Below are positions 1 through 64,000 of a stretch of DNA of 64,000 nt, piece by piece. The stretch spans positions 5,248,001 through 5,312,000 of the forward strand of contig OZ244587.1 of the NCBI GenBank assembly GCA_965218095.1, written 5' to 3'. Each line of letters starts with the position of its first letter. The first letter of the stretch is position 1. The notes beneath the pieces are model-generated. The model did no database searches, was not told where the DNA came from, and saw only the letters and a list, made by a program, of their open reading frames with translations. A program made the translations under genes and the position numbers. This stretch comes from Candidatus Poribacteria bacterium. GTDB lineage: Bacteria; Poribacteria; WGA-4E; PCPOR2b.

Positions 1-1209
1 TGAATACTCATTCAAAATGGAGGGTCCAATATGTCTACGAAAAGAATTCGGCACACCGCCAAGTTCAAGTTTACTATTGCTATTGAGGCGATAAGGGCAG
101 ACAAAAGTATCAATCAACTGGCAAGCGAACACCAACTGCACCCCAGCCAAATCAGTCAGTGGAAAAAACAACCCCTTGACCAAGGGAGCCAAATTTTATC
201 TAACATCGCTGCCAAACATCAACTCAAGCAGCACCAAAGGGAGTCAGACCTATATGAACAAATCGGTCGGCTGAATATGGAACTCGACTGGTTGAAAAAA
301 AGCGACCCCATCGAGTTGAACAAAAACGCGCATGGATTGAAGCGAACCATCCTAAGCTGAGTATTCGTCGCCAGTGTGAGTTGCTTGGTTTTTCCCGCTC
401 AACGCTCTACTACCAACCCGCACAAGAATCGGAGGAAAATCTCAGGTTGATGTAGCTGATTGATGAGCAGTATATGAAGACACCCTTTTACGGTAGCCGC
501 CGAATGACCCAATATCTCAAACGCCTTGGCATAGATGTCAATCGCAAGCAGGTTCAGCGACTGATGAAGATACTGGGCATAGAAGCGATTTATCCCAAAC
601 TCAAGTCCTCAGCCATCAACAGCAAGCATCGGATTTACCCATACCTGTTGCGTGATTATGTGGTTGAAACTCCCAATGAGGTCTGGTTAGCAGACATCAC
701 ATATCTACCGATGAATAAAGGGTTTATGTATCTGGTTGCGATACTCGACTGGTATAGTCGTTACGTCATTACTTGGGAGCTATCCAATCGTCTAGAAGGT
801 CAGTTCTGCCTCGACGCCTTGCATCGCGTATTAGCTTGGGCAACCCCTACCATCTTCAATACCGACCAAGGCGTCCAGTTTACCGCCAATGCTTTCACCA
901 ATACTATTGAAACTGCTGGTATTGCTATGAGTATGGATGGCGTGGGTCGAGCCATTGACAACATTTACATCGAGCGGTTTTCGTGCTCCGTCAAGTACGA
1001 AGATGTTTACCAGAAACTCTACCAGACGGGACAAGCCCTTTTTGATGGATTAGCTAACTATATCCGTTTCTATAATGAGCAACGACCGCACCAGAGTCTT
1101 GATTATGCAACGCCGGCTGAGGTGTATCTCGGCTAAAACAGCGTCGGTATATCTCAAACATCTTACTTATTTTTCCATTACTTTGGCCTTGAGCATGGGG
1201 TCCACTTTA
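1..1209 (+). mobile_element. IS3-family insertion sequence (left end outside window), inactivated
   Basis: orfA 31-360 (HTH, ...LYEQIGRLNMELDWLKK) and an A7 slippery run at ~295-301. orfB has an rve/DDE core (WLADITY, FNTDQGVQF, RAIDNIYIER) but an in-frame TAG at 453-455 (LRLM*LIDEQY). Probable right end ...ATGGGGTCCACTTTA at ~1209. Confidence 0.88.
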
Positions 1210-1634
1210 GAGGTAATGGCTCACAACTGTTTGAAGCGTTATTTCGGACTGATATAGTGGGCAAGTGGTAAGCCCAAATAAATCATTATTATGACTATAT
1301 CCGACTCGTCCGACATGCCTTCTTAAGAGGGATAAAAGGGACAAAAGGAACTCTAAGTATATCGTATCTTTGAATTTTTGAAAACATGGGATTAGCTAAG
1401 CTGGTATTTATACCAATACGCTAACGGAGTTGCCATAGTACCCAACGTACAAAGTCAAAAAAGGCTTGGTACAGTGTGAATAACACCAAAAACATAAAGT
1501 ATAAGTTTCTGGTAACAGCAACGAAAAACTTTATGGTATAGGGGGAAGGGCAACAGGTCAAATATATTTTAATCCCTAGAATTAACCCAAGTGGGTTAGT
1601 AACAATTCAAAAGGATGAATTATAATTGACTGGA

Positions 1635-1721
1635 GAGCTGTGTGCAATGAAAGTTGCACGCACGGTTCGGAGAGGGGGATACGGATTCCATGTCATGCGG
1701 AAAACTCGGTCTCTACTCTAC
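1635..1721 (+). mobile_element. Group II intron 3' end (domains V and VI); upstream 1210-1630 is an AT-rich degenerate segment with no intact RT ORF
   Basis: 34-nt DV GAGCTGTGTGCAAT-GAAA-GTTGCACGCACGGTTC (AGC triad, GNRA loop) at 1635-1668, followed by GGAGAGGGG and a DVI ending ...CTCTACTCTAC (AY terminus). Confidence 0.85.
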
Positions 1722-1725
1722 TGGC

Positions 1726-1804
1726 CGGGAGGGTGAGGCTCCCGTGCTCGTCCGAGAATCGGACCAAATCCACGATCAGGCTCGGCGGGAGCCTCGCCCT
1801 CCCC
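1726..1804. repeat. REP/REPIN-like GC-rich inverted repeat downstream of sat
   Basis: CGGGAGGGTGAGGCTCCCG ... CGGGAGCCTCGCCCTCCCC; near-perfect inverted arms of ~18 bp. Confidence 0.7.
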
Positions 1805-1831
1805 GCTGGCCTGCAAACTACCCAACACATT

Positions 1832-3034
1832 TCACGTTTCACGTACTGTCTCTTCTTGATAATATTTCATCAGGATCTCCGCAACTTCAGGGTGCGAGAA
1901 CTCCGGCGGCAACATTTCACCGGACGCCAACATCTCTCTGATCCTCGTGCCCGACAGAAACAGGTAATCTTCTGAACCGTGCGGACAGTCACGCATCATT
2001 ACGATTCGATTGCATTTGTTGCACCACACGGTATGGTCGCCACGGAAGATCGCGATTCCAAGCGCATTTTCGGGAATCTCATCGAAAATCTCCTGTGCAT
2101 CAAATGGACCGTAGTAATCCCCAACTCCTGCGTGATCGCGACCAACAATCAGATGGGTGCAGCCACAATTTTGCCGAAATACTGCGTGTAACACAGCTTC
2201 ACGTGGTCCGGCGTAGAGCATATCGAAGCCATAACCTGTAATAGAGACCGTGTTGTCCGGGAAATACAACTCGACCATTTTGCGGATAGCAGCATCGCGG
2301 ACATGGGCAGGAGTATCCCCCGGCTGTAGCTTGCCAAGCAGCATGTGAATCAGTATCCCGTCAGCGTGAACTTCCCTTTGCGCAATTTTGCATAATTCTT
2401 CATGGGCGCGGTGCATTGGGTTCCGTGTTTGAAAAGCAACAACTGTATTCCATCCTCTTTTTGCGATGTGTTCTCGGATCTCCACGGCAGTACGGAAGGT
2501 CTCAGGAAAGTCGGATTGGAAGTAGGAATAATTGAGTACCTGTATGGGGCCGGAGATAACCTGATTTCCCATCTCAGCAAAGGTTGCTACGCCCGGATGT
2601 CCGGAATCTGTTGTCCGAAAAATCTTCTCAATCAGGAATGTCTTTTGTTCATCGGAAATCTCTTCAATCGCTGAAACCTCCACGATTGCAAGAGGTGGAT
2701 GGCCTTCCACATTCGGATCAAGCAGCGCAATCCGTTCAACATTTTTGATCGCATCGGTGACCTGCTCTGCCTTGACAATATTCATTACCGGGATGGGCCA
2801 AAACAGACCGTTGGGCAGCGTCATATTTTCAGCAACACTTGTCGCTTCGGCGATGTTCATGTAGCCCGTGAGGGGGTTAAAATAGCCTGAACCGAGCATC
2901 ACCACAGATGCGGCAGCCCCGGAGGATATCAGGATGGAAGGCAGGTTGTCAGCCTCTTGAATAAGCTCGGCGCGTTGGACGTCATCTGCAACGTAAATCG
3001 GATTCAAATTTTCAGATCCATGCGGTTTGATCAT
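1832..3034 (-). CDS. sat: Sulfate adenylyltransferase (ATP sulfurylase, Sat type)
   Basis: VVAFQTRNPMHRAHE, MLYAGPREAVLHA, GRDHAGVG and SGT motifs; 400 aa; AGGAG RBS. Confidence 0.96.
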   Translation of the reverse strand: MIKPHGSENLNPIYVADDVQRAELIQEADNLPSILISSGAAASVVMLGSGYFNPLTGYMNIAEATSVAENMTLPNGLFWPIPVMNIVKAEQVTDAIKNVERIALLDPNVEGHPPLAIVEVSAIEEISDEQKTFLIEKIFRTTDSGHPGVATFAEMGNQVISGPIQVLNYSYFQSDFPETFRTAVEIREHIAKRGWNTVVAFQTRNPMHRAHEELCKIAQREVHADGILIHMLLGKLQPGDTPAHVRDAAIRKMVELYFPDNTVSITGYGFDMLYAGPREAVLHAVFRQNCGCTHLIVGRDHAGVGDYYGPFDAQEIFDEIPENALGIAIFRGDHTVWCNKCNRIVMMRDCPHGSEDYLFLSGTRIREMLASGEMLPPEFSHPEVAEILMKYYQEETVRET

Positions 3035-3273
3035 TTAGTTCTCCTTAATTTTTATGAAGGACTTCAGATGACATTATTAGCTTTGCAAATTTGAGAATTG
3101 CCCCCAGAACAAGTATGATAACGAATTTGCGAGTCGTTGTCAATTGGTTTCAACAGTAACCAGAAATTCTGGGGCGAAACCTGATATTGTTTTTCAGCCC
3201 GATTGGTGCTATAATTAGGAAATTTCCTTAATGCATTCATACGATGTTCCTGATAATGAAAGGATAGAAAACT

Positions 3274-4299
3274 TTGCCGAACCAAACCACAAGAGTACGC
3301 GCAGCAATCGTCGTCCTCGGCTGGCCCGGAATACAGCACCTGAAAGGGTATATCGCTTGCAAACGATCCGAAGTGGTCGCCGTTTGTGATCTCGACGAAA
3401 AACGGTGCAAGGAAGTTGCGAAAGAATACGATGTGCCACAAATCTTCACGAATCACCGACGGATGCTGGAGAACAACGAAATTGATTTGGTCAGCGTGTG
3501 CCTGCCGAATTTCTTGCATGCGCCAATCTCAATCGACGCGCTGAATGCGGGGAAACACGTCCTCTGCGAGAAACCGCCTGCAACCACGGTGCAAGAAGCC
3601 CAGACGATGGCGGATGTGGCTGAGAAAAATAGATGCGTCTTGATGTACGCCCTGGTCCAACGTTTTGACGGACATGCCCAATTGCTCAAACGGATGATTG
3701 ATGCCGGAGAATTTGGAGAGGTCTATTTCGGGAAAGCCGGCTATATCCGTCGGCGCGGCATCTTGATGGGGCGCGAAGGATGGTTCGTCGATAAAGCGAG
3801 ATCCGGTGGCGGCGCACTCATTGACATCGGGGTTCACGCACTCGATTGTGTTTGGTGGTTGATGGGTTCACCGGAGCCTGTGGCGATTATCGGGGCAGCC
3901 TACTCAAAGTTTGGACACCTCGTGCCGAAAGATGTCAAATACGATGTAGACGATGCAACCTTCGCACAGATCCGATTCGAGAATGAGGCAACGATTGTGC
4001 TGGAGGCGACATGGGCGCTCAATCTGCCCGGCGGTGGCTATATCTAGGTTGCGGGAACAAAAGCAGGCGCTCAACTGAACCCACTCACAATCTACACAGA
4101 GGAAAACGGTAAAGAAATCAACAGAACACCAGAGGCACCAGCCGTGAACAGTTTTGATGAAGAAACCAGGCACTTCGTGGATTGTATTTTGGATGGCAGT
4201 GAGCCGATTTCATCAGCACGTCAAGGGGTTATGTTGATGCAAATGCTTGATGGCATCTACGCATCATCCGAGAAAAAAGGCGAAATCCTTCTGGAGTAG
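3274..4299 (+). pseudogene. Gfo/Idh/MocA oxidoreductase with internal nonsense codon
   Basis: GKHVLCEKP and GGGALIDIGVH motifs. TAG at 4045-4047, after which the frame continues (FDEETRHFVDCILDG...LDGIYASS) to TAG at 4299. Confidence 0.85.
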
Positions 4300-4354
4300 C
4301 GAATCCACAAATGGGCAAATCACGCGTATTATGCATTACGTTCACATTATCTTA

Positions 4355-6234
4355 ACGACTTGTGCTAGGTTCTGTTGACATTTGAGTATAAGGTTGTGGC
4401 ATAATAGAAGAATGATGCCAATAACCTTACCCGATGACCAATGGAAAAAGATATACTCGTTTCTTCTAACTTGTCCCAACATCTATGTTGGCAACGAAGC
4501 GACAACACGCCGCTTTATCGAAACTGTTCTCTGGGCGACCCGTAGCGGTGCTCAATGGAGACTTCTGCTAGACACCTATGGTAAATGGAACACCCTCTAT
4601 AAGCGGTTTGCTCGGTGGTGCGACAAAGGGGTCTTCACACAGATCCACCCCCACTTCGCCGCCGACCCCGATATCGAGTCGCTTATTGTGGACAGTACAA
4701 TCATTCGAGCGCACCTGTGTGCGGCAGGTGCCGAAAAAAAAAGGGTGGCACTGAAAACCAAGCGTTAGGCTGCTCTCGCGGGGGATTCAGTACAAAAATT
4801 CACATCACCGTTGACGGCCTGGGTAATCCCCTAAGAATACATCTGACGCCCGGTCAAAGAAACGACATAGCGGAAGCAGAAGCGTTGATACTTGGATATA
4901 AAAGCGAGTATGTGATTGGAGACATGGAGACAAGGGATATGACTCCGACAATTTTATCGCGGTTATTGAGGCGAATGGAGCGATTGCGGTGATACCGCCC
5001 AAAAGTCATCGTGTGGATCAAAGAGATTACGACAAACATCTGTACAAAGAGAGACATCGGGTTGAATGTTTCATTAACAAGATAAAATGGTATCGCCGCA
5101 TCTTCTCTCGGTTCGAGAAGTTAGCTATCCGTTATTTTGGATTTCTCAGCTTTGTCTCCACTCTTATATGGCTCCCTTGAAATGTCAACAGAACCTAGTT
5201 AAAAGGCAAAGGAAGTGCTATCCTTTGAGAGAAGTTACTTATCTCGAATGAAAGAGAGGAAGCATTTCAATGGAGTTATGTCAAAAGCGGAGTGCCGCTT
5301 TCGCACAAGAAGGAATCACGTCGCTGAATCTCGAAGACTTGCTGAGTGTGAGTTTCATTGTTATTGATGATTTGTATGAACACCATTTCCCCGATGGAAT
5401 GCCCCATCGGGGTGTCCCCAATAGCAACCTAGCCGACAGTGAAGTAATAACCATCGCTTGGGTCGGTGAGATGGTTAGCATTGATAGTCAACGGGTTGGT
5501 ATAACCTTGTCAAAAAGGAGTTCTGCCATCTATTTCCGCATTTACCTGAGTGAACTCGATTTAATCGTCGGCGTCGTAATCTGTCGGGAGTAAGTGGAAA
5601 ACTTAGACAAGCACTCAACGATGAACTTCCGTTAAACGACATCTTCATTGTTGATAGCTTGCCTGTCCCCCTCCGTGACTTTAAGCGTGCGCATTCTTCC
5701 ACATCGCCTCTCAAGTGTCAGGACCTACGGGTATTGTGAAACTAAAAGATTGGGTACATTCTTAGGATTTCGCGTTCATCTAATCATCAAGGCGTACCCC
5801 TCGCTTTTTCCGTACCCAATGCCAATGTTGATGAGCGGGAGGTACTTTCGACGATGTGTGAAACAGGCGATTATCCCCTGATAATTGGAGACAAAGGTTA
5901 CATTTCAGACCCATTGAGTGAGATGCTCCTTGAGTTGGATGGGATTCGCTTATTCGCTATCAAGCGTGAGAATCAGAAGTCACAACATACGCCACAACTC
6001 CGGCGGAATCTCAATTGGATTCGGAGATGAATTGAAACTACCATCAATCAACTCAATGACCAGTTTCATCTCTGTCGAATCAGAGCGCGTTATCATTGGG
6101 ACATGTTGACCCGAATTATTGATAAGCTAGCAGGGTTCAGCTTAGCAGTTTTGCTCAACCGCAGTCTAGGACGACCGCTTATGGAAATCAAAGACTTAGT
6201 TTTCGCATAGCCTATATCAACTAGCACAAGTCGT
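4355..6234 (+). mobile_element. IS982-family element (degenerate transposase 5270-6210) with IS5 copy 1 inserted in its left TIR
   Basis: TIR ACGACTTGTGCTAGTT (split by IS5) / AACTAGCACAAGTCGT. Flanks TATCTTA/TAGCTTA. Fragments LADSEVITI, SRF-like motif, IVDSLPVP, GDKGYIS, IETTINQL in several frames. Confidence 0.82.
4368..5195 (+). mobile_element. IS5-family element copy 1 (two-ORF type), frameshifted
   Basis: 16-bp TIRs GGTTCTGTTGACATTT/AAATGTCAACAGAACC and TA duplication. orfA has WRLL..YGKWNTLYKRFARW; orfB is DDE. An 8-bp duplication TGGAGACA at ~4917-4932 breaks orfB. Confidence 0.93.
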
Positions 6235-6258
6235 TAGCTTAACACATTGTTAACAATA

Positions 6259-6314
6259 ACCCAAGTTGCTAGTAATTGAAAACCCATGGATTTTCAATTA
6301 CTAGCAACTTGGGT
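6259..6314. mobile_element. 56-bp near-perfect palindrome made of two IS982 left ends
   Basis: ACCCAAGTTGCTAGTAATTGAAAA-C-CCATGG-A-TTTTCAATTACTAGCAACTTGGGT; the arm is identical to the left end of the IS982 at 35752. Confidence 0.85.
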
Positions 6315-6590
6315 TACCTCTGCAATTTTGGAATAGATCTCTTGGCGCCGCTGCTGTTTGACATCCTCGAATACAACTACAGGCGTGGGATTTGCACTCA
6401 AGGAGAGATCCAACTCCGCGATGCGATGGGTGAGGTTATGCTTCAGGAGGGGATGTACGGTTACCTTGTACAAGGCAACCGTTATGACACAGGCAACCCA
6501 CAAGACCTTCTCAAAACAATCGTGGCTTGGGGGCTGCGAGGTCCATATCGGAAGGCGATTGAGCAAGCAATCTGGAAAGGAAATAAGTAA
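6312..6590 (+). pseudogene. 3' fragment of UTP-glucose-1-phosphate uridylyltransferase (GalU-like)
   Basis: GEIQLRDAM...G.RYDTGNP C-terminal motifs; the N-terminal portion is absent and replaced by IS-end sequence. Confidence 0.7.
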
Positions 6591-6701
6591 GATTAGGCTG
6601 TGTTGACGCCTGCCGTGATATACCCAGCGTCGGGTAAAATTGCGTTTTTTCTCGGCAAAAATCGCGTATAACTCACTACCTGACGTATGTGATCCCTAAT
6701 A

Positions 6702-7703
6702 TCACAGGTCTGCGATGATGCGAGTTGTTCCCGAAAACACCTCGCCCGGCTTGAGAACGATTATCCTCGCATCAATTCCGCTCGCTTCGAGATTAATGGC
6801 GTTCGTCGGGCAGGTATACGGTTCAAAACAGATCGATGATCGATCCGGTGGTGTGTAGACCACCAACTCTCGGAACTGTGCGTCGGATTCCAATATCATA
6901 CGGAGGCCTAAGTCCTGATCATCAATGACACAACGACTGACGCCATCTGAAAGGATGACCCCCGTCAAAACATCGTCAAACTGCCTCCCCGCAAGCGGCT
7001 TTCTCTCTCGAAGATCATAATCTCCCTCCAAATCAAAGATCCTTCCTGTCGGTAGGAATTCATCAAGCTCCCAATACTTCGACGCCGGCACGGTGATCAA
7101 GCACCTCTCAGGCGAAGAGCTCGATGACAGTGGCACACGAAAATAGGGATGGATGCCAAACCCCATCGGCATATTGCGATCTCCGGTATTTTTGACATTG
7201 ACCCCCATTGTCAAGATTGCTTCCTTGAGGATATACGTTATTTGAATTTCGAATGGAAGCGGATACTGACGCATGATCTCTGGAAATTCGCGTGAATCCA
7301 AACGGCAGACGATTGAAGCATCATTCTCTGCATCCGCACTCGTGCATTCAACGTGGTAGGGTTGACTCAACAACAGTCCATGAATCGAGTTGGGAGCTCC
7401 CAGTTTCTGGTCGAATGTATACGCTTTACCGTCAAACGTAAATTTCCCCTCACGAATACGGTTCGGAAAAGGGAATAAAATTGGGTTGCCATACCTCGTT
7501 GGCTGGGCTTTCAGTGTATCCAGATCAGGCGGTGGGTCTAGCAGGTCTATCCATTCTCCGTTGACAGGAAGCCCAAAACTGTAGCAGTTATTCCCAAGAC
7601 TCGGCGTGATCCTCGCCTCCGCTTTTGTGGCGTCATCTCGCAAGACGTAAACTTCAATACCATCAATCTCAGTCAGATCAACGGCATAACGTGATTGGTT
7701 CAT
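6702..7703 (-). CDS. Aldose 1-epimerase family protein
   Basis: GNPILFPFPNRI, IHG, GFGIHPYF, ICFEP motifs. Confidence 0.92.
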   Translation of the reverse strand: MNQSRYAVDLTEIDGIEVYVLRDDATKAEARITPSLGNNCYSFGLPVNGEWIDLLDPPPDLDTLKAQPTRYGNPILFPFPNRIREGKFTFDGKAYTFDQKLGAPNSIHGLLLSQPYHVECTSADAENDASIVCRLDSREFPEIMRQYPLPFEIQITYILKEAILTMGVNVKNTGDRNMPMGFGIHPYFRVPLSSSSSPERCLITVPASKYWELDEFLPTGRIFDLEGDYDLRERKPLAGRQFDDVLTGVILSDGVSRCVIDDQDLGLRMILESDAQFRELVVYTPPDRSSICFEPYTCPTNAINLEASGIDARIIVLKPGEVFSGTTRIIADL

Positions 7704-7717
7704 TTTTCCCTCCGTAA

Positions 7718-7816
7718 TGAAGTGACCTCAATTTTCTGGACACTTTTTTGAGGATTTTAAGTGGGGTTTTAGCCGTACTAAAGTTTGGACAAGTGTGCCA
7801 AAGTGTCTAAAGTGAG
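7718..7816 (+). mobile_element. Isolated IS-end remnants (IS3-like end, then a solo copy of the 29486-29719 MITE end)
   Basis: TGAAGTGACCTCAATTTTCTGGACAC at 7718. CTAAAGTTTGGACAAGTGTGCCAAAGTGTCTAAAGTGAG at 7778 matches the reverse complement of 29682-29719. Confidence 0.55.
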
Positions 7817-7886
7817 TCAACGCACAAGTGGGAAAGTGTGAAGGTGAGAAGAAGATTAAATCTCACTTTCTCCCTTTCCCACTTTG

Positions 7887-8033
7887 ATGGAAAGCCAGAC
7901 CGACATACGTGTTAGTACGCTACATCGGGTCTTATCCGCCATGGGCGCCACACTTAAAATCGTCGCCCAGTTTCCTGATGACGAGGTTGTCATTAATCAG
8001 TTCGATCGGGTTCAAGCGCGTGATGGTGCATGA
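7887..8033 (+). pseudogene. C-terminal fragment of XRE/HigA-like antitoxin
   Basis: Manual translation MESQTDIRVSTLHRVLSAMGATLKIVAQFPDDEVVINQF resembles the C-terminal half of XRE antitoxins; the HTH start and a cognate toxin are missing. Confidence 0.6.
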
Positions 8034-8217
8034 CTATCTTTCGGAAATTGATATGAAGCATTGCGCAAATTTTGCACAATTGCGTAAACCTTGCATGGGG
8101 AGGCGGAGCATTTTTTCAGAGAGAATTTCCAATCAATCCTTGTATCTTTGAGCCTTTCGTAACCTGAGCGAGTTGGTATACTTCTTGCCTATGCAATAAT
8201 CGCTCTAATGATATAAC

Positions 8218-8802
8218 ATGAAAGCAGAGCATAACATCATGGCTCAAGAACTAAGGCGCAAAAGTATTCATCTGTTAGGACTGGCTGTTCCCATCGGTTA
8301 CGCTTTCACAACGCGGCAAACCACCCTTATCATTGTTGGCTTCCTCGTGGCTGTCGCTTTGTTGGTTGAATTGCTGAAAGTGCTCTCTCCAGCCTTTCGG
8401 AATCTGTTTGTACGGATGTTCTCCCCAATGTTGCGCTCCCGTGAGCGGAAGGGCGAATTCACCGGTGCCACATACTACCTCATCGGATCTTTTCTCTGTA
8501 TTCTTTTTTTTGACAAAACACTGGCAATCGTTTGTCTTTGTTTCCTCACTTTGGGAGATCTATTTGCGGCGGTGATTGGTAAGCAATGGGGACGGATTAA
8601 GCTCTTTTCCCGAAAAAGCTTAGAAGGCAGTCTTGCCTGTTTCATCGTGTGTGCACTGATTGCGCTGCTCATGAAATTCCATCCGGCCGTTGCAATCACC
8701 GGGGCGGTTGTCGCAACGCTAATTGAACTCCTACCCATTGGATTAGACGATAATTTGACGATGCCGTTGATTTCAGGCCTGGTAATGGAACTGCTGATTT
8801 AA
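8218..8802 (+). CDS. CTP-dependent phytol/dolichol/diacylglycerol kinase family membrane protein
   Basis: ELRRKSIH, GDLFAAVIG, KSLEGS, DDNL motifs; multi-TM. Confidence 0.9.
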   Translation: MKAEHNIMAQELRRKSIHLLGLAVPIGYAFTTRQTTLIIVGFLVAVALLVELLKVLSPAFRNLFVRMFSPMLRSRERKGEFTGATYYLIGSFLCILFFDKTLAIVCLCFLTLGDLFAAVIGKQWGRIKLFSRKSLEGSLACFIVCALIALLMKFHPAVAITGAVVATLIELLPIGLDDNLTMPLISGLVMELLI

Positions 8803-9000
8803 TCTCCCTTGGACACTATTTTCCCACCGTTGAGTCCCATCCCCTCAAGGCTATTCGTTGTCCAAATATGCTCTCAACCGATCTATCTATCACTATATAC
8901 CATTTCGCAACCGGAATGGTATAATATAGCATCAACATGGGTGCCCCTTTCCATCAAGGGTTTGAAACAAGATGCAGCACAGACAATTTGGAGTGATTAA

Positions 9001-9636
9001 ATGCAGATTATATTGGAGTGTTTGGTTGTCCCTCCTTTTCAGTCAAATTGCTGGATACTCGGTTGTGAGGAGACGCGGGAGGGTGTCGTGATCGATCCGG
9101 GGGACGAAGCCGGTATCCTGAAAACCTTGAAAGCACACAAGCTGACACCCAAATATCTCATCCACACGCATGGGCATCTGGATCACGTCTCCGCCACAGC
9201 CGCTATCCAACGAGAGACTGGAGCGCCGGTGTTAATCCACGAAGCTGACCAGATCCTTCTGGATAACCTAACGCTGCAAGGGACGACGTTTGGGCTTTCA
9301 GCGCCAGAGTCGCCAACTGTAGACCAATACATTCACGAAGGAGAACGAATTTCATTTGGACAGTTTACCCTGTCTGTCCTCGAAACTCCAGGACATAGTC
9401 CCGGCGGTATCTGTTTGAAACTTGAAGGGGAGAAGATCCTGTTCGTTGGCGATACCCTCTTTCAGGGCAGTATCGGACGGACGGATCTCTGGGGAGGGAA
9501 CTATGAACAATTACTGGATTCGATTTGGGGAAAGCTGTGGCCGCTGGATGACAATACGGTTGTTTATCCTGGACACGGTCCAAGTACCACAATTGGCACC
9601 GAGAAGCGTGAGAATCCATTTCTGCAAGGATTGTAA
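9001..9636 (+). CDS. MBL-fold metallo-hydrolase (glyoxalase II/YcbL-like)
   Basis: THGHLDH, TPGHSPG, GDTLF, PGHG motifs. Confidence 0.93.
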   Translation: MQIILECLVVPPFQSNCWILGCEETREGVVIDPGDEAGILKTLKAHKLTPKYLIHTHGHLDHVSATAAIQRETGAPVLIHEADQILLDNLTLQGTTFGLSAPESPTVDQYIHEGERISFGQFTLSVLETPGHSPGGICLKLEGEKILFVGDTLFQGSIGRTDLWGGNYEQLLDSIWGKLWPLDDNTVVYPGHGPSTTIGTEKRENPFLQGL

Positions 9637-10018
9637 AGAGGAGATGTATATGATACACTTAGGACTTACACAGCCGATGTGCAGAACCTGCAATTTCACC
9701 GTATCCTGAATCTTGAATCCTGAATCGGATACAAGATGCAAGAGACAAGATGCACAGGAGGTTGGGAGTATAATCAGCCGGTTCAATTGCGTAAGTCCTG
9801 ACACTGTCAGTAGTTACTACAGGCTGGAGAAATTCAGGTTGTGGTTGGTGATGCATCACGAGATGGCGCTGGCAGCAACATCGCGGCGTAAGTTTTGATT
9901 TCTTGTCTGCTGCTCTAGACCGTCTCTCTGTTTCTCCTGTCTCAAAGGGGAAGATGCAGAGGGGGGCTGCAGGTTCATAATTTCTGCCGACATGCTAACA
10001 TGATCGAGGTGGACGCGA

Positions 10019-10774
10019 TTAGTAGCCGATGCTTTTCAGGTAAGCTCGGTTGATCTGCATCTTGTCCTCGTCGGTGCGGGCTGTTCCTCCCGGACAGACG
10101 GTAATCCAATTCTTATAACTAACGTCTGCTAATGCCTCCAGAAAAGCCGGAAAGTCACACATGGGGCCTTCACCCAGTTCGACGTTACGGCCGTCTTTAT
10201 GGTCGTGGAGGTGGACATAGTCCATACGGTCCCGATAATCGTAAACAGCCTGCACAGGGTCGTAACCCCAGTGGACGGCATGAGACATATCGAGGCAGAG
10301 GCGGCAACGGTCAAGCCGGGTCATGAACCGCTTCCACTCATCGGCGCTGTCCACCACATGGCCGGTGTGGGGGTGGAAAGTGACGGTGACGCCGAGGGGT
10401 TCAGCATAAATGGCGAGGTCTTCGTAGATGGCGGCCATCCGGTCCAGGTCATCGTCGGTGGTGGGGCTGTCGAGACGTCCCGGCCCCTTGGTCATAAAGG
10501 TGGGGACCTCAAGGTCGGAGGCGAATTCAATCCGGCGTTTGTTGATTTCGTGGTCCGGATCTGTTGTGCTGAGAGTGACATTGGGACCACAAATGGCAGC
10601 AACTTTTATACCAACAGCATCGCAGATCCGGCGAACTCGACAGGCCGAACCGAGCCAGTCGAGGGACTGCCGGGCCTCCCAACCTTCCCATCCGGCTTCT
10701 CGGATGTGTACGAGGTTCTGTTCCAGGTTGGGCGTTTGCCAATGGAGGCCGCTGTAGGCAAGTGGGAATGACAT
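10019..10774 (-). CDS. Sugar phosphate isomerase/epimerase (xylose-isomerase-like TIM barrel)
   Basis: FHPH, LCLDMSH, YVHLHD, LGEG motifs. Confidence 0.85.
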   Translation of the reverse strand: MSFPLAYSGLHWQTPNLEQNLVHIREAGWEGWEARQSLDWLGSACRVRRICDAVGIKVAAICGPNVTLSTTDPDHEINKRRIEFASDLEVPTFMTKGPGRLDSPTTDDDLDRMAAIYEDLAIYAEPLGVTVTFHPHTGHVVDSADEWKRFMTRLDRCRLCLDMSHAVHWGYDPVQAVYDYRDRMDYVHLHDHKDGRNVELGEGPMCDFPAFLEALADVSYKNWITVCPGGTARTDEDKMQINRAYLKSIGY

Positions 10775-10897
10775 AGGGTCTCCTTTCTGTTTTCAACAAA
10801 TAATAGTTTACGGTTCAACACCCTGCCATAACAGGCGATTTATAGTATTGTACGACAACATAGCGCGGTATGCAATGAGAAAGGAAGTAATTTAGAG

Positions 10898-10926
10898 TTG
10901 AGATTAGTCGTAAATTGTGATAGAAT
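10898..10926 (+). promoter_or_regulatory. Sigma70-type promoter for the radical SAM/ECF operon
   Basis: TTGAGA-17 bp-TAGAAT with TG extended -10. Confidence 0.6.
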
Positions 10927-10967
10927 TAACTGTTTTTTAAGTGCTTACTTTGCAAATTACAAAGATA

Positions 10968-11052
10968 ATGACTTGTGCGAATTCTTTTTTCGATGCGCCG
11001 TTACGACTGGCATCGAAAAATTGCCGTTGTAGAGACGACTCACACAAGTCGT
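10968..11052. mobile_element. 85-bp IS982-related MITE
   Basis: TIRs ATGACTTGTGCGA / TCACACAAGTCGT resemble the IS982 TIR at 4355/6234. Perfect 7-bp flanking duplication AAAGATA (10961-10967, 11053-11059). Internal hairpin TTTTTCGATGC/GCATCGAAAAA. Confidence 0.8.
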
Positions 11053-11078
11053 AAAGATACGATTGGAGATTTACCCAA

Positions 11079-13061
11079 ATGCCAAATGCCCTTTTAGTTT
11101 ATCCAGAGTTCCCACCGTCGTATTGGGGCTACCAATACGCCTTGGATTTCGTGGGGAAAAAATCAGCCATGCCACCGCTTGGGCTGCTGACCGTTGCCGG
11201 AATGTTCCCGAAGGATTATCAACTCAAAGTCGTTGATATAAATGTGACCCCTTTGACGGACACAGCCCTCGATTGGGCAGATGTCGTCTTAACGTCCACG
11301 ATGATCGTCCAAAAGGACTCGTTTTATCAAGTGGTTCAACGATGCAATCGAGCCGGAGTTCCCATTGTCGCTGGTGGCCCGCACCCAACTTCCTATTATG
11401 ACAATATCAAAGCGGAAGCGGGTGGAACGATCGATCATTTTCTTTTCGGCGAAGTAGAGGAGACATTTGATGGTTTTCTCACAGATCTGAAAGCGGGAAT
11501 CGCCAAAGAGGTATATCCGGAAACGAAAAAACCGGATATGACAAAAATGCCGTTGCCACGCTACGACCTCATTAATCTGAAGGATTACGGTTCAATGGCG
11601 CTCCAATTTTCTCGCGGGTGTCCCTTTGACTGTGAGTTTTGTGACATCACAAAACTGTTTGGTCGTGTGCCGCGCACCAAGACCAATGAGCAGATGATGA
11701 CGGAGTTCGACATGCTCTACCGTCTTGGCTGGCATGGCGCGCTTTTCGTGGTTGATGACAATTTCATTGGGAATAAGCGAGATGCAATGCGTTTGCTCCC
11801 TGAAGTTATCGCGTACCAGAAGGAAAGAAATTATCCGTTTGACCTTTTCACCGAAGCCAGCGTGAACCTCGTCGAAATTCCAGAGATGTTGGATACGATG
11901 AGCGATGCAGGCTTTAGCATGGTATTTTTGGGAATTGAGAGCCCGAATGACGATGCGCTATTGACAACGAAAAAGAAGCAGAATACCAACAAAGAAGAAG
12001 ACGCAAGAAGCTATTTGCTCCGTGCCGTTCACGAAATACAAGGCAAGGGCATAGAAGTGACCGGTGGTTTCATCATTGGAATGGATGGCGACACAGAATT
12101 TGACTCACATATTCAGTTCATTCAAGAGGCTGGTGTTCCCGTGGCAATGGCCGGTTTGTTAACGGCTTTGAAAGAAACAGACCTCTATCATCGTCTCCAA
12201 CGTGAAGGGCGTCTACTTGACGAATCCACTGGAAACAACACTGACATCACATTGAATTTTGTGCCTGAACTGCCACGAGATCACCTCATTGCCGAATATC
12301 GGCGGGTCGTTTCCACGCTGTATGACCCTACCTTGGAGAACTATTTTGAACGCTGCCTAACGTTGCTGAAGCATCTGAATCCAGCAGACTATCCTGCGAG
12401 AAAGATTGGCAGGACGGAGATAACAGCTCTCGTTAGATCAATCAAGCGGCAGCTCTTCTCCAAACAGGGACCTGCTTACTTGCGGTTTTTAATAAAGGTG
12501 CTGAAGGAACACCGAAACATGTTCGTTAAGGCAGTGCGTCTCGCTATTTATGGGTATCATTTTGAAAAAATGACAAGCCAGACGATTGCTGTTGACAATT
12601 TCAAACAGTACTTGGATAAGGAATTCAACGCATTCAAGGAAATTGTGTCTCACCTTGCGAAAGCGCACGGTAGCCGCATTGGAGAGATTCGTTCGCATGC
12701 ACAAGAACTCTTGGCTCGTGTCCACACGCAATATGAGGAGATTCACGAGGATTTCAGATATAGTGTGCAGAACGCGCTCAATACCTTTCAGAAATCCGTG
12801 TTCAAACATTATCTGGATGCCGAGTTCGGCGCATTCAAGGAAACTGTTTCCCGGTTCGCCAAAGCGGGTGGCGATCGAGTCGGTGAAGTTGGTGAGCATG
12901 CGGGTGAACTCTTGGCTCGTGTCCATGCACAATACGAGCGGATTCACAAGGATTTTAGGCACAGCGTTCACGACGTCCTCGCTCCCTTCCAGGAATCCGT
13001 GAAATCTTACCTGAATCAGCTTGTTGGTCCTGTCGCAATTGAAGTCAAGAGTTTTGATTAG
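11079..13061 (+). CDS. B12-binding radical SAM protein with DUF4070-like region and duplicated C-terminal helical repeat
   Basis: PPLGLLTVA and GGPHPT (B12 domain), SRGCPFDCEFC (CxxxCxxC), DDNFIG, GIES. Confidence 0.92.
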   Translation: MPNALLVYPEFPPSYWGYQYALDFVGKKSAMPPLGLLTVAGMFPKDYQLKVVDINVTPLTDTALDWADVVLTSTMIVQKDSFYQVVQRCNRAGVPIVAGGPHPTSYYDNIKAEAGGTIDHFLFGEVEETFDGFLTDLKAGIAKEVYPETKKPDMTKMPLPRYDLINLKDYGSMALQFSRGCPFDCEFCDITKLFGRVPRTKTNEQMMTEFDMLYRLGWHGALFVVDDNFIGNKRDAMRLLPEVIAYQKERNYPFDLFTEASVNLVEIPEMLDTMSDAGFSMVFLGIESPNDDALLTTKKKQNTNKEEDARSYLLRAVHEIQGKGIEVTGGFIIGMDGDTEFDSHIQFIQEAGVPVAMAGLLTALKETDLYHRLQREGRLLDESTGNNTDITLNFVPELPRDHLIAEYRRVVSTLYDPTLENYFERCLTLLKHLNPADYPARKIGRTEITALVRSIKRQLFSKQGPAYLRFLIKVLKEHRNMFVKAVRLAIYGYHFEKMTSQTIAVDNFKQYLDKEFNAFKEIVSHLAKAHGSRIGEIRSHAQELLARVHTQYEEIHEDFRYSVQNALNTFQKSVFKHYLDAEFGAFKETVSRFAKAGGDRVGEVGEHAGELLARVHAQYERIHKDFRHSVHDVLAPFQESVKSYLNQLVGPVAIEVKSFD

Positions 13062-13869
13062 GTTCTGTTGACATTTGAGTATAAGGTTGTGGCATAATAG
13101 AAGAATGACGCCAATAACCTTACCTGATGAACAATGGAATAAGATATACCGGTTTCTTCTTAGCTGTCCCACCATCTGAAGCTGCTACACACCGCTTCGT
13201 CGAAGCGGTTCTGTGGGTGACTCGTAGTGGCGCTCAATGGAGACTTCTACCAGACACCTATGGCAAATGGAACACCCGCTACAAGCGGTTTGCTCGATGG
13301 TGCGACAAAGGTATCTTTACACAGATGCACCACCACTTTGCCTCTGACCCCGATATCGAGTCGCTTATTGTGGACAGTACCATCTCCCGCGCTCACCCGT
13401 CTGCGGCGGGCGCCTTAAAAAAAACGGTGGCACTGAAAACCAAGCATTAGGTCGGTCTCGGGGCGGTTTCAGCACAAAAAATCACATCACAGTTGACGGA
13501 CTAGGCAATCCCCTAAGAATTCATCTGACCCCCGGTCAGAGACATGACATAACTGAGGCGGAAGGGTTGATAATCGGATATAACAGTGAATATGTGATTG
13601 GAGACAAGGGGTACGATTCGGACGCTTTTATCGCGGTTATTGAGGCGAATGGAGCGATTGCGGTGATACCGCCCAAAAGTCATCGTGTTGACCAAAGAAC
13701 GTATAACAAACACTTATACAAAGAGAGACATCGGGTTGAATGTTTCATCAACAAGATAAAATGGTATCGTCGTATCTTCTCTCGGTTTGAGAAGCTAGCT
13801 GTCCGTTATTTTGGATTTCTCAGCTTTGTCTCCACTCTTATATGACTCCATTGAAATGTCAACAGAACC
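13061..13869 (+). mobile_element. IS5-family element copy 2, inactivated
   Basis: Same TIRs; inserted at the TA of the upstream gene's TAG. 11-bp deletion in orfA (~13177) and TGG>TGA near the orfB end. Confidence 0.93.
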
Positions 13870-15643
13870 TAGTCGAGGTTTGGGTGGAGTCGCTTGCGTA
13901 TCGAAACCAAGCGAGGAGGATTTTGTTGGAAAAAAGTCAGCCATGCCACCTTTAGGGCTCTTGACGGTTGCCGGAATGTTCCCGAAAGATTACCAACTCA
14001 AAGTCGTTGATATGAACGCTATCCCTTTGACGGACGTGGATTTGAGATGGGCGGATCTGGTTTTGACGTCCACAATGATTGTCCAGAAAGATTCGCTGCA
14101 AGAAGTCATTGAGCGATGCAACCGTGCAGGCGTTCCGATTGTCGTTGGCGGCCCGCACCCAACCTCATTCCACGAAGAGATTAGCAAACCTTTTACTAAA
14201 GGAGAGGGTGTAGACTCCTTCGTTTTAGATGAGGTTGAAGATATTTTTCCCGAATTCTTACAAGACCTGCGCAATGGAACGGCCAAACACATCTACAGGG
14301 CAACGAAGAAGCCTGATGTAACGAAAACACCGCCGCCGCGTTATGGTCTCATCAACTTGTCCGACTATGGATCTATGGCACTCCAATTTTCTCGTGGGTG
14401 TCCGTTTGATTGTGAATTCTGTGATATTACGAAGTTGTTTGGTCGTGTTCCGCGCACCAAGACCAATGAGCAGATGATTGCAGAGTTCGACATGCTCTGC
14501 CGCCTCGGCTGGCGTGGTTCTCTTTTCGTGGTTGATGATAATTTCATTGGGAATAAGCGAGATGCAATGCGTTTGCTTCCTGAAACGACCAAATGGCAGA
14601 AGGAAAAAGGGTATCCTTTTGACCTCTACACGGAAGCCAGCGTGAATCTCGTCGAGATTCCAGACATGTTGGATGCAATGAGTGATTCTGGATTCAACAT
14701 GGTATTTTTGGGAATTGAGAGTCCTAATGAAGATGCGCTTTTGGCAACGAAGAAGAAGCAAAATACTAACAAAGATGAAGCGCCCGGAAGTTATTTGCTC
14801 TATGCCGTTCGAGAAATACAAGGATGTGGCATAGAAGTGAGTGGCGGGTTCATCATCGGACTGGATGGCGACACAGAATTTGATTCGCACATTCAGTTTA
14901 TTCAAGAAGCGGGCATTCCCATGGCCATAGCTGGCTTGTTAAATGCTTTGAAAGGAACAGACCTCTATCACCGTCTTGAACGTGAAGGGCGCCTGATTAG
15001 GGAATCCACTGGAAACAACACAGATCTCACGTTAAATTTCATGCCTCAACTTCCGCGCGACCAACTCATCGCGGAATATAGACGAGTGGTTTCCACCCTT
15101 TATGATCCCAGTTTGAACCATTACTTTGACCGTTGCTTGACAATGTTCAAGCATCTGAAGGTAACAGATCATCGTCCGCAAAGCTTGGGCACGACGGACG
15201 TGATGGCTTTCGCCAAGTCAATCCGACGCCAGTTCTTCTCCAAGCAGGGCCCCGCTTATTTCAGATTTTTGGTCAAGGTTCTGAAAGATCACCCGCGGTT
15301 TTTTCTATATGCAGTTCGCCTGGCCGTCATGGGATACCATTTCGAGAAGATTACCAGCCAGCAGATCGCCGTTGACGATTTCAAACAGTCTCTCAAAAAA
15401 GAACTTGATGCGTTTAAAGAAGAAGTTGTGTCTCGGTTCGCGAAAGCGCAAGGCAATCGGATTGGGGCAATTGGCGCACATGTTCAAGAACTTTTCTCGC
15501 GTGTTCAGGCGCAATATGAGCAAATCCACAAAGATTTCAGATACAGTGTTGAGGATACTCTCGATGCCTTTCAAGAATCCGTGAAATCTCACCTGGATCA
15601 GATTGTTGGTTCAACCCAGATTGAACTCCCGAGCCTTGATTAG
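13856..15643 (+). CDS. Second B12-binding radical SAM paralogue, native N-terminus deleted (possible pseudogene)
   Basis: Homology to the first paralogue starts at DFVGKKSAMPP (~13919). CxxxCxxC is intact. The only upstream in-frame ATG (13856) lies in the IS5 right TIR. Confidence 0.8.
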   Translation: MSTEPSRGLGGVACVSKPSEEDFVGKKSAMPPLGLLTVAGMFPKDYQLKVVDMNAIPLTDVDLRWADLVLTSTMIVQKDSLQEVIERCNRAGVPIVVGGPHPTSFHEEISKPFTKGEGVDSFVLDEVEDIFPEFLQDLRNGTAKHIYRATKKPDVTKTPPPRYGLINLSDYGSMALQFSRGCPFDCEFCDITKLFGRVPRTKTNEQMIAEFDMLCRLGWRGSLFVVDDNFIGNKRDAMRLLPETTKWQKEKGYPFDLYTEASVNLVEIPDMLDAMSDSGFNMVFLGIESPNEDALLATKKKQNTNKDEAPGSYLLYAVREIQGCGIEVSGGFIIGLDGDTEFDSHIQFIQEAGIPMAIAGLLNALKGTDLYHRLEREGRLIRESTGNNTDLTLNFMPQLPRDQLIAEYRRVVSTLYDPSLNHYFDRCLTMFKHLKVTDHRPQSLGTTDVMAFAKSIRRQFFSKQGPAYFRFLVKVLKDHPRFFLYAVRLAVMGYHFEKITSQQIAVDDFKQSLKKELDAFKEEVVSRFAKAQGNRIGAIGAHVQELFSRVQAQYEQIHKDFRYSVEDTLDAFQESVKSHLDQIVGSTQIELPSLD

Positions 15644-15649
15644 TCAGAG

Positions 15650-17371
15650 ATGCCAGCCATTGAGGTCAAAAACCTCCAGTTTGCCTATCCAAGCCGCAGT
15701 GAACCGACGCTGCGGGGGATAAACCTGAATGTTGAAGCGGGGGAGTTTGTCCTGCTCACAGGCCCGACGGGTTGTGGTAAATCAACGTTGCTGCGGACGT
15801 TGAATGGATTAATTCCTCACGCTTCGGGTGGAAAGTTATCTGGACTGGTTCGCGTCAACGGCGAAAACGTTGCCGAGCAACCGCTAGCGGTGACATGCCA
15901 GCAGGTTGGGTTGCTATTTCAAAACCCCGAGGATCAACTCTTTTGTATTACTGTAGAAGATGAGATTGCATTTGGACTGGAAAATCTCGGCCTGCCGCCC
16001 CTCGAAATCGATCGCCGAATCAATTCCGCTTTAGAGCAGGTTGAACTCGCCGGATTTAGAAATCATCAGATCACTTCACTTTCCAGTGGACAGAAGCAGC
16101 GGATTGCTCTTGCCTGTCTGTGCGCAATGCGCCCCCAGATCCTCCTGCTTGATGAGCCGACGAGTTATCTTGACCCGCAAGCCACCCTTACCATCCTCAA
16201 GATTATCCGCAATCTGAATAGGGATCTTGGCATCACCGTCATTATCGCGGGGCATCAAGTGAATGAGATTGCCCCGCTGTGCGATCGTGTTTGGCTCATG
16301 AATGACGGCGAACTCATTTCAGTCCTTCCAATCGATCAAGCGTTCAGAGATCTTGAATTGTACCATCGATTGGGCGTGCAAGTTCCCGAGCTCGCACAGC
16401 TCGCGGGCCAACTCGGCTGTCCTGAACGTCCACTGACCCTTGAAGATGCCGTGCAGCTTTTTGGGAACCGACGAATCGACAAATCGGGGCAAGAAGACAA
16501 GGAGAAAAGGGGTTCAGGAGTTCAGGGGTTCCGTCACGCTTCACACAATACGCAATACTCAATACGCAATACGCACGATGCATCCAACGATGTTTTGGTT
16601 GATGTTCGGAATCTCACATTTCGTTACCCTCGTACCTCCGTTGATGTGCTAAAGAATATCTCACTTCAGGTTGGGCGCGGTGAAGTGATTGCGATTATGG
16701 GGGCAAACGGATCGGGAAAGACAACACTGCTCTTGCATCTGGTCGCAATGCTTCGTCCTTCAGCAGGAAAGGTCCTCATCAAAGGGCAGACTACGGAGCG
16801 TTGTAAGCTCCACTATCTCGCAGGACAAGTGGGGATTGTTTTTCAAAATCCGGATCTGCTGTTGCAGGCATCAACGGTATCCGATGAGGTTGCCTTTGGC
16901 CCAAAGAACCTCAAGCTGTCTCGTCAAGAAATTCGGCATCGGCTAGCGAAGACCTTGCCGATGTTTGATTTGGAAGCCCTCAAAGCGGAAGCCCCTTATG
17001 CCCTTTCACGCGGGCAGCGCCAACGCACCGCCGCCGCCGCGAGCTATTCCCTCCATCCGGATCTTCTCCTCCTTGACGAGCCCACAACCGGCCAAGATCA
17101 CCGTCATCTGCAACAACTCATGCGGCGGCTCTGTGACGTTATGAAGGCACAGGACAAAACGATAATCTTCTGTACTCACGATGTACACCTCACGCTGAAA
17201 TACGCGAATCGCATCCTGCTGCTTCATCGTGGTGAACTGATCTTCGACGGAACACCTGATGCCGCCTTTGCAAATCTTGAACGGTTAAAGCAGGTATCGC
17301 TGGTCGCGCCGCTGACGATGCAACTACAAAAGGAAATGAGGAAATTGGGAAATTGGAAAATGAAGCAGTGA
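15650..17371 (+). CDS. ECF transporter dual ATPase (A-A' fusion)
   Basis: Two Walker A motifs (GPTGCGKST, GANGSGKTT), FQNPE/FQNPD Q-loops, LSSGQKQR/LSRGQRQR, LLDEPT x2. Confidence 0.93.
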   Translation: MPAIEVKNLQFAYPSRSEPTLRGINLNVEAGEFVLLTGPTGCGKSTLLRTLNGLIPHASGGKLSGLVRVNGENVAEQPLAVTCQQVGLLFQNPEDQLFCITVEDEIAFGLENLGLPPLEIDRRINSALEQVELAGFRNHQITSLSSGQKQRIALACLCAMRPQILLLDEPTSYLDPQATLTILKIIRNLNRDLGITVIIAGHQVNEIAPLCDRVWLMNDGELISVLPIDQAFRDLELYHRLGVQVPELAQLAGQLGCPERPLTLEDAVQLFGNRRIDKSGQEDKEKRGSGVQGFRHASHNTQYSIRNTHDASNDVLVDVRNLTFRYPRTSVDVLKNISLQVGRGEVIAIMGANGSGKTTLLLHLVAMLRPSAGKVLIKGQTTERCKLHYLAGQVGIVFQNPDLLLQASTVSDEVAFGPKNLKLSRQEIRHRLAKTLPMFDLEALKAEAPYALSRGQRQRTAAAASYSLHPDLLLLDEPTTGQDHRHLQQLMRRLCDVMKAQDKTIIFCTHDVHLTLKYANRILLLHRGELIFDGTPDAAFANLERLKQVSLVAPLTMQLQKEMRKLGNWKMKQ

Positions 17372-17384
17372 GGTTTCCTTATTT

Positions 17385-18245
17385 ATGTCACTCACACATC
17401 TCCATCCCCATACCAAAATCGCTATCCTCACAATCGCTAGCTGTCTGGTCATTTTACTCGATAGCCCAATTGCCCTTTTTGTATGTTTTCTGGCAAGCCT
17501 CAGCCTCATCCTGCTTATCTCGCCGCCGTGGCATCAGATTCGCCTGCTTATCCTCTTTATCGGATTGGGAACCTGGGGGTTGATTTACAGCCAAGCAATC
17601 TTCTATAACGAGTTCCCGCGGACCGTGATTTTTACGCTTGTCCATAAAGACTTTCCTTTAATCGGCAAAGTAACAGGAGGAATTCATTTCTATCGCGAGG
17701 GGCTGCTTCACGGTGCCGTTCAATCCCTGCGGTTTAATACGACGCTCACAATCGGTTGTTTTATTATCTGGACAACCCAACCTCGTGACCTCCTCCTCGC
17801 CCTCGTTAAATTGCGTGTTCCCTACAGCCTCGCGTTCATGGTAACGACTGCATTGCGCTACATTCCGCTCATCGGCTCGGAAGCGATAACAGTGATCCGC
17901 TCGCAGCGACTGCGCGGTTTCCGGTATCTGCAGCTTAATCTCCTCCACACTAGCAGCGGCATCTTAAACAGTCTGCGTCCAATCTTAACCAACAACATCC
18001 GTCGGGCAACCCATCTTGGTGAAGCTGTTGAAAGCCGCGCATTTTCCCCTGAAACTGCCGCTGAACATCGCACTTTCCTGCGCGAACTGAAAATGAAACA
18101 GCAGGATGCCCTCCTGATCTCCGTTGTACTGATCTGTTTGTTGAGTGTTATCGGTTTGAAAATCCTTTACTTCCTCTACGCGAACGGTCTCTATTATGCG
18201 TCCTGGCTGAGAGGGGTGTACACCTTCGTGCGCGAAGTGTTGTAA
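17385..18245 (+). CDS. ECF transporter transmembrane T component
   Basis: LHPHTK N-terminus, ALRYIP, QRLRG and ESRAF coupling motifs. Confidence 0.9.
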   Translation: MSLTHLHPHTKIAILTIASCLVILLDSPIALFVCFLASLSLILLISPPWHQIRLLILFIGLGTWGLIYSQAIFYNEFPRTVIFTLVHKDFPLIGKVTGGIHFYREGLLHGAVQSLRFNTTLTIGCFIIWTTQPRDLLLALVKLRVPYSLAFMVTTALRYIPLIGSEAITVIRSQRLRGFRYLQLNLLHTSSGILNSLRPILTNNIRRATHLGEAVESRAFSPETAAEHRTFLRELKMKQQDALLISVVLICLLSVIGLKILYFLYANGLYYASWLRGVYTFVREVL

Positions 18246-18487
18246 GGTGTAAAACGCAATAGCATAAGGAGTAACGAGTAAGTTTTACGCATTATTCGTT
18301 ACTCATTACCCCGGTGTCACATTCATAACCAATGGCCCTAGTTCGTACCAAACTCAACGCCCACAAGAGACTCGGCTACGACACGATTCTCCGTAGTCCA
18401 GGGCTTTATGTCCGTCGTTATTGAATCCACATTCCAAAACTAGCACCAAGGGTTGATACACAACTTTCAAATTTCCTTTCGCAATAG

Positions 18488-19600
18488 GTGAAAATTATGC
18501 GATTCAAAGAACATCTCATTGACGATACAATTAAAAGCATCTATGGCTTGGAAATTGCGGACATCAATGGCGATGGCAAGAAGGATATCGTCATTGGCTC
18601 CACCGGCAAACCGGTCATTGCTTGGTACGAGGCGCCACATTGGGAGAGGCATCTGATCACAGATCAACACCCCGGCAACATCACCATCGTCGCTCACGAT
18701 TTGACGGGAAGTGGTATCCCAGATCTGATTGTCGGAAGCGCATTTAATCGGGAGGACCGTACGCTTATCGAATATTTACATTGGCTCGAAGCCCCGGCAG
18801 ATAGCGGACAGTGGAAGAGTCACCACATTGAGGAGATTCCGTTCCTTCACCGTATCGCGCTTGTGGATATCAACGGCGATGGCCAGCCGCTCTTATTCGC
18901 CGCATCAATTAAGGGGCCTGAAGGGGAACTCAATGAATGGTATGATCCGGGCGGTCTCTGGTGTTATCGTCTCCCAAGCGATCCGGTTAACGGCCCATGG
19001 GAGCGCCGATTAATCGATGGCGATTTGCACCTCAATCACGGGTTGAGCATCGGGGATGTAGATGGAGACGGACGGCTCGATATCTTAATCGGCTGCCGGG
19101 ACGGAACGATTTGGCTTGAACCCCCTTCGGACCCGTTTACAGGCAAGTGGGGAAAGTGGGGCATCAGCGATCTCGAAAGCAGCGAAGTTTTCACGGTCGA
19201 TCTGGATGGCGATGGGGTCAACGAAATCTTATCGATCGAGCCATGGCACGGGAGTACCCTGTCATGGTACAAGGCGTCAGGAGATTTGCGGAAAGGGGTG
19301 TGGGTGCGGCACCAGATTGATGACATGCTCAATCGCGGACATTCACTGCACGGGATTGACATCGACGACGATGGAAGGGTAGAAATTATCTCTGGATATA
19401 ATGGCGAAGGCACAAGCCTCGAACTCTATCGTCTCGAAAACCTGGATGGGAACCGATGGACGAAAGAAATCATTGACGACGGAGGATTGGGCGTCGGTAA
19501 TATGCATGTGCTTGACCTGAACGACGATGGACGAGTAGACATCGTTGCCGGAGGGTTGAGTACAAGCAACGTCAAGTGGTACGAGAATTTGGGAGCATAG
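18488..19600 (+). CDS. FG-GAP/VCBS-repeat beta-propeller protein (no obvious signal peptide)
   Basis: About seven DxxGDGxxD-type repeats (DINGDGKKD, DVDGDGRLD, DLDGDGVNE, DLNDDGRVD). Confidence 0.85.
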   Translation: MKIMRFKEHLIDDTIKSIYGLEIADINGDGKKDIVIGSTGKPVIAWYEAPHWERHLITDQHPGNITIVAHDLTGSGIPDLIVGSAFNREDRTLIEYLHWLEAPADSGQWKSHHIEEIPFLHRIALVDINGDGQPLLFAASIKGPEGELNEWYDPGGLWCYRLPSDPVNGPWERRLIDGDLHLNHGLSIGDVDGDGRLDILIGCRDGTIWLEPPSDPFTGKWGKWGISDLESSEVFTVDLDGDGVNEILSIEPWHGSTLSWYKASGDLRKGVWVRHQIDDMLNRGHSLHGIDIDDDGRVEIISGYNGEGTSLELYRLENLDGNRWTKEIIDDGGLGVGNMHVLDLNDDGRVDIVAGGLSTSNVKWYENLGA

Positions 19601-19810
19601 CTTTTTTGTTTGTAGTACACTTGAGTCGTCAATGTCACGTATGTAGAAAACAACTCAAGCTGTCACAGTGCAGGCGGATTTAAGATTGCGGCTTCCCATC
19701 GTTATGTCAGATAGATTCCACCTTCTCAGTACCGAGTAGTTCTAGCCTTGTTGCACGCTTTGGTTTGTCGTATGTCACTATTTCGTATGGATTGAGCCGG
19801 TGTGCTTTAA

Positions 19811-20656
19811 TCATTCGTCAAATAGATACGCCAACAACTGACCCCCATCCCGAAAATCAGAGATCAAAATGTCCGCTCCGGCGTGAATCAATCGATTGCG
19901 CTTGTCGGCGTTCATATTATAACGGTTGTTTTCCACTGATGCCACGCCGAGGGCAATTGCGTCGACAGCCTTTGCATTTTCGATCTCCACGACCCCATCT
20001 CCGACAACCAGAAACTCACTCCCACTCAGGTTGAAATCTTTGAGAATCTTCTGAATCATCATCGCCTTTGAAAAGTTTTTATACTCCCGCAGCGCTCCGA
20101 AGATGCCGCCGTCAAAGCAGGAGGCCACGCCTAGAAGCTCTGCTTCATGCTGAACAAACTCAACATCTGTCCCGCTGGCAAGGTAGAGCTTCACTCCGCG
20201 TCTCCGGAGTTTACCCAAGAACTCAAGCGACATCGGTATGCGCAGATCGCGGGCTTTAATCTCTCCACGTTCCAGTTTGGCGATGCGTTTATCCACAATG
20301 GGTAGGAGCAGGTTGTTATACAGGTCTTTATAGTCCAGTGGCGCTTTCGGGGCACCCCCACGTTTCTCGATCTCCTCGCACAGTTGGATTATCTGATAAA
20401 TTGTTTGCTTGCCGGTCAACCGATCCACGAAGTCAACGACGATCTGTTCCAATACTTCCGGTGTTTCATTTGTCGGGATTTCTTCAAGAAGAACATCAAC
20501 CATCATGGGTACCATGACGTTTTGCCAACCGTCACGAATCAGGGAGATCGTGCCATCGAAATCAAAAAGGGCGTGCTGGATCCTTCCCTTCCTGACTTCG
20601 TGGAGAATCTCAATCGATGTGTTCTCAAGGAAGTAACTTGTTTCTTGTGTCTCCAT
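19811..20656 (-). CDS. HAD-family hydrolase
   Basis: FDFDGT motif I, LASGT, VGDG.VE motif IV. Confidence 0.88.
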   Translation of the reverse strand: METQETSYFLENTSIEILHEVRKGRIQHALFDFDGTISLIRDGWQNVMVPMMVDVLLEEIPTNETPEVLEQIVVDFVDRLTGKQTIYQIIQLCEEIEKRGGAPKAPLDYKDLYNNLLLPIVDKRIAKLERGEIKARDLRIPMSLEFLGKLRRRGVKLYLASGTDVEFVQHEAELLGVASCFDGGIFGALREYKNFSKAMMIQKILKDFNLSGSEFLVVGDGVVEIENAKAVDAIALGVASVENNRYNMNADKRNRLIHAGADILISDFRDGGQLLAYLFDE

Positions 20657-20709
20657 TCAGCCTTCCTTCTGACATAACTGTGATGAAGATGCAACGGAAA
20701 ATAGAAGGA

Positions 20710-20738
20710 TTGACAGCCTATCACGGGAGGGGTATACT
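20710..20738 (+). promoter_or_regulatory. Consensus sigma70 promoter facing the 3' end of the recQ-family gene
   Basis: TTGACA-17 bp-TATACT. Confidence 0.6.
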
Positions 20739-20808
20739 TAGTAGCGTGGAAGAGGAGAAGAAAACAGTAAGCAGAAAGGGATTGAGAGGAAACCAGAGAT
20801 GAAACAGC

Positions 20809-22710
20809 TTACGAACGAGCCGCGTCCGGCACGTTACAATCGAGCCGATAACTCGGATTGCACAGATCACAATTTCCGCAATAGTATTCCTCCTCGACCG
20901 CTTCGCCGAAATACCTCCGTACCAATCGCCCGCGACATCCTTCCGCAAGCGCATAGAGGTCGATCTGGTCAATTTGGCGACGTTTGCTGCGAAGGTAATC
21001 CTCAAACCCCATCTGATCCGCGGACATTGAGGCGAACAGATCGCTGTCTTGAAGTAACTCAATCAATACCAGATCTTCCGCCCCCCAATACCTCAAATAC
21101 CCTTCGCCTTGCAAGTCAATTAGCTGCTCCATGAGTCGGTCGGGACGGAGGTCGAACTCTCGACAAAAATCTAGGACGTGTAATTCCGATCGGGAGCGCA
21201 AGTGGCGTAGCAGAATCCGTTGTGATTCGTCGGCAATCCCCGCACTCTCAATAGGTTCAAATGAAGGTGTTCTCACCGAGAGTTTTGAAGGTACATTATA
21301 CAATCTCCGCAGGAAACCGAGTTTCTCCAAGTGGCTAATCCCGCCCCGAATTTTCCCTTCGTTGAAACTACTCAACCACTCTAACTCCTCCGCCGCAAAC
21401 ATCCGAAAGCTGCCAACTGAGGGGAAGGTTTCGATCAGCTTCAGGAGTTTGAGGAGATCTGGTTTATTTGGCGCGCTCTCCTTGATAAACCACTCATGCA
21501 ACTTTCGGTCGTCCGGGCAATAAAACAGGACACAGTGTGCAGCTTCGCCATCACGTCCAGCGCGTCCCGCTTCTTGATAGTACTGCTCCAGCGTGCCCGT
21601 CATTGTCCAATGAATGATATATCGGATGTTGGATTTGTCAATTCCCATCCCGAACGCATTGGTGGCAACAACCAGATCAAGTCCAGCAGGACCATCGTCA
21701 AAGAACCGATCTTGTACCCGTTTACGCTCAAAATCTTCGCGCCCGGCGTGATAAAAATCGACACGGTGCCCACGCCTCTTTAGGTACAACGCAATCTCCT
21801 CAGTCTCCCGCCGACGTCCGGCGTACACAATCCCCTTGCCCGTTAGCCGCTGCAGGTGTTCATCAAGATGCGGATATTTTTCGGCATCCCCCGAAACTTC
21901 GCAAACGCTGAATTTCAGGTTGGAACGTTCAATACCACGGGTGAAAGTCTGGGGCGGTTGAATTTCTAAGTGATCCAGAATGTCTTCCCGTACATCAAGG
22001 GTTGCCGTTGCTGTGAACAGAGCAATTGAACTCGGATGCAATTCACGAATGGCGTCACGGAGCGCGAGGTAGGAAGGACGGAAATCGTGTCCCCATTGAG
22101 AGATACAGTGGGCTTCGTCAATCACAAACAGGGAGATCTGGTGTGAATCAAGCAGGTTCAGAAATCGACGACTACGAAAACGCTCTGGAGCGATATAGAG
22201 CAGCTTGATTTCCCTACGTTCTAAGCGTTCCAATTCCGTACGGTACTCCTCCCAACTCAGACTACTGTTGAGCAGTGCCACCGCATAAATCCCTTGCTCA
22301 CGTAACGCATCAACCTGATCTTTCATCAAAGAAATCAGTGGAGAAACAATCACAGTCACCCCTGGTAGCATCAACGCCGGCAACTGATAGCAGAGTGATT
22401 TTCCGTAGCCGGTTGGGAAGGACACGAGAATATTCTCTCCAACCAGAATTTTTTCTATAACTTCATGCTGCCCCTCCCGGAAGGCAGAATGACCAAAATG
22501 CTGTTTGAGTGCTGCCAGCAATTCATCCGTGATTTCATCAGGCGCAGCGCTATCATTCTCTGAAACCGAGGGGGATTTTGGCGTCTCACCTGGTGCGTCG
22601 AGTAGTTGATCTATGTTCTGAAGGAGCGCTTGTAAATCTTTCATCTCGGAAACAAAATAGGCATCCTCTAGGCAACTTCCACCGGAGGTGCCTGTATGTA
22701 GGCGACACAT
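20809..22710 (-). CDS. RecQ-family ATP-dependent DNA helicase
   Basis: PTGYGKSLCYQ, DEAHCISQWGHDFRP, ATNAFGMGID, QEAGRAGRDG, Zn-binding CR...CGNCDLC. Confidence 0.93.
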   Translation of the reverse strand: MCRLHTGTSGGSCLEDAYFVSEMKDLQALLQNIDQLLDAPGETPKSPSVSENDSAAPDEITDELLAALKQHFGHSAFREGQHEVIEKILVGENILVSFPTGYGKSLCYQLPALMLPGVTVIVSPLISLMKDQVDALREQGIYAVALLNSSLSWEEYRTELERLERREIKLLYIAPERFRSRRFLNLLDSHQISLFVIDEAHCISQWGHDFRPSYLALRDAIRELHPSSIALFTATATLDVREDILDHLEIQPPQTFTRGIERSNLKFSVCEVSGDAEKYPHLDEHLQRLTGKGIVYAGRRRETEEIALYLKRRGHRVDFYHAGREDFERKRVQDRFFDDGPAGLDLVVATNAFGMGIDKSNIRYIIHWTMTGTLEQYYQEAGRAGRDGEAAHCVLFYCPDDRKLHEWFIKESAPNKPDLLKLLKLIETFPSVGSFRMFAAEELEWLSSFNEGKIRGGISHLEKLGFLRRLYNVPSKLSVRTPSFEPIESAGIADESQRILLRHLRSRSELHVLDFCREFDLRPDRLMEQLIDLQGEGYLRYWGAEDLVLIELLQDSDLFASMSADQMGFEDYLRSKRRQIDQIDLYALAEGCRGRLVRRYFGEAVEEEYYCGNCDLCNPSYRLDCNVPDAARS

Positions 22711-22727
22711 GATTCGGTTTTTCGTGC

Positions 22728-23426
22728 CTAGTCTTTGAATCGAAAGCGGATAATATGAAACAGCGCCGCAACCCCATCTTTCCAGCTTACCTTTTTCCCT
22801 TGAGCATAATCCCGTCCTCTGTAGTTAATGGGCATCTCAAGAACGCGGCATTTGCGTTTGGCAAGCTTGGCTGTGATTTCCGGCTCGAACCCAAATCGAT
22901 CCGAACGCAACGGTATCTCACGCAAAATCGGAGTTTTTATCACTTTGTAGCACGTTTCCATGTCGGTGAGGTCTAAACGAGTGAAGAGATTGGAAAGAAA
23001 AGTCAAGAATTTATTCGCGGCATAGCTCAACAGCAGCGCCCGCTGCCTTCCCACTGTGAACCGAGACCCGTACACAGCATCCGCCTCCCCAGCTAAAATA
23101 GGTTGAATCAGCCTGGGGTAATCCTGGGGGTCGTACTCCAAATCGGCATCCTGGATGATCGTTATATCCCCAGTCACATGATGAAACCCAGTTCGCAGTG
23201 CGGCGCCCTTTCCCCGGTTAGACTCATGGTGAAACACGCGAATTGATTCATCGCCGGACGCTTCAATTTTCTTGAGCATCCTACGGGTCCCATCCGTTGA
23301 GTAGTCGTCCACTAAGATGATCTCCTTTTCAATCCCGACATTGACAGCTTTAACCTGCCGGAGCATTTCATCCAGCGTGTCGATTTCATTATAGACAGGA
23401 ATAACGATTGATAGCTTATGTCCCAT
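22728..23426 (-). CDS. GT2 glycosyltransferase (DPM1-like)
   Basis: SIVIPVYNE, VDDYSTDGT, NRGKG, QDADLEYDP, DMETCYK. Confidence 0.93.
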   Translation of the reverse strand: MGHKLSIVIPVYNEIDTLDEMLRQVKAVNVGIEKEIILVDDYSTDGTRRMLKKIEASGDESIRVFHHESNRGKGAALRTGFHHVTGDITIIQDADLEYDPQDYPRLIQPILAGEADAVYGSRFTVGRQRALLLSYAANKFLTFLSNLFTRLDLTDMETCYKVIKTPILREIPLRSDRFGFEPEITAKLAKRKCRVLEMPINYRGRDYAQGKKVSWKDGVAALFHIIRFRFKD

Positions 23427-23578
23427 GCAAAATCCCTCATCTGCTTGCTGCTGTTGATTCAATGGCAGACACAGCGCTTATCACATGGATAGCATAACAT
23501 ATATGCCAAATCGAATCAAGCCCCTTTGTGCATAATGGTATGTTTCAGGAAGTTATTGTGAGGGCTCTTGCAACCCAG

Positions 23579-24223
23579 CTAGGGATTTAACGCCCACTCA
23601 AGTTGTTCATTTTTCAAATACGGGAGTAGAAGGGTTTGAAGACGTTGATGGGCATGGTGGAGATGGGCTTTGATTGTACCTTCAGATCTGTCCAATCGTG
23701 CGGCAATCTCTTTCAATTGGAGCCCTTCTTGATATCGAAGATTAAAAACACGTTGCTGTCCGGGCGGAAGTTGGCGTACAGCTTGACCAATGATCTGCCC
23801 AAGTTCCTTGGTCTCTACCTGATCCGGCGGTAGTGGACTTGCATCGTTAAACGCTGCCTCATCATTGCCCCCTGCGGTCAGGTCCTCCAGTGATAAAGTT
23901 CGTCCACGGTTTTGTTGACGAATGAAGTCAATGCAGAGGTTAATGGCAATCCGATAGAGCCAACTATAGAATGCCGATTGCCGCTTGAAATGAGGTAGGG
24001 CGCGAAAGGCTTTGATAAAGACCTCTTGAGAGAGGTCTCTCGCGGTTTCAGAATTGGGGACGTATTTATAAGCTAAATTATAGATTTTCGCCTGATATTT
24101 AATTACAAGCTCATTAAAAACTTCTTTTTCACCATTCTGGAACCGTTCGACGAGTTCTCCCTCATCAGTAGACGGAGAAGTGTGGGTTGAACGCGCCGGT
24201 AAAGTATAACTGCATTTAGCCAT
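23579..24223 (-). CDS. ECF (RpoE-type) RNA polymerase sigma factor
   Basis: DLSQEVFIKA, FYSWLYRIA.N, region-4 EIA...EGTIK. Confidence 0.92.
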   Translation of the reverse strand: MAKCSYTLPARSTHTSPSTDEGELVERFQNGEKEVFNELVIKYQAKIYNLAYKYVPNSETARDLSQEVFIKAFRALPHFKRQSAFYSWLYRIAINLCIDFIRQQNRGRTLSLEDLTAGGNDEAAFNDASPLPPDQVETKELGQIIGQAVRQLPPGQQRVFNLRYQEGLQLKEIAARLDRSEGTIKAHLHHAHQRLQTLLLPYLKNEQLEWALNP

Positions 24224-24354
24224 GCGGCTTTCTCCTTTTCGGTGGGGGATGGTCGATGCGTGAAAGTTCGGAGATCTGGCGCAAAGTAGACGTGAATCTT
24301 TTTATAATACACCGACCTCCATCAAATTGTTCCATATTCCTTATGCACGAACTA

Positions 24355-25173
24355 GGTTCTGTTGACATTTGAGTATAAGGTTGTGGCATATAGAAGAATG
24401 ACGCCAATAACCTTACCTGATGAACAATGGAATAAGATATACCGGTTTCTTCTAAGCTGTCCCACCATCTATGTTGGCGACGAAGCTGCTACACGCCGCT
24501 TCGTCGAAGCCGTCCTGTGGGTGACTCGTAGTGGCGCTCAATGGAGACTTCTACCAGACACCTATGGCAAATGGAACACCCGCTACAAGCGGTTTGCTCG
24601 ATGGTGCGACAAAGGTATCTTCACACAGATGCACCCCCACTTCGCCTCTGACCCCGATATCGAGTCGCTTATTGTGGACAGTACCATCTGCCGCGCTCAC
24701 CCGTGTGCGGCGGGCGCCTTAAAAAAAAGGGTGGCACTGAAAACCAAGCATTAGGTCGGTCTCGGGGCGGTTTCAGTACAAAAATTCACATCACAGTTAA
24801 CGGACTAGGCAATCCCCTAAGAATTCATCTGACCCCCGGTCAGAGACATGACATAACTGAGGCGGAAGGGTTGATAATCGGATATAACAGTGAATATGTG
24901 ATTGGAGACAAGGGGTACGATTCGGACGCTTTTATCACGGTTATTGAGGCGAATGGAGCGATTGCGGTGATACCGCCCAAAAGTCATCGTGTTGACCAAA
25001 GAACGTATGACAAACGCTTATACAAAGAGAGACATCGGGTTGAATGTTTCATCAACAAGATAAAATGGTATCGTCGTATCTTCTCTCGGTTTGAGAAGCT
25101 AGCTGTCCGTTATTTTGGATTTCTCAGCTTTGTCGCCACTCTTATATGGCTCCCTTGAAATGTCAACAGAACC
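24355..25173 (+). mobile_element. IS5-family element copy 3, apparently intact (orfA/orfB with A8 -1 frameshift site)
   Basis: Same TIRs and TA duplication; both ORFs open; A8 at 24721-24728. Confidence 0.93.
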
Positions 25174-25816
25174 TAATAACATTGCTCAAGGATGTTTTCA
25201 ATGACGTTGATATCTGCTTGGTCAGCCGGTGCAACCGCCGTCGCCAGTGGCAGTCGGTGATTTTTATCGGCGTCATAAGCAAAAATGGTATGCTTGCGAT
25301 ACCCCACAAACTTATCCTTCTTTGTCAACGTTGGTCTTTGCCAACTGATTTGCACATCAGAATCGGAGAAATGTTTAGGGCAGTCGCATCCCTGTTGACA
25401 GTCACAGTTTTGCAACGGTTCGGTCGAAGCCTCAATCTCTAGAGAAGTGAGGATGTCACAGTGAAATTGTTGTGCTATTTCACCAGTCAGATGGTACTTT
25501 CTAAACAACGACAGGTATGAGGCTGTAAACTCAACCCCTTCCGACAGAACTGTTGGTAATCAGCGTCCTTATTGACTTGTCTGGGGAGTTCGTTAAACGA
25601 AATGATGTCTCGTTTGAGGAAGTAGAGCAAATGCGTTTTGTAACCAATAATGGGGTCGATTGGTGGTCTGCCAAACCCACTTTGGCAACTTTTATAGCTT
25701 TGTGTCAATCTCTGGCGAATCTGCTCTTCGTCGAACAAAACCTCGATTTTTGCCAACTGCAAATCCTGGTATTGATAATCAGGATCAACCTTTCCGTAAC
25801 GAAAACGTAATTCCAT
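25174..25816 (-). pseudogene. DDE transposase fragment (IS5/IS1182-like), frameshifted and truncated by IS5 copy 3
   Basis: GRPPIDP N-terminal motif; GYRKH...LPLATAVAPA..AD core fragment. Confidence 0.65.
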
Positions 25817-25846
25817 AGAGGCATCTCCTGAGTATGTTTGAATTAC

Positions 25847-26872
25847 TTAAGCGCCTAACTCCTCATTATACGCAAACAGCGCAGGTGTGCCTCCGGTATG
25901 CAGGAAAATTACCGTTTCATCAGAAGAGATTCTACCCTTTCGGATATGATCAATCAAGCCTGCAAATGCCTTGCTCGTGTAGGACGGATCCAGGAAAATC
26001 CCTTCCGTTTGCGCGACCAATTTTAAGGCTGTAATGCATTCGGGTGTCAACACGCCATAGGCTTCGCCGACGTAATCGGCGGTGTTACACACGTCGTCAT
26101 CGTGGATGTGGAGCTCGAGATCCAAAATCTGCGCCGCGTTGTTCGCCGCGATTCGGATGCGCTCGATCCGATCATCCCAGCCAATCGGCGCGAGCCCAAA
26201 AGGCTTTAGCTTCATGCCCAACGCCTTTGATCCGAGGATTAACCCCGCCTGTGTTCCGCCCGCTGAAGCTGCATAGATCCAGTCCGCCTCAATCCCCATT
26301 GCTTCCTGCTGTTCGTGGATCTCGGCGATGCACCACGAAAAGGCAACCGCAGCGAGGGCTGTCGATCTTGGGGCAGCGATGACGTAGGGCTTGAGGCCTT
26401 GCTTCTTCAAATCTTCAGCGAGGGCGTACTTGATTGCATCAAGTTCAGCGCCCATCACCGCATCGACGAATTCAACGTCTGCGCCAGCCAAACCATCCAG
26501 CAGCACATTCCCTTGGATCATGCTTTTGTGGTCACGGATGAGTCGCAGATAGCATTTCAACCCAAGCTTCGCAGCGGCAGCAGCGGCTTGCCGACAGTGG
26601 TTCGATTGTGATGCCGCACCCTGAATGATCGTGTCCGCTCCCTGATCTACGGCTTCACCGACCGTGAAAGTCAACTGGCGTACCTTATTTCCGCCAAACG
26701 CAAGCCCTGAACAGTCTTCGCGTTTGATGAGAATACGCGGACCGCCCAATGCCTCAGATAGACGTGGACAGTCCTCTAAAGGAGTTGGAAAATGCCCGAT
26801 TTCCACTTGAGGCTGTTGGTTTATTTTTTGACGAAGTTCTTCTCTGGTAACGATGGCATTTGATGGATTCAT
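25847..26872 (-). CDS. D-cysteine desulfhydrase / ACC deaminase family PLP enzyme
   Basis: PTPL, KREDCSGLAFGGNKVR, QSNHCR, LDPSYT.KA, FLHTGG. Confidence 0.93.
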   Translation of the reverse strand: MNPSNAIVTREELRQKINQQPQVEIGHFPTPLEDCPRLSEALGGPRILIKREDCSGLAFGGNKVRQLTFTVGEAVDQGADTIIQGAASQSNHCRQAAAAAAKLGLKCYLRLIRDHKSMIQGNVLLDGLAGADVEFVDAVMGAELDAIKYALAEDLKKQGLKPYVIAAPRSTALAAVAFSWCIAEIHEQQEAMGIEADWIYAASAGGTQAGLILGSKALGMKLKPFGLAPIGWDDRIERIRIAANNAAQILDLELHIHDDDVCNTADYVGEAYGVLTPECITALKLVAQTEGIFLDPSYTSKAFAGLIDHIRKGRISSDETVIFLHTGGTPALFAYNEELGA

Positions 26873-26915
26873 GGATGCTCCTTCTTCTAGCTATAGGCTA
26901 TATGACTGTTCATCC

Positions 26916-27299
26916 TTACGGAGTAAGTAACTCTCTCAGCAAATTCGTCAGCTCTTCGTTTCCTGAAGCCAACTCAAGAGCGCGTTTTATTTTATCCTCC
27001 CGGCTGCTTTCGTGTGTTGCACCGCCCGGCTCCCAAATGACTTCCAATTGCCTTGGGTTCAGACGATCATAGTTGACTTTCACAATGGCGAATGGGTAAT
27101 TGTCCGGCACCAGTATGATCCAATCAACTGTCTCGCCTCGGTCCGAATATTGCCGATGCGTCTTCAGACGTCGATCTTGATGTGGAACATTCTGTTTAAT
27201 CCACTGTTTGCGCTCAAACTGATCTGTTTCATAATGGCCAACTTCTAGCCAATTACGCCCTGCGCCATTCGGTTTGGTTGTGACATTAATCTGTGGCAT
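26916..27299 (-). CDS. Hypothetical protein (127 aa)
   Basis: ATG at 27299 with GGAGG RBS; no recognisable motif. Confidence 0.55.
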   Translation of the reverse strand: MPQINVTTKPNGAGRNWLEVGHYETDQFERKQWIKQNVPHQDRRLKTHRQYSDRGETVDWIILVPDNYPFAIVKVNYDRLNPRQLEVIWEPGGATHESSREDKIKRALELASGNEELTNLLRELLTP

Positions 27300-27318
27300 C
27301 GCTTGGGCACCTCCCTTC

Positions 27319-28335
27319 CTATTCAGATTTTTTGATTTGAACTGAAGAACCAGTTTTGTGGCTATCGGCAATCGCTTGGCAGATCTGCATCATCTCACAG
27401 GCATCGGCGAGGCTGGCATGGGGTTGTTTGCCGGCAATGATGGATCTGGCGAAATGCTCCAGTTCTTCGAGGTAGCCATGGCGACCGTAGCCGCGGTAGT
27501 GCGTTCCTTGATTCCATTCCTGTGTTGGGAAATCACGATAGCCTCCACTTCCTGACCACGTATCTGGCTTAAGATACTGAATTCGTTGCATATTGTGCAC
27601 CTGGATGACATGCCCGCTATCGCCGGCAACCATCACCAGCGTTTCCACTGTCGGTGCGCCGGCAACCATATTCAGCGTGCCAACCGCTCCGTTTGCAAAC
27701 TGTAGAGATACCGCGAACACCATTCGCCCGTCCGCTCCAAAATGTTCAAGGGCGAGAAGTTGCGTCACGTCGCCTACCAGATACTGCATGCAATCCACAA
27801 TATGAACGCCCTGATCTAGAAGGAACGCCCACTCCAGCGTTTCGTGGGCGCCCCTTGGGCTCGGCGCAAGATAACGCCCCTCAAATAGGATTGGATCGCC
27901 GAATTCCGCTTGCTCAATAATCTGCTTCGCCATGCGGTGTGCAGGTGCGTGCCGCCACATCGTTGCAACCATGCCAAATTTCCCCGTGCTTTCCGAGGTT
28001 TCACGGAGGCGCTCGGCGTCTTCGACATTGACAGCAGGTGGCTTTTCAATGAAAACGTGCTTCCCCAATTCCATGCAAGCGATCGCCAGGTCGGTGTGCA
28101 TGATTTTGGGATGTCCAACAACTGCAACGGCATCCAGATCTTCGGTAGTAATCATCTCTCGATAATCCGTGTACCACCGCTTGGCGCCAAAGCACTTGGC
28201 GTTGCTTTCAGCCCTCTCGATTTCTAGATCACAGGTTGCAACGAAGTCGATTTCGCGGATTAACGGAATACAGGGCTGGAGATTTCTGGTCGCATGTGTC
28301 CCACAACCGATAAAACCCAATTTAACTTGTGCCAT
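27319..28335 (-). CDS. Gfo/Idh/MocA oxidoreductase
   Basis: IGCG Rossmann motif, GKHVFIEKP, DQGVH. Confidence 0.92.
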   Translation of the reverse strand: MAQVKLGFIGCGTHATRNLQPCIPLIREIDFVATCDLEIERAESNAKCFGAKRWYTDYREMITTEDLDAVAVVGHPKIMHTDLAIACMELGKHVFIEKPPAVNVEDAERLRETSESTGKFGMVATMWRHAPAHRMAKQIIEQAEFGDPILFEGRYLAPSPRGAHETLEWAFLLDQGVHIVDCMQYLVGDVTQLLALEHFGADGRMVFAVSLQFANGAVGTLNMVAGAPTVETLVMVAGDSGHVIQVHNMQRIQYLKPDTWSGSGGYRDFPTQEWNQGTHYRGYGRHGYLEELEHFARSIIAGKQPHASLADACEMMQICQAIADSHKTGSSVQIKKSE

Positions 28336-28369
28336 GAAGATTTCCCTCTATTATATTATTTTCAATCCT

Positions 28370-28590
28370 CTATGCGGCGCCATTGAGTCCCAAATCTGCT
28401 AACGACTCTACTGTTAGGACATTCGTGGCAAGGGCTGTCAACGCTTCCTGAGATTTGATTGCCTGGATTCTATCTATGGTTACTTGCGGAAGTTCCCCAA
28501 ATTTGGCTTGCAATTGCTGCAAAAGAATGACATGCATCCCTTGCTGAAGTCCTTGTTGAATTGCTTCTTGTTTGAGTTTTCCATAGTAAC
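28370..28590 (-). pseudogene. C-terminal fragment of an Rpn/DUF4351-type protein
   Basis: QQGLQQG...LLQQLQAKFGELP...IQAI...L..L pattern, joined abruptly to the truncated oxidoreductase. Confidence 0.6.
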
Positions 28591-29243
28591 GACCCGATTC
28601 GTCCATTTTTCCAAAGCCCGGTCACAACATCGGCGTCATCATTCGAGACAACCCAAACTGCTTCACAGCCTGGCCCCATCAGCGCATACAAGGTTTCTAC
28701 ACCGTGGAGGCCGTAGTGAAATAACCCCGGGTTGTGTGGATGGAGCGGCGCAGGCGAGCAAACCTCCATGTCAAGAATCTCCCCGATTTCCCTTATCTTT
28801 TCTTGAATTTCAACGACCTCTAAACCGTAACGCAACGATGAGGAGGTGAAGATTGGAACATTTTTCGATTGGGCGAGGCCCGCTAAAGCCTTCGCCTGTT
28901 CTAAAGAGCAGGTAAAGGGCTTATCCACAAATACGGGCAATCCCGCTTCCAGAAACGGTGCAGTGCGATCATAGTGGAAGCTGCCCTCGACCGACTCGAT
29001 GAGTACCGCATCGATCTGCCCAATCATCTCATCCGGTTTGTCGACCAATGACACACCGTATCCCTGCATCTGCTTTGTGTAGACGAGGATGCATTCAGGC
29101 GACAGAAGCGAATCCCCTGGACAGCCGAGAACAACTTTTGCCCCATCAACCTACTGTTCTTCGCTCACGTCCACATAGTTCAAACGTCGTGTGAATTCAA
29201 CCACATGGGATGTATCAAAATCAACGATTCCGAGACGGATCAT
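28590..29243 (-). pseudogene. Gfo/Idh/MocA oxidoreductase, nonsense codon and 3' truncation
   Basis: MIRLGIVDFDTSHV start; TAG at ~29153 (EEQ*VDG); PVFVDKP, SSSLRY, YGLHGVE motifs. Confidence 0.8.
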
Positions 29244-29485
29244 TTATCCCTCCAACTCCGTGCTATCATGAAATGACTCAAACCACACGGACAATCATAA
29301 TACTGCATTTTCACCGATTTTGTGGTGTTTTGTCAAGGCATTTTTTCCACTGGCTCAAACTTTCAGCAACATTTCTTTGCCCTCGCCGAGCGAAGCTGTC
29401 AGAACAGCGGAGGCAGATTGGGTGGGATGGCTACCCATCGTCGGATTTTTCGAATCCGATCTATTTCCCGCTTCGCTATAATTTA

Positions 29486-29719
29486 CTAAGCTTTGGACAA
29501 TTTTACCCTCACCAAAATCAGTAATAGCAAGGGTTGTGGATTTTAATCAGAGTTCATAAAATCTCTCGACTCACACAAAATTCTCCCCAATTGTCGGAGG
29601 AATGCAGGTGTCTGATTTTGGGGATTTGTCTGACCAATCTGTCACTATTGATACCGCAGATGGCTCCAAGCGAAGTCTCTTCTCACTTTAGACACTTTAG
29701 TACACTGTCCAAACTTTAG
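29486..29719. mobile_element. 234-bp MITE with 9-bp target duplication
   Basis: TIRs CTAAGCTTTGGACA / TGTCCAAACTTTAG; flanking TATAATTTA at 29477-29485 and 29720-29728. Confidence 0.75.
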
Positions 29720-29754
29720 TATAATTTAGGGGAGATTGTTATCTGAAAAAAGAC

Positions 29755-29783
29755 TTGCACGAAATACGGATCTCGTTTATAAT
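29755..29783 (+). promoter_or_regulatory. Sigma70-type promoter upstream of the larA-family gene
   Basis: TTGCAC-17 bp-TATAAT; GAGGTG RBS before ATG 29838. Confidence 0.6.
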
Positions 29784-29837
29784 GGTAGTGTATGTATGAA
29801 GGATTCAGGCTTGGGTGTTAAAAAGAGGTGAATTTTA

Positions 29838-31112
29838 ATGCGAGTTGGTATGCAATACGGACGCGGTATGCTGGAAGTCGAAATCCCTGACCGAAATTTA
29901 GCAGGTGTGCTAACTATCCAGCGATCTGTCCCAATCGAGCATCCAGAACGTGCGGTTTGGGACGCAATCGAGTCGCCAATTCATTCCCCGCCATTAGCGG
30001 AGCTGGCGAGGGATCTGACTTCCGCCTGCGTTGTCATTTCGGACGTGACACGTCCTGTTCCCAATAAGCTGATTCTGCCACCGATTCTACAAACATTGGA
30101 GACGAGTGGCATTCACCGAGAGAAAATCATAATCCTGATTGCGACGGGCATCCATCGTCCCAACGAAGGAGAAGAGCTTGAGGAGATGGTCGGCACCAAG
30201 CTCATGAACAACTATCGGATTATCAACCATCTTTCGCAGGAGCTGGAAACGCACAAATATCTTGGTTTAACACGGAACGGGACACCGGTTTATATCAATA
30301 AAACCTATCTGGAATCAGACCTGAAGGTCACGACGGCTCTGATTGAGCCGCATTTGATGGCGGGATATTCTGGCGGACGCAAATCGATTTGCCCGGGGCT
30401 GGCTTCGGTCGAGACGATGAAAATTATGCACGGCCCCCAGATTCTTGAGCATCCGAACGCTTCGGTCGGTATCCTTGAAGGCAACCCGCTTCATATCGAA
30501 GCCACTGAGATCGCCTTGATGGCAAGCGTCGATTTCAACGTGAATGTCACAATCGACGATCGACGTCGACTGACCGGCGTGTTTGCCGGTCATCTTGTTG
30601 AGTCCCATTTAGCCGGCGTTAAGTTCGTTGAGAAACAGGTGAAAGCCACACTGCCGCAGCCCGTGGACGCTGTCCTGGTGTCAAGTGCGGGTTATCCGCT
30701 CGATGCTACATTTTATCAAGCCATCAAAGGACTCCTGGCGGCGGTGGAAATTGTCAAGCCAAATGGGAGCATTATCCTAGCAGCGGAGTGCAGTCAAGGA
30801 ATTGGCAGCAAGCCTTTCACAGAACTGATTTTGAAAACACAAGATCTCAGGCAATTTATCCACGATATTTACGACCCGGCGAACTTTGTCATCGATCAAT
30901 GGCAACTGGAGGAGCTAGCAAAAGCGGCGAAAAAGGCCGAGATATACTGTTATAGCGATGGTATACCTTATGACCAACTCAAGGACCTGTTTGTGCATCC
31001 GATCCGAACCCTTGAAGAAGGGATTGAGCGCGTCCTTTTCAAACATGGGGCTGATGCCCAAATCGCGGCAATCCCTGAAGGCCCCTATGTTTTAGCAAAA
31101 GTCGAAAATTAG
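29838..31112 (+). CDS. larA: LarA-family nickel-pincer racemase/epimerase
   Basis: SDVTRPVP, ATGIHRP, EPH..AGYSGGRKSI.PG, GYPLD.TFYQA.K. Substrate is not determinable. Confidence 0.85.
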   Translation: MRVGMQYGRGMLEVEIPDRNLAGVLTIQRSVPIEHPERAVWDAIESPIHSPPLAELARDLTSACVVISDVTRPVPNKLILPPILQTLETSGIHREKIIILIATGIHRPNEGEELEEMVGTKLMNNYRIINHLSQELETHKYLGLTRNGTPVYINKTYLESDLKVTTALIEPHLMAGYSGGRKSICPGLASVETMKIMHGPQILEHPNASVGILEGNPLHIEATEIALMASVDFNVNVTIDDRRRLTGVFAGHLVESHLAGVKFVEKQVKATLPQPVDAVLVSSAGYPLDATFYQAIKGLLAAVEIVKPNGSIILAAECSQGIGSKPFTELILKTQDLRQFIHDIYDPANFVIDQWQLEELAKAAKKAEIYCYSDGIPYDQLKDLFVHPIRTLEEGIERVLFKHGADAQIAAIPEGPYVLAKVEN

Positions 31113-31256
31113 GTTTTGGGACTTAGGCGCATCAGGCATTAGAACTTATACCGAATTCGGCTTAAAATTTTCCATCTCCCAATGGGAAACGACAAGCCTA
31201 AACCAGTATGAGCCCCAATACCTGATACCTAACAACGATTCCACGAGGGGAATGAA

Positions 31257-31949
31257 ATGCAGAACGTATCACGCCCAATCGTCGAACTCAAAGGATACCG
31301 CGATGGCTTACGCTTGATTATTGATCCGAAAGCGCCTATAGAGGGGATCGAGCGTGCGATTGCAGAACGAATGGCAAACTTAGGAGATTCGTTGTCAGGC
31401 ATGGCGATGAATATCGATGTCGGAAGCCGATCACTACCCGATGAGGGGTTAATCCGCTTAAGAGATCTGCTGCATGAGAACTACGGACTGGAGGTTAATC
31501 ACGTCATTGGCGACTCCTACGATGAACCAACGATAGCGGAAGAATCTCAGATTGTTGGCGCCCCAGCAATCCATGAGGAAGCGCGCGTTTTTAATCGCCT
31601 CGCCCCGATGCACGAAGATACACAATTTATCCGTCATACGCTTCGTTCTGGACAGGTCGAGCGTTTCTTAGAAGGCAATATGGTCATTTTGGGGGATGTG
31701 AATCCGGGAGCGGAAGTGACTGCCGCTGGAGATATTATTGTCCTCGGTGCCCTGCGCGGGGTTGCCCACGCCGGAGCGCTTGGGAATACAGCGTCGGTGA
31801 TTATCGCATTGAACCTACTGCCAACTCAATTGAGAATTGGACGTTTTATCACTCGTCCGCCCGGTGGGAAACAACGCCGGCGTCGGAAAGCAGAAATCGC
31901 GCGCATACAAGAGGAGGCTATCGTTGTTGAGCAATTCGATCGACTTTAG
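31257..31949 (+). CDS. minC: Septum site-determining protein MinC
   Basis: TLRSGQ, GDVNPGAEV.A.G.I.V.G.LRG.AHAG. Confidence 0.93.
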   Translation: MQNVSRPIVELKGYRDGLRLIIDPKAPIEGIERAIAERMANLGDSLSGMAMNIDVGSRSLPDEGLIRLRDLLHENYGLEVNHVIGDSYDEPTIAEESQIVGAPAIHEEARVFNRLAPMHEDTQFIRHTLRSGQVERFLEGNMVILGDVNPGAEVTAAGDIIVLGALRGVAHAGALGNTASVIIALNLLPTQLRIGRFITRPPGGKQRRRRKAEIARIQEEAIVVEQFDRL

Positions 31950-32136
31950 AGCATCTAATGAAATTTGACTGTACTATCAATAAACCTTTGAGAAACCGCA
32001 TTGCAACTAGACAACTAACGTCGCATCTGAACTCAAGCTCTTAATCGTTAGATCGATATGTCACGTGGAACGGATTTTCTCGCAAATATAGTGATAGTAC
32101 ACTTAAGTAAGTTCTGTGAAGAAAGGAGCGAAAAAT

Positions 32137-32931
32137 ATGGGAAAAGTGTTTGTAATTACCTCCGGTAAAGGCGGGGTTGGTAAAAGCACTTCCACAGCGA
32201 ATATCGGAACTGCTTTAGCCGTGCTGGGTAAAAAGGTTGTTGTTGTTGACGCAGACGTGGGATTGAGAAACCTTGACGTCATCATGGGCCTGGAGAGCCG
32301 CGTCGTTTATACATCGATGGATGTGCTCGAAGGCGTTTGTGACCTCGAAAAGGCGCTTGTAAGAGATCGGCGAACAAAAGACCTCAACCTGCTTGCAGCT
32401 TCTCAGAAGAATAACAAAAGCGATATTCAACCGGAACAGATGAAAAAGATCTGCTTTGAGCTGAAAGAGAAGTGCGATTACGTCCTCGTCGATTCACCCG
32501 CTGGCATTGAGCAAGGGTTTCAGAACGCAGCAGTAGGTGCAGATGAGGCGCTTATCGTGACAACGCCCGAAATTGCATCGGTTAGAGATGCGGATCGAAT
32601 CATCGGTTTGTTGCAGAACATGGAGATTAGTGACATACAACTCATCATCAATCGTCTCGCACCAGAAATGGTCGAAGCAGGGGATATGATGGAGCCGACG
32701 GATGTCATTGACATTTTGTCAATTGATTTGGTTGGAGTCATCCCAGAGGATAAGGAAATTATCGTTTCAACCAACCGAGGGTTACCGTTAGCCTATAATC
32801 ATAAGTCTGATGCTGGGCAGGCCTACAAACGTATCGCGCGGCGGCTTGCGGGAGAAGATATCCCAATTCCAGAGTTTAAGCCAGAAGGCTTGTTCGATAG
32901 CTTGTTTGGCAAATTGTTCAAGTGGGGCTAA
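32137..32931 (+). CDS. minD: Septum site-determining ATPase MinD
   Basis: TSGKGGVGKST, GLRNLD, DSPAGIE, C-terminal amphipathic helix. Confidence 0.96.
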   Translation: MGKVFVITSGKGGVGKSTSTANIGTALAVLGKKVVVVDADVGLRNLDVIMGLESRVVYTSMDVLEGVCDLEKALVRDRRTKDLNLLAASQKNNKSDIQPEQMKKICFELKEKCDYVLVDSPAGIEQGFQNAAVGADEALIVTTPEIASVRDADRIIGLLQNMEISDIQLIINRLAPEMVEAGDMMEPTDVIDILSIDLVGVIPEDKEIIVSTNRGLPLAYNHKSDAGQAYKRIARRLAGEDIPIPEFKPEGLFDSLFGKLFKWG

Positions 32932-32944
32932 AAGGAGAAAACAG

Positions 32945-33220
32945 ATGTTCAAACGGTTAATACAGGTACTGAATCGGCAACCGAAGAGCAAAAGTGTCGC
33001 AAAAAGCCGTCTGCAATTGATCTTAGTGCAAGACCGCACCGGGGTTGATGAAGAGGTCATGAAAAGCTTGCAAGCAGACTTGACTGAAGTGCTGTCAAAG
33101 TATTTTATACTGAAACCAGATCATGTCGAGATGGATCTACAGCGGGAAAAAGACTCAATGGCGCTCGTTGCAAACATCCCGGTCTTTGGTATGAAAGTCC
33201 GTCATCCCATGCAGGCGTGA
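32945..33220 (+). CDS. minE: Cell division topological specificity factor MinE
   Basis: SVAKSRLQLILVQDR, LVANIP; AGGAG RBS. Confidence 0.93.
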   Translation: MFKRLIQVLNRQPKSKSVAKSRLQLILVQDRTGVDEEVMKSLQADLTEVLSKYFILKPDHVEMDLQREKDSMALVANIPVFGMKVRHPMQA

Positions 33221-33252
33221 TTCGGTTGCGGATTGCAGCCCCGACGAATGCC

Positions 33253-34056
33253 TCAAAGCAGCAGACGCTCAACGGCAAGGGCTACCCCATCATTGTGATT
33301 GGTGTCTGTGATGTAATTTGCGCAAGCCTTAATCTCATCAACGGAATTTCCCATGGCGACCCGAAAACCGGCGACTTCCATCATGCTTTCATCGTTGTAG
33401 CCGTCGCCAAACGCGACAAGCAGATCGGTGGAGATGTCGAATTGGGCGGCGAGGGCTTTCAGCGCCCGTCCTTTCGATACCTGCGGGTTCATAAACTCAA
33501 TGTATTCAACCTGCGTCCGTGTCACATACAACTGCTCGCCAAACTTTTCCTTGCATTCAATCAGAAGTTGATCGATTTTTTTAGGCGTATCCAGGATTTG
33601 CATCTTCGTAGGTTCTTCGCCGTCTAATTGGTGCAAATCGCCGAGCGCCGTCGCTGCAACCTCTGTCCTCGTCTCATACAACTCACTCCACGGATTGACC
33701 TCCTTGATATACAACTGATCATTCAAACAGAAGTTCAGATGCAATACGCTCTGATCACAATATTCGACGAGCGCCGTTGCATCCGGCGCAGGGATGGGCG
33801 TGTGGTGAAAGACTTCGCCCGTTTTGGTGTGCTTGACCATCCCACCGTTGTATGAGATGATCGGATTTTCTAGCCCAATCTGATCGCTGATTGGCAGAAT
33901 CGATTGATGCATCCTGCCCGAAACCAGCACGACCACAACGCCTTGCGCTGATAATTTTTGAAGCGCTTCGCAATTCCGATCTGTCACAACGTGATCATCA
34001 TTCAATAGCGTTCCATCCAAATCCAAAGCCGCCAAACGGCATCCAATTTTTCCCAT
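33253..34056 (-). CDS. Cof-type HAD-IIB hydrolase
   Basis: DLDGTLL, SGR, VSKG.AL, FGDGYND, AMGN. Confidence 0.93.
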   Translation of the reverse strand: MGKIGCRLAALDLDGTLLNDDHVVTDRNCEALQKLSAQGVVVVLVSGRMHQSILPISDQIGLENPIISYNGGMVKHTKTGEVFHHTPIPAPDATALVEYCDQSVLHLNFCLNDQLYIKEVNPWSELYETRTEVAATALGDLHQLDGEEPTKMQILDTPKKIDQLLIECKEKFGEQLYVTRTQVEYIEFMNPQVSKGRALKALAAQFDISTDLLVAFGDGYNDESMMEVAGFRVAMGNSVDEIKACANYITDTNHNDGVALAVERLLL

Positions 34057-34346
34057 CTGTTTTCTCCTTGTACCCAGTGCCTGAAAGGGGAATATTGTGT
34101 TTGACCTCGTCAACTCTATGCGTTCTTATAGTTCTGTTTTCCGTCCGGTTGATTCAATAGCTGCTATAGCTTTTCTTTGGTTTCCGGTGAAAGGGAACGT
34201 ATATCTTCCGCTGTAACGGAATGGACGCGCTCTTCGAATTGTTGTCAGTAGCCATCAAATCTACTATTCCAAAGTCTGATTTTGCTGCACGAAATCAAAA
34301 TTGTCCAGATCGATGTCTACAACTCGCTGTTTGGTCGCCAGCGGAT

Positions 34347-35465
34347 TCAGCAGATCGCCTTTTCAGTATAGCGATCAAACAGATGAATGTGTTTCGCATC
34401 GAAATCGAGCCAGACTAACTGTCCAATATCAATCCGGAATGCGGGATGTGTACGTGCTCTGAGGAAGATGAAATCGCCTGTGGCGGAATTTTCGCCCAGA
34501 AAGATATCGATAATATTGACTGAACCCAGCGCTTCGACAAGATGTACCGCTGCTTTGACGCCCTTCTCAACCGGCTCTTTTGAGACGATAGTATGTTCCG
34601 GACGAACCCCAAAGACCAATTCATGGGAACTTGCCCCTTGACGGACAAGCCCCATCTGTTTATCGGACAACCTTATCGAAACATCGGTGTGCGTCAGATG
34701 CAAAACCGGCTTGCCGTCCAATGACTCAACCTCGCTAGCGATCAGGTTCATTGATGGACTCCCCATAAATTCCGCGACAAACAGGCTCTCCGGCTGATTA
34801 TACACTTCTTGGGGTGTCCCAATCTGCTGAAGCACTCCCAGGTGCATGACAGCGATTCGGTCTGCCATCGACATCGCTTCAATCTGATCATGGGTGACGA
34901 AAATCGTCGTCGCCCCTAGTTCACGCTGAAGGCGTTTGAGCTCGGATCGCATATCCACTCGCAGCTTTGCGTCGAGGTTCGACATCGGCTCATCCATCAA
35001 GAACGCCTTGGGATGACGAACCATCGCCCGCCCCAACGCGACGCGCTGCATTTCCCCGCCGCTCAGATGGCTCGGCTTCCGATTAAGCATCGCCTCAATT
35101 CGCAGGATGTCCGCAACTTCTTTCACCCGTTTCTGAATTTCGGGTTTGGGCGCCTTCACGGCTTTGAGCGGAAATGCGATGTTATCATAAACAGTCAGGT
35201 GTGGATAAAGCGCGTAAAATTGGAACACAAACGCGATGTCTCGATCGGCCGGCGATAGTTCATTCATCCGATTTCCATCAATAAAGATGTCACCTTCTTC
35301 GGGGTGTTCTAACCCGGCGATTGCCCTGAGCGTGGTTGTCTTCCCACAGCCAGAGGGGCCCAGGAAAACCACAAATTCTTGATCATGAATTTCAAGGTTC
35401 ATGTTGTTGATGGCAACGACATCCCCAAAACGTTTTGTGACGTGTTCAAGTTTGATTTCTGCCAT
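34347..35465 (-). CDS. Sugar ABC transporter ATP-binding protein (MalK/MsmX type)
   Basis: GPSGCGKTT, LSGGEMQR, MDEP, TOBE GVRPE. Confidence 0.94.
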   Translation of the reverse strand: MAEIKLEHVTKRFGDVVAINNMNLEIHDQEFVVFLGPSGCGKTTTLRAIAGLEHPEEGDIFIDGNRMNELSPADRDIAFVFQFYALYPHLTVYDNIAFPLKAVKAPKPEIQKRVKEVADILRIEAMLNRKPSHLSGGEMQRVALGRAMVRHPKAFLMDEPMSNLDAKLRVDMRSELKRLQRELGATTIFVTHDQIEAMSMADRIAVMHLGVLQQIGTPQEVYNQPESLFVAEFMGSPSMNLIASEVESLDGKPVLHLTHTDVSIRLSDKQMGLVRQGASSHELVFGVRPEHTIVSKEPVEKGVKAAVHLVEALGSVNIIDIFLGENSATGDFIFLRARTHPAFRIDIGQLVWLDFDAKHIHLFDRYTEKAIC

Positions 35466-35751
35466 CTAATTTCAGGATGGTTCATTTTCCATTCTATCAC
35501 TAAATATTTAGTGCGCACTATGACAGCCTCTTCATCAAACGTGACGAGTGATAAGTGACAAGTGATTCACCTATCATTCACCACTCGTTACTCATCACTC
35601 TTATGTCGTAAGGCTATAAGGGGAATAGATCAATCTTTTTCACGCATTTAGTGATGGCATACCATCCCCTCCTGCCTCATATCTTAGCATACCAACATAA
35701 AAATTGAAACCCAAAATGATAATGCGTGAATCACGAAGAATTGGTATAATA

Positions 35752-36692
35752 ACCCAAGTTGCTAGTAATTGAAAATCCATGGGTTTTCCGTTAAAGTAGA
35801 GGTAATCCAAACCATAATACCTCAAAGGAGAAACCCATGGACATACAAATTGTAACCATTTTCTATCTCTGTGACAAGCTCTTAGAAGCACTCAACTCAA
35901 AACCACACCCACAAACGCAGATGTCTGATGCCGAAGTGATGACCACCGGCATCGTCGCTGCGTTGTTCTTCGGGGCAAACTTGCAAACCACTTGTGACTT
36001 TCTAAAGACTCATGGCTATATACCCAAGATGCTTTCAAAAAGTCGATTCAACCGACGACTTCATCGAATTAAACCGATGTTCACCCCATTGTTCAAAATC
36101 TTGGGACGAAGCTATGTGCAACTTAATCAACAGAAAATCTATGCACTGGATACCATACCAATTGCTGTTTGTTCCGCATTCGTCGGTCAAAAATCTACAC
36201 CGATAAGGCATATCGAGGCTATCAAGCGTCCAAACGTCGGTATTTCTATGGCTTGAAAGTTCATCTGCTAGTGACTGCGAGTCGACACCCTGTTGAATTT
36301 TTTGTGACCCCAGCCAGTACAGGGGACGTTGAAGGGTTACAGTGGTTTGACTTCGACTTGCCACCGGGCTATGGTGACAAAGCATACAATAATTATGAGA
36401 TAGAAGATATTGTTACATCAGTCGGAGTCGAATTAAAGCCAGTACGCAAGAAGAATTCCAAGCGGCTGTATCCACCATGGGAGACCTACTTGGCTAATTA
36501 CCATCGTAAGTCTGTTGAGACGGCTGGCAGTTTGATTAACAAACTGCTTCCACGTTCAATCCATGCAGTAACGCAACACGGATTTGAATTGAAAGTGGTC
36601 TTGTTTGTATTGGCTAGCAGTATCAATCAGCTCTGAGTTCACTCACATATTCAGTTCACTCACATATTCGATGAATAGGTCGCAACTTGGGT
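35752..36692 (+). mobile_element. IS982-family element with frameshifted transposase
   Basis: TIRs ACCCAAGTTGC / GCAACTTGGGT and 7-bp duplication TATAATA. Motifs MSDAEV, SRFNRR, YGLKVH, GDKAY, ET; frameshift at ~36170. Confidence 0.9.
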
Positions 36693-36707
36693 TATAATAA
36701 CACATAA

Positions 36708-37871
36708 ATGACAACATGGGCAGAAATAGACCTTTCCGCAATCAAATCCAACGCACAGGCAATCAGAGCGTATACCGAGGGTAAGCTGCTGATCGCCGTT
36801 ATCAAGGCAGACGCTTACGGGCACGGTGTGATTCCTGTTGCGAGAGCGTTAAGCGAAGAAGCCGCGATGTACGCTGTTGCCACAGTTGAGGAAGCTGTCG
36901 AATTGCGTGCGGCTGGGGTCAGGAAGCCAATTCTCGTGCTGTTCAATGCCCTGCCCGACCAAACGGAAACAGTTGTCCGGCATCAACTGACGCAGTCAGT
37001 GTGTGAATCAATGCTCTGCCAAACGTTGTCCCGCACCGCTCAAGCATCGAATCGACAGATTAAAGTTCACGTTGATGTGGACACCGGCATGAATCGCGGT
37101 GGAATATGGTATACGGAAGCTGTTGGTTTCATCCAGTGGTTGACATCGCTGGAGGGGGTTGAGATTCAGGGAATCTTCACACACTTTGCAGCGGCGGACG
37201 AAGCCGACAAAAGCCACGCACATCTTCAGTTAAAACGGTTCAAGTCCGTGCTTCAGGCTCTCTCCAACCTCAACCTACGCCCCCCGATTGCGCATGCCGC
37301 CAACAGTGCAGCGATGTTGACGCTTCCCGACTCCCATTTTGATGCAGTTCGTGTGGGCTTGGGTTTATACGGCGTTTATCCATCGTCTGACGTCAGAGGA
37401 GCGAGTGCTGTGTCCTTGTGTCCTGCCCTGAGTTGGAGGGCGCGAGTCATCAGCTTGCATGAAGCGACGCCAGGGGAAGGGGTCAGCTACGGCTCCACTT
37501 ACAAAATCAATCAGCCGACATGGTTAGCCACTCTGCCCGTTGGCTACGCCGATGGCTATTCACGTGCCCTATCGAATCGTGGTGAAGCGTTGATCGGAGG
37601 GGCAAGGTGTCAACTAGTCGGATCGGTTTGTATGGACGGCACCGTCTTTCGGATCGAGCCGCCGAAGGGAGGACGCGCGGATCTGCCCCTACGCATTGGC
37701 GATGAAGCGGTGCTGATCGGGGAGCAGGGAGATTTGGAGATTACCGTCGATCGGGTTGCGGAGAAGGCGGGAACCATCTCGTATGAGATTTTGACAGGAC
37801 TCGGGAAACGGATCTCTCGGGTTTATGTGAATCGAAAATCAGAAGCATTTGACATCAGAGCGGAAGGATGA
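36708..37871 (+). CDS. alr: Alanine racemase
   Basis: AVIKADAYGHG, DTGMNR, HAANSAA, GYADG, CMD, TISYE. Confidence 0.96.
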   Translation: MTTWAEIDLSAIKSNAQAIRAYTEGKLLIAVIKADAYGHGVIPVARALSEEAAMYAVATVEEAVELRAAGVRKPILVLFNALPDQTETVVRHQLTQSVCESMLCQTLSRTAQASNRQIKVHVDVDTGMNRGGIWYTEAVGFIQWLTSLEGVEIQGIFTHFAAADEADKSHAHLQLKRFKSVLQALSNLNLRPPIAHAANSAAMLTLPDSHFDAVRVGLGLYGVYPSSDVRGASAVSLCPALSWRARVISLHEATPGEGVSYGSTYKINQPTWLATLPVGYADGYSRALSNRGEALIGGARCQLVGSVCMDGTVFRIEPPKGGRADLPLRIGDEAVLIGEQGDLEITVDRVAEKAGTISYEILTGLGKRISRVYVNRKSEAFDIRAEG

Positions 37872-38244
37872 TAAACTGAGTAACGCAACTTATCATTGGC
37901 CACGTCATTTCATGATAACCCTCCATACCTCTGTAGATAAGGGGCCGTTAGCTTGTCTACCAATGAACACGGGGGGCAGATCGTCACCCTTGATAGAGCG
38001 GGAAACCTTACAGGGACGCTCCCATAAAGTCACGAGCGTTTTACACCTGCAAAGGAGAGCAATCAAGCGACTCAACACGAACTTTTCTGAAATTGTTCGT
38101 GAATGTGTCATCAACGATTTGCCGAAGCTAATCGATCGCGAAACCAAAGCAATAAAAGCACGCAAGCAACAGCTGAAATCCATATAGTGATTGACTTTCG
38201 TAGCTTGGAAAAAAGCACGGAAAAATCACCGAAAAGAGTTTACC

Positions 38245-38565
38245 ATGAGCACTGAGAACCACGACCGCGAAACCAACAATGAAGTTGAGGCGTTGCAACC
38301 CAAAACGCAACCGGGCTTTAGCGAGGGCACCGTAACAAGACCTGAGATGCCCACACGCCCGCCGATACTGGGACTTGAATCCACAGCCACACCCGTACAC
38401 CTCCCCGCACCTACCCACGAAATCGGAACGCTCCCGGTTCCTGACATAGAAGTGCCGTCCGTTGTTGGGCATGAACCGACACTTGCGCCAGATGAAACGC
38501 CACTCCCCGATGTACCCGAACCCCGTCAGTTCCCGGTGCGCTTGCAGAAGGAGGATTTTCGATGA
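38245..38565 (+). CDS. Pro/Glu/Thr-rich hypothetical protein
   Basis: Open 106-aa frame whose stop overlaps the next start (ATGA); low-complexity, so it may be spurious. Confidence 0.4.
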   Translation: MSTENHDRETNNEVEALQPKTQPGFSEGTVTRPEMPTRPPILGLESTATPVHLPAPTHEIGTLPVPDIEVPSVVGHEPTLAPDETPLPDVPEPRQFPVRLQKEDFR

Positions 38566-39716
38566 AACATCAGAACAAATCATTGTGGCAGCTGCCTCTG
38601 GTTACACTTGCGGTCGTGCTGCTATTTTGCACCACAAGCAACGCCCAGACCGTGCCACAGGTTGCAGAAAAAGCATTAGCCGCTACCGTACCTTTAGAGA
38701 TGCAGGGTAGAAACGGTGTCGCACTCGGATTTGGCAGTGGCTTTTTCGTCCGACGCAACCTCATTGCAACAAACTACCACGTCATCGAAGGGGCGGCGCG
38801 AGGCACCGCGAAGTTGGTTGATAAGGATACGACGTACGCCATTGAAGGTATCACGGCAACTGATAAAACAAACGACCTCGCACTTCTAAAGGTCACTGTG
38901 TATGGTATCAAACCCCTTCCACTGGGCGACAGCGACACGGTTCGGATTGGCGAAACGGTTTACGTCGCGGGCAACCCGTTGGGTTTAGAAGGCACAGTCT
39001 CGGATGGCATCATCATCAGTCGCCGCGATAGAGACGCGAAAGAACGTTTCCAGATGACTGCGCCGATCTCTCCGGGCAGCAGTGGGGGACCGGTGCTAAA
39101 CCGCAAGGGTGAAGTAATCGGGGTGTCAGTCTCAGCCTACCGTGGGCTATATGCACAGAATCTCAATTTTGCGATTCCTTCAAATGCGCTCAAAACGCTA
39201 CTTGCACGATCGGGAACAGTCAAACCCTTTTCGCAAGAGAGTCAATCCATATCTGCTGAGACTTATTTCATTAGAGGCTATGAGAAGGCAGAATTGGGGG
39301 ATTATAAGGGGGCGATTACGGACTACACCCAAGCCATCTACCTCAAACCCGATGATGCCTTTGCTTACTGCTTTCGCGGACTTGCGAAATATGATCTGGG
39401 ACGATACGCTGTCGCCATTTCTGATTATAACACTGCTATCCAACTCTTCCCAGATTATGCTTTTTTTTACTTCAATCGGGGAAATGCGAAGGCTCGCTTA
39501 GGGCAACATTTCGCCGCTATCGCAGATTATGACACGGCTATCCGCTTCCAACCCGATGATGCCAAAGCCTACTGCAATCGGGGTATTGCAAAGGGGAGTC
39601 TGGGACGTTTTGGGGAGGGGAAGCAAGATCTCAGGGCTGCCTTGAAACTTGCAGAAAGAGCTGGCAATGAAAGTCTCAAAACCGAGATTGAGGCATTCCT
39701 TCAAACGGTTGACTAG
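38562..39716 (+). CDS. Exported trypsin-like serine protease with C-terminal TPR repeats
   Basis: Signal peptide, GSGF, TNYHV, DLALL, PGSSGGP; about four TPRs (AY.NRG.AK..LG...A..DY). Confidence 0.92.
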   Translation: MKHQNKSLWQLPLVTLAVVLLFCTTSNAQTVPQVAEKALAATVPLEMQGRNGVALGFGSGFFVRRNLIATNYHVIEGAARGTAKLVDKDTTYAIEGITATDKTNDLALLKVTVYGIKPLPLGDSDTVRIGETVYVAGNPLGLEGTVSDGIIISRRDRDAKERFQMTAPISPGSSGGPVLNRKGEVIGVSVSAYRGLYAQNLNFAIPSNALKTLLARSGTVKPFSQESQSISAETYFIRGYEKAELGDYKGAITDYTQAIYLKPDDAFAYCFRGLAKYDLGRYAVAISDYNTAIQLFPDYAFFYFNRGNAKARLGQHFAAIADYDTAIRFQPDDAKAYCNRGIAKGSLGRFGEGKQDLRAALKLAERAGNESLKTEIEAFLQTVD

Positions 39717-39764
39717 TGGGACTGAACCCGTCGCGCGGAAGGGGGGGGACAATTATGGACTTTT

Positions 39765-40127
39765 CTGCATGGTCCCCATCACATCTGATCGTGGCGGGGC
39801 TCGGCTTTGCTACGATACATGGCGTAATATCGCCGATGTAAAGCGATACAATGATTGTAGACATGGCTATACCCGTTGATTTGACGGTGTAGATGCCGAT
39901 TCCGCCTATGATGATACAATTTGAACTTGTAAGTTTTCATGGAATTCACCGTTCACCGCATCAACCCACTGGAATGGGTGTCAAGGGCGGTTGGCGGGGT
40001 TGCCAACCGTCCAGTCCCTTGACAACGATGATAGCGAATTATACCATGCAACGCCTTGAAACTCAAGGCTAAAGCGGTCTGTATCCCAAGTCTAAAGACT
40101 TGGGTTTTAGACCTAAAGGGAGTTTAG
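39765..40127 (-). mobile_element. Internally deleted IS200/IS605 (TnpB) element
   Basis: Minus ORF 39940-39779 MKTYKFKLYHHRRNRHLHRQING..VYNHCIALHRRYY is a TnpB N-terminus. Left-end hairpin CCCAAGTC-TAAA-GACTTGGG, TTAT just outside, putative right-end hairpin at ~39774-39799. Confidence 0.75.
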
Positions 40128-40143
40128 ATAATAGGGGAGCCTC

Positions 40144-40365
40144 ATGACAACAGAACAAGCAACAACCCTGAAAATCACTTTAGAATCAATGTTCGAGCAC
40201 ATTGCCCAAAAACAGAATATAACGGAAGACCTTGAGCAGATCGAGCGTCTACATCAGGAGATTGGAGCGGCTGCACCGCCGACGCTACGCCACTACCTGC
40301 AACGCCGAAGTTATACCAAAGCGCTCGATTTTCTGAAGGATGGCTTCGTTGCTGATTCGGATTGA
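40144..40365 (+). CDS. Small hypothetical protein (73 aa)
   Basis: GGGGAG RBS; helical, ends in LRHYLQRRSYTKALDFL. Confidence 0.65.
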   Translation: MTTEQATTLKITLESMFEHIAQKQNITEDLEQIERLHQEIGAAAPPTLRHYLQRRSYTKALDFLKDGFVADSD

Positions 40366-40466
40366 CATCATATAAGGCTTAATTTAACTCAAATATGGGA
40401 AGTCCAGCAAACCAAATCCGCGACTAAAATGCCATGCAAGCCGTAAACTGCTCATTCCATACGTTA

Positions 40467-41302
40467 GGTTCTGTTGACATTTGAGTATAAGGTTGTGGCA
40501 TAATAGAAGAATGATGCCAATAACCTTACCTGATGACCAATGGAAAAAGATATACTCGTTTCTTCTAACTTGTCCCACCATCTATGTTGGCAACGAAGTG
40601 ACAACACGCCGCTTTATCGAAGCGGTTCTGTGGGCGACCCGTAGCGGTGCTCAATGGCGGATTCTGCCAGACACCTATGGTAAATGGAACACCCTCTATA
40701 AGCGTTTTGCTCGGTGGTGCGACAAAGGGGGCTTCACACAGATCCACCCCCACTTCGCCGCCGCCCCCGATATCGAGTCGCTTATTGTGGACAGTACAAT
40801 CATTCGAGCACACCCGTGTGCGGCGGGCGCCTTAAAAAGCTGGCGCCTTAAAAAAAAGGGTGGTACTGAAAACCAAGCGTTAGGTCGGTCTCGGGGCGGT
40901 TTCAGTACAAAAATTCACATCACCGTTGACGGCCTGGGTAATCCCCTAAGAATACATCTGACGCCCGGTCAAAGAAACGACATAGCGGAAGCAGAAGGGT
41001 TGATACTTGGATATAAAAGCGAGTATGTGATTGGAGACAAGGGATATGACTCCGACAATTTTATCGCTGTTATTGAGGCGAATGGAGCGATTGCGGTGAT
41101 ACCGCCCAAAAGTCATCGTGTGGATCAAAGAGATTACGACAAACATCTGTACAAAGAGAGACATCTGGTTGAATGTTTCATTAACAAGATAAAATGGTAT
41201 CGCCGCATCTTCTCTCGGTTCGAGAAGTTAGCTATCCGTTATTTTGGATTTCTCAGCTTTGTCTCCACTCTTATATGGCTCCCTTGAAATGTCAACAGAA
41301 CC
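40467..41302 (+). mobile_element. IS5-family element copy 4, orfA-orfB fused in frame
   Basis: Same TIRs; a 16-bp duplication at the slippery site gives a single ORF ending at 41287. Confidence 0.93.
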
Positions 41303-41309
41303 TAGAATA

Positions 41310-42017
41310 ATGAAAAAGAAAAAAGAAAACTATTTTAAGTCGGAAGCAGAGAAAATTTACGGTGAAGTAAAAGGATCATATAACCAAAAGAGTATCAAAA
41401 AGAGAATCGAAGCTCTTTTCCTCGATAACCTCGGAAAGATTCTATTGAGAGAACAAATCATCGAAGTAGCTAGAGACCCGATAACCCAAAAGGATCCTGA
41501 AAATTGGCATCAGAGGTTATCGGAGTTACGAACCGATGATGGATACACAATTTTGTCGTGGCGCAATCGGGGCGATCTAAAAATTCAAGAATACCTTATG
41601 CCTACCTCTGAAAAAAGGCAGCGAATCAACAGGAGGGTTCGTCCACATGACGAAGTATGGTTACAGATATTGGAAAAGGCGAATTACTCTTGTGAATGGG
41701 ATGAGGATGGTATTCGGTGTGAACTTGAGGATGGGCAAATAGATCCGATCGGAGGAGGCACCGTAAAACTGACGCCAGATCATAAGTCGCCACATTCCAT
41801 AAACGTTGAAACTGATCCAGACGATCCCAATCAATGGAGAGTCTTATGTGGGCGACATCAAGTCATGAAAAAGAATTTTTGGGATGATAGTACAGGTAAA
41901 ATCAATGTTTATGCTATTGTTCAAGCTGCAAGTAAAAAGGAAAAGCGGATTGTCTTTTCTTTTCTCCTAGATTATTTTGGGTATCAAATCAATGACGGGA
42001 AATTGGAGAAGGAGTAG
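41310..42017 (+). CDS. Type II HNH restriction endonuclease, KpnI-like
   Basis: PENWHQRLSELRTD.GYTILSWR, IDPIGGGTVKLTPDH and LCGRHQVMKKN match R.KpnI as I recall it; AT-rich DNA. Confidence 0.8.
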   Translation: MKKKKENYFKSEAEKIYGEVKGSYNQKSIKKRIEALFLDNLGKILLREQIIEVARDPITQKDPENWHQRLSELRTDDGYTILSWRNRGDLKIQEYLMPTSEKRQRINRRVRPHDEVWLQILEKANYSCEWDEDGIRCELEDGQIDPIGGGTVKLTPDHKSPHSINVETDPDDPNQWRVLCGRHQVMKKNFWDDSTGKINVYAIVQAASKKEKRIVFSFLLDYFGYQINDGKLEKE

Positions 42018-42019
42018 GT

Positions 42020-42826
42020 ATGACTCAAATGACTTTCACGGCACTCGATAAAGTCACGCACAATAACGGAACTAAAAAGGGGAATGCTGTCATACTACCA
42101 CCGATGGATATATTTGAATCTATTGAATTGATTAAATCAACTGGTATTAAGCCGCGTGTCACAATGCTTGATCCCTGGTATAACAAAGGTTTTGGAGAAA
42201 TAAGAGATGATTACAATGATTTTGTTATATCCATACTCGAAGCCCTTATTGGTATCTCCGAGCATGTATTTTTGTGGGGTTTTCCTGAGATTATAGCTCA
42301 GTATTTTAATCGTATACCGACTGAATACCAGCTTGTTGCGTGGCTCACTTGGTACTATAAGAATAATCCATCTGTTATCCGAGGTTGGCGATCGAGTCAG
42401 AATACTTGCTTGCATCTTTCTCAGGGTGATACAAAGTTATATCCCGAACACTTTTTGAATGACGCACAAAAAGAAAAGCTAAAAGCAGGAAAGCTAAGAT
42501 ATATGCCAGGTCCAACGAGTGTCATAGAAGCCGCCTTATTGGTAGGCTTTGTGGGCAAGGATGAGCAGACGGGGCATCCATCTCAAAAACCGTTAAAAGT
42601 ATACGAGCCGCTTTTCTTCATGACGACAAAAGAAGAAGATTTAATTTATGACCCCATGTGTGGGTCTGGTACTACAGGTGCATTTGCATTGAAACATAAT
42701 CGGGCTGCAATTTTATCAGACATCAACGAGGAATATATTTCTATCGTTGAGTCGAGGCTTCTAGAAAAGAGGATTCATTCTAACAAGACATTGCCTTCAG
42801 CGCTTACAACTACGCTGCAAGCGTGA
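42020..42826 (+). CDS. Beta-class amino (N6A/N4C) DNA methyltransferase
   Basis: DPWY (motif IV variant) precedes HPSQKP and DPMCGSGTT (motif I). Confidence 0.88.
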   Translation: MTQMTFTALDKVTHNNGTKKGNAVILPPMDIFESIELIKSTGIKPRVTMLDPWYNKGFGEIRDDYNDFVISILEALIGISEHVFLWGFPEIIAQYFNRIPTEYQLVAWLTWYYKNNPSVIRGWRSSQNTCLHLSQGDTKLYPEHFLNDAQKEKLKAGKLRYMPGPTSVIEAALLVGFVGKDEQTGHPSQKPLKVYEPLFFMTTKEEDLIYDPMCGSGTTGAFALKHNRAAILSDINEEYISIVESRLLEKRIHSNKTLPSALTTTLQA

Positions 42827-42860
42827 GTGAACTTTAGGTTAGCACCGGGGGAACGGAACA

Positions 42861-43310
42861 TTGGATAACAGAGAAGTCGTCGTGAACCTATGGTACGTAA
42901 TGGATGAAGAAGGAGTGATATACTCTTTGCGCGCCAAAGCTTATGTCGGCGCGGGTTCCGACGCGGAGAAACTCGAATTCTTGCAACAACGCGCCTCGCT
43001 CGACTATCTCGTAGCCGATCCATTTGAAATCCCACAACGTTTCTATCTACAGATTAGCAACATGGAAACGCATGACTCCACGATCATGCCGGTTGCACAT
43101 GTTTCCATGTTGCAAACATTGGACAGTCCAATCGTGCTTTTCGAGGATGCGCTGAAGGTAATAGAAAACCGATTTCCCGCCCAATCCCAATTAGAGATTC
43201 CTCAACACCCTTTAGTTTGTACAACGCCTCTTATGCAGAATAAGCGGGGGATAATTGAACCCCGGTTTTCAGGCCAGATACGATACCGGCCGAGATTACG
43301 CCATGATTGA
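42861..43310 (+). CDS. Hypothetical protein
   Basis: 149-aa ORF filling the gap before rph; no recognised motif. Confidence 0.55.
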
Positions 43311-43338
43311 AAGTCAATTTAGAAAAAGAGGAACTGAA

Positions 43339-44097
43339 ATGGCAAGAGTAGACCGGCGCAAGCCGAATCAGATGCGCCCGACCCGCATAGTTCGGAATTA
43401 CATTAAACACCCAGAAGGATCTGTCTTGATTGCTGTGGGTGACACAAAAGTTGTTTGCACCGCATCGGTGGAGGAGAGACAACCGTATTTCATGCGCGAG
43501 CAGCACATCCGAAACAAAGGCTGGGTCACCGCCGAATATTCAATGCTACCGCGCTCAACCGCCGACCGGTTGCGGCGTGAAGTCACCCGTGGGTCACCCG
43601 GCGGAAGAACGCAAGAGATTCAACGGCTCATTGGCAGATCGCTGCGGGCAGTCGTAGATCTCAAAGCCCTCGGTGAACGCACGATCTGGATCGACTGCGA
43701 CGTCATCCAGGCAGACGGCGGCACGCGCACAGCGTCAATTACCGGCGCATTTATTGCGCTTTGGGATGCTTGTCAGTGGTTGATGGATCGAAAATTGATT
43801 ACAACTGTCCCGATTCTTGATCATGTAGCGGCGACAAGCGTCGGCATTATTGATGGGACGCCCATGCTAGACCTCTGTTACTCGGAGGATTCCACCGCTG
43901 ATGTGGATATGAACGTTATCATGACAGGCGCGGGGAAATTCGTCGAGATCCAGGGCACTGCAGAAGAAGCCCCATTCTCCAAGGAGGAGGCTGATCAGAT
44001 GCTCAATCTGGCAATCAGCAGCATTGGGCAACTGATCCGACTCCAAAAACGTATGATTATTGAGAAGAGGGATGAAGCTAGTATTGGCAACCCGTAA
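43339..44097 (+). CDS. rph: Ribonuclease PH
   Basis: [38 protein letters not shown]. Confidence 0.97.
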
Positions 44098-44758
44098 TCG
44101 CGGCAAAGTGCGCGAAATCGGTGAAATCCTCAAAGTCCAAGACGAGATTGAGCTTTTGTCGCTTCTCAACTACCCGGACGCCCCGGCTGTCGTCGAAGAT
44201 GGCAAAACTTATGAGGAGAACGCCATCAAAAAAGCCTCCGTGCTCGCCGAATACACCGGATATTTAACGATCGCCGACGACTCCGGTTTGGAGGTAGACG
44301 CACTTGACGGTGCCCCCGGCCTCCATTCCGCACGGTATGCTGGTGAGAACGCTTCGGACGCAGATCGGATTGCCAAACTGCTTGATGCGCTTAGGGACGT
44401 TCCTGATGATCAGCGGATGGCGTGTTTCAAATGTGCTGTGGCAATCGCCAAACCTGATAGTCAAACGCAGGTTGAGCCCCAATCAGAGATCGAGTGTAAC
44501 CCCGATTTGCAATCGGGATGCGAGCAACTGCGCGAAATTCCGATTCTCAAGGTTATCGTTGGCGTATGCGAAGGCCGGATCATTCGCGCAGCCCGTGGGG
44601 TTCAAGGGTTTGGATATGATCCTGTTTTCGTTCCGTCTGACTATGACGAAACCTTTGCAGAGTTGGGAGAAGAGATAAAGAATCAAATCAGCCACCGTGC
44701 AAAGGCGTTGGTAATGGTGAGAGAGCTCGTAAACGAATATGGTGACGCAGATGGTTAG
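44072..44758 (+). CDS. rdgB: Non-canonical purine NTP pyrophosphatase RdgB/HAM1
   Basis: ATRN.GK..E, DDSGL, GFGYDP, SHR; contains a ~25-30 aa insertion. Confidence 0.95.
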
Positions 44759-44791
44759 AAATTGTAGGGACAAGCCTCCTCCCATCCAGGG

Positions 44792-45619
44792 TTAATCCGG
44801 CAGCCAAAGAAATGAGAGTACCTAGTTCATACGGGGTAGGCGGCGGGATTGCTCGATGACGGTCCGATCTGATTTGGTCGAACACCAGTGAGATAGCGGA
44901 ACTTCTTCCTGTTTTTCCTTGATCTCTTTGGATTTGCTGTTGGCAAGGAGGTATGCTATAGAGGCGGGATGGAATGGTTTGTTTTTGGCGAGATAACAGT
45001 CACTGTTTTGACGAAAGCCCTCTGAGTAAGCAAAATATTTAATCTGTCCCTTTTCAGAAAATACAATCGCACAGACATGTTGACTCAAGCGGATGTAGCG
45101 AATGGATGTGCTTGTCAGAGAGGTAGAATACCTGCCAGCAAGCGTGTCGATTGCTGGCAAACCGGCTTCAGGCAGATCGGCTGCATCTGCTTGAAAAATC
45201 GGATACGGCATCAGCAACTCAACCGCGAATTGATTGGCACGCTGTTCCTCCAATCGGTGCGAATCAAACCCACGCAGATCCTCGCGCTGGCAGCGATGCT
45301 GTACGGTTCGCCCCCCATCTAGGTGGTAGTGCCCTAACTCGTGAGCGATTGTAAAGTTCTTCCGGGACTGCGATTGAATCAGGCTGTTGAGCAAGATGCC
45401 CCAGGCGTCACCGACTCGCATCAGGCAGCCGTCGTACCGGCTTTCCATTTCACGTTCCCAAACAACGATCTGGAGTTGCGCCGCGATTTTTCGGGGTTGA
45501 ATCGGGATGGCCTGGGCGTTTAATTCCCGCAACAACTGTTGCGCTTGCTCTGCGGGCTCTGGAGCTAGCTTGGACATCTGTTTTGAAATTTGATGTTTTT
45601 GGGGAGGTGGCTGATTCAT
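44792..45619 (-). CDS. ImmA/IrrE-family metallopeptidase (last 9 codons possibly cut off by TAG at 44822)
   Basis: FTIAHELGHY (HExxH), E..AN.FA..LLMP, TSLT motifs; the frame continues VLSFLWLPD* after the TAG. Confidence 0.88.
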
Positions 45620-45621
45620 GC

Positions 45622-45978
45622 TCAGTCCGCAGATACTTCATTACTTTCCTGTTTCTTGTTCTTGTCTCTGAGAAATTCGTAGAATTCGAGCATCGTCTCC
45701 TTATCTTTTTCCGAGAGCTCCATGATGCCCCTGAACATAACACTGACCTTCGGATCCGCTAAAAGATCGTCGTAGCTCTGCTTCTTTTTACCAAGCAGAT
45801 AGTCTGTCGTCACTTTCAGCGCGTCGGCGAGACTCGAAAGTGTATCGAATGACGGTTTACGGGTGCCGGACTCAAACTGTGAGATGGCCGCAGGTGTTAG
45901 CGTCGCAGATTTGGCGAGTTGCGTCTGTGTCATCTTGAGATCATCCCGGCGTTTCTTAATGCGTGCTGCAACAGACAT
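45622..45978 (-). CDS. XRE-family HTH transcriptional regulator
   Basis: MTQTQLA...ISQFESG.RKPS...LADAL.VTTDYLLG; AGGAG RBS. Confidence 0.93.
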   Translation of the reverse strand: MSVAARIKKRRDDLKMTQTQLAKSATLTPAAISQFESGTRKPSFDTLSSLADALKVTTDYLLGKKKQSYDDLLADPKVSVMFRGIMELSEKDKETMLEFYEFLRDKNKKQESNEVSAD

Positions 45979-46071
45979 GATTGCATATCTCCTTTCGTAT
46001 GAGTTGGGTTAGGAAGTTAACGAAAACAAAAAGGGTAATCTTCAAAGAATTCCCTAACAATTGTAACATAC

Positions 46072-46227
46072 ATTTTAACACGTGCTTCAATTTAATGCAA
46101 GGTATTATGACAGAATTACAGAGATATTAACGCAAATTTAAAAAGGGGTTGCAATCCTACCCGACATTTACTTTTGTGAATTAGATCCGTTTTGCGCCTT
46201 GACAAGAATTCCTGACTATGATAGAAT
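46072..46227. promoter_or_regulatory. Divergent sigma70 promoters (xre leftward, giant gene rightward)
   Basis: Minus strand TTGCAT-17-TAAAAT (46100-46072); plus strand TTGACA-17-TAGAAT (46199-46227); both with TG extended -10. Confidence 0.7.
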
Positions 46228-46272
46228 CTGAAGAAAGTTCAATAAAATACACCTTTTCCCGGAGGGGGCATC

Positions 46273-49200
46273 ATGATTAAGAGGTATTCGTACATCGGTT
46301 TATGGCTTTGCTTGCTTATTCTATCGTCTACGTATGTCTGTCTTGCTGCCGACGATCAACTGTTAGTCAGTCTTTCGGAGACCGCTGTCAAAATTCATGA
46401 CGAAGTCGACATCGGCCGGATCCGAAAGGACATCGCTCGGCTATCCAATCTGTCTACCCGCGTTACTGGCTATTCCGAATCTGCCTCCGCTAGCAAATAC
46501 ATCTTTGATCGATTCGTCGAAATCGGATTACAAAATGTAGAAAGCCGCGAATTCCCAATCTCCGTCCCGATTGACCACGGTGACGGAAAGGTAGACCTCC
46601 TCTCCGAAGAGGGCACTGTTCTAAAGACTTACAAAATCTGGCCCCTCTGGCCCAACCTTGTCCGTACCTCCCTCCTGCCTGACGGCATTTCTCATCTTGT
46701 AGGTGAAGGAGAGACCCTTGAGGGAATTGCCAAATCCTACCAGGTGGACCCACAAGCCATTTTAGCTGACCCTCACAACCAATACCTCCGCGATCAAGTG
46801 ACCGACAGCCGGGATAACGATGGTGATGGTGAAATTGATGAACCGGGCGAGTTGGCGCTTGTCGAAGGCAATCCCGTCTTCATCCCCACCGGTGGATTGA
46901 CGGTTCCTCTCTTCTATGGAGGAAAAGGTGAACTCGCTGACTTTAACGGCAAAGATATCGGGGGATTTTGGTACAAAATTCAACCCGGTGATACGCTGGA
47001 GGACATTGCTCACCGTTTTCGCATCGGCGCCGGGAGCATCACCGATGACGTTCTTAATAGTCATCTCCAGAAGACTGAAGACGGCATTGACAACGACGAA
47101 GATGGACAAATCGATGAATACGGAGAGATCCCCCCGCTGACAGAAATCTTGTACTGGGATACCGACGGCATCGACAACGATAGGGATGACTTCGCAGATG
47201 AACAGCCCGGTGATAACACTGACGGCGTTGATAACAACAACGACGGTCAGATTGACGAAGATGGCGAATTTGTCGCCGCTTCCGAATCCAGCATTTTTAT
47301 TCCCCAGGGCAGCGTCGTTCTGATTGACTTCAACTCCAGCACCAAATGGATTAACGCCGCGATGCTTGGGGCGAAGGCGGTGATCTTCATTGAGCCGGAG
47401 ACCACGATTCGTGGGGAAGCCGAGAACAAATTCCTGACCGTCCCTGCCAACATTCCTCGCTTCTGGATTTCTAAGGCAGATGCTGACGAACTCCTCGCCA
47501 TGCTTGGGGAAGTTCCCCACCTGTCCCCTCCAACAGGGGAGGGAAAACAGGAGGGAGGTCTCTCCGTTCGTCTCACCTGCACTATCACCTGGGAACGGTG
47601 CATCGGGCAAAATATCCGTGGCTTTCTTGAAGGTGGCGATCCTGCTTTGAAAGATGAACTGGTCGTGATCACCGGCTACTACGACGCAATGTCTGTTGTT
47701 CCTGCGATGGCGCCTGGCGCTGATCCCACCGGCGGGATTGCCGCGCTTCTGGAACTTGGGCGCATCTTCAGCCAAGAGAAATTCCGTCCGGGTCGGTCCT
47801 TCCTCTTCGTTGCAACGGATGCCCACTTCCAGGGATTAGCCGGCATGCGTGCGTTTATGGAGGGGATTGGTCAGGATATTGTCGGACGAGAATCGGACTC
47901 TCCCGGCACCCCCACAATGCGTGGGCTACGGCGTGGCTTAAGCGCGGATCTTTTTGAATTTGAAGAACTTGGGCGGAAATTGCTCCTTTCTATCGATCGG
48001 AACGTGCTGGTTGACCTTCCCTCGGATTTCTTCTACGAAGTCCACCAGTTTGATGCGGATCTCGACTCCCTGATGACTACTCTCACTCACCTTGAGCAGA
48101 CGCGGGGAAAAATCGACGGGTTGCGCAACGCCCAGCGTGATGCGAAGGAGAAAGAAAAGAGAAAACTGGAAACGGCCAAGAAGCGGGAGAAGCAGGGGTT
48201 TACTGAGGAGGAGAAGTCCCGGCTCGAAGTCAACCTCGCGAAGTTCAAGAAGGACGTGCTTCAGACGGCCCAATTTCTCCGGTTGATGGTCCGCCGGATA
48301 ACGTGGATGCGCGCCCAGGCGTTGAATGAATCCCGAAAGGTGCAACATGAGTTGATTGAACAAATCGCTTTGCCGATGGCTCGTTTAGATGAATGGGCAA
48401 TCGGGCGATTGGAAGCGGATTTGGCAGCGCAGCAAATCGGCGGGAAGTATGATCAGACGCCGGACAGCAGCTATTTGAAGCCGGAGAAAGGAGCGGATGG
48501 GAGCTTTTATCTGCCGGTTCCTGGGAATGTGCCGCCAATCCTGAAAGCGGATGTCGAGATGCTGTCCAGGGCTTTGGAAGACTGGGAATTTAAGGATTCG
48601 CGGAAATTCACTCTCCAGTATGCTCAGGAGCGCCTGCTAGACCGTCACCTTGATTTTAATGGACTGGAACAGATGAAGCAAGCCCGCAAGGTGGTTCACC
48701 GTGCTACGAAAGACCTCTCGGAATACATCGCCGTTGAGCAGCAACTTCTCGAAAAAGTCCTCGCCCAGATTCCTACTGACAGTGGTGCAGAGACCCGCAT
48801 CAAAAACACCATCATGCAGTTAGAGGGGGACCCCGCTTCCGTCCCCAAGGACCTGATCGTTGAGCTGAAGCTTTTCCTCAACGAGCCAACCCTGAAGCGA
48901 TTCGAGGTCATTCAGAACCAGCTCCGCCAGAAATTGGCCATAATGGATGAAACAGGAACGGCGACTTCACGTGAGTTGGACGCTGTCCTGATTGCCGACC
49001 TCACCCGAGACAAACAGAACATACTCGAAATCGCCATGCGCAACGCCCGCCTTGAACGACAGCGGATCGAATTCCTGCTGGAACGTCACGATTCGCTGAT
49101 CCGCCCTTATCTCGCCGAGGAGACGCTTGTTCTACGCCACCACCTCCCTGACGATGTGGTTGATCTCGCGATGGAGGTCCGGGCCCAGATCTTTGCCCAC

Positions 49201-52200
49201 CTTGAAGAAGAGCGCCTGCTGAAGATGGTGAAGAAGCGAGCGAAGAATGATATTGTCGATCTCCAGAACCTGTTGAATGTCCTCAACCGTCTTGATCACG
49301 ATCTTGATGAGGACACCAAGATTCTCCTGCGTGATAACCTGCTTACGATGCGCAACGCCCGATTCCGTAATCTGCAGAAGCGCGTCGAAAAGATTGCACG
49401 CATCAGCGAACCGGAATACAATCGGAAGGTCCGGTCGATTGAACAAGCGATTGCGCTGCAAGACCTCTTCAACCGTTACTACACCTCCCTTTTTATTGCC
49501 ATTGACCTTTCCAGCCAGAGCGACAAATTCGGCGTTTTCAACAAAGGCTGGTTCTACAACCAACAGCCTGAATTTGTGTTACGTCGCGAGTTCGCTTCCA
49601 TCGGCAACAGGCTCATGGAGTATGCGAATCAAGCCGATTTCGGTGAGCGCATCGGGAAGCTGTGGACCTTTACTGATGACCAGATCCGACAGGCGGTGAT
49701 GAGCAGCCAATGGGAGGTCGGGTCCGATATTGAGTCGAAACGGATAATTGAAGGTAAGTCGTTGGAGACCCTGATCGCCGAACACTACGACACATTGGTT
49801 GGGCTCTCCGGTGTCTCTCGCCTGATGAAGATGCAGTTTGAACAGATGAAAAACCAGGGGGAACCCTCCGAAGATATGCTCAAGGATATGGACTATATCC
49901 GCAAAGAGGTGGAGCGATTTATCCGCAACGACATACGTGAAGCGCGAAAGAACCGCAAAAATAAGATTCGTCTCCTCAATCGGCTAGATGCCATGCTCGC
50001 CCTCCGCCACGAGGATGCATCCGCGTTGACCGAAGAAGAAGTCGAGGATATCAAGACGCTCATCGACATCGTGGGCCTGGGCGGCGAAACGAACTTCGTC
50101 AACGCCATCTCCGCCAGTGGTGGCAAAATTTGGAGGACATACATCCCCGGCAAGATTGCCTTCGACAGCGAAGTAGCAACCCTCACAGGTTTTACCGGCA
50201 TCGCCTTTGCCACGATCGACGATGCCCGAATCCTGACCGACACCCCGCTCGACACCATCAACCGAATGGATCTGCGAGAAGATGGCGCCCTGCATAAGCA
50301 GGTGAAAACCCTTGCTGCTGTCCTCATCCAAGCGATGCGTGATCCGAAGATGCCCACTACCGCTCGGGTTGGGAACTTCTACTGCAATCTCTTTGGCGAC
50401 GTGGTGGAGTACGATGCCCGCGAGAGCGCACTTCCGAACAAGCCGGTCCCTTACCCCGTCCTCACCCTGCGGCGAAAGCACAAAACCATGATGGGGGTCC
50501 GCGGCGACCTCTTTGCAATAGGGGACAACAAAGGGAATTTTGAGGTCGCGGGGCTCGCGATGGAAGGACGCGCCACGTACCGCATTGGTGGAAAACAGGA
50601 GGTGGAAGCGTACATCCTTGACCCTGATTCCGGCGATATTGTCTACGCGCCGGACCTCGGCAACTTCGGAGCTAAACTCTTGCCAAACCTGGTACCCATC
50701 AACACGCACCGTCGTGGATGTCGAATTGTAGTCTTCCCATGCGTGTCCACTACCATCTACGATCTTGTAGATCAGCGTTATCTGCGCACACTACGGGAGC
50801 TAGAGGTCTTCAATGCGGTCAGCGATAGTACGCCAGAAAAATATGGGATGTCAAAGCCGTGGCAGCAAGAAGGGATCTCTGCAACGGAGCCGCTTGCGCT
50901 GGTCTATTCCGAACCAAACACCCGAATCAAGATCGGCATGGCGTATGGACAGATAGGCAAACGGTTGCTGCTGATTAAGGCAGGCAAAAGTGGAACAAAG
51001 AATCCTACGCTCTATACCGGGGATGGCTTTGTAGTGCGGGAAAACGGAAGCATTCGTGTGACCCCTTACGTCGTCGTGCGCGATATGTGGTGGCTTGATG
51101 AAAACCGGAGTAGTCTTTACAAACGCTTCGGCATCAGCAGCGATCGCCTCGACCAACTTCACCAGTTTGCCAATGAACATCTGGATCAGGCAGAGATTGC
51201 CCTCACCCAAAAAGACTATCAGCAGGCGCTTAAGCTTGCCCGCGCCGCCTGGGGATACGAATCTCGCGCTTATCCCGATGTGAAAAAGACCGGCAATGAC
51301 GTGGTCAACGGTGTGATGTTCTACCTTGCCCTCCTGATACCCTTTGCCTACTTTATGGAACGGTTGCTGTTTGCCTTCCCCACCGTACACAAGCAGATTA
51401 TCGTGACCTTCGCAATCTTCCTCGTGGTGTTCTTCTTCCTTTCGCAGGTGCACCCCGCATTTCAGATTACCACAACGCCGATTATCATCCTGATTGCGTT
51501 CATTGTCCTCGCGTTGACGGCGCTCGTGATTAGCATCATTATCCGGAAGTTTGAAGAACAGGTAGAAAAAATCAAGCAGGAAAGCTCAAAGGTCTATAAG
51601 GCAGATGTTGGTCGCCTTTCCGCTTCCGCCGCTGCCTTCAGTTTGGGTGTCTCCAATATGCGTAAGCGGAAAGGGCGTACCATCCTCACCTGTACCACAC
51701 TGGTCATTCTGACCTTTACGGTGATCTCCTTTACGTCGGTGCGCACCTTTATGCACCCTAACAGTACCAACCTTCCGTCGGTGACGCCGCGCTATACCGG
51801 GATGCTCATCCGCGATCAGTATTGGAGTCCCCTTGAGGAGCCGGTCATCACCTCGATTCTAAATGACATGCGGAAAACGCAGATTCCTGAAAAGAACTTG
51901 CGGTTGCTGCTGAAAAAACAGAAATCTCCAGAGGAAGTTACATCCATCTTTGCCGACCTGCGGCGGCAGGGGGCGTTAATCAATCTTGGCGGTGAGTCCG
52001 TATTGCGAGTCTACAACGTCGTCGCGCCGCGGGCGTGGTATCAGTCCGCTGGCACAGGTAATCAGTCATTCGTGCAGTTGACACGTACCCCCAATTCGAT
52101 GGATGCCGCGCCGCCGGTCGAACTCGCAACCGGTCAGCCGAAAACCTACTCCGCCACTATGCTTGTCGGCATGACCCCGGATGAACCCGGCGTCACGGGG

Positions 52201-53661
52201 ATTGACCGCTACCTTCAGTACGGTAAGTGGTTTAATCCGGCCGATGAAGTGGAATGGCCAACACAGTGGCCCTACGCTTGCGTGCTGCCCAAGGGTATGG
52301 CAGATCTGCTCGGCATCACCGAGGAAGATATGGGCAAAGCGACCGTATCCGTGTACGGTGCGAATTTCACCGTCACCGGTGTCCTCGGTATTGGTTTCAA
52401 AGATCTGCACGATAACGATGGCGAGGAACTTACGCCCGTTGATTACCAACTGATGCAGCAGCAGGAAGCGCGAGGTGGTGGACAACAGGGGAATCAACCC
52501 GTCGAAGGGGAGTTGGAGAAGTACATTCATCTTCCCCCTGATAGTGTTGCTATCCTGCCGTATAATGTGGTGATGAATCAGGGCGGGACGTTGCGCTCGG
52601 TCGCTGTCAACATGGAGCCACCGCCCGGCGATCCGGCGATCCCGCGCGCCGCCGATAGGCTTGACCTGATCATGGGACCGCTTATGAGCCGAATTGCGCT
52701 CGACTTCTTCGTCGGCAAGGATCGCGATACCTATCTCTACAGCTCAATCGGGATGACCTCTTTCTCCGGAATGGGGAACCTGTTTGTGCCGATCCTGATC
52801 GCGGCGCTGATTGTGCTAAACACGATGCTCGGTGCGGTCTATGAGAGAGTCCGAGAAATCAGCATCTATAGTTCTGTGGGACTTGCTCCTGTGCATATTG
52901 CTTTTCTTTTCCTTGCGGAGGCATGCGTGTACGCAATTATTGGTGCGGTGCTCGGCTACCTGCTCGGTCAGGCCGTTGCCACTATCCTGGTCAAATTCGC
53001 CTTTCTCGCTGGACTGACCCTCAACTACTCATCGATGTCAACAGTGGTAGCAACTATTATTGTAATGATTGTTGTTATCGGAAGTACGCTCTACCCCGCG
53101 ATTAAAGCAAGTCGAATGGCAGTCCCCGACATTGAGCGGAAATGGAAATTACCGGAACCTGATGGCGATGAATGGCACTTCGATCTCCCCTTCACTGTGC
53201 TGGTGGAAGAAGCACTCGGCTTGAATATTTTCATGCGGGATTACTTTGAAGCGCACGCCGACGAATCTGCAAGCGACTTCTATACGGACCAGGTTGCCTT
53301 TGGTCGGACCCCCGTGGCAATCGAAGGGAGAGAGGATGAGGCCTACAATATCGGCATGATGGTTTGGCTCGCCCCGTATGACCTCGGGGTCAGTCAATCC
53401 ATTCGGCTTGTGACCTCACCGGTCGGTGGAGAAGAGGAAGAACTCTACAAGATTAACCTTGATGTCCATCGAGAGAGTGGAGAGATCGCCTCGTGGAAGC
53501 GCGTCAACCGTCGCTTCTTGAACCTTGTCCGAAAGCAATTGCTGATTTGGCGGACGTTTAGCGCCGATGTCCGTGGTGAATTCCATGAACGTGGGCGGCA
53601 AGAGAGTGAAGCAGAAGCCGCGCCGAGCGTTGGCGGTTTGGCGCCCCAGCCAGCAGATTGA
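46273..53661 (+). CDS. Giant exported membrane protein: degenerate M28/PA domain + 2 LysM + Asp-rich repeats + helical insert + MacB/FtsX permease
   Basis: Signal peptide; LysM motifs (VGEGETLEGIA, IQPGDTLEDIA); DGxDNDxDGxIDE repeats; GYYD..APGAD..GIAALLE; SNMRKRKGRTILT; VYERVREISIYSSVG. Confidence 0.85.
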   Translation: MIKRYSYIGLWLCLLILSSTYVCLAADDQLLVSLSETAVKIHDEVDIGRIRKDIARLSNLSTRVTGYSESASASKYIFDRFVEIGLQNVESREFPISVPIDHGDGKVDLLSEEGTVLKTYKIWPLWPNLVRTSLLPDGISHLVGEGETLEGIAKSYQVDPQAILADPHNQYLRDQVTDSRDNDGDGEIDEPGELALVEGNPVFIPTGGLTVPLFYGGKGELADFNGKDIGGFWYKIQPGDTLEDIAHRFRIGAGSITDDVLNSHLQKTEDGIDNDEDGQIDEYGEIPPLTEILYWDTDGIDNDRDDFADEQPGDNTDGVDNNNDGQIDEDGEFVAASESSIFIPQGSVVLIDFNSSTKWINAAMLGAKAVIFIEPETTIRGEAENKFLTVPANIPRFWISKADADELLAMLGEVPHLSPPTGEGKQEGGLSVRLTCTITWERCIGQNIRGFLEGGDPALKDELVVITGYYDAMSVVPAMAPGADPTGGIAALLELGRIFSQEKFRPGRSFLFVATDAHFQGLAGMRAFMEGIGQDIVGRESDSPGTPTMRGLRRGLSADLFEFEELGRKLLLSIDRNVLVDLPSDFFYEVHQFDADLDSLMTTLTHLEQTRGKIDGLRNAQRDAKEKEKRKLETAKKREKQGFTEEEKSRLEVNLAKFKKDVLQTAQFLRLMVRRITWMRAQALNESRKVQHELIEQIALPMARLDEWAIGRLEADLAAQQIGGKYDQTPDSSYLKPEKGADGSFYLPVPGNVPPILKADVEMLSRALEDWEFKDSRKFTLQYAQERLLDRHLDFNGLEQMKQARKVVHRATKDLSEYIAVEQQLLEKVLAQIPTDSGAETRIKNTIMQLEGDPASVPKDLIVELKLFLNEPTLKRFEVIQNQLRQKLAIMDETGTATSRELDAVLIADLTRDKQNILEIAMRNARLERQRIEFLLERHDSLIRPYLAEETLVLRHHLPDDVVDLAMEVRAQIFAHLEEERLLKMVKKRAKNDIVDLQNLLNVLNRLDHDLDEDTKILLRDNLLTMRNARFRNLQKRVEKIARISEPEYNRKVRSIEQAIALQDLFNRYYTSLFIAIDLSSQSDKFGVFNKGWFYNQQPEFVLRREFASIGNRLMEYANQADFGERIGKLWTFTDDQIRQAVMSSQWEVGSDIESKRIIEGKSLETLIAEHYDTLVGLSGVSRLMKMQFEQMKNQGEPSEDMLKDMDYIRKEVERFIRNDIREARKNRKNKIRLLNRLDAMLALRHEDASALTEEEVEDIKTLIDIVGLGGETNFVNAISASGGKIWRTYIPGKIAFDSEVATLTGFTGIAFATIDDARILTDTPLDTINRMDLREDGALHKQVKTLAAVLIQAMRDPKMPTTARVGNFYCNLFGDVVEYDARESALPNKPVPYPVLTLRRKHKTMMGVRGDLFAIGDNKGNFEVAGLAMEGRATYRIGGKQEVEAYILDPDSGDIVYAPDLGNFGAKLLPNLVPINTHRRGCRIVVFPCVSTTIYDLVDQRYLRTLRELEVFNAVSDSTPEKYGMSKPWQQEGISATEPLALVYSEPNTRIKIGMAYGQIGKRLLLIKAGKSGTKNPTLYTGDGFVVRENGSIRVTPYVVVRDMWWLDENRSSLYKRFGISSDRLDQLHQFANEHLDQAEIALTQKDYQQALKLARAAWGYESRAYPDVKKTGNDVVNGVMFYLALLIPFAYFMERLLFAFPTVHKQIIVTFAIFLVVFFFLSQVHPAFQITTTPIIILIAFIVLALTALVISIIIRKFEEQVEKIKQESSKVYKADVGRLSASAAAFSLGVSNMRKRKGRTILTCTTLVILTFTVISFTSVRTFMHPNSTNLPSVTPRYTGMLIRDQYWSPLEEPVITSILNDMRKTQIPEKNLRLLLKKQKSPEEVTSIFADLRRQGALINLGGESVLRVYNVVAPRAWYQSAGTGNQSFVQLTRTPNSMDAAPPVELATGQPKTYSATMLVGMTPDEPGVTGIDRYLQYGKWFNPADEVEWPTQWPYACVLPKGMADLLGITEEDMGKATVSVYGANFTVTGVLGIGFKDLHDNDGEELTPVDYQLMQQQEARGGGQQGNQPVEGELEKYIHLPPDSVAILPYNVVMNQGGTLRSVAVNMEPPPGDPAIPRAADRLDLIMGPLMSRIALDFFVGKDRDTYLYSSIGMTSFSGMGNLFVPILIAALIVLNTMLGAVYERVREISIYSSVGLAPVHIAFLFLAEACVYAIIGAVLGYLLGQAVATILVKFAFLAGLTLNYSSMSTVVATIIVMIVVIGSTLYPAIKASRMAVPDIERKWKLPEPDGDEWHFDLPFTVLVEEALGLNIFMRDYFEAHADESASDFYTDQVAFGRTPVAIEGREDEAYNIGMMVWLAPYDLGVSQSIRLVTSPVGGEEEELYKINLDVHRESGEIASWKRVNRRFLNLVRKQLLIWRTFSADVRGEFHERGRQESEAEAAPSVGGLAPQPAD

Positions 53662-53749
53662 AACGTAATGGAGATGTACTCATCATTACAGTTACCCTTA
53701 TTCCCTTGCTCAACCATATCCTATCAAATCCGGTCTTTGCTCAAGAAAG

Positions 53750-54143
53750 AGAGAAGGTTGTTTGGGTCCTAGTGGCTTCGATGTTTCTGATTACCTCGGG
53801 ATGCGGCGAACCTGAGGAACCTATCGGGGAGGATGACGTCAAGCCAAAGCCCGTTACGAATTTCCTATTTATGAACCACCAGATGGTAGTTTCGTTGTCA
53901 ACATACCTGCTGCATGCGGTCGTGAAGCTGTGTATCCCACGGTAGAACTGTTTTTTGACCGGACACCCGCCTCTATTCGCGTGAACGGTACTTCTGTTGA
54001 GGCGGGGGTTTGGAAGGCGATAGGGGCAAAACCCGCCGAAAGGCAAGGAACTGGTCAATGGAACAACCTACTAGGGGATGTTCAAAGATGCCGAAGGAAA
54101 TAAATGGGAGATCAAATTTACATTTACGACCAAAAATGATTAG
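53750..54143 (+). pseudogene. Probable frameshifted lipoprotein remnant
   Basis: Hydrophobic stretch plus ITSGC lipobox-like motif; plausible coding sequence continues in another frame after ~53870. Confidence 0.35.
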
Positions 54144-54154
54144 GAGAAAACAAA

Positions 54155-54322
54155 ATGGAGAAATTGGCATACGGTTTAATCTTTATCGGTGCGGTGCTTT
54201 GGGGCTTTTCGATTCTTTTTATGGAAGGGCGATGGCAGCCACAAATACTAGCTGCAGTTATTCTAGCCGTTGGAATCTTGGTTGCTCACATTTGGGAGGA
54301 AAGCTTCCGGGCAAAAAAATAA
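54155..54322 (+). CDS. 55-aa two-TM microprotein (below the ORF-track cutoff)
   Basis: AGGAG at 54142-54146; MEKLAYGLIFIGAVLWGFSILFMEGRWQPQILAAVILAVGILVAHIWEESFRAKK. Confidence 0.65.
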   Translation: MEKLAYGLIFIGAVLWGFSILFMEGRWQPQILAAVILAVGILVAHIWEESFRAKK

Positions 54323-54392
54323 GTGAATCGGCAAATAGGCGAAACAAGATTCGTGAATTCGTTGTTCGCAGATTCTTGAAAGGAGAACAGGT

Positions 54393-56387
54393 TTGGCAAG
54401 AGAGAGAGTGTCGCAGGCAGAAGAGTGGCAAGCTTGGGCGCAGCGGTATGATATTGATGGTGGGATTCGGACCTTTGAATCTGGCTTAACCCTTAAAGTC
54501 TTTTTAGGCGCCCTTTTTGTCGGGCTATTGATGATGCCAGGTTCAATTTATCTGACTTTAGTGTCCGGTCAATCGGGTGCAGGCGCCGCCCCCTGGGTAG
54601 CGGTCATCCTGTTTACGGAATTGGCACGCCGATCCTTTACCACAGCGAGACGGCAAGAGCTTTACATGTTGCTCGGGCTCACCGGCGCCGCGGTCGGTTC
54701 TGGGGATCAATATCGGGGCTTCATCTGGAACGCCTTCTTTATTCAGACACAGCAGGCGGAATCGTATGAAATTGCAGACAAAATACCCTTTTGGATTGCG
54801 CCCTCGCAGGATTCGATTGCGCTTGCAGAGAGATTGCTTTTACATATGGACTGGTTTTGGCCGATCGTGATCTTTCTGATCATGAAACTGCTTGGAACGA
54901 TCCGAAGTATTAGTGCAGGATATTTTCTGTTCCGTCTCACGGCGGATTTGGAGCGCCTTCCTTACCCGCTGGCGCCCATTCAAGCTCAAGGCGCAACTGC
55001 CTTAGCGGAGACCACCGGTCGGGCAGAAACGTGGCGTTGGCGTGTGTTTTCCGTTGGGTCAATGGTAGGCCTGTTCTGGGGATTTCTCTATATCGGTATT
55101 CCCTCCCTCACCGGGGTGATGATGTCACAACCGATTCAGATTCTGAAAATTCCATTTATCGATTTTACACCGAGCATTGAAGGGTTCGCCCCGACGGGTG
55201 TGTTTGCGCTATCGACCGACTTCGGACAAATGCTTATAGGTTTCGTCCTGCCGTTCCCTGTCATCATGACTGAGTTTGCTGCGGCGCTCTTTACCCAGTT
55301 TATTCTGAACCCACAAATCCTTTATCCCACTGAGATCTTACATCAGTGGCGTGCCGGCTTGGATGTGCGTGGGGTTGGATTGTTTAATGGCCTTGATTTC
55401 TGGATTAGCTTCGGGATGGGGAAGGCCTTTAGCTTTGCTGTTGTCGGCCTAGCGGCTTCCATTCCGATGGTGCTGGTGCAGATGCGAAAAGGAAGACAGT
55501 CTGGCACGAGTGCACGCGGTTCACTGCGGCCTCCCCCAGGGCGTGGAGATTTTCCACTTTGGCTGATGGGAGGGCTATGGATACTTGGCATGGGAGTTTT
55601 TGTGTGGCTCGTGCATTGGATGGTGCCGAACTTCCCGCTGGCATTCCTGGTCGGCTTTGCCTTCGTGTATACCCCCCTTCATTCCTACATCAATGCTAGA
55701 ACTTTTGGTGTTTTAGGGAGGCCTCTCTTTGACATCCCCTATATCCACGAAACCACGTTTATTTTAAGTCGCTATGAGGAGATCGACATCTGGTTTGCTC
55801 CGCTGCCTGATGAAGACTACGGCGCTGGTACGCAGCATTGGCGAGTGCTTGAACTGACCGGCACAACCTTCACCAGTAATATTGCCGCGCATCTGATAAT
55901 GATGCCGATTCTGCTCATTTCTGGAATCATCGTTTGGCATTTCATCTGGAAAATAGCGCCAATTCCTTCTTCTCAATATCCGTTTGCACAAACGTGGTGG
56001 CCAATCTACGCGACCAACGAATGTCTCTGGAAAACCTCACTTCGCGATGGAAACAGCCAAATGCTACAAGCCATTCGTGGTGATTACGTGGCGGCTGGCT
56101 TCACCTCTTCGCTGGCAATCTACGGTTTGCTTTGGGTGGCTAAGATGCCAAGCATGTGGTTCTATGGCCTCGTTGGTGGGATTGGCGCCGACCCAGGGAT
56201 GATGATTCCACGAGTTTTGGGTGCAGCCATCGGTAGGTTTTACATGATCAAGCGATTTGGTCTGAAACGATGGTTCATGTTTAATCCTGTCCTGGCAGCA
56301 GGCTTTACTTGTGGCGTTGGACTGGTTGGTATGGGGACTGTTGCGATTGCGCTGGTTTCCAAAGCTGTGATTGTCAAACCTTTTTGA
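54393..56387 (+). CDS. OPT/YSL-like polytopic peptide transporter
   Basis: TTG start with AAGGAG RBS; many TM helices; E.L.YP.AP..A motif reminiscent of the OPT family. Confidence 0.7.
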   Translation: MARERVSQAEEWQAWAQRYDIDGGIRTFESGLTLKVFLGALFVGLLMMPGSIYLTLVSGQSGAGAAPWVAVILFTELARRSFTTARRQELYMLLGLTGAAVGSGDQYRGFIWNAFFIQTQQAESYEIADKIPFWIAPSQDSIALAERLLLHMDWFWPIVIFLIMKLLGTIRSISAGYFLFRLTADLERLPYPLAPIQAQGATALAETTGRAETWRWRVFSVGSMVGLFWGFLYIGIPSLTGVMMSQPIQILKIPFIDFTPSIEGFAPTGVFALSTDFGQMLIGFVLPFPVIMTEFAAALFTQFILNPQILYPTEILHQWRAGLDVRGVGLFNGLDFWISFGMGKAFSFAVVGLAASIPMVLVQMRKGRQSGTSARGSLRPPPGRGDFPLWLMGGLWILGMGVFVWLVHWMVPNFPLAFLVGFAFVYTPLHSYINARTFGVLGRPLFDIPYIHETTFILSRYEEIDIWFAPLPDEDYGAGTQHWRVLELTGTTFTSNIAAHLIMMPILLISGIIVWHFIWKIAPIPSSQYPFAQTWWPIYATNECLWKTSLRDGNSQMLQAIRGDYVAAGFTSSLAIYGLLWVAKMPSMWFYGLVGGIGADPGMMIPRVLGAAIGRFYMIKRFGLKRWFMFNPVLAAGFTCGVGLVGMGTVAIALVSKAVIVKPF

Positions 56388-56521
56388 AGATAAGTTCACG
56401 AGTTCAGGAGTTTATTGGTTCAAGATGAGTTTATTCGTTTAGAGATCTATCAAAATCTGACAGTCAAACCCATGACCCATCAACCAATGAACTACTGAAC
56501 CAATGAACTCATAGACCTATC

Positions 56522-57451
56522 ATGGAATGGACAACCTTAGGATGGAGTGGCATTACCCTCAAAACCCCTGCGGACTGGGAACTGAGTGGATTATCCGGTG
56601 ACGATAAAAGTGGGTACTTGCGCCTGGATGATGCGGAGATGCCGCGCCTGGAGTTAAAGTGGTCTGAGTCAAAGAAGAAGAAGCCAGACCTCCAGCGTGT
56701 CCTCGATGAATATTTTAAGCTCGTTCGCAAAAATTACAAACGTAAAGAGGCACACCTTCACATTCAGCGCAATGTCAATCTTATCAAAGATGAGGGGTTC
56801 TTCGAGGGGCGAGAGGTCGTTTTCTTCAGTTGGAAGGGGGAGTATCGGGCAGGCGGCGTCATCTTCCACTGCCACACCTGCAGGCGAATCACAATTGTGC
56901 AGGTGATGGGACATCTCAAGGAGAATCTCCGCGCAAAAACAACCCGCATCCTAGGTTCCATTCAAGATCACCCAACAGGGCAGACAACGCCGTGGAGCGC
57001 CTACCAACTCAATGCAGAAATCCCGCGACGGTACCGTCTCGACAAGCATCAACTGTTGTCCGGCTACCTGCTTTTTTCATTTGTAGATGGAAGTCGTAAG
57101 GTCAGCATTGAGCGGTATGGGGTGGCAGACGTTGTGCTAAAGGAACATGACCTTGAGTCCTGGTTCCGAGCAAAATACGCCAAAGCTATTCGCGGGTACG
57201 GTTTCTCAATTGAAACTAGCCGGGACAATGTAGACGAACGATTAACGCTGATCGGTGGGCAAACCCGCATTATAGATCATATCCCCATGGCTCCCGTCCT
57301 GATTATTGATAAGGTGATGCGCCGCAAAACCTTCGCCGTTTACCTGTGGCGATGCCATCGCTCAAATCGAATTTACGTTGTTCAAGCTATCGCCAAACGC
57401 GATGCAGCCAAGACCGCTGAGGAGATTGCGGCGAGCATTCGGTGTCATTAA
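56522..57451 (+). CDS. Hypothetical soluble protein (309 aa)
   Basis: Long ORF in the operon; two similar-looking halves, each ending in a Cys motif (HCHTCRR, RCHRSNR). Confidence 0.75.
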   Translation: MEWTTLGWSGITLKTPADWELSGLSGDDKSGYLRLDDAEMPRLELKWSESKKKKPDLQRVLDEYFKLVRKNYKRKEAHLHIQRNVNLIKDEGFFEGREVVFFSWKGEYRAGGVIFHCHTCRRITIVQVMGHLKENLRAKTTRILGSIQDHPTGQTTPWSAYQLNAEIPRRYRLDKHQLLSGYLLFSFVDGSRKVSIERYGVADVVLKEHDLESWFRAKYAKAIRGYGFSIETSRDNVDERLTLIGGQTRIIDHIPMAPVLIIDKVMRRKTFAVYLWRCHRSNRIYVVQAIAKRDAAKTAEEIAASIRCH

Positions 57452-57465
57452 AACAGGAACACACG

Positions 57466-57505
57466 AATACAGGATACAGGATACAGGATACAGGATACAA
57501 GATGC
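57466..57505 (+). repeat. Tandem heptamer array (GATACAG)n
   Basis: ATACAGGATACAGGATACAGGATACAGGATACAAGATGCAG; a partial inverted copy follows at ~57566-57577. Confidence 0.8.
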
Positions 57506-57646
57506 AGATTGCTTGCATCGCGATTTATCGGGGTTATCCCGATCTTTGGATAGGGGCTCAACTTGAATCTTGCATCTGACGGGAATTGGTGTTAATTTCC
57601 ATTTGTCCCCTTTATATATTTTACGCAATACGCATCGCGTTTTACC

Positions 57647-58066
57647 ATGATCAACCCAATACTTTACAAGCTCAGACTCAAAAAACGTCCAGATTCCGAA
57701 TTTGAGCGGGCGGATATTTTAAAATCATTACCGCTCCACAACGAGTTAATCGAATGGGAAGTCGATGATAAGGAGGAAGTTTCGCTGGTTATTCCTCAGA
57801 AGGAGACACTGTGGATACGGCTGGTTGCAAAGCTTTTTATGTTGCCCGGCAAGCGTGTGGTTGTCTTAGACGATGTTGGGTCTTATGTGTGGCAATTGTG
57901 TGATGGGCATAATTCCATCGGCCAGATTATCAAACACCTTTGTGGGAAATACCGTATGACGAGAAAAGAGGCAGAGACATCGCTGTTCACCTTTATGCGT
58001 CAGTTGGGTAAGCGGGGCATGGTCGGCTTTGCGGTTCCCCAAAAAACGAAGAAAGGAAAAAAGTAA
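57647..58066 (+). CDS. PqqD/RRE-family peptide-binding protein
   Basis: LDDVGSYVWQLCDG..SIGQII..L...Y......E......F...L...G pattern. Confidence 0.85.
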   Translation: MINPILYKLRLKKRPDSEFERADILKSLPLHNELIEWEVDDKEEVSLVIPQKETLWIRLVAKLFMLPGKRVVVLDDVGSYVWQLCDGHNSIGQIIKHLCGKYRMTRKEAETSLFTFMRQLGKRGMVGFAVPQKTKKGKK

Positions 58067-58897
58067 ATGGCAGAACTTGAGCAAGCGATAGATCCGGAAG
58101 CAATACCTGTGGATGGTGTTGTTCCAACCGAAACCCCCGAACGATTGAAGAGAGACCTACCGAAGGAAAATACGGTACGCGTAAGAAACCTGATTAAAAA
58201 ATATGAAATGGGCTCTAGCGTTGTTGAGGCGTTACGAGGCGTCAATTTTGAAATTCGCCGAGGAGAGTACATCTCGATTATGGGACCATCCGGCTCCGGT
58301 AAATCGACGCTGTTCAACATGATAGGCGGCCTGGACAAGCCAACGGAGGGCAGAGTCTACATTGATGAGGTAGATATTGCACAGTTAGATGCGTATGAAT
58401 TGGCGTGGCTGCGCTGCCGTAAGATTGGCTACATTTTCCAGGCATTCAACCTGATTCCAGTGATGACAGCCCTCGAAAATGTCTCTCTGCCCATGATCTT
58501 TGCCGGTATGACGGCTGATGATAGCCGCGAAAAAGCTGTTGATTTGTTAACCCTTGTCGGGTTAGGAGAGCGCGTGCGACATAAACCGCTTGAACTCTCC
58601 GGCGGTCAGCAACAGCGCGTCGCTGTTGCGCGTTCGCTTGCAAATAATCCGGCGATTGTGCTTGCAGATGAACCGACGGGAAACTTGGATACAAAGACTG
58701 GGCTTGAGATCATCGACCTCCTGAAAAGTTTGAATGAGGAAAATGGAGTGACGATTATTACCGCCACACACGACACAAAAATGCTCGATGTGTCGGATCG
58801 AATCTTCTACATGGGGGATGGTAGGGTCGATAAAATTGAGACACGCGAGGAAATTGATTTGCAGGTCGGTAGGCTTGACGGTGAGGAAGTGGGATAG
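58067..58897 (+). CDS. ABC ATPase, LolD/MacB type
   Basis: GPSGSGKST, IGYIFQAFNL, LSGGQQQR, LADEPTGNLD. Confidence 0.94.
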   Translation: MAELEQAIDPEAIPVDGVVPTETPERLKRDLPKENTVRVRNLIKKYEMGSSVVEALRGVNFEIRRGEYISIMGPSGSGKSTLFNMIGGLDKPTEGRVYIDEVDIAQLDAYELAWLRCRKIGYIFQAFNLIPVMTALENVSLPMIFAGMTADDSREKAVDLLTLVGLGERVRHKPLELSGGQQQRVAVARSLANNPAIVLADEPTGNLDTKTGLEIIDLLKSLNEENGVTIITATHDTKMLDVSDRIFYMGDGRVDKIETREEIDLQVGRLDGEEVG

Positions 58898-59151
58898 AAT
58901 TGAAGTGTTGGTCAAAGGAAAAGATGGCAAAATGCCGTCTTTTTCGGGTGTTATGTAATGGTCAATAGGATAATCGACACGTTTGCTTGGTAAATCCAAG
59001 CCGCAAATTGTAGGGATAATGTCTACCATCTTCCTGACCACCTACCTGACGAGTTTGGTTATCATGCTCAACTTTGGACAGAGCATGTCTACATTCCTTA
59101 CCAAGAGAGGCTCGGCAGCGAAGCCTAGGGAGATGAAAGAGGCTTTCAACG

Positions 59152-59436
59152 ATGGCAGAAGTTTTTATGAAGATAAAAGTTGAGATGCTGGAAGAAGGAG
59201 GCTACTTGGCAGCCAGCAATGAGTTGCAAGGGTTGGTCGCGTATAGGCGCACGGTGGCGGAAACGCTGGAGATAGCACAAGATGTAGCACGAAAACTCAT
59301 TGAATCGTGCATAGAACATGGGAATTCGCTTCCTCCGAGTGTGCTAAGTGTGCAGCAGGATGCTTCGCCGCGCCGCCACTGTCAGACAACGGTGAAAGTC
59401 CCGGTGGCCATCGAACTAAAGGAAGCAGCTGTATAA
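59152..59436 (+). CDS. HicB-family antitoxin (orphan)
   Basis: EEGGYLA...LQG.VA...TV.E....A.D......IE......P pattern; no HicA seen nearby. Confidence 0.75.
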   Translation: MAEVFMKIKVEMLEEGGYLAASNELQGLVAYRRTVAETLEIAQDVARKLIESCIEHGNSLPPSVLSVQQDASPRRHCQTTVKVPVAIELKEAAV

Positions 59437-59451
59437 GCCGCTTGGCCATCC

Positions 59452-60447
59452 TCAATAAGTTTCCTTGAGCAGTCGCTTTCTATCCCGAACCCTTTCAATC
59501 TTTGTCCACTCTGGCGCATCCCGAGGCAGCCGCTGGATGTCCTCCACGGTCAGACCTTCTGGAAGGTTGACGAGGTTAGATCCAATCCGATAAAGCCACG
59601 GATAGATACCGTACTCCATGCCTTTCAGCCCACACATATAAAATAGGGTATCCGGCTTCTCAAGAAGGGGCACAAGCGTATCCTGATGCTCTTCGAGACG
59701 GTCTTGCACATACAGCTTGTCCCCACGAGCATTGAGTTGTTCCCGACTAATCGCAGTGACGTAATGAAAATTCGGATGGCGCTCTGCGAAATAAAGAAAT
59801 TCCTCATTGTACATAATGTCCGTTGAATACGGCACGCCAAAGACCAGCCAGACTTCCCGTTCAAAGCCCTGATTCAATAGCTCAACAAGCATCCCAACAA
59901 ACGGAGCAATCCCTGTCCCTGTTGCTACGAACACGTAATCGCGATCTAGTGGGGCATCTGGCAGCAGGAAGCTCTTGCCTACTGGTCCCGTGATAAGCAT
60001 CTCATCACTGGGCTTTGCATCACAAATGTAATTTGAAGTTGCACCGAAAACCAATTTACCTGTTTCTTCATCCTCTTTGACTTCCCGCTTGACGCACAGA
60101 GAAACAGTCGTTCCCGCCCAGTCATCGCCCCAACAGGCAGAAGTAATCGAATAGAGGCGAATTTTATCGTTCAGCGCTTCGTGAACATAATTGAGTTCTG
60201 GGTCATTGAAACGTCCTTCCGGTACAACGCCAATGCTCTGACCAATACGATACTTGCCTGCCATTTTGCTCCCCTTCAGACTGAGGACGACGTGCCAACT
60301 GTAATTGGGGCTAGAACGATCCGTAATACGATACTTACTCAAAACCTCTGCCGGAAAGGGGTTCTTTGGTGTGTAAATATTCACCGCTGTTTCTGGAATT
60401 GGCATGAGCAGTAAATCAGCAGGCTTTTCTAAAAAAGACGTTATCAA
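59452..60447 (-). CDS. Ferredoxin-NADP(+) reductase, plant/cyanobacterial type
   Basis: RLYSI, SLCVKR, GATSNY, ATGTGIAP, YVQD, YMCGLKGM, C-terminal ETY. Confidence 0.9.
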   Translation of the reverse strand: MITSFLEKPADLLLMPIPETAVNIYTPKNPFPAEVLSKYRITDRSSPNYSWHVVLSLKGSKMAGKYRIGQSIGVVPEGRFNDPELNYVHEALNDKIRLYSITSACWGDDWAGTTVSLCVKREVKEDEETGKLVFGATSNYICDAKPSDEMLITGPVGKSFLLPDAPLDRDYVFVATGTGIAPFVGMLVELLNQGFEREVWLVFGVPYSTDIMYNEEFLYFAERHPNFHYVTAISREQLNARGDKLYVQDRLEEHQDTLVPLLEKPDTLFYMCGLKGMEYGIYPWLYRIGSNLVNLPEGLTVEDIQRLPRDAPEWTKIERVRDRKRLLKETY

Positions 60448-60624
60448 GGTCCGCCTCCAGTCAATGTGATCATGAAAATTTGAAGTAGCGACATCGGCTC
60501 AACATTATAGCACTGACCAGATTTGCTGTCAACGGAATTTCTAACCTTCCCCAATTTAGTTGCAGATATATTGCCCGATATGCTACACTTAACCAAATTT
60601 ATGGTTCGGCTCTTGTGGTGATTC

Positions 60625-62553
60625 ATGCGATTCCGCACCCTCTTGCTCTTTATCATCGTTTTCCTTTTCGGCGCCGGCAAATCAACGGCTTTGGTTGATC
60701 TTTCTATCATCAGTCCGACAACGGGTTTTACAACAAACAATCGAACGCTACAGGTTGAGGGAGTAGTTGAATCCTCAATCCCAACGAAAGTTATCGTTTC
60801 GACAAATACACCTGCTGGTATTCGAGATCTCGCGCAAGTGGCGCATTCAATTTATGCAATCGTCGTAGATCTCGGAAGTTTACAAGAACTCAAGGGGCTG
60901 TTGATTCGTCCCGTTACGGATGGAGAGTTCCCACGCGGTCCACGCTTGACACGTATCGCCTTTTCTCAGGATGGTTCCAGTTTCTCTGGGGGGCAACCTT
61001 TCAACATTCCATCTGGCATAGATCCGGTTTTCCAAAGCGCCGTCGTTGATTTCTCGTCCATTATCTCCACACGATTCATTCAAATTGAGATGCTCGAAGG
61101 TTGGCAGATCGGGCCGATTGCCATTGAGTCAATCGGGTTTTTAGACACCAGCAATCGGATCATACAAGCGCGGATCCAATCCATTTCAATCCTGCTCAAT
61201 CTGACAGAAACACGCCGTGCAACTTTTTCCATAGAAGTCTTGCTCGAAGCGGGGGAAAACCGACTCTCGTTGATCGCGAGGGAACTTTCACTATCAGATC
61301 CGGATTCACCGGACGCGGTGGACGCAGAGACGATTTCACTCTTCCACCTTCCAGAGTTACAACCTGAAGCGGCTGATGAAGGATTTTTCACCCTGAGCGA
61401 TGGAAGCCAGGCAACAATTGTAATTCCGGCAGATGCATTTGATGAACGCATCAAAAAACTACAGTTTTTTCCGATTCCACCTGAGCAAGTTGATTCGCTG
61501 TCCTATCTGAGGAACACTCGTATTGTTAAGGGTACTTCGCCAGTTGTCGTTTACCGCTTTGAAGCACTCCGGCAAGGGGTGTTTGCAGCCAAAGCAACAA
61601 GGTCGCTGCCCAATCAACCACCAACGCTCGCTGTCGATGGCATCTTGGAGTCACCGTCCACATGGGTAGCGGGTCTTGTACCGCTGCCCGTTAGTCTGAC
61701 GATTGATCTCGGCATCCCGCGCACTGTCAGCCGTATGGTTGTCCATGCCAACGTGGAAGATGACATCTCCTTCGGCCCACAGAGTGCGACCATCCTCACA
61801 TCAAATGATAACGAAAATTTCACGGCGTATATTGGAATCACCGAGTTTGAAGACCAGACAACGGTTATCGAGCTTCCAACACGACCATCAGCCCGTTACT
61901 TTCGCCTTGAAATCACGGAGAGCAAACAAGCCAATAACATTCAACTGAATGAGGTTGAGTTTTTCGATGCATCGAGCGCGAAAATCGTGTCATTTGACAT
62001 CTTCGAGCATCTCATCCTTGAGCGCCCTGCATTGCTCGAACTAAGCTATAACCCTTCAGATTTGGTTGCCGCAAATATCACAAGAGAAAAAGACTTGAAA
62101 GTCTTCGTCTGGGATGCTCTCGCGCAAGAGTGGCAATTGGCAGGAGGCGAAATTGACCTAAATCAGCAAGCCGTGCGTTTGGAGCTCAACTTTATCTCCC
62201 AGGTCGCTCTGTTCCAAGCTGTCCCATCGCAGCTTCAAGCGGTGTGGAGTTTTAACCCCTTCTCGCCTGACGGAAATGGTATCGCTGACATGACGCGATT
62301 AACAATCGTGAACCCCAATGCTTCACAAATCGGACAAACTGAACTTGTTGTTGAAATTTTCGATCTCCACAATAAGCTCATCAGAACTTTGATTAATCGG
62401 ATTGTGATGAGCACGAATGCGATGAGTGTTGAATGGGATGGCAGAGATCAGAACGAGGAGATCGTTAATATCGGTCCCTACATCTACCAGATTCAGCTCC
62501 GATCTGGTACCCAGATTGGCGTCCGTAACGGCGTGATCGTGGTGGGAAAATGA
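60625..62553 (+). CDS. Secreted protein with two discoidin (F5/8 type C)-like domains and a C-terminal FlgD-Ig domain
   Basis: Signal peptide; VDLG..TRFIQI and LAVDG..W..IDLG..ARYFRL; NPFSPDGNG...WDGRD...G.YIY. Confidence 0.8.
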   Translation: MRFRTLLLFIIVFLFGAGKSTALVDLSIISPTTGFTTNNRTLQVEGVVESSIPTKVIVSTNTPAGIRDLAQVAHSIYAIVVDLGSLQELKGLLIRPVTDGEFPRGPRLTRIAFSQDGSSFSGGQPFNIPSGIDPVFQSAVVDFSSIISTRFIQIEMLEGWQIGPIAIESIGFLDTSNRIIQARIQSISILLNLTETRRATFSIEVLLEAGENRLSLIARELSLSDPDSPDAVDAETISLFHLPELQPEAADEGFFTLSDGSQATIVIPADAFDERIKKLQFFPIPPEQVDSLSYLRNTRIVKGTSPVVVYRFEALRQGVFAAKATRSLPNQPPTLAVDGILESPSTWVAGLVPLPVSLTIDLGIPRTVSRMVVHANVEDDISFGPQSATILTSNDNENFTAYIGITEFEDQTTVIELPTRPSARYFRLEITESKQANNIQLNEVEFFDASSAKIVSFDIFEHLILERPALLELSYNPSDLVAANITREKDLKVFVWDALAQEWQLAGGEIDLNQQAVRLELNFISQVALFQAVPSQLQAVWSFNPFSPDGNGIADMTRLTIVNPNASQIGQTELVVEIFDLHNKLIRTLINRIVMSTNAMSVEWDGRDQNEEIVNIGPYIYQIQLRSGTQIGVRNGVIVVGK

Positions 62554-62695
62554 AAGGTAACTGCACGGCTTTGGAGAAACTATCCCACGAAGAAAGGGAA
62601 ATCGTTCGTTCCTGTATCCACATGATGGTCCCATTGAAATTTTTGTTTCCTCATCAACCTAGAAAGTCGTAAACCTGTATATCGTTCCAAGGCGG

Positions 62696-63410
62696 GTGAT
62701 TGCAATGAGAGATTGCGCGTATAAAATCCTGGTTGTCGATGATGAAGCGGATATCGTTGACTTTATCGATGATTACCTGACGGAAGAAGGGTACAGCGTC
62801 ATCAAAGCCTACGACGGAACTGAAGCCCTTGACAAAATGCGCCAGGATCCCCCCGATCTCGTTATCCTCGACATTATGCTACCGGGATTGGATGGCTTTG
62901 AAACCTGTAAACAGATGCGGACAGAGTCTGCGGTTCCAATTTTGATGGTAACAGCGAAAGACAGTGATGTGGATAAAATCGTTGGCTTGGAAATTGGCGC
63001 AGATGATTATATATCGAAACCGTTCAATCCACGTGAGTTGGTAGCGCGGATCAAAACAATCTTGCGAAGCAACCTATCGCCAGGATTATCAGCCGCAGAG
63101 CCAAACGCCCCAACTGAAATATAAAGATCTATCTATTGACACCGAACGTCGAAAGGCAACCATCGGCGATAAACTCTTGAACTTCACAATGAAGAAATTT
63201 GATCTGCTGCTATTTCTGATGCGAAACCCAGGGCGTGTCTATTCACGCGATCATTTGCTCGATTACGTATGGGGACAGGATAGCTTCGTGGGGGCACGTA
63301 CTGTCAATGTGCACATCCGGCGACTGAGGGAACAAATTGAGACAGAGGCAAGCCAACCCGAATATATTAAAACCGTCTGGGGGGTTGGCTACAAATTCAC
63401 AGACGAATAA
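62696..63410 (+). pseudogene. OmpR/PhoB-family response regulator split by a frameshift at ~63070
   Basis: Receiver domain (ILVVDD, LDIMLP, KPF) and winged helix (RTVNVHIRRLR, TVWGVGY) lie in different frames. Confidence 0.88.
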
Positions 63411-63604
63411 CTCGATGATAGAAGGATAGAAGGATGGAAGATATACAGGATTTTGCTCTCCTGAAATCCTCTTCCTGGCACTGCTTCCAACCCCCTCTCT
63501 TTTGGATTTTCCACCCTTCCGCCAATCGCCAATCTGGGATTTCACTTCACTCAACCCGTACACCGGTCCGATCTACTTTGGTTTCCATCTCCTATTTCAA
63601 GCTG

Positions 63605-64000
63605 ATGCTCCATCTTCTACTCCTCGGGACAGGAATGGTAGGATTCTCTACGTGGACGCATGCGGCGTTTGAGGATGGATTTATAGGGGCGCGCGCCTTC
63701 GCAATGGGAGGGGCGTTCACAGCAATTGGCAATGAATCGGATGGATTGCTCGTCAACCCCGCATCGATTTCAAACCTGATGTGGCATTCGGAATCACTCC
63801 AATCCGCACAACAATTATCAGCAACAATGGCGACACTGCACGTTGGCTTGAGTGATGAAACATCGATTACACAGAACCTGGTTAGCTATGCCAATTCCCA
63901 CGCGACGCGGGGGGCTTTGGGATTGCTATGGAAGCGGTTGAACGTCAGTCACTTGTATTCAGAAAATTATGTCCTCGTTGGGGTGAGCAAAAGTTACGAC
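63605..64000 (+). CDS. PorV/PorQ (FadL-like) outer-membrane protein, 5' part
   Basis: Manual translation: signal-like stretch, then GARAFAMGGAFTAIGNE....VNPA; the start could be as far upstream as 63434; runs off the window. Confidence 0.7.
   Translation, partial: MLHLLLLGTGMVGFSTWTHAAFEDGFIGARAFAMGGAFTAIGNESDGLLVNPASISNLMWHSESLQSAQQLSATMATLHVGLSDETSITQNLVSYANSHATRGALGLLWKRLNVSHLYSENYVLVGVSKSYD

Follow-up and report, generated by a model that had tools for sequence, protein, structure and literature searches.

A conserved gene cluster in at least two bacterial phyla very likely encodes an undescribed type VII ABC plus OPT system

The window, a stretch of 64,000 nucleotides from a Candidatus Poribacteria genome, contains a block of co-oriented genes (46273-58897) that is one copy of a multi-gene membrane system conserved in at least two bacterial phyla. 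We consider it very likely that this is a real, functionally linked and so far undescribed type VII ABC plus OPT system. The motor is a type VII (MacB/FtsX-type) ABC unit made of a giant subunit and the ATPase of the cluster, and it is encoded together with a permease of predicted OPT/Yellow-Stripe fold and two small proteins. A first-pass annotation of the sequence had presented this composition as one with no characterised counterpart, and our literature search found no characterised system of such composition. As to function, we tentatively favour the capture of a ligand outside the membrane followed by its import through the OPT-fold permease, a plausible reading that we hold at somewhat less than even.

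Results

The locus

All the open reading frames of the block lie where the first-pass annotation had placed them. The features are:

46199-46227, + strand: promoter-like site, TTGACA-17 nt-TAGAAT with a TG ahead of the -10 (consensus match)
46273-53661, + strand: giant subunit gene, 2462 aa, PA/M28-like/LysM plus MacB-FtsX
53658-53945, + strand: 95-aa ORF, probably not a gene
54155-54322, + strand: 55-aa microprotein ORF, preceded by aggag, with two predicted membrane helices
54393-56387, + strand: 664-aa OPT/Yellow-Stripe-fold permease gene (fold match)
56522-57451, + strand: gene for a 309-aa tandem PsbP/Mog1p-fold protein (predicted structure)
57647-58066, + strand: gene for a PqqD/RRE-like winged-helix protein, 139 aa (PF05402)
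58067-58897, + strand: gene for a MacB/LolD-type ABC ATPase, 276 aa (Pfam, NCBIfam)

The ATPase start codon directly abuts the stop codon of the PqqD-like gene (aagTAAATGgca), the TAAATG-type junction that had been noted before. The giant gene has a GGAGG 6 nt ahead of its ATG at 46273. The "consensus promoter" claimed for the block is indeed the best consensus match of the region, with 11 of 12 consensus positions, but the 12 sites found in 45500-59600 are no more than in shuffled sequence (12.3 +/- 3.8), so we annotate 46199-46227 as a consensus match and a putative promoter only. Contigs from sponge RNA libraries (four metatranscriptome runs of a single study) match 23-28 of the 30 bins with at least 95% identity, which is no proof of transcription or co-transcription, as DNA carry-over is possible.

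The conserved microprotein of the block is the 55-aa ORF and not the 95-aa one. Of 80 Poribacteria loci, 76 have it, in each case immediately ahead of the 664-aa gene, and it was not found in the four deepest Poribacteria loci or in the 80 metagenome loci searched. From its two predicted helices, we take it to be a membrane protein that only crown Poribacteria carry. The 95-aa ORF has no match in the 80 Poribacteria loci and the DNA there is unconserved.

Conservation across genomes

Of the 80 Poribacteria loci, 79 have the giant, 79 the 309-aa gene, 77 the PqqD-like gene and 75 the ATPase, and every missing gene falls at a contig end. The gene order is identical as far as the contigs reach and the flanks vary, which indicates that the arrangement is more than chance. 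In Poribacteria, the system is a near-universal, single-copy core. The order is also largely kept in 80 Armatimonadota-like metagenome loci. The giant is directly upstream of the permease in 66 of the 71 loci with at least 600 nt upstream, and L162, where the two genes overlap by 76 nt, is a 67th case. Where at least 5 kb lie downstream, the 309-aa gene, a small FtsX gene (described below) and the ATPase are present in 24/33 loci and the PqqD-like gene in 23/33; in 9/33, neither the cytoplasmic pair nor the ATPase is nearby. Co-occurrence in other genomes, proposed beforehand as the test of the system, is therefore seen across genomes and in at least two phyla.

One could argue that each part, from the ABC unit and the permease to the two small proteins, works alone and that the shared order reflects common descent only. 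Kin do inherit gene order, the giant-permease pair stands alone in the 9 metagenome loci just described, and the small FtsX and a second ATPase have moved away in Poribacteria without apparent harm. Yet the order survives between phyla at protein identities of 26-46% (61-74% for the ATPase), with flanks that differ in every lineage; the genes of the cytoplasmic pair and of the ATPase lie on the opposite side of the giant in L136 and L137, relocated as a block; start and stop codons of the cluster genes abut or overlap; and the cytoplasmic pair passes as a predicted complex (see below). We find this explanation very improbable.

The giant subunit

Pfam, PDB sequence matches, hydropathy and a conservation map together give the layout of the giant: a signal/anchor (aa 8-26), an extracytoplasmic head of ~1650 aa, three helices (1677-1755), a MacB/FtsX module with TM1 (1803-1821), a putative periplasmic domain and FtsX (2172-2282), and a cytoplasmic C-terminal domain (2283-2462). 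Its parts are:

46720-47307, + strand: Poribacteria-specific head insert (~aa 150-345) with two LysM (PF01476) and Asp-rich repeats
47302-47862, + strand: PA (aa 344-407) and N-terminal half of the M28-like domain (aa 447-530) (Pfam)
47920-50022, + strand: Poribacteria-specific insert of ~700 aa in the M28-like domain (aa ~550-1250), rich in E, K, R and L
52087-53118, + strand: MacB periplasmic core match (aa 1939-2041) and FtsX helices (aa 2172-2282) (Pfam, PDB)
53119-53658, + strand: cytoplasmic C-terminal domain (aa 2283-2462), conserved across phyla

The M28/LysM-FtsX fusion read from the sequence in the first pass is recovered by Pfam within this one protein. The FtsX four-helix module (PF02687, aa 2172-2282) scores 48.1 bits against a cut-off of 25.5. 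MacB_PCD (PF12704) scores 26.3 bits against a cut-off of 27, and the homologues in L152 and L137 score 27.9 and 40.9 bits. LysM reaches 33.1 bits in 2 stretches, and Peptidase_M28 25.8 bits at aa 447-530, covering positions 1-78 of the 193 of the profile only. The PDB sequence matches are to MacB, YtrF, LolC and LolF, and to the aminopeptidases 2ek8 and YwaD, aligned over ~200-320 residues with the PA within the M28 scaffold. The C-terminal domain has 45-50% identity to non-Poribacteria, and a PDB sequence search with it found no match.

The M28 metal site is remodelled (Y469, D471, D484, H518, F519). The position of the His ligand is a Tyr in 115/120 relatives, that of the catalytic Glu is a His in 120/120, and that of the Glu ligand is a Phe in 108/120. 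The giant thus lacks the M28 zinc-ligand set and the catalytic Glu, in a comparison that covers the N-terminal ligands, the two C-terminal ones being unalignable. Judged from these residues, the head looks like a non-catalytic receptor, and the His to Tyr and Glu-Glu to His-Phe replacements, conserved in the 120 relatives, support the earlier proposal of an M28-like receptor. The proposed wall anchoring draws on LysM, which only the Poribacteria version of the head has: the ~150-345 insert is covered by 0-14% of 45 non-Poribacteria giants. The ~700-aa insert is likewise missing from most of them, and L137 has an F5/8 type C domain at that place. The glycan-binding modules inserted into the head therefore differ by lineage, LysM here and F5/8 type C in L137.

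Scores on the equivalog models are far under the cut-offs: 29.8 against 473 for LolC, 13.9 against 362.45 for LolC/E (TIGR02212), and 16.4 bits against 255 for FtsX (TIGR00439). We reject the giant as an FtsEX subunit, since a separate full-length FtsX is encoded at G000:C1:2505692-2506528 (162.9 bits), and as a LolCDE subunit, given the TIGR02212 score and a LolC/E-like gene elsewhere (262.3 bits). There is no MacA-like (membrane-fusion) or TolC-like (outer-membrane) gene in the cluster or amongst the neighbours in the window, L099 and L137, so a MacAB-TolC pump lacks its partners among these genes.

ATPases, a second FtsX subunit and linked neighbours

The cluster ATPase scores 120.5 bits on ABC_tran and 233.7 bits on LolD (TIGR02211), under the equivalog cut-off of 307.75; its best NCBIfam models are LolD, YbbA, DevA and MacB. 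The genes named in the first-pass annotation are correct, but its parts list missed three components. Two of them are encoded 545 kb away: a second ATPase (ATPase2) and a small FtsX subunit, which has ~220 aa and lacks a periplasmic domain. In other phyla the small FtsX gene separates the PqqD gene from the ATPase gene; the Poribacteria one is away from the cluster, beside ATPase2 (the next gene in 10/10 loci), and is single-copy in 40/41 genomes. Of the paralogues, ATPase2 comes closest to the cluster ATPase, at 62-64% identity (the next is at 51%), and it forms one clade with the window ATPase and the cluster ATPases of other phyla (support 93/93). The small FtsX very probably belongs to the motor beside the giant and the cluster ATPase, and the pair it makes with ATPase2 could instead be an independent transporter.

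The third component, a DUF6785/DUF6784 membrane protein, is linked with the cluster outside Poribacteria, as in L137, where seven genes in a row include it. The genome of the window has 13 DUF6785 paralogues beside catabolic genes, a hint of an uptake role for the system.

Other neighbours may relate to the cell wall. Of 30 metagenome loci that extend at least 800 nt downstream, 15, which all belong to one sub-lineage, have a SPOR-domain gene next after the ATPase, followed by GrpE and FtsZ. In L168, a 3D/G5-domain gene is immediately upstream of the permease. The LysM of the head and the SPOR neighbour hint at a link to the wall, which may be a lineage-specific decoration, since LysM occurs only in Poribacteria and the SPOR gene only in that sub-lineage. 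All of these would fit a controller of wall remodelling similar to FtsEX-EnvC, in which the motor would switch a catalytically dead head that activates or positions a separate wall hydrolase, with the permease recycling peptides or acting as a structural partner. The activator that partners FtsEX, EnvC, is peptidase-like but degenerate, comparable to the remodelled M28 domain here, and the core, single-copy, strongly conserved character of the system also fits. We still regard such a controller as unlikely: canonical FtsX and LolC/E-like genes are separately encoded, no wall-hydrolase gene conserved in the cluster was found, the wall-binding modules are confined to certain lineages, and the conserved Asp, acidic residue and His of the remodelled site suggest ligand or metal binding of its own.

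The OPT-fold permease

The model of the 664-aa protein (pLDDT 84.0, pTM 0.83) is matched by Foldseek to the barley transporter HvYS1 (7wst_A) with an E-value of 1.6e-9, probability 1.00, and TM 0.60/0.65 over 689 columns; the next matches are unrelated, with TM ~0.1. On this model, the protein is assigned an OPT/Yellow-Stripe fold. The OPT-like nature given to it in the first pass is invisible to Pfam in the window protein, where OPT (PF03169) has no hit in the Pfam scan and a direct score of 16.7 bits against a cut-off of 25.8, and is corroborated by the fold and by a homologue. Amongst 12 relatives scanned, only P0070 passes, with 32 bits and residues 142-634 colinear with 102-620 of the profile; four other relatives with a precomputed OPT tag have no Pfam OPT hit at E <= 0.1. 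The permease family profile found nothing amongst PDB sequences, and NCBI names some of the relatives "peptide transporter". A search for permease-giant fusion proteins found none, which the tool itself rates as weak evidence.

Across the order, permease identity is 75-87% compared to 35-77% for alanine racemase, and in other families 75-86% compared to 35-54%. These sequence comparisons indicate very strong constraint on the permease. Its conservation above alanine racemase and the near-universality of the system make a core envelope or nutritional function likely in sponge symbionts and in the Armatimonadota-like metagenome bacteria.

The cytoplasmic pair

The "hypothetical" gene of the first-pass annotation is present and can now be described as encoding a tandem PsbP/Mog1p-fold protein. 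In its model (pLDDT 90.9), residues 1-150 align to PsbP 2xb3_A (VIA: Z 14.7, rmsd 2.9, 138 residues aligned) and residues 155-309 to 5zxa_A (VIA: Z 11.3, rmsd 3.7, 129 residues aligned). The Foldseek match to PsbP has E ~1e-4, and hhalign gives the internal duplication a probability of 93%. The protein has no Pfam family; its own family has 1927 representatives at E <= 0.001. The conserved residues C117, C120, D149-H150, C278 and C308-H309 suggest a metal site. Neither a signal peptide nor a helix is predicted, and the model describes a cytoplasmic tandem PsbP/Mog1p-fold adaptor and not an enzyme.

The PqqD-like protein scores 46.9 bits on PF05402 (cut-off 23.4), and its matches in the PDB are TbiB1 (E 8.4e-4) and PqqD (E 2.5e-3); all NCBIfam PqqD-type models are below their own cut-offs on it. 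The two proteins, whose genes often overlap, are predicted to form a complex with an ipSAE of 0.70 (0.74, 0.57 and 0.70 in the single runs), whereas the highest of 3 controls is 0.00; the runs share at least 97% of their contacts, and the partner pLDDT is at least 73. These values are model confidence and not a measurement; in the calibration of the tool, the mark is reached by 58/80 solved complexes and 2/110 mismatched pairs, and it is only rough for our own alignments. Residues at the predicted interface are mildly enriched for conservation (42% vs 29% and 48% vs 36%). The fold of the 309-aa protein and its predicted binding to the PqqD-like protein favour a cytoplasmic adaptor or regulator pair over substrate delivery as in RiPP pathways. 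The PqqD/RRE domain of the first-pass annotation is thus a clear match, whose predicted partner points away from the RiPP-style role.

The Pfam and NCBIfam domains of the cluster and its neighbours agree with the earlier remark that the RRE has no adjacent RiPP-modifying enzyme. We reject a RiPP cluster, as no radical SAM enzyme, protease, cyclase or precursor peptide was found in it; around the cluster, we found no small ORF or precursor peptide conserved across phyla. These results bear on peptide export, the export direction of the first-pass annotation, in which the RRE would bind a ribosomal peptide, the OPT-fold protein would pass it through the membrane, and the MacB-type motor would expel it from the periplasm. 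PqqD/RRE domains do bind RiPP leader peptides, the PqqD match here is clear, and enterotoxin STII is one of the peptides that MacB-type pumps expel. Set against this are the missing modifying enzyme and cross-phyla precursor gene (the 55-aa ORF being a predicted membrane protein of crown Poribacteria), an RRE partner of predicted non-enzymatic fold, the missing MacA-like and TolC-like genes, the known OPT proteins, which import, and a near-universal single copy at 75-87% identity, unlike a specialised-metabolite cluster. Export seems to us quite unlikely.

Discussion

In the capture-and-import reading that we tentatively favour, ATP hydrolysis would move the periplasmic domain and the head of the giant, a mechanotransmission like that of MacB, LolCDE and FtsEX. 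The head would bind or free a peptide-containing ligand outside the membrane, the leading candidate being a wall-derived peptide or glycopeptide, and the OPT-fold permease would receive the ligand and import it. In the cytoplasm, the PqqD/PsbP-like pair would act as an adaptor or feedback regulator of the motor, and not as a RiPP leader-peptide chaperone. The link between motor and permease is drawn solely from gene adjacency, and the transport direction and the contact are proposals. Characterised OPT/YSL proteins are importers; characterised MacB-type systems expel or extract substrates rather than feed importers, which counts against capture and import. A primary/secondary transport hybrid, in which the powered head loads one or more OPT-fold permeases (the 664-aa protein and possibly the DUF6785 paralogues) and the PqqD/PsbP-like pair reports the imported ligand to the ATPase, is possible but doubtful. 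If true, it would give several bacterial phyla a new route for the uptake of oligomeric nutrients or the recycling of wall peptides.

The locking of a motor to an OPT protein, a pseudo-peptidase head, and an RRE outside a RiPP pathway would, if true, give wider roles to each of these families, and the system provides first functional contexts for two large ones, the 309-aa family and DUF6785/DUF6784. As for the carriers, neither sponge symbionts nor the Armatimonadota-like bacteria are easy to study.

Comparison with known systems

Type VII ABC systems are motors acting on substrates outside the membrane, in lipoprotein release, wall-hydrolase control and toxin efflux. The motor described here resembles them (MacAB-TolC, LolCDE, FtsEX-EnvC, YtrEF) in its four-helix FtsX module, whose TM1 and TM2 probably flank a periplasmic domain, its LolD/MacB-type ATPase, its sequence matches to solved MacB, YtrF, LolC and LolF, and a likely hetero-pair of permease subunits as in LolC/LolE. 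It differs in that the giant adds a 1650-aa head, three helices before the module and a conserved 180-aa cytoplasmic tail, in that the small FtsX partner is without a periplasmic domain, and in being paired always with an OPT-fold permease and usually with the PqqD/PsbP-like pair.

OPT proteins are known as stand-alone secondary importers. The permease matches the whole-chain fold of the OPT/YSL protein HvYS1 (7wst, 7wsr) at only 14% identity. We are not aware of any characterised OPT protein whose gene accompanies those of an ABC motor, and the literature search found none. The head shares with M28 aminopeptidases (YwaD 6hc6 and the Aneurinibacillus aminopeptidase 2ek8) a PA inserted in the M28 scaffold, but its replacements are themselves conserved (Tyr, Asp, Asp/Glu, His, Phe), and lineage-specific inserts interrupt the domain, which is moreover fused to a permease. 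Lost catalytic residues are also a property of the pseudo-peptidase receptors nicastrin and transferrin receptor.

As in the RRE/PqqD chaperones (PqqD-PqqE, lasso B1-B2), a small PqqD-fold protein adjoins the partner that it is predicted to bind, but here the partner is a tandem PsbP/Mog1p-fold protein without an enzyme fold. Both of its halves have the fold of PsbP, Mog1, DcrB, LpqN and the T6SS immunity protein TplEi, which has the same two-domain form; unlike these, the 309-aa protein is predicted to be cytoplasmic, has conserved Cys and His residues, and is paired with a PqqD-like protein.

Composition of the gene block

The window is part of a 6.35-Mb Candidatus Poribacteria genome assembled as a single contig. 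Six open reading frames follow one another on the forward strand between positions 46273 and 58897, preceded by a divergent pair:

44822-45978, - strand, HTH_3 protein (118 aa) and Peptidase_M78/IrrE-like protein (265 aa), directly upstream
46273-53661, + strand, giant subunit, 2462 aa
54155-54322, + strand, two-helix microprotein, 55 aa
54393-56387, + strand, permease, 664 aa
56522-57451, + strand, 309-aa protein
57647-58066, + strand, PqqD-like protein, 139 aa
58067-58897, + strand, cluster ATPase, 276 aa

The labels that the first-pass annotation gave to the giant, the 139-aa and the 276-aa proteins (M28/LysM-FtsX fusion, PqqD/RRE and MacB-type ATPase) are borne out by Pfam and NCBIfam. The giant matches PA, Peptidase_M28 (over the first 78 of 193 positions), LysM and FtsX, with a MacB_PCD match just below the cut-off; the 139-aa protein matches PqqD, and the 276-aa protein belongs to the LolD/MacB/FtsE-type ATPases. 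Neither collection has a family that matches the 664-aa or the 309-aa protein. The PqqD stop codon directly abuts the ATPase start, as had been described. The promoter proposed in front of the block corresponds to a site 46 nt 5' of the giant start, followed by GGAGG, that is the best of the region, but the number of such sites is not above that in shuffled sequence. A conserved microprotein does exist, but it is the 55-aa ORF, found in 76 of 80 Poribacteria loci, and not the 95-aa ORF at 53658-53945, which has no counterpart among the 80 related loci. The 55-aa ORF was found only in crown Poribacteria, and neither in the four deepest of those loci nor in the metagenome loci. Another ORF, at 59152-59436, also lacks a counterpart among the 80 loci, and an Rfam search of 45500-59600 gives no match at E <= 0.1. 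From the giant stop to the 55-aa gene (53662-54154) there are 494 nt with no conserved ORF, Rfam match or DNA conservation among relatives; outside Poribacteria, the gap between giant and permease is about 20-100 nt in the loci inspected.

Contigs from four sponge metatranscriptome runs, all from one study, cover 23-28 of 30 bins of the cluster at 95% identity or more, with DNA carry-over possible. Among them are contigs that run across the stop codon of the giant, from the 55-aa into the 664-aa gene, and over the 3' end of the latter, although contigs cannot show a single transcript. We give no evidential weight to the parts left uncovered.

Conservation and linkage across genomes

Of 41 related Poribacteria genomes, 39 have a match to the 664-aa protein, with identities of 75-87%, and the order giant, 664-aa, 309-aa, PqqD, ATPase is constant across 80 GTDB Poribacteria loci. 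Of these loci, 79 have the giant, 79 the 309-aa gene, 77 the PqqD gene and 75 the ATPase gene, with all misses at contig ends, and the flanks vary. We compared 80 metagenome loci picked by likeness to an Armatimonadota homologue, where the assignment to Armatimonadota follows source names. Of the 71 such loci that extend 600 nt or more upstream, 66 have the giant directly 5' of the permease, and in one more the two genes overlap by 76 nt. Where at least 5 kb is available downstream (33 loci), the 309-aa gene, a small FtsX gene and the ATPase are found in 24, and PqqD in 23. In two loci (L136 and L137), the PqqD-like and 309-aa genes and the ATPase form a block on the opposite side of the giant. 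Between the phyla, protein identity is 26-46%, and 61-74% for the ATPase. The co-occurrence on which the idea of one multi-subunit system depends is thus present in Poribacteria and in metagenome loci alike; the linkage is therefore real, which speaks against the alternative that the genes are unrelated neighbours. The motor unit is genetically locked to the OPT-fold permease.

In 8 of 75 Poribacteria loci (L033, L041, L055, L061, L063, L068, L070 and L078), the distance from the PqqD start to the ATPase is 1.9-5.5 kb, against the usual ~0.45-0.6 kb, which suggests insertions between the two genes. One metagenome sub-lineage (L106-L134 and L161) has a SPOR-domain gene, grpE and ftsZ after the cluster; of the 30 loci whose sequence extends 800 nt or more past the ATPase, 15 have the SPOR gene. 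No conservation is seen for the 221-aa ORF that follows the ATPase in L099.

The permease

The AlphaFold2 model of the permease, built from 56 sequences, has pLDDT 84.0 and pTM 0.83. Its only match is the Yellow Stripe 1 transporter of barley (7wst_A; E 1.6e-9, TM 0.60/0.65), all other hits having TM near 0.1. One relative exceeds the Pfam OPT cut-off along its whole length, and NCBI names some others 'peptide transporter'. The profile of the family has no match among PDB sequences, and we found no longer proteins fusing the permease to other parts, a negative that the search tool itself rates as weak evidence. Within one family (f3), permease conservation is 84-86%, against 35-39% for alanine racemase from the same genomes. 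In one genus (g4, among G003-G024; for instance G017:C1:4140932-4145105), 15 of 16 genomes carry the permease gene as a tandem duplicate, the copies being 81-85% identical to the window protein.

The giant subunit

By hydropathy, the giant begins with a signal or anchor at its N-terminus and continues with about 1650 residues outside the cytoplasm and three helices; a short linker in the cytoplasm then leads to a MacB-type module and a 180-aa cytoplasmic tail. In the module, TM1 is followed by a periplasmic domain of some 350 aa and then by the FtsX helices. Two inserts are specific to Poribacteria: one spans residues 150-345 and contains LysM and Asp-rich repeats, and the other spans about 550-1250. 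The remainder, tail included, is common to 45 non-Poribacteria giants. In L137, an F5/8 type C domain fills the second insert site. The C-terminal domain and region 1250-1676 have no match among PDB sequences.

The head can be aligned to two M28 aminopeptidases with a PA domain, 2ek8 and YwaD; where these have HxD, the giant has YYD, and in place of their catalytic Glu-Glu it has His-Phe. Among 120 relatives, 115 have Tyr at the His-ligand position, 118 have the Asp (position 471), 117 an acidic residue at the bridging Asp, all 120 a His at the catalytic-Glu position, and 108 a Phe at the Glu-ligand position. The conservation of these replacement residues shows the M28-like site to be remodelled and under selection, not decaying.

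The small FtsX protein and the second ATPase

In loci outside Poribacteria, the PqqD and ATPase genes are separated by the gene for an FtsX protein of 203-214 aa that lacks a periplasmic domain. Its orthologue in the window's genome (51% identity) is 545 kb away and is followed by a second ATPase. Of 41 Poribacteria genomes, 40 have one copy of this pair, and its two genes are neighbours in all 10 loci inspected. No paralogue is closer to the cluster ATPase than the second ATPase, at 62-64% identity, the next one being at 51%. In a tree, the second ATPase forms one clade (93/93) with the cluster ATPases of both phyla, apart from five other MacB/LolD-like ATPases of the genome; finer placement is unsure because of long outgroup branches.

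The cytoplasmic pair

The halves of the 309-aa protein are duplicates of each other (hhalign probability 93%, E 3e-7), and the model of the protein (pLDDT 90.9) has two PsbP/Mog1p-fold domains, of which residues 1-150 match cyanobacterial PsbP (Z 14.7, rmsd 2.9, 138 residues aligned) and residues 155-309 match Apa (Z 11.3). Proteins with this fold are typically binding or accessory proteins, not enzymes. Among PDB sequences, the family profile picks up nothing but zinc-ribbon-like noise (E 0.5). The conserved residues C117, C120, D149-H150, C278 and C308-H309 suggest metal binding. A lasso-B2-like Cys-His-Asp protease, to which the conserved Cys, Asp and His had pointed, is rejected on the PsbP/Mog1p result of the fold search.

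For the complex of the 309-aa and PqqD-like proteins, the predicted ipSAE is 0.70 (median of 0.74, 0.57 and 0.70), and the best of three controls is 0.00; at least 97% of the contacts recur across the runs, with a partner pLDDT of 73 or more. The ipSAE mark is reached by 58 of 80 solved complexes and by 2 of 110 mismatched pairs, a calibration that is rough for the alignments used here. Predicted contacts involve PqqD residues 75-77 and 102-115, including a conserved T-R-x-E-A-E-x-S motif, and on the 309-aa protein the cleft between its halves, including R34, D36, G200 and N282. Enrichment of conserved residues at this interface is modest. We know of no solved PqqD-PsbP-type complex, so the predictor is unlikely to have reproduced a known structure.

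A linked membrane protein family

In 7 of 80 metagenome loci, a DUF6785/DUF6784 membrane protein of about 650 aa is inside or beside the cluster, as in the seven-gene array of L137. The family is expanded in the window's genome, with 13 copies outside the window (G000:C1:1320438-1322345 and 12 other places; L205-L215), three of them carrying in-frame stops; among relatives, the number of matches in a single genome reaches 30 or more. The neighbours of these copies are mostly catabolic: oxidoreductases, PhyH dioxygenases (four loci), and sialidase-like, sulfatase-maturing, hydantoinase and lyase proteins, with the families DAO, xylose-isomerase-like, GFO/IDH/MocA, BNR, FGE-sulfatase, hydantoinase B, beta-eliminating lyase and M24. 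Such surroundings would fit an uptake role for this linked family. Its sole OPT signal is a Pfam match at E 0.06, and hhalign finds no similarity to the permease family, so we do not claim that it is OPT-like. A full-text literature search, at the level of listings and abstracts, found no published account of DUF6785.

Flanking genes

The divergent HTH_3 and M78/IrrE-like pair may be an operon regulator or a toxin-antitoxin-like pair; among Poribacteria loci, an HTH gene is often, not always, upstream of the giant. Downstream are an FNR-like reductase gene in opposite orientation, confined to close kin, and a gene for an F5/8-type-C protein. An IS4/IS5-type transposase (DUF4096 and DDE_Tnp_1, 268 aa) is at 40481-41287, and a similar copy (L181:1665-2471) lies 3.8 kb from the pair of small FtsX and second ATPase; DDE fragments adjoin two DUF6785 loci. 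Just past the transposase, an N6/N4 DNA methylase gene (42020-42826) and an ORF without known family (41244-42017) may be a small mobile restriction-modification remnant.

Proposed working and comparison with known systems

Beyond the folds and the linkage, what we say of function is what we infer. To our knowledge, mechanotransmission is the sole established working principle of MacB/FtsX modules, in which the periplasmic domain is moved by the hydrolysis of ATP. In the giant, this domain is joined to a huge head that would bind the ligand. Studied OPT family members import oligopeptides or metal chelates. Mechanotransmission, the head and the genetic lock to a permease of an importer family together favour a system in which a peptide-containing ligand would be captured or released outside the membrane with the power of ATP and imported through the permease, with the PqqD/PsbP-like pair as a putative cytoplasmic adaptor or feedback sensor. 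That the system instead exports peptides is a rival reading of the same genes, against which stands the importing habit of studied OPT proteins.

The leading candidate for the substrate is a wall-derived peptide. Three hints point to it: the head has LysM, one sub-lineage carries a SPOR gene behind the ATPase, and L168 has a 3D/G5 neighbour. Each of them is bound to a lineage, and related loci do not count independently. Another rival is an FtsEX-EnvC-like controller of wall remodelling.

In a full-text search at the level of listings and abstracts, we found no published account of this gene combination, in agreement with the first-pass annotation. As that annotation had remarked, the cluster has no RiPP-modifying enzyme; there is also no common precursor, and the partner of the RRE has an adaptor fold, so a RiPP cluster is ruled out. 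A MacAB-TolC pump is ruled out by the absence of fusion-protein and outer-membrane-factor genes from the clusters examined. Finally, the cluster is neither the cell's FtsEX nor its LolCDE, since both are encoded elsewhere and the equivalog scores are far below cut-off.
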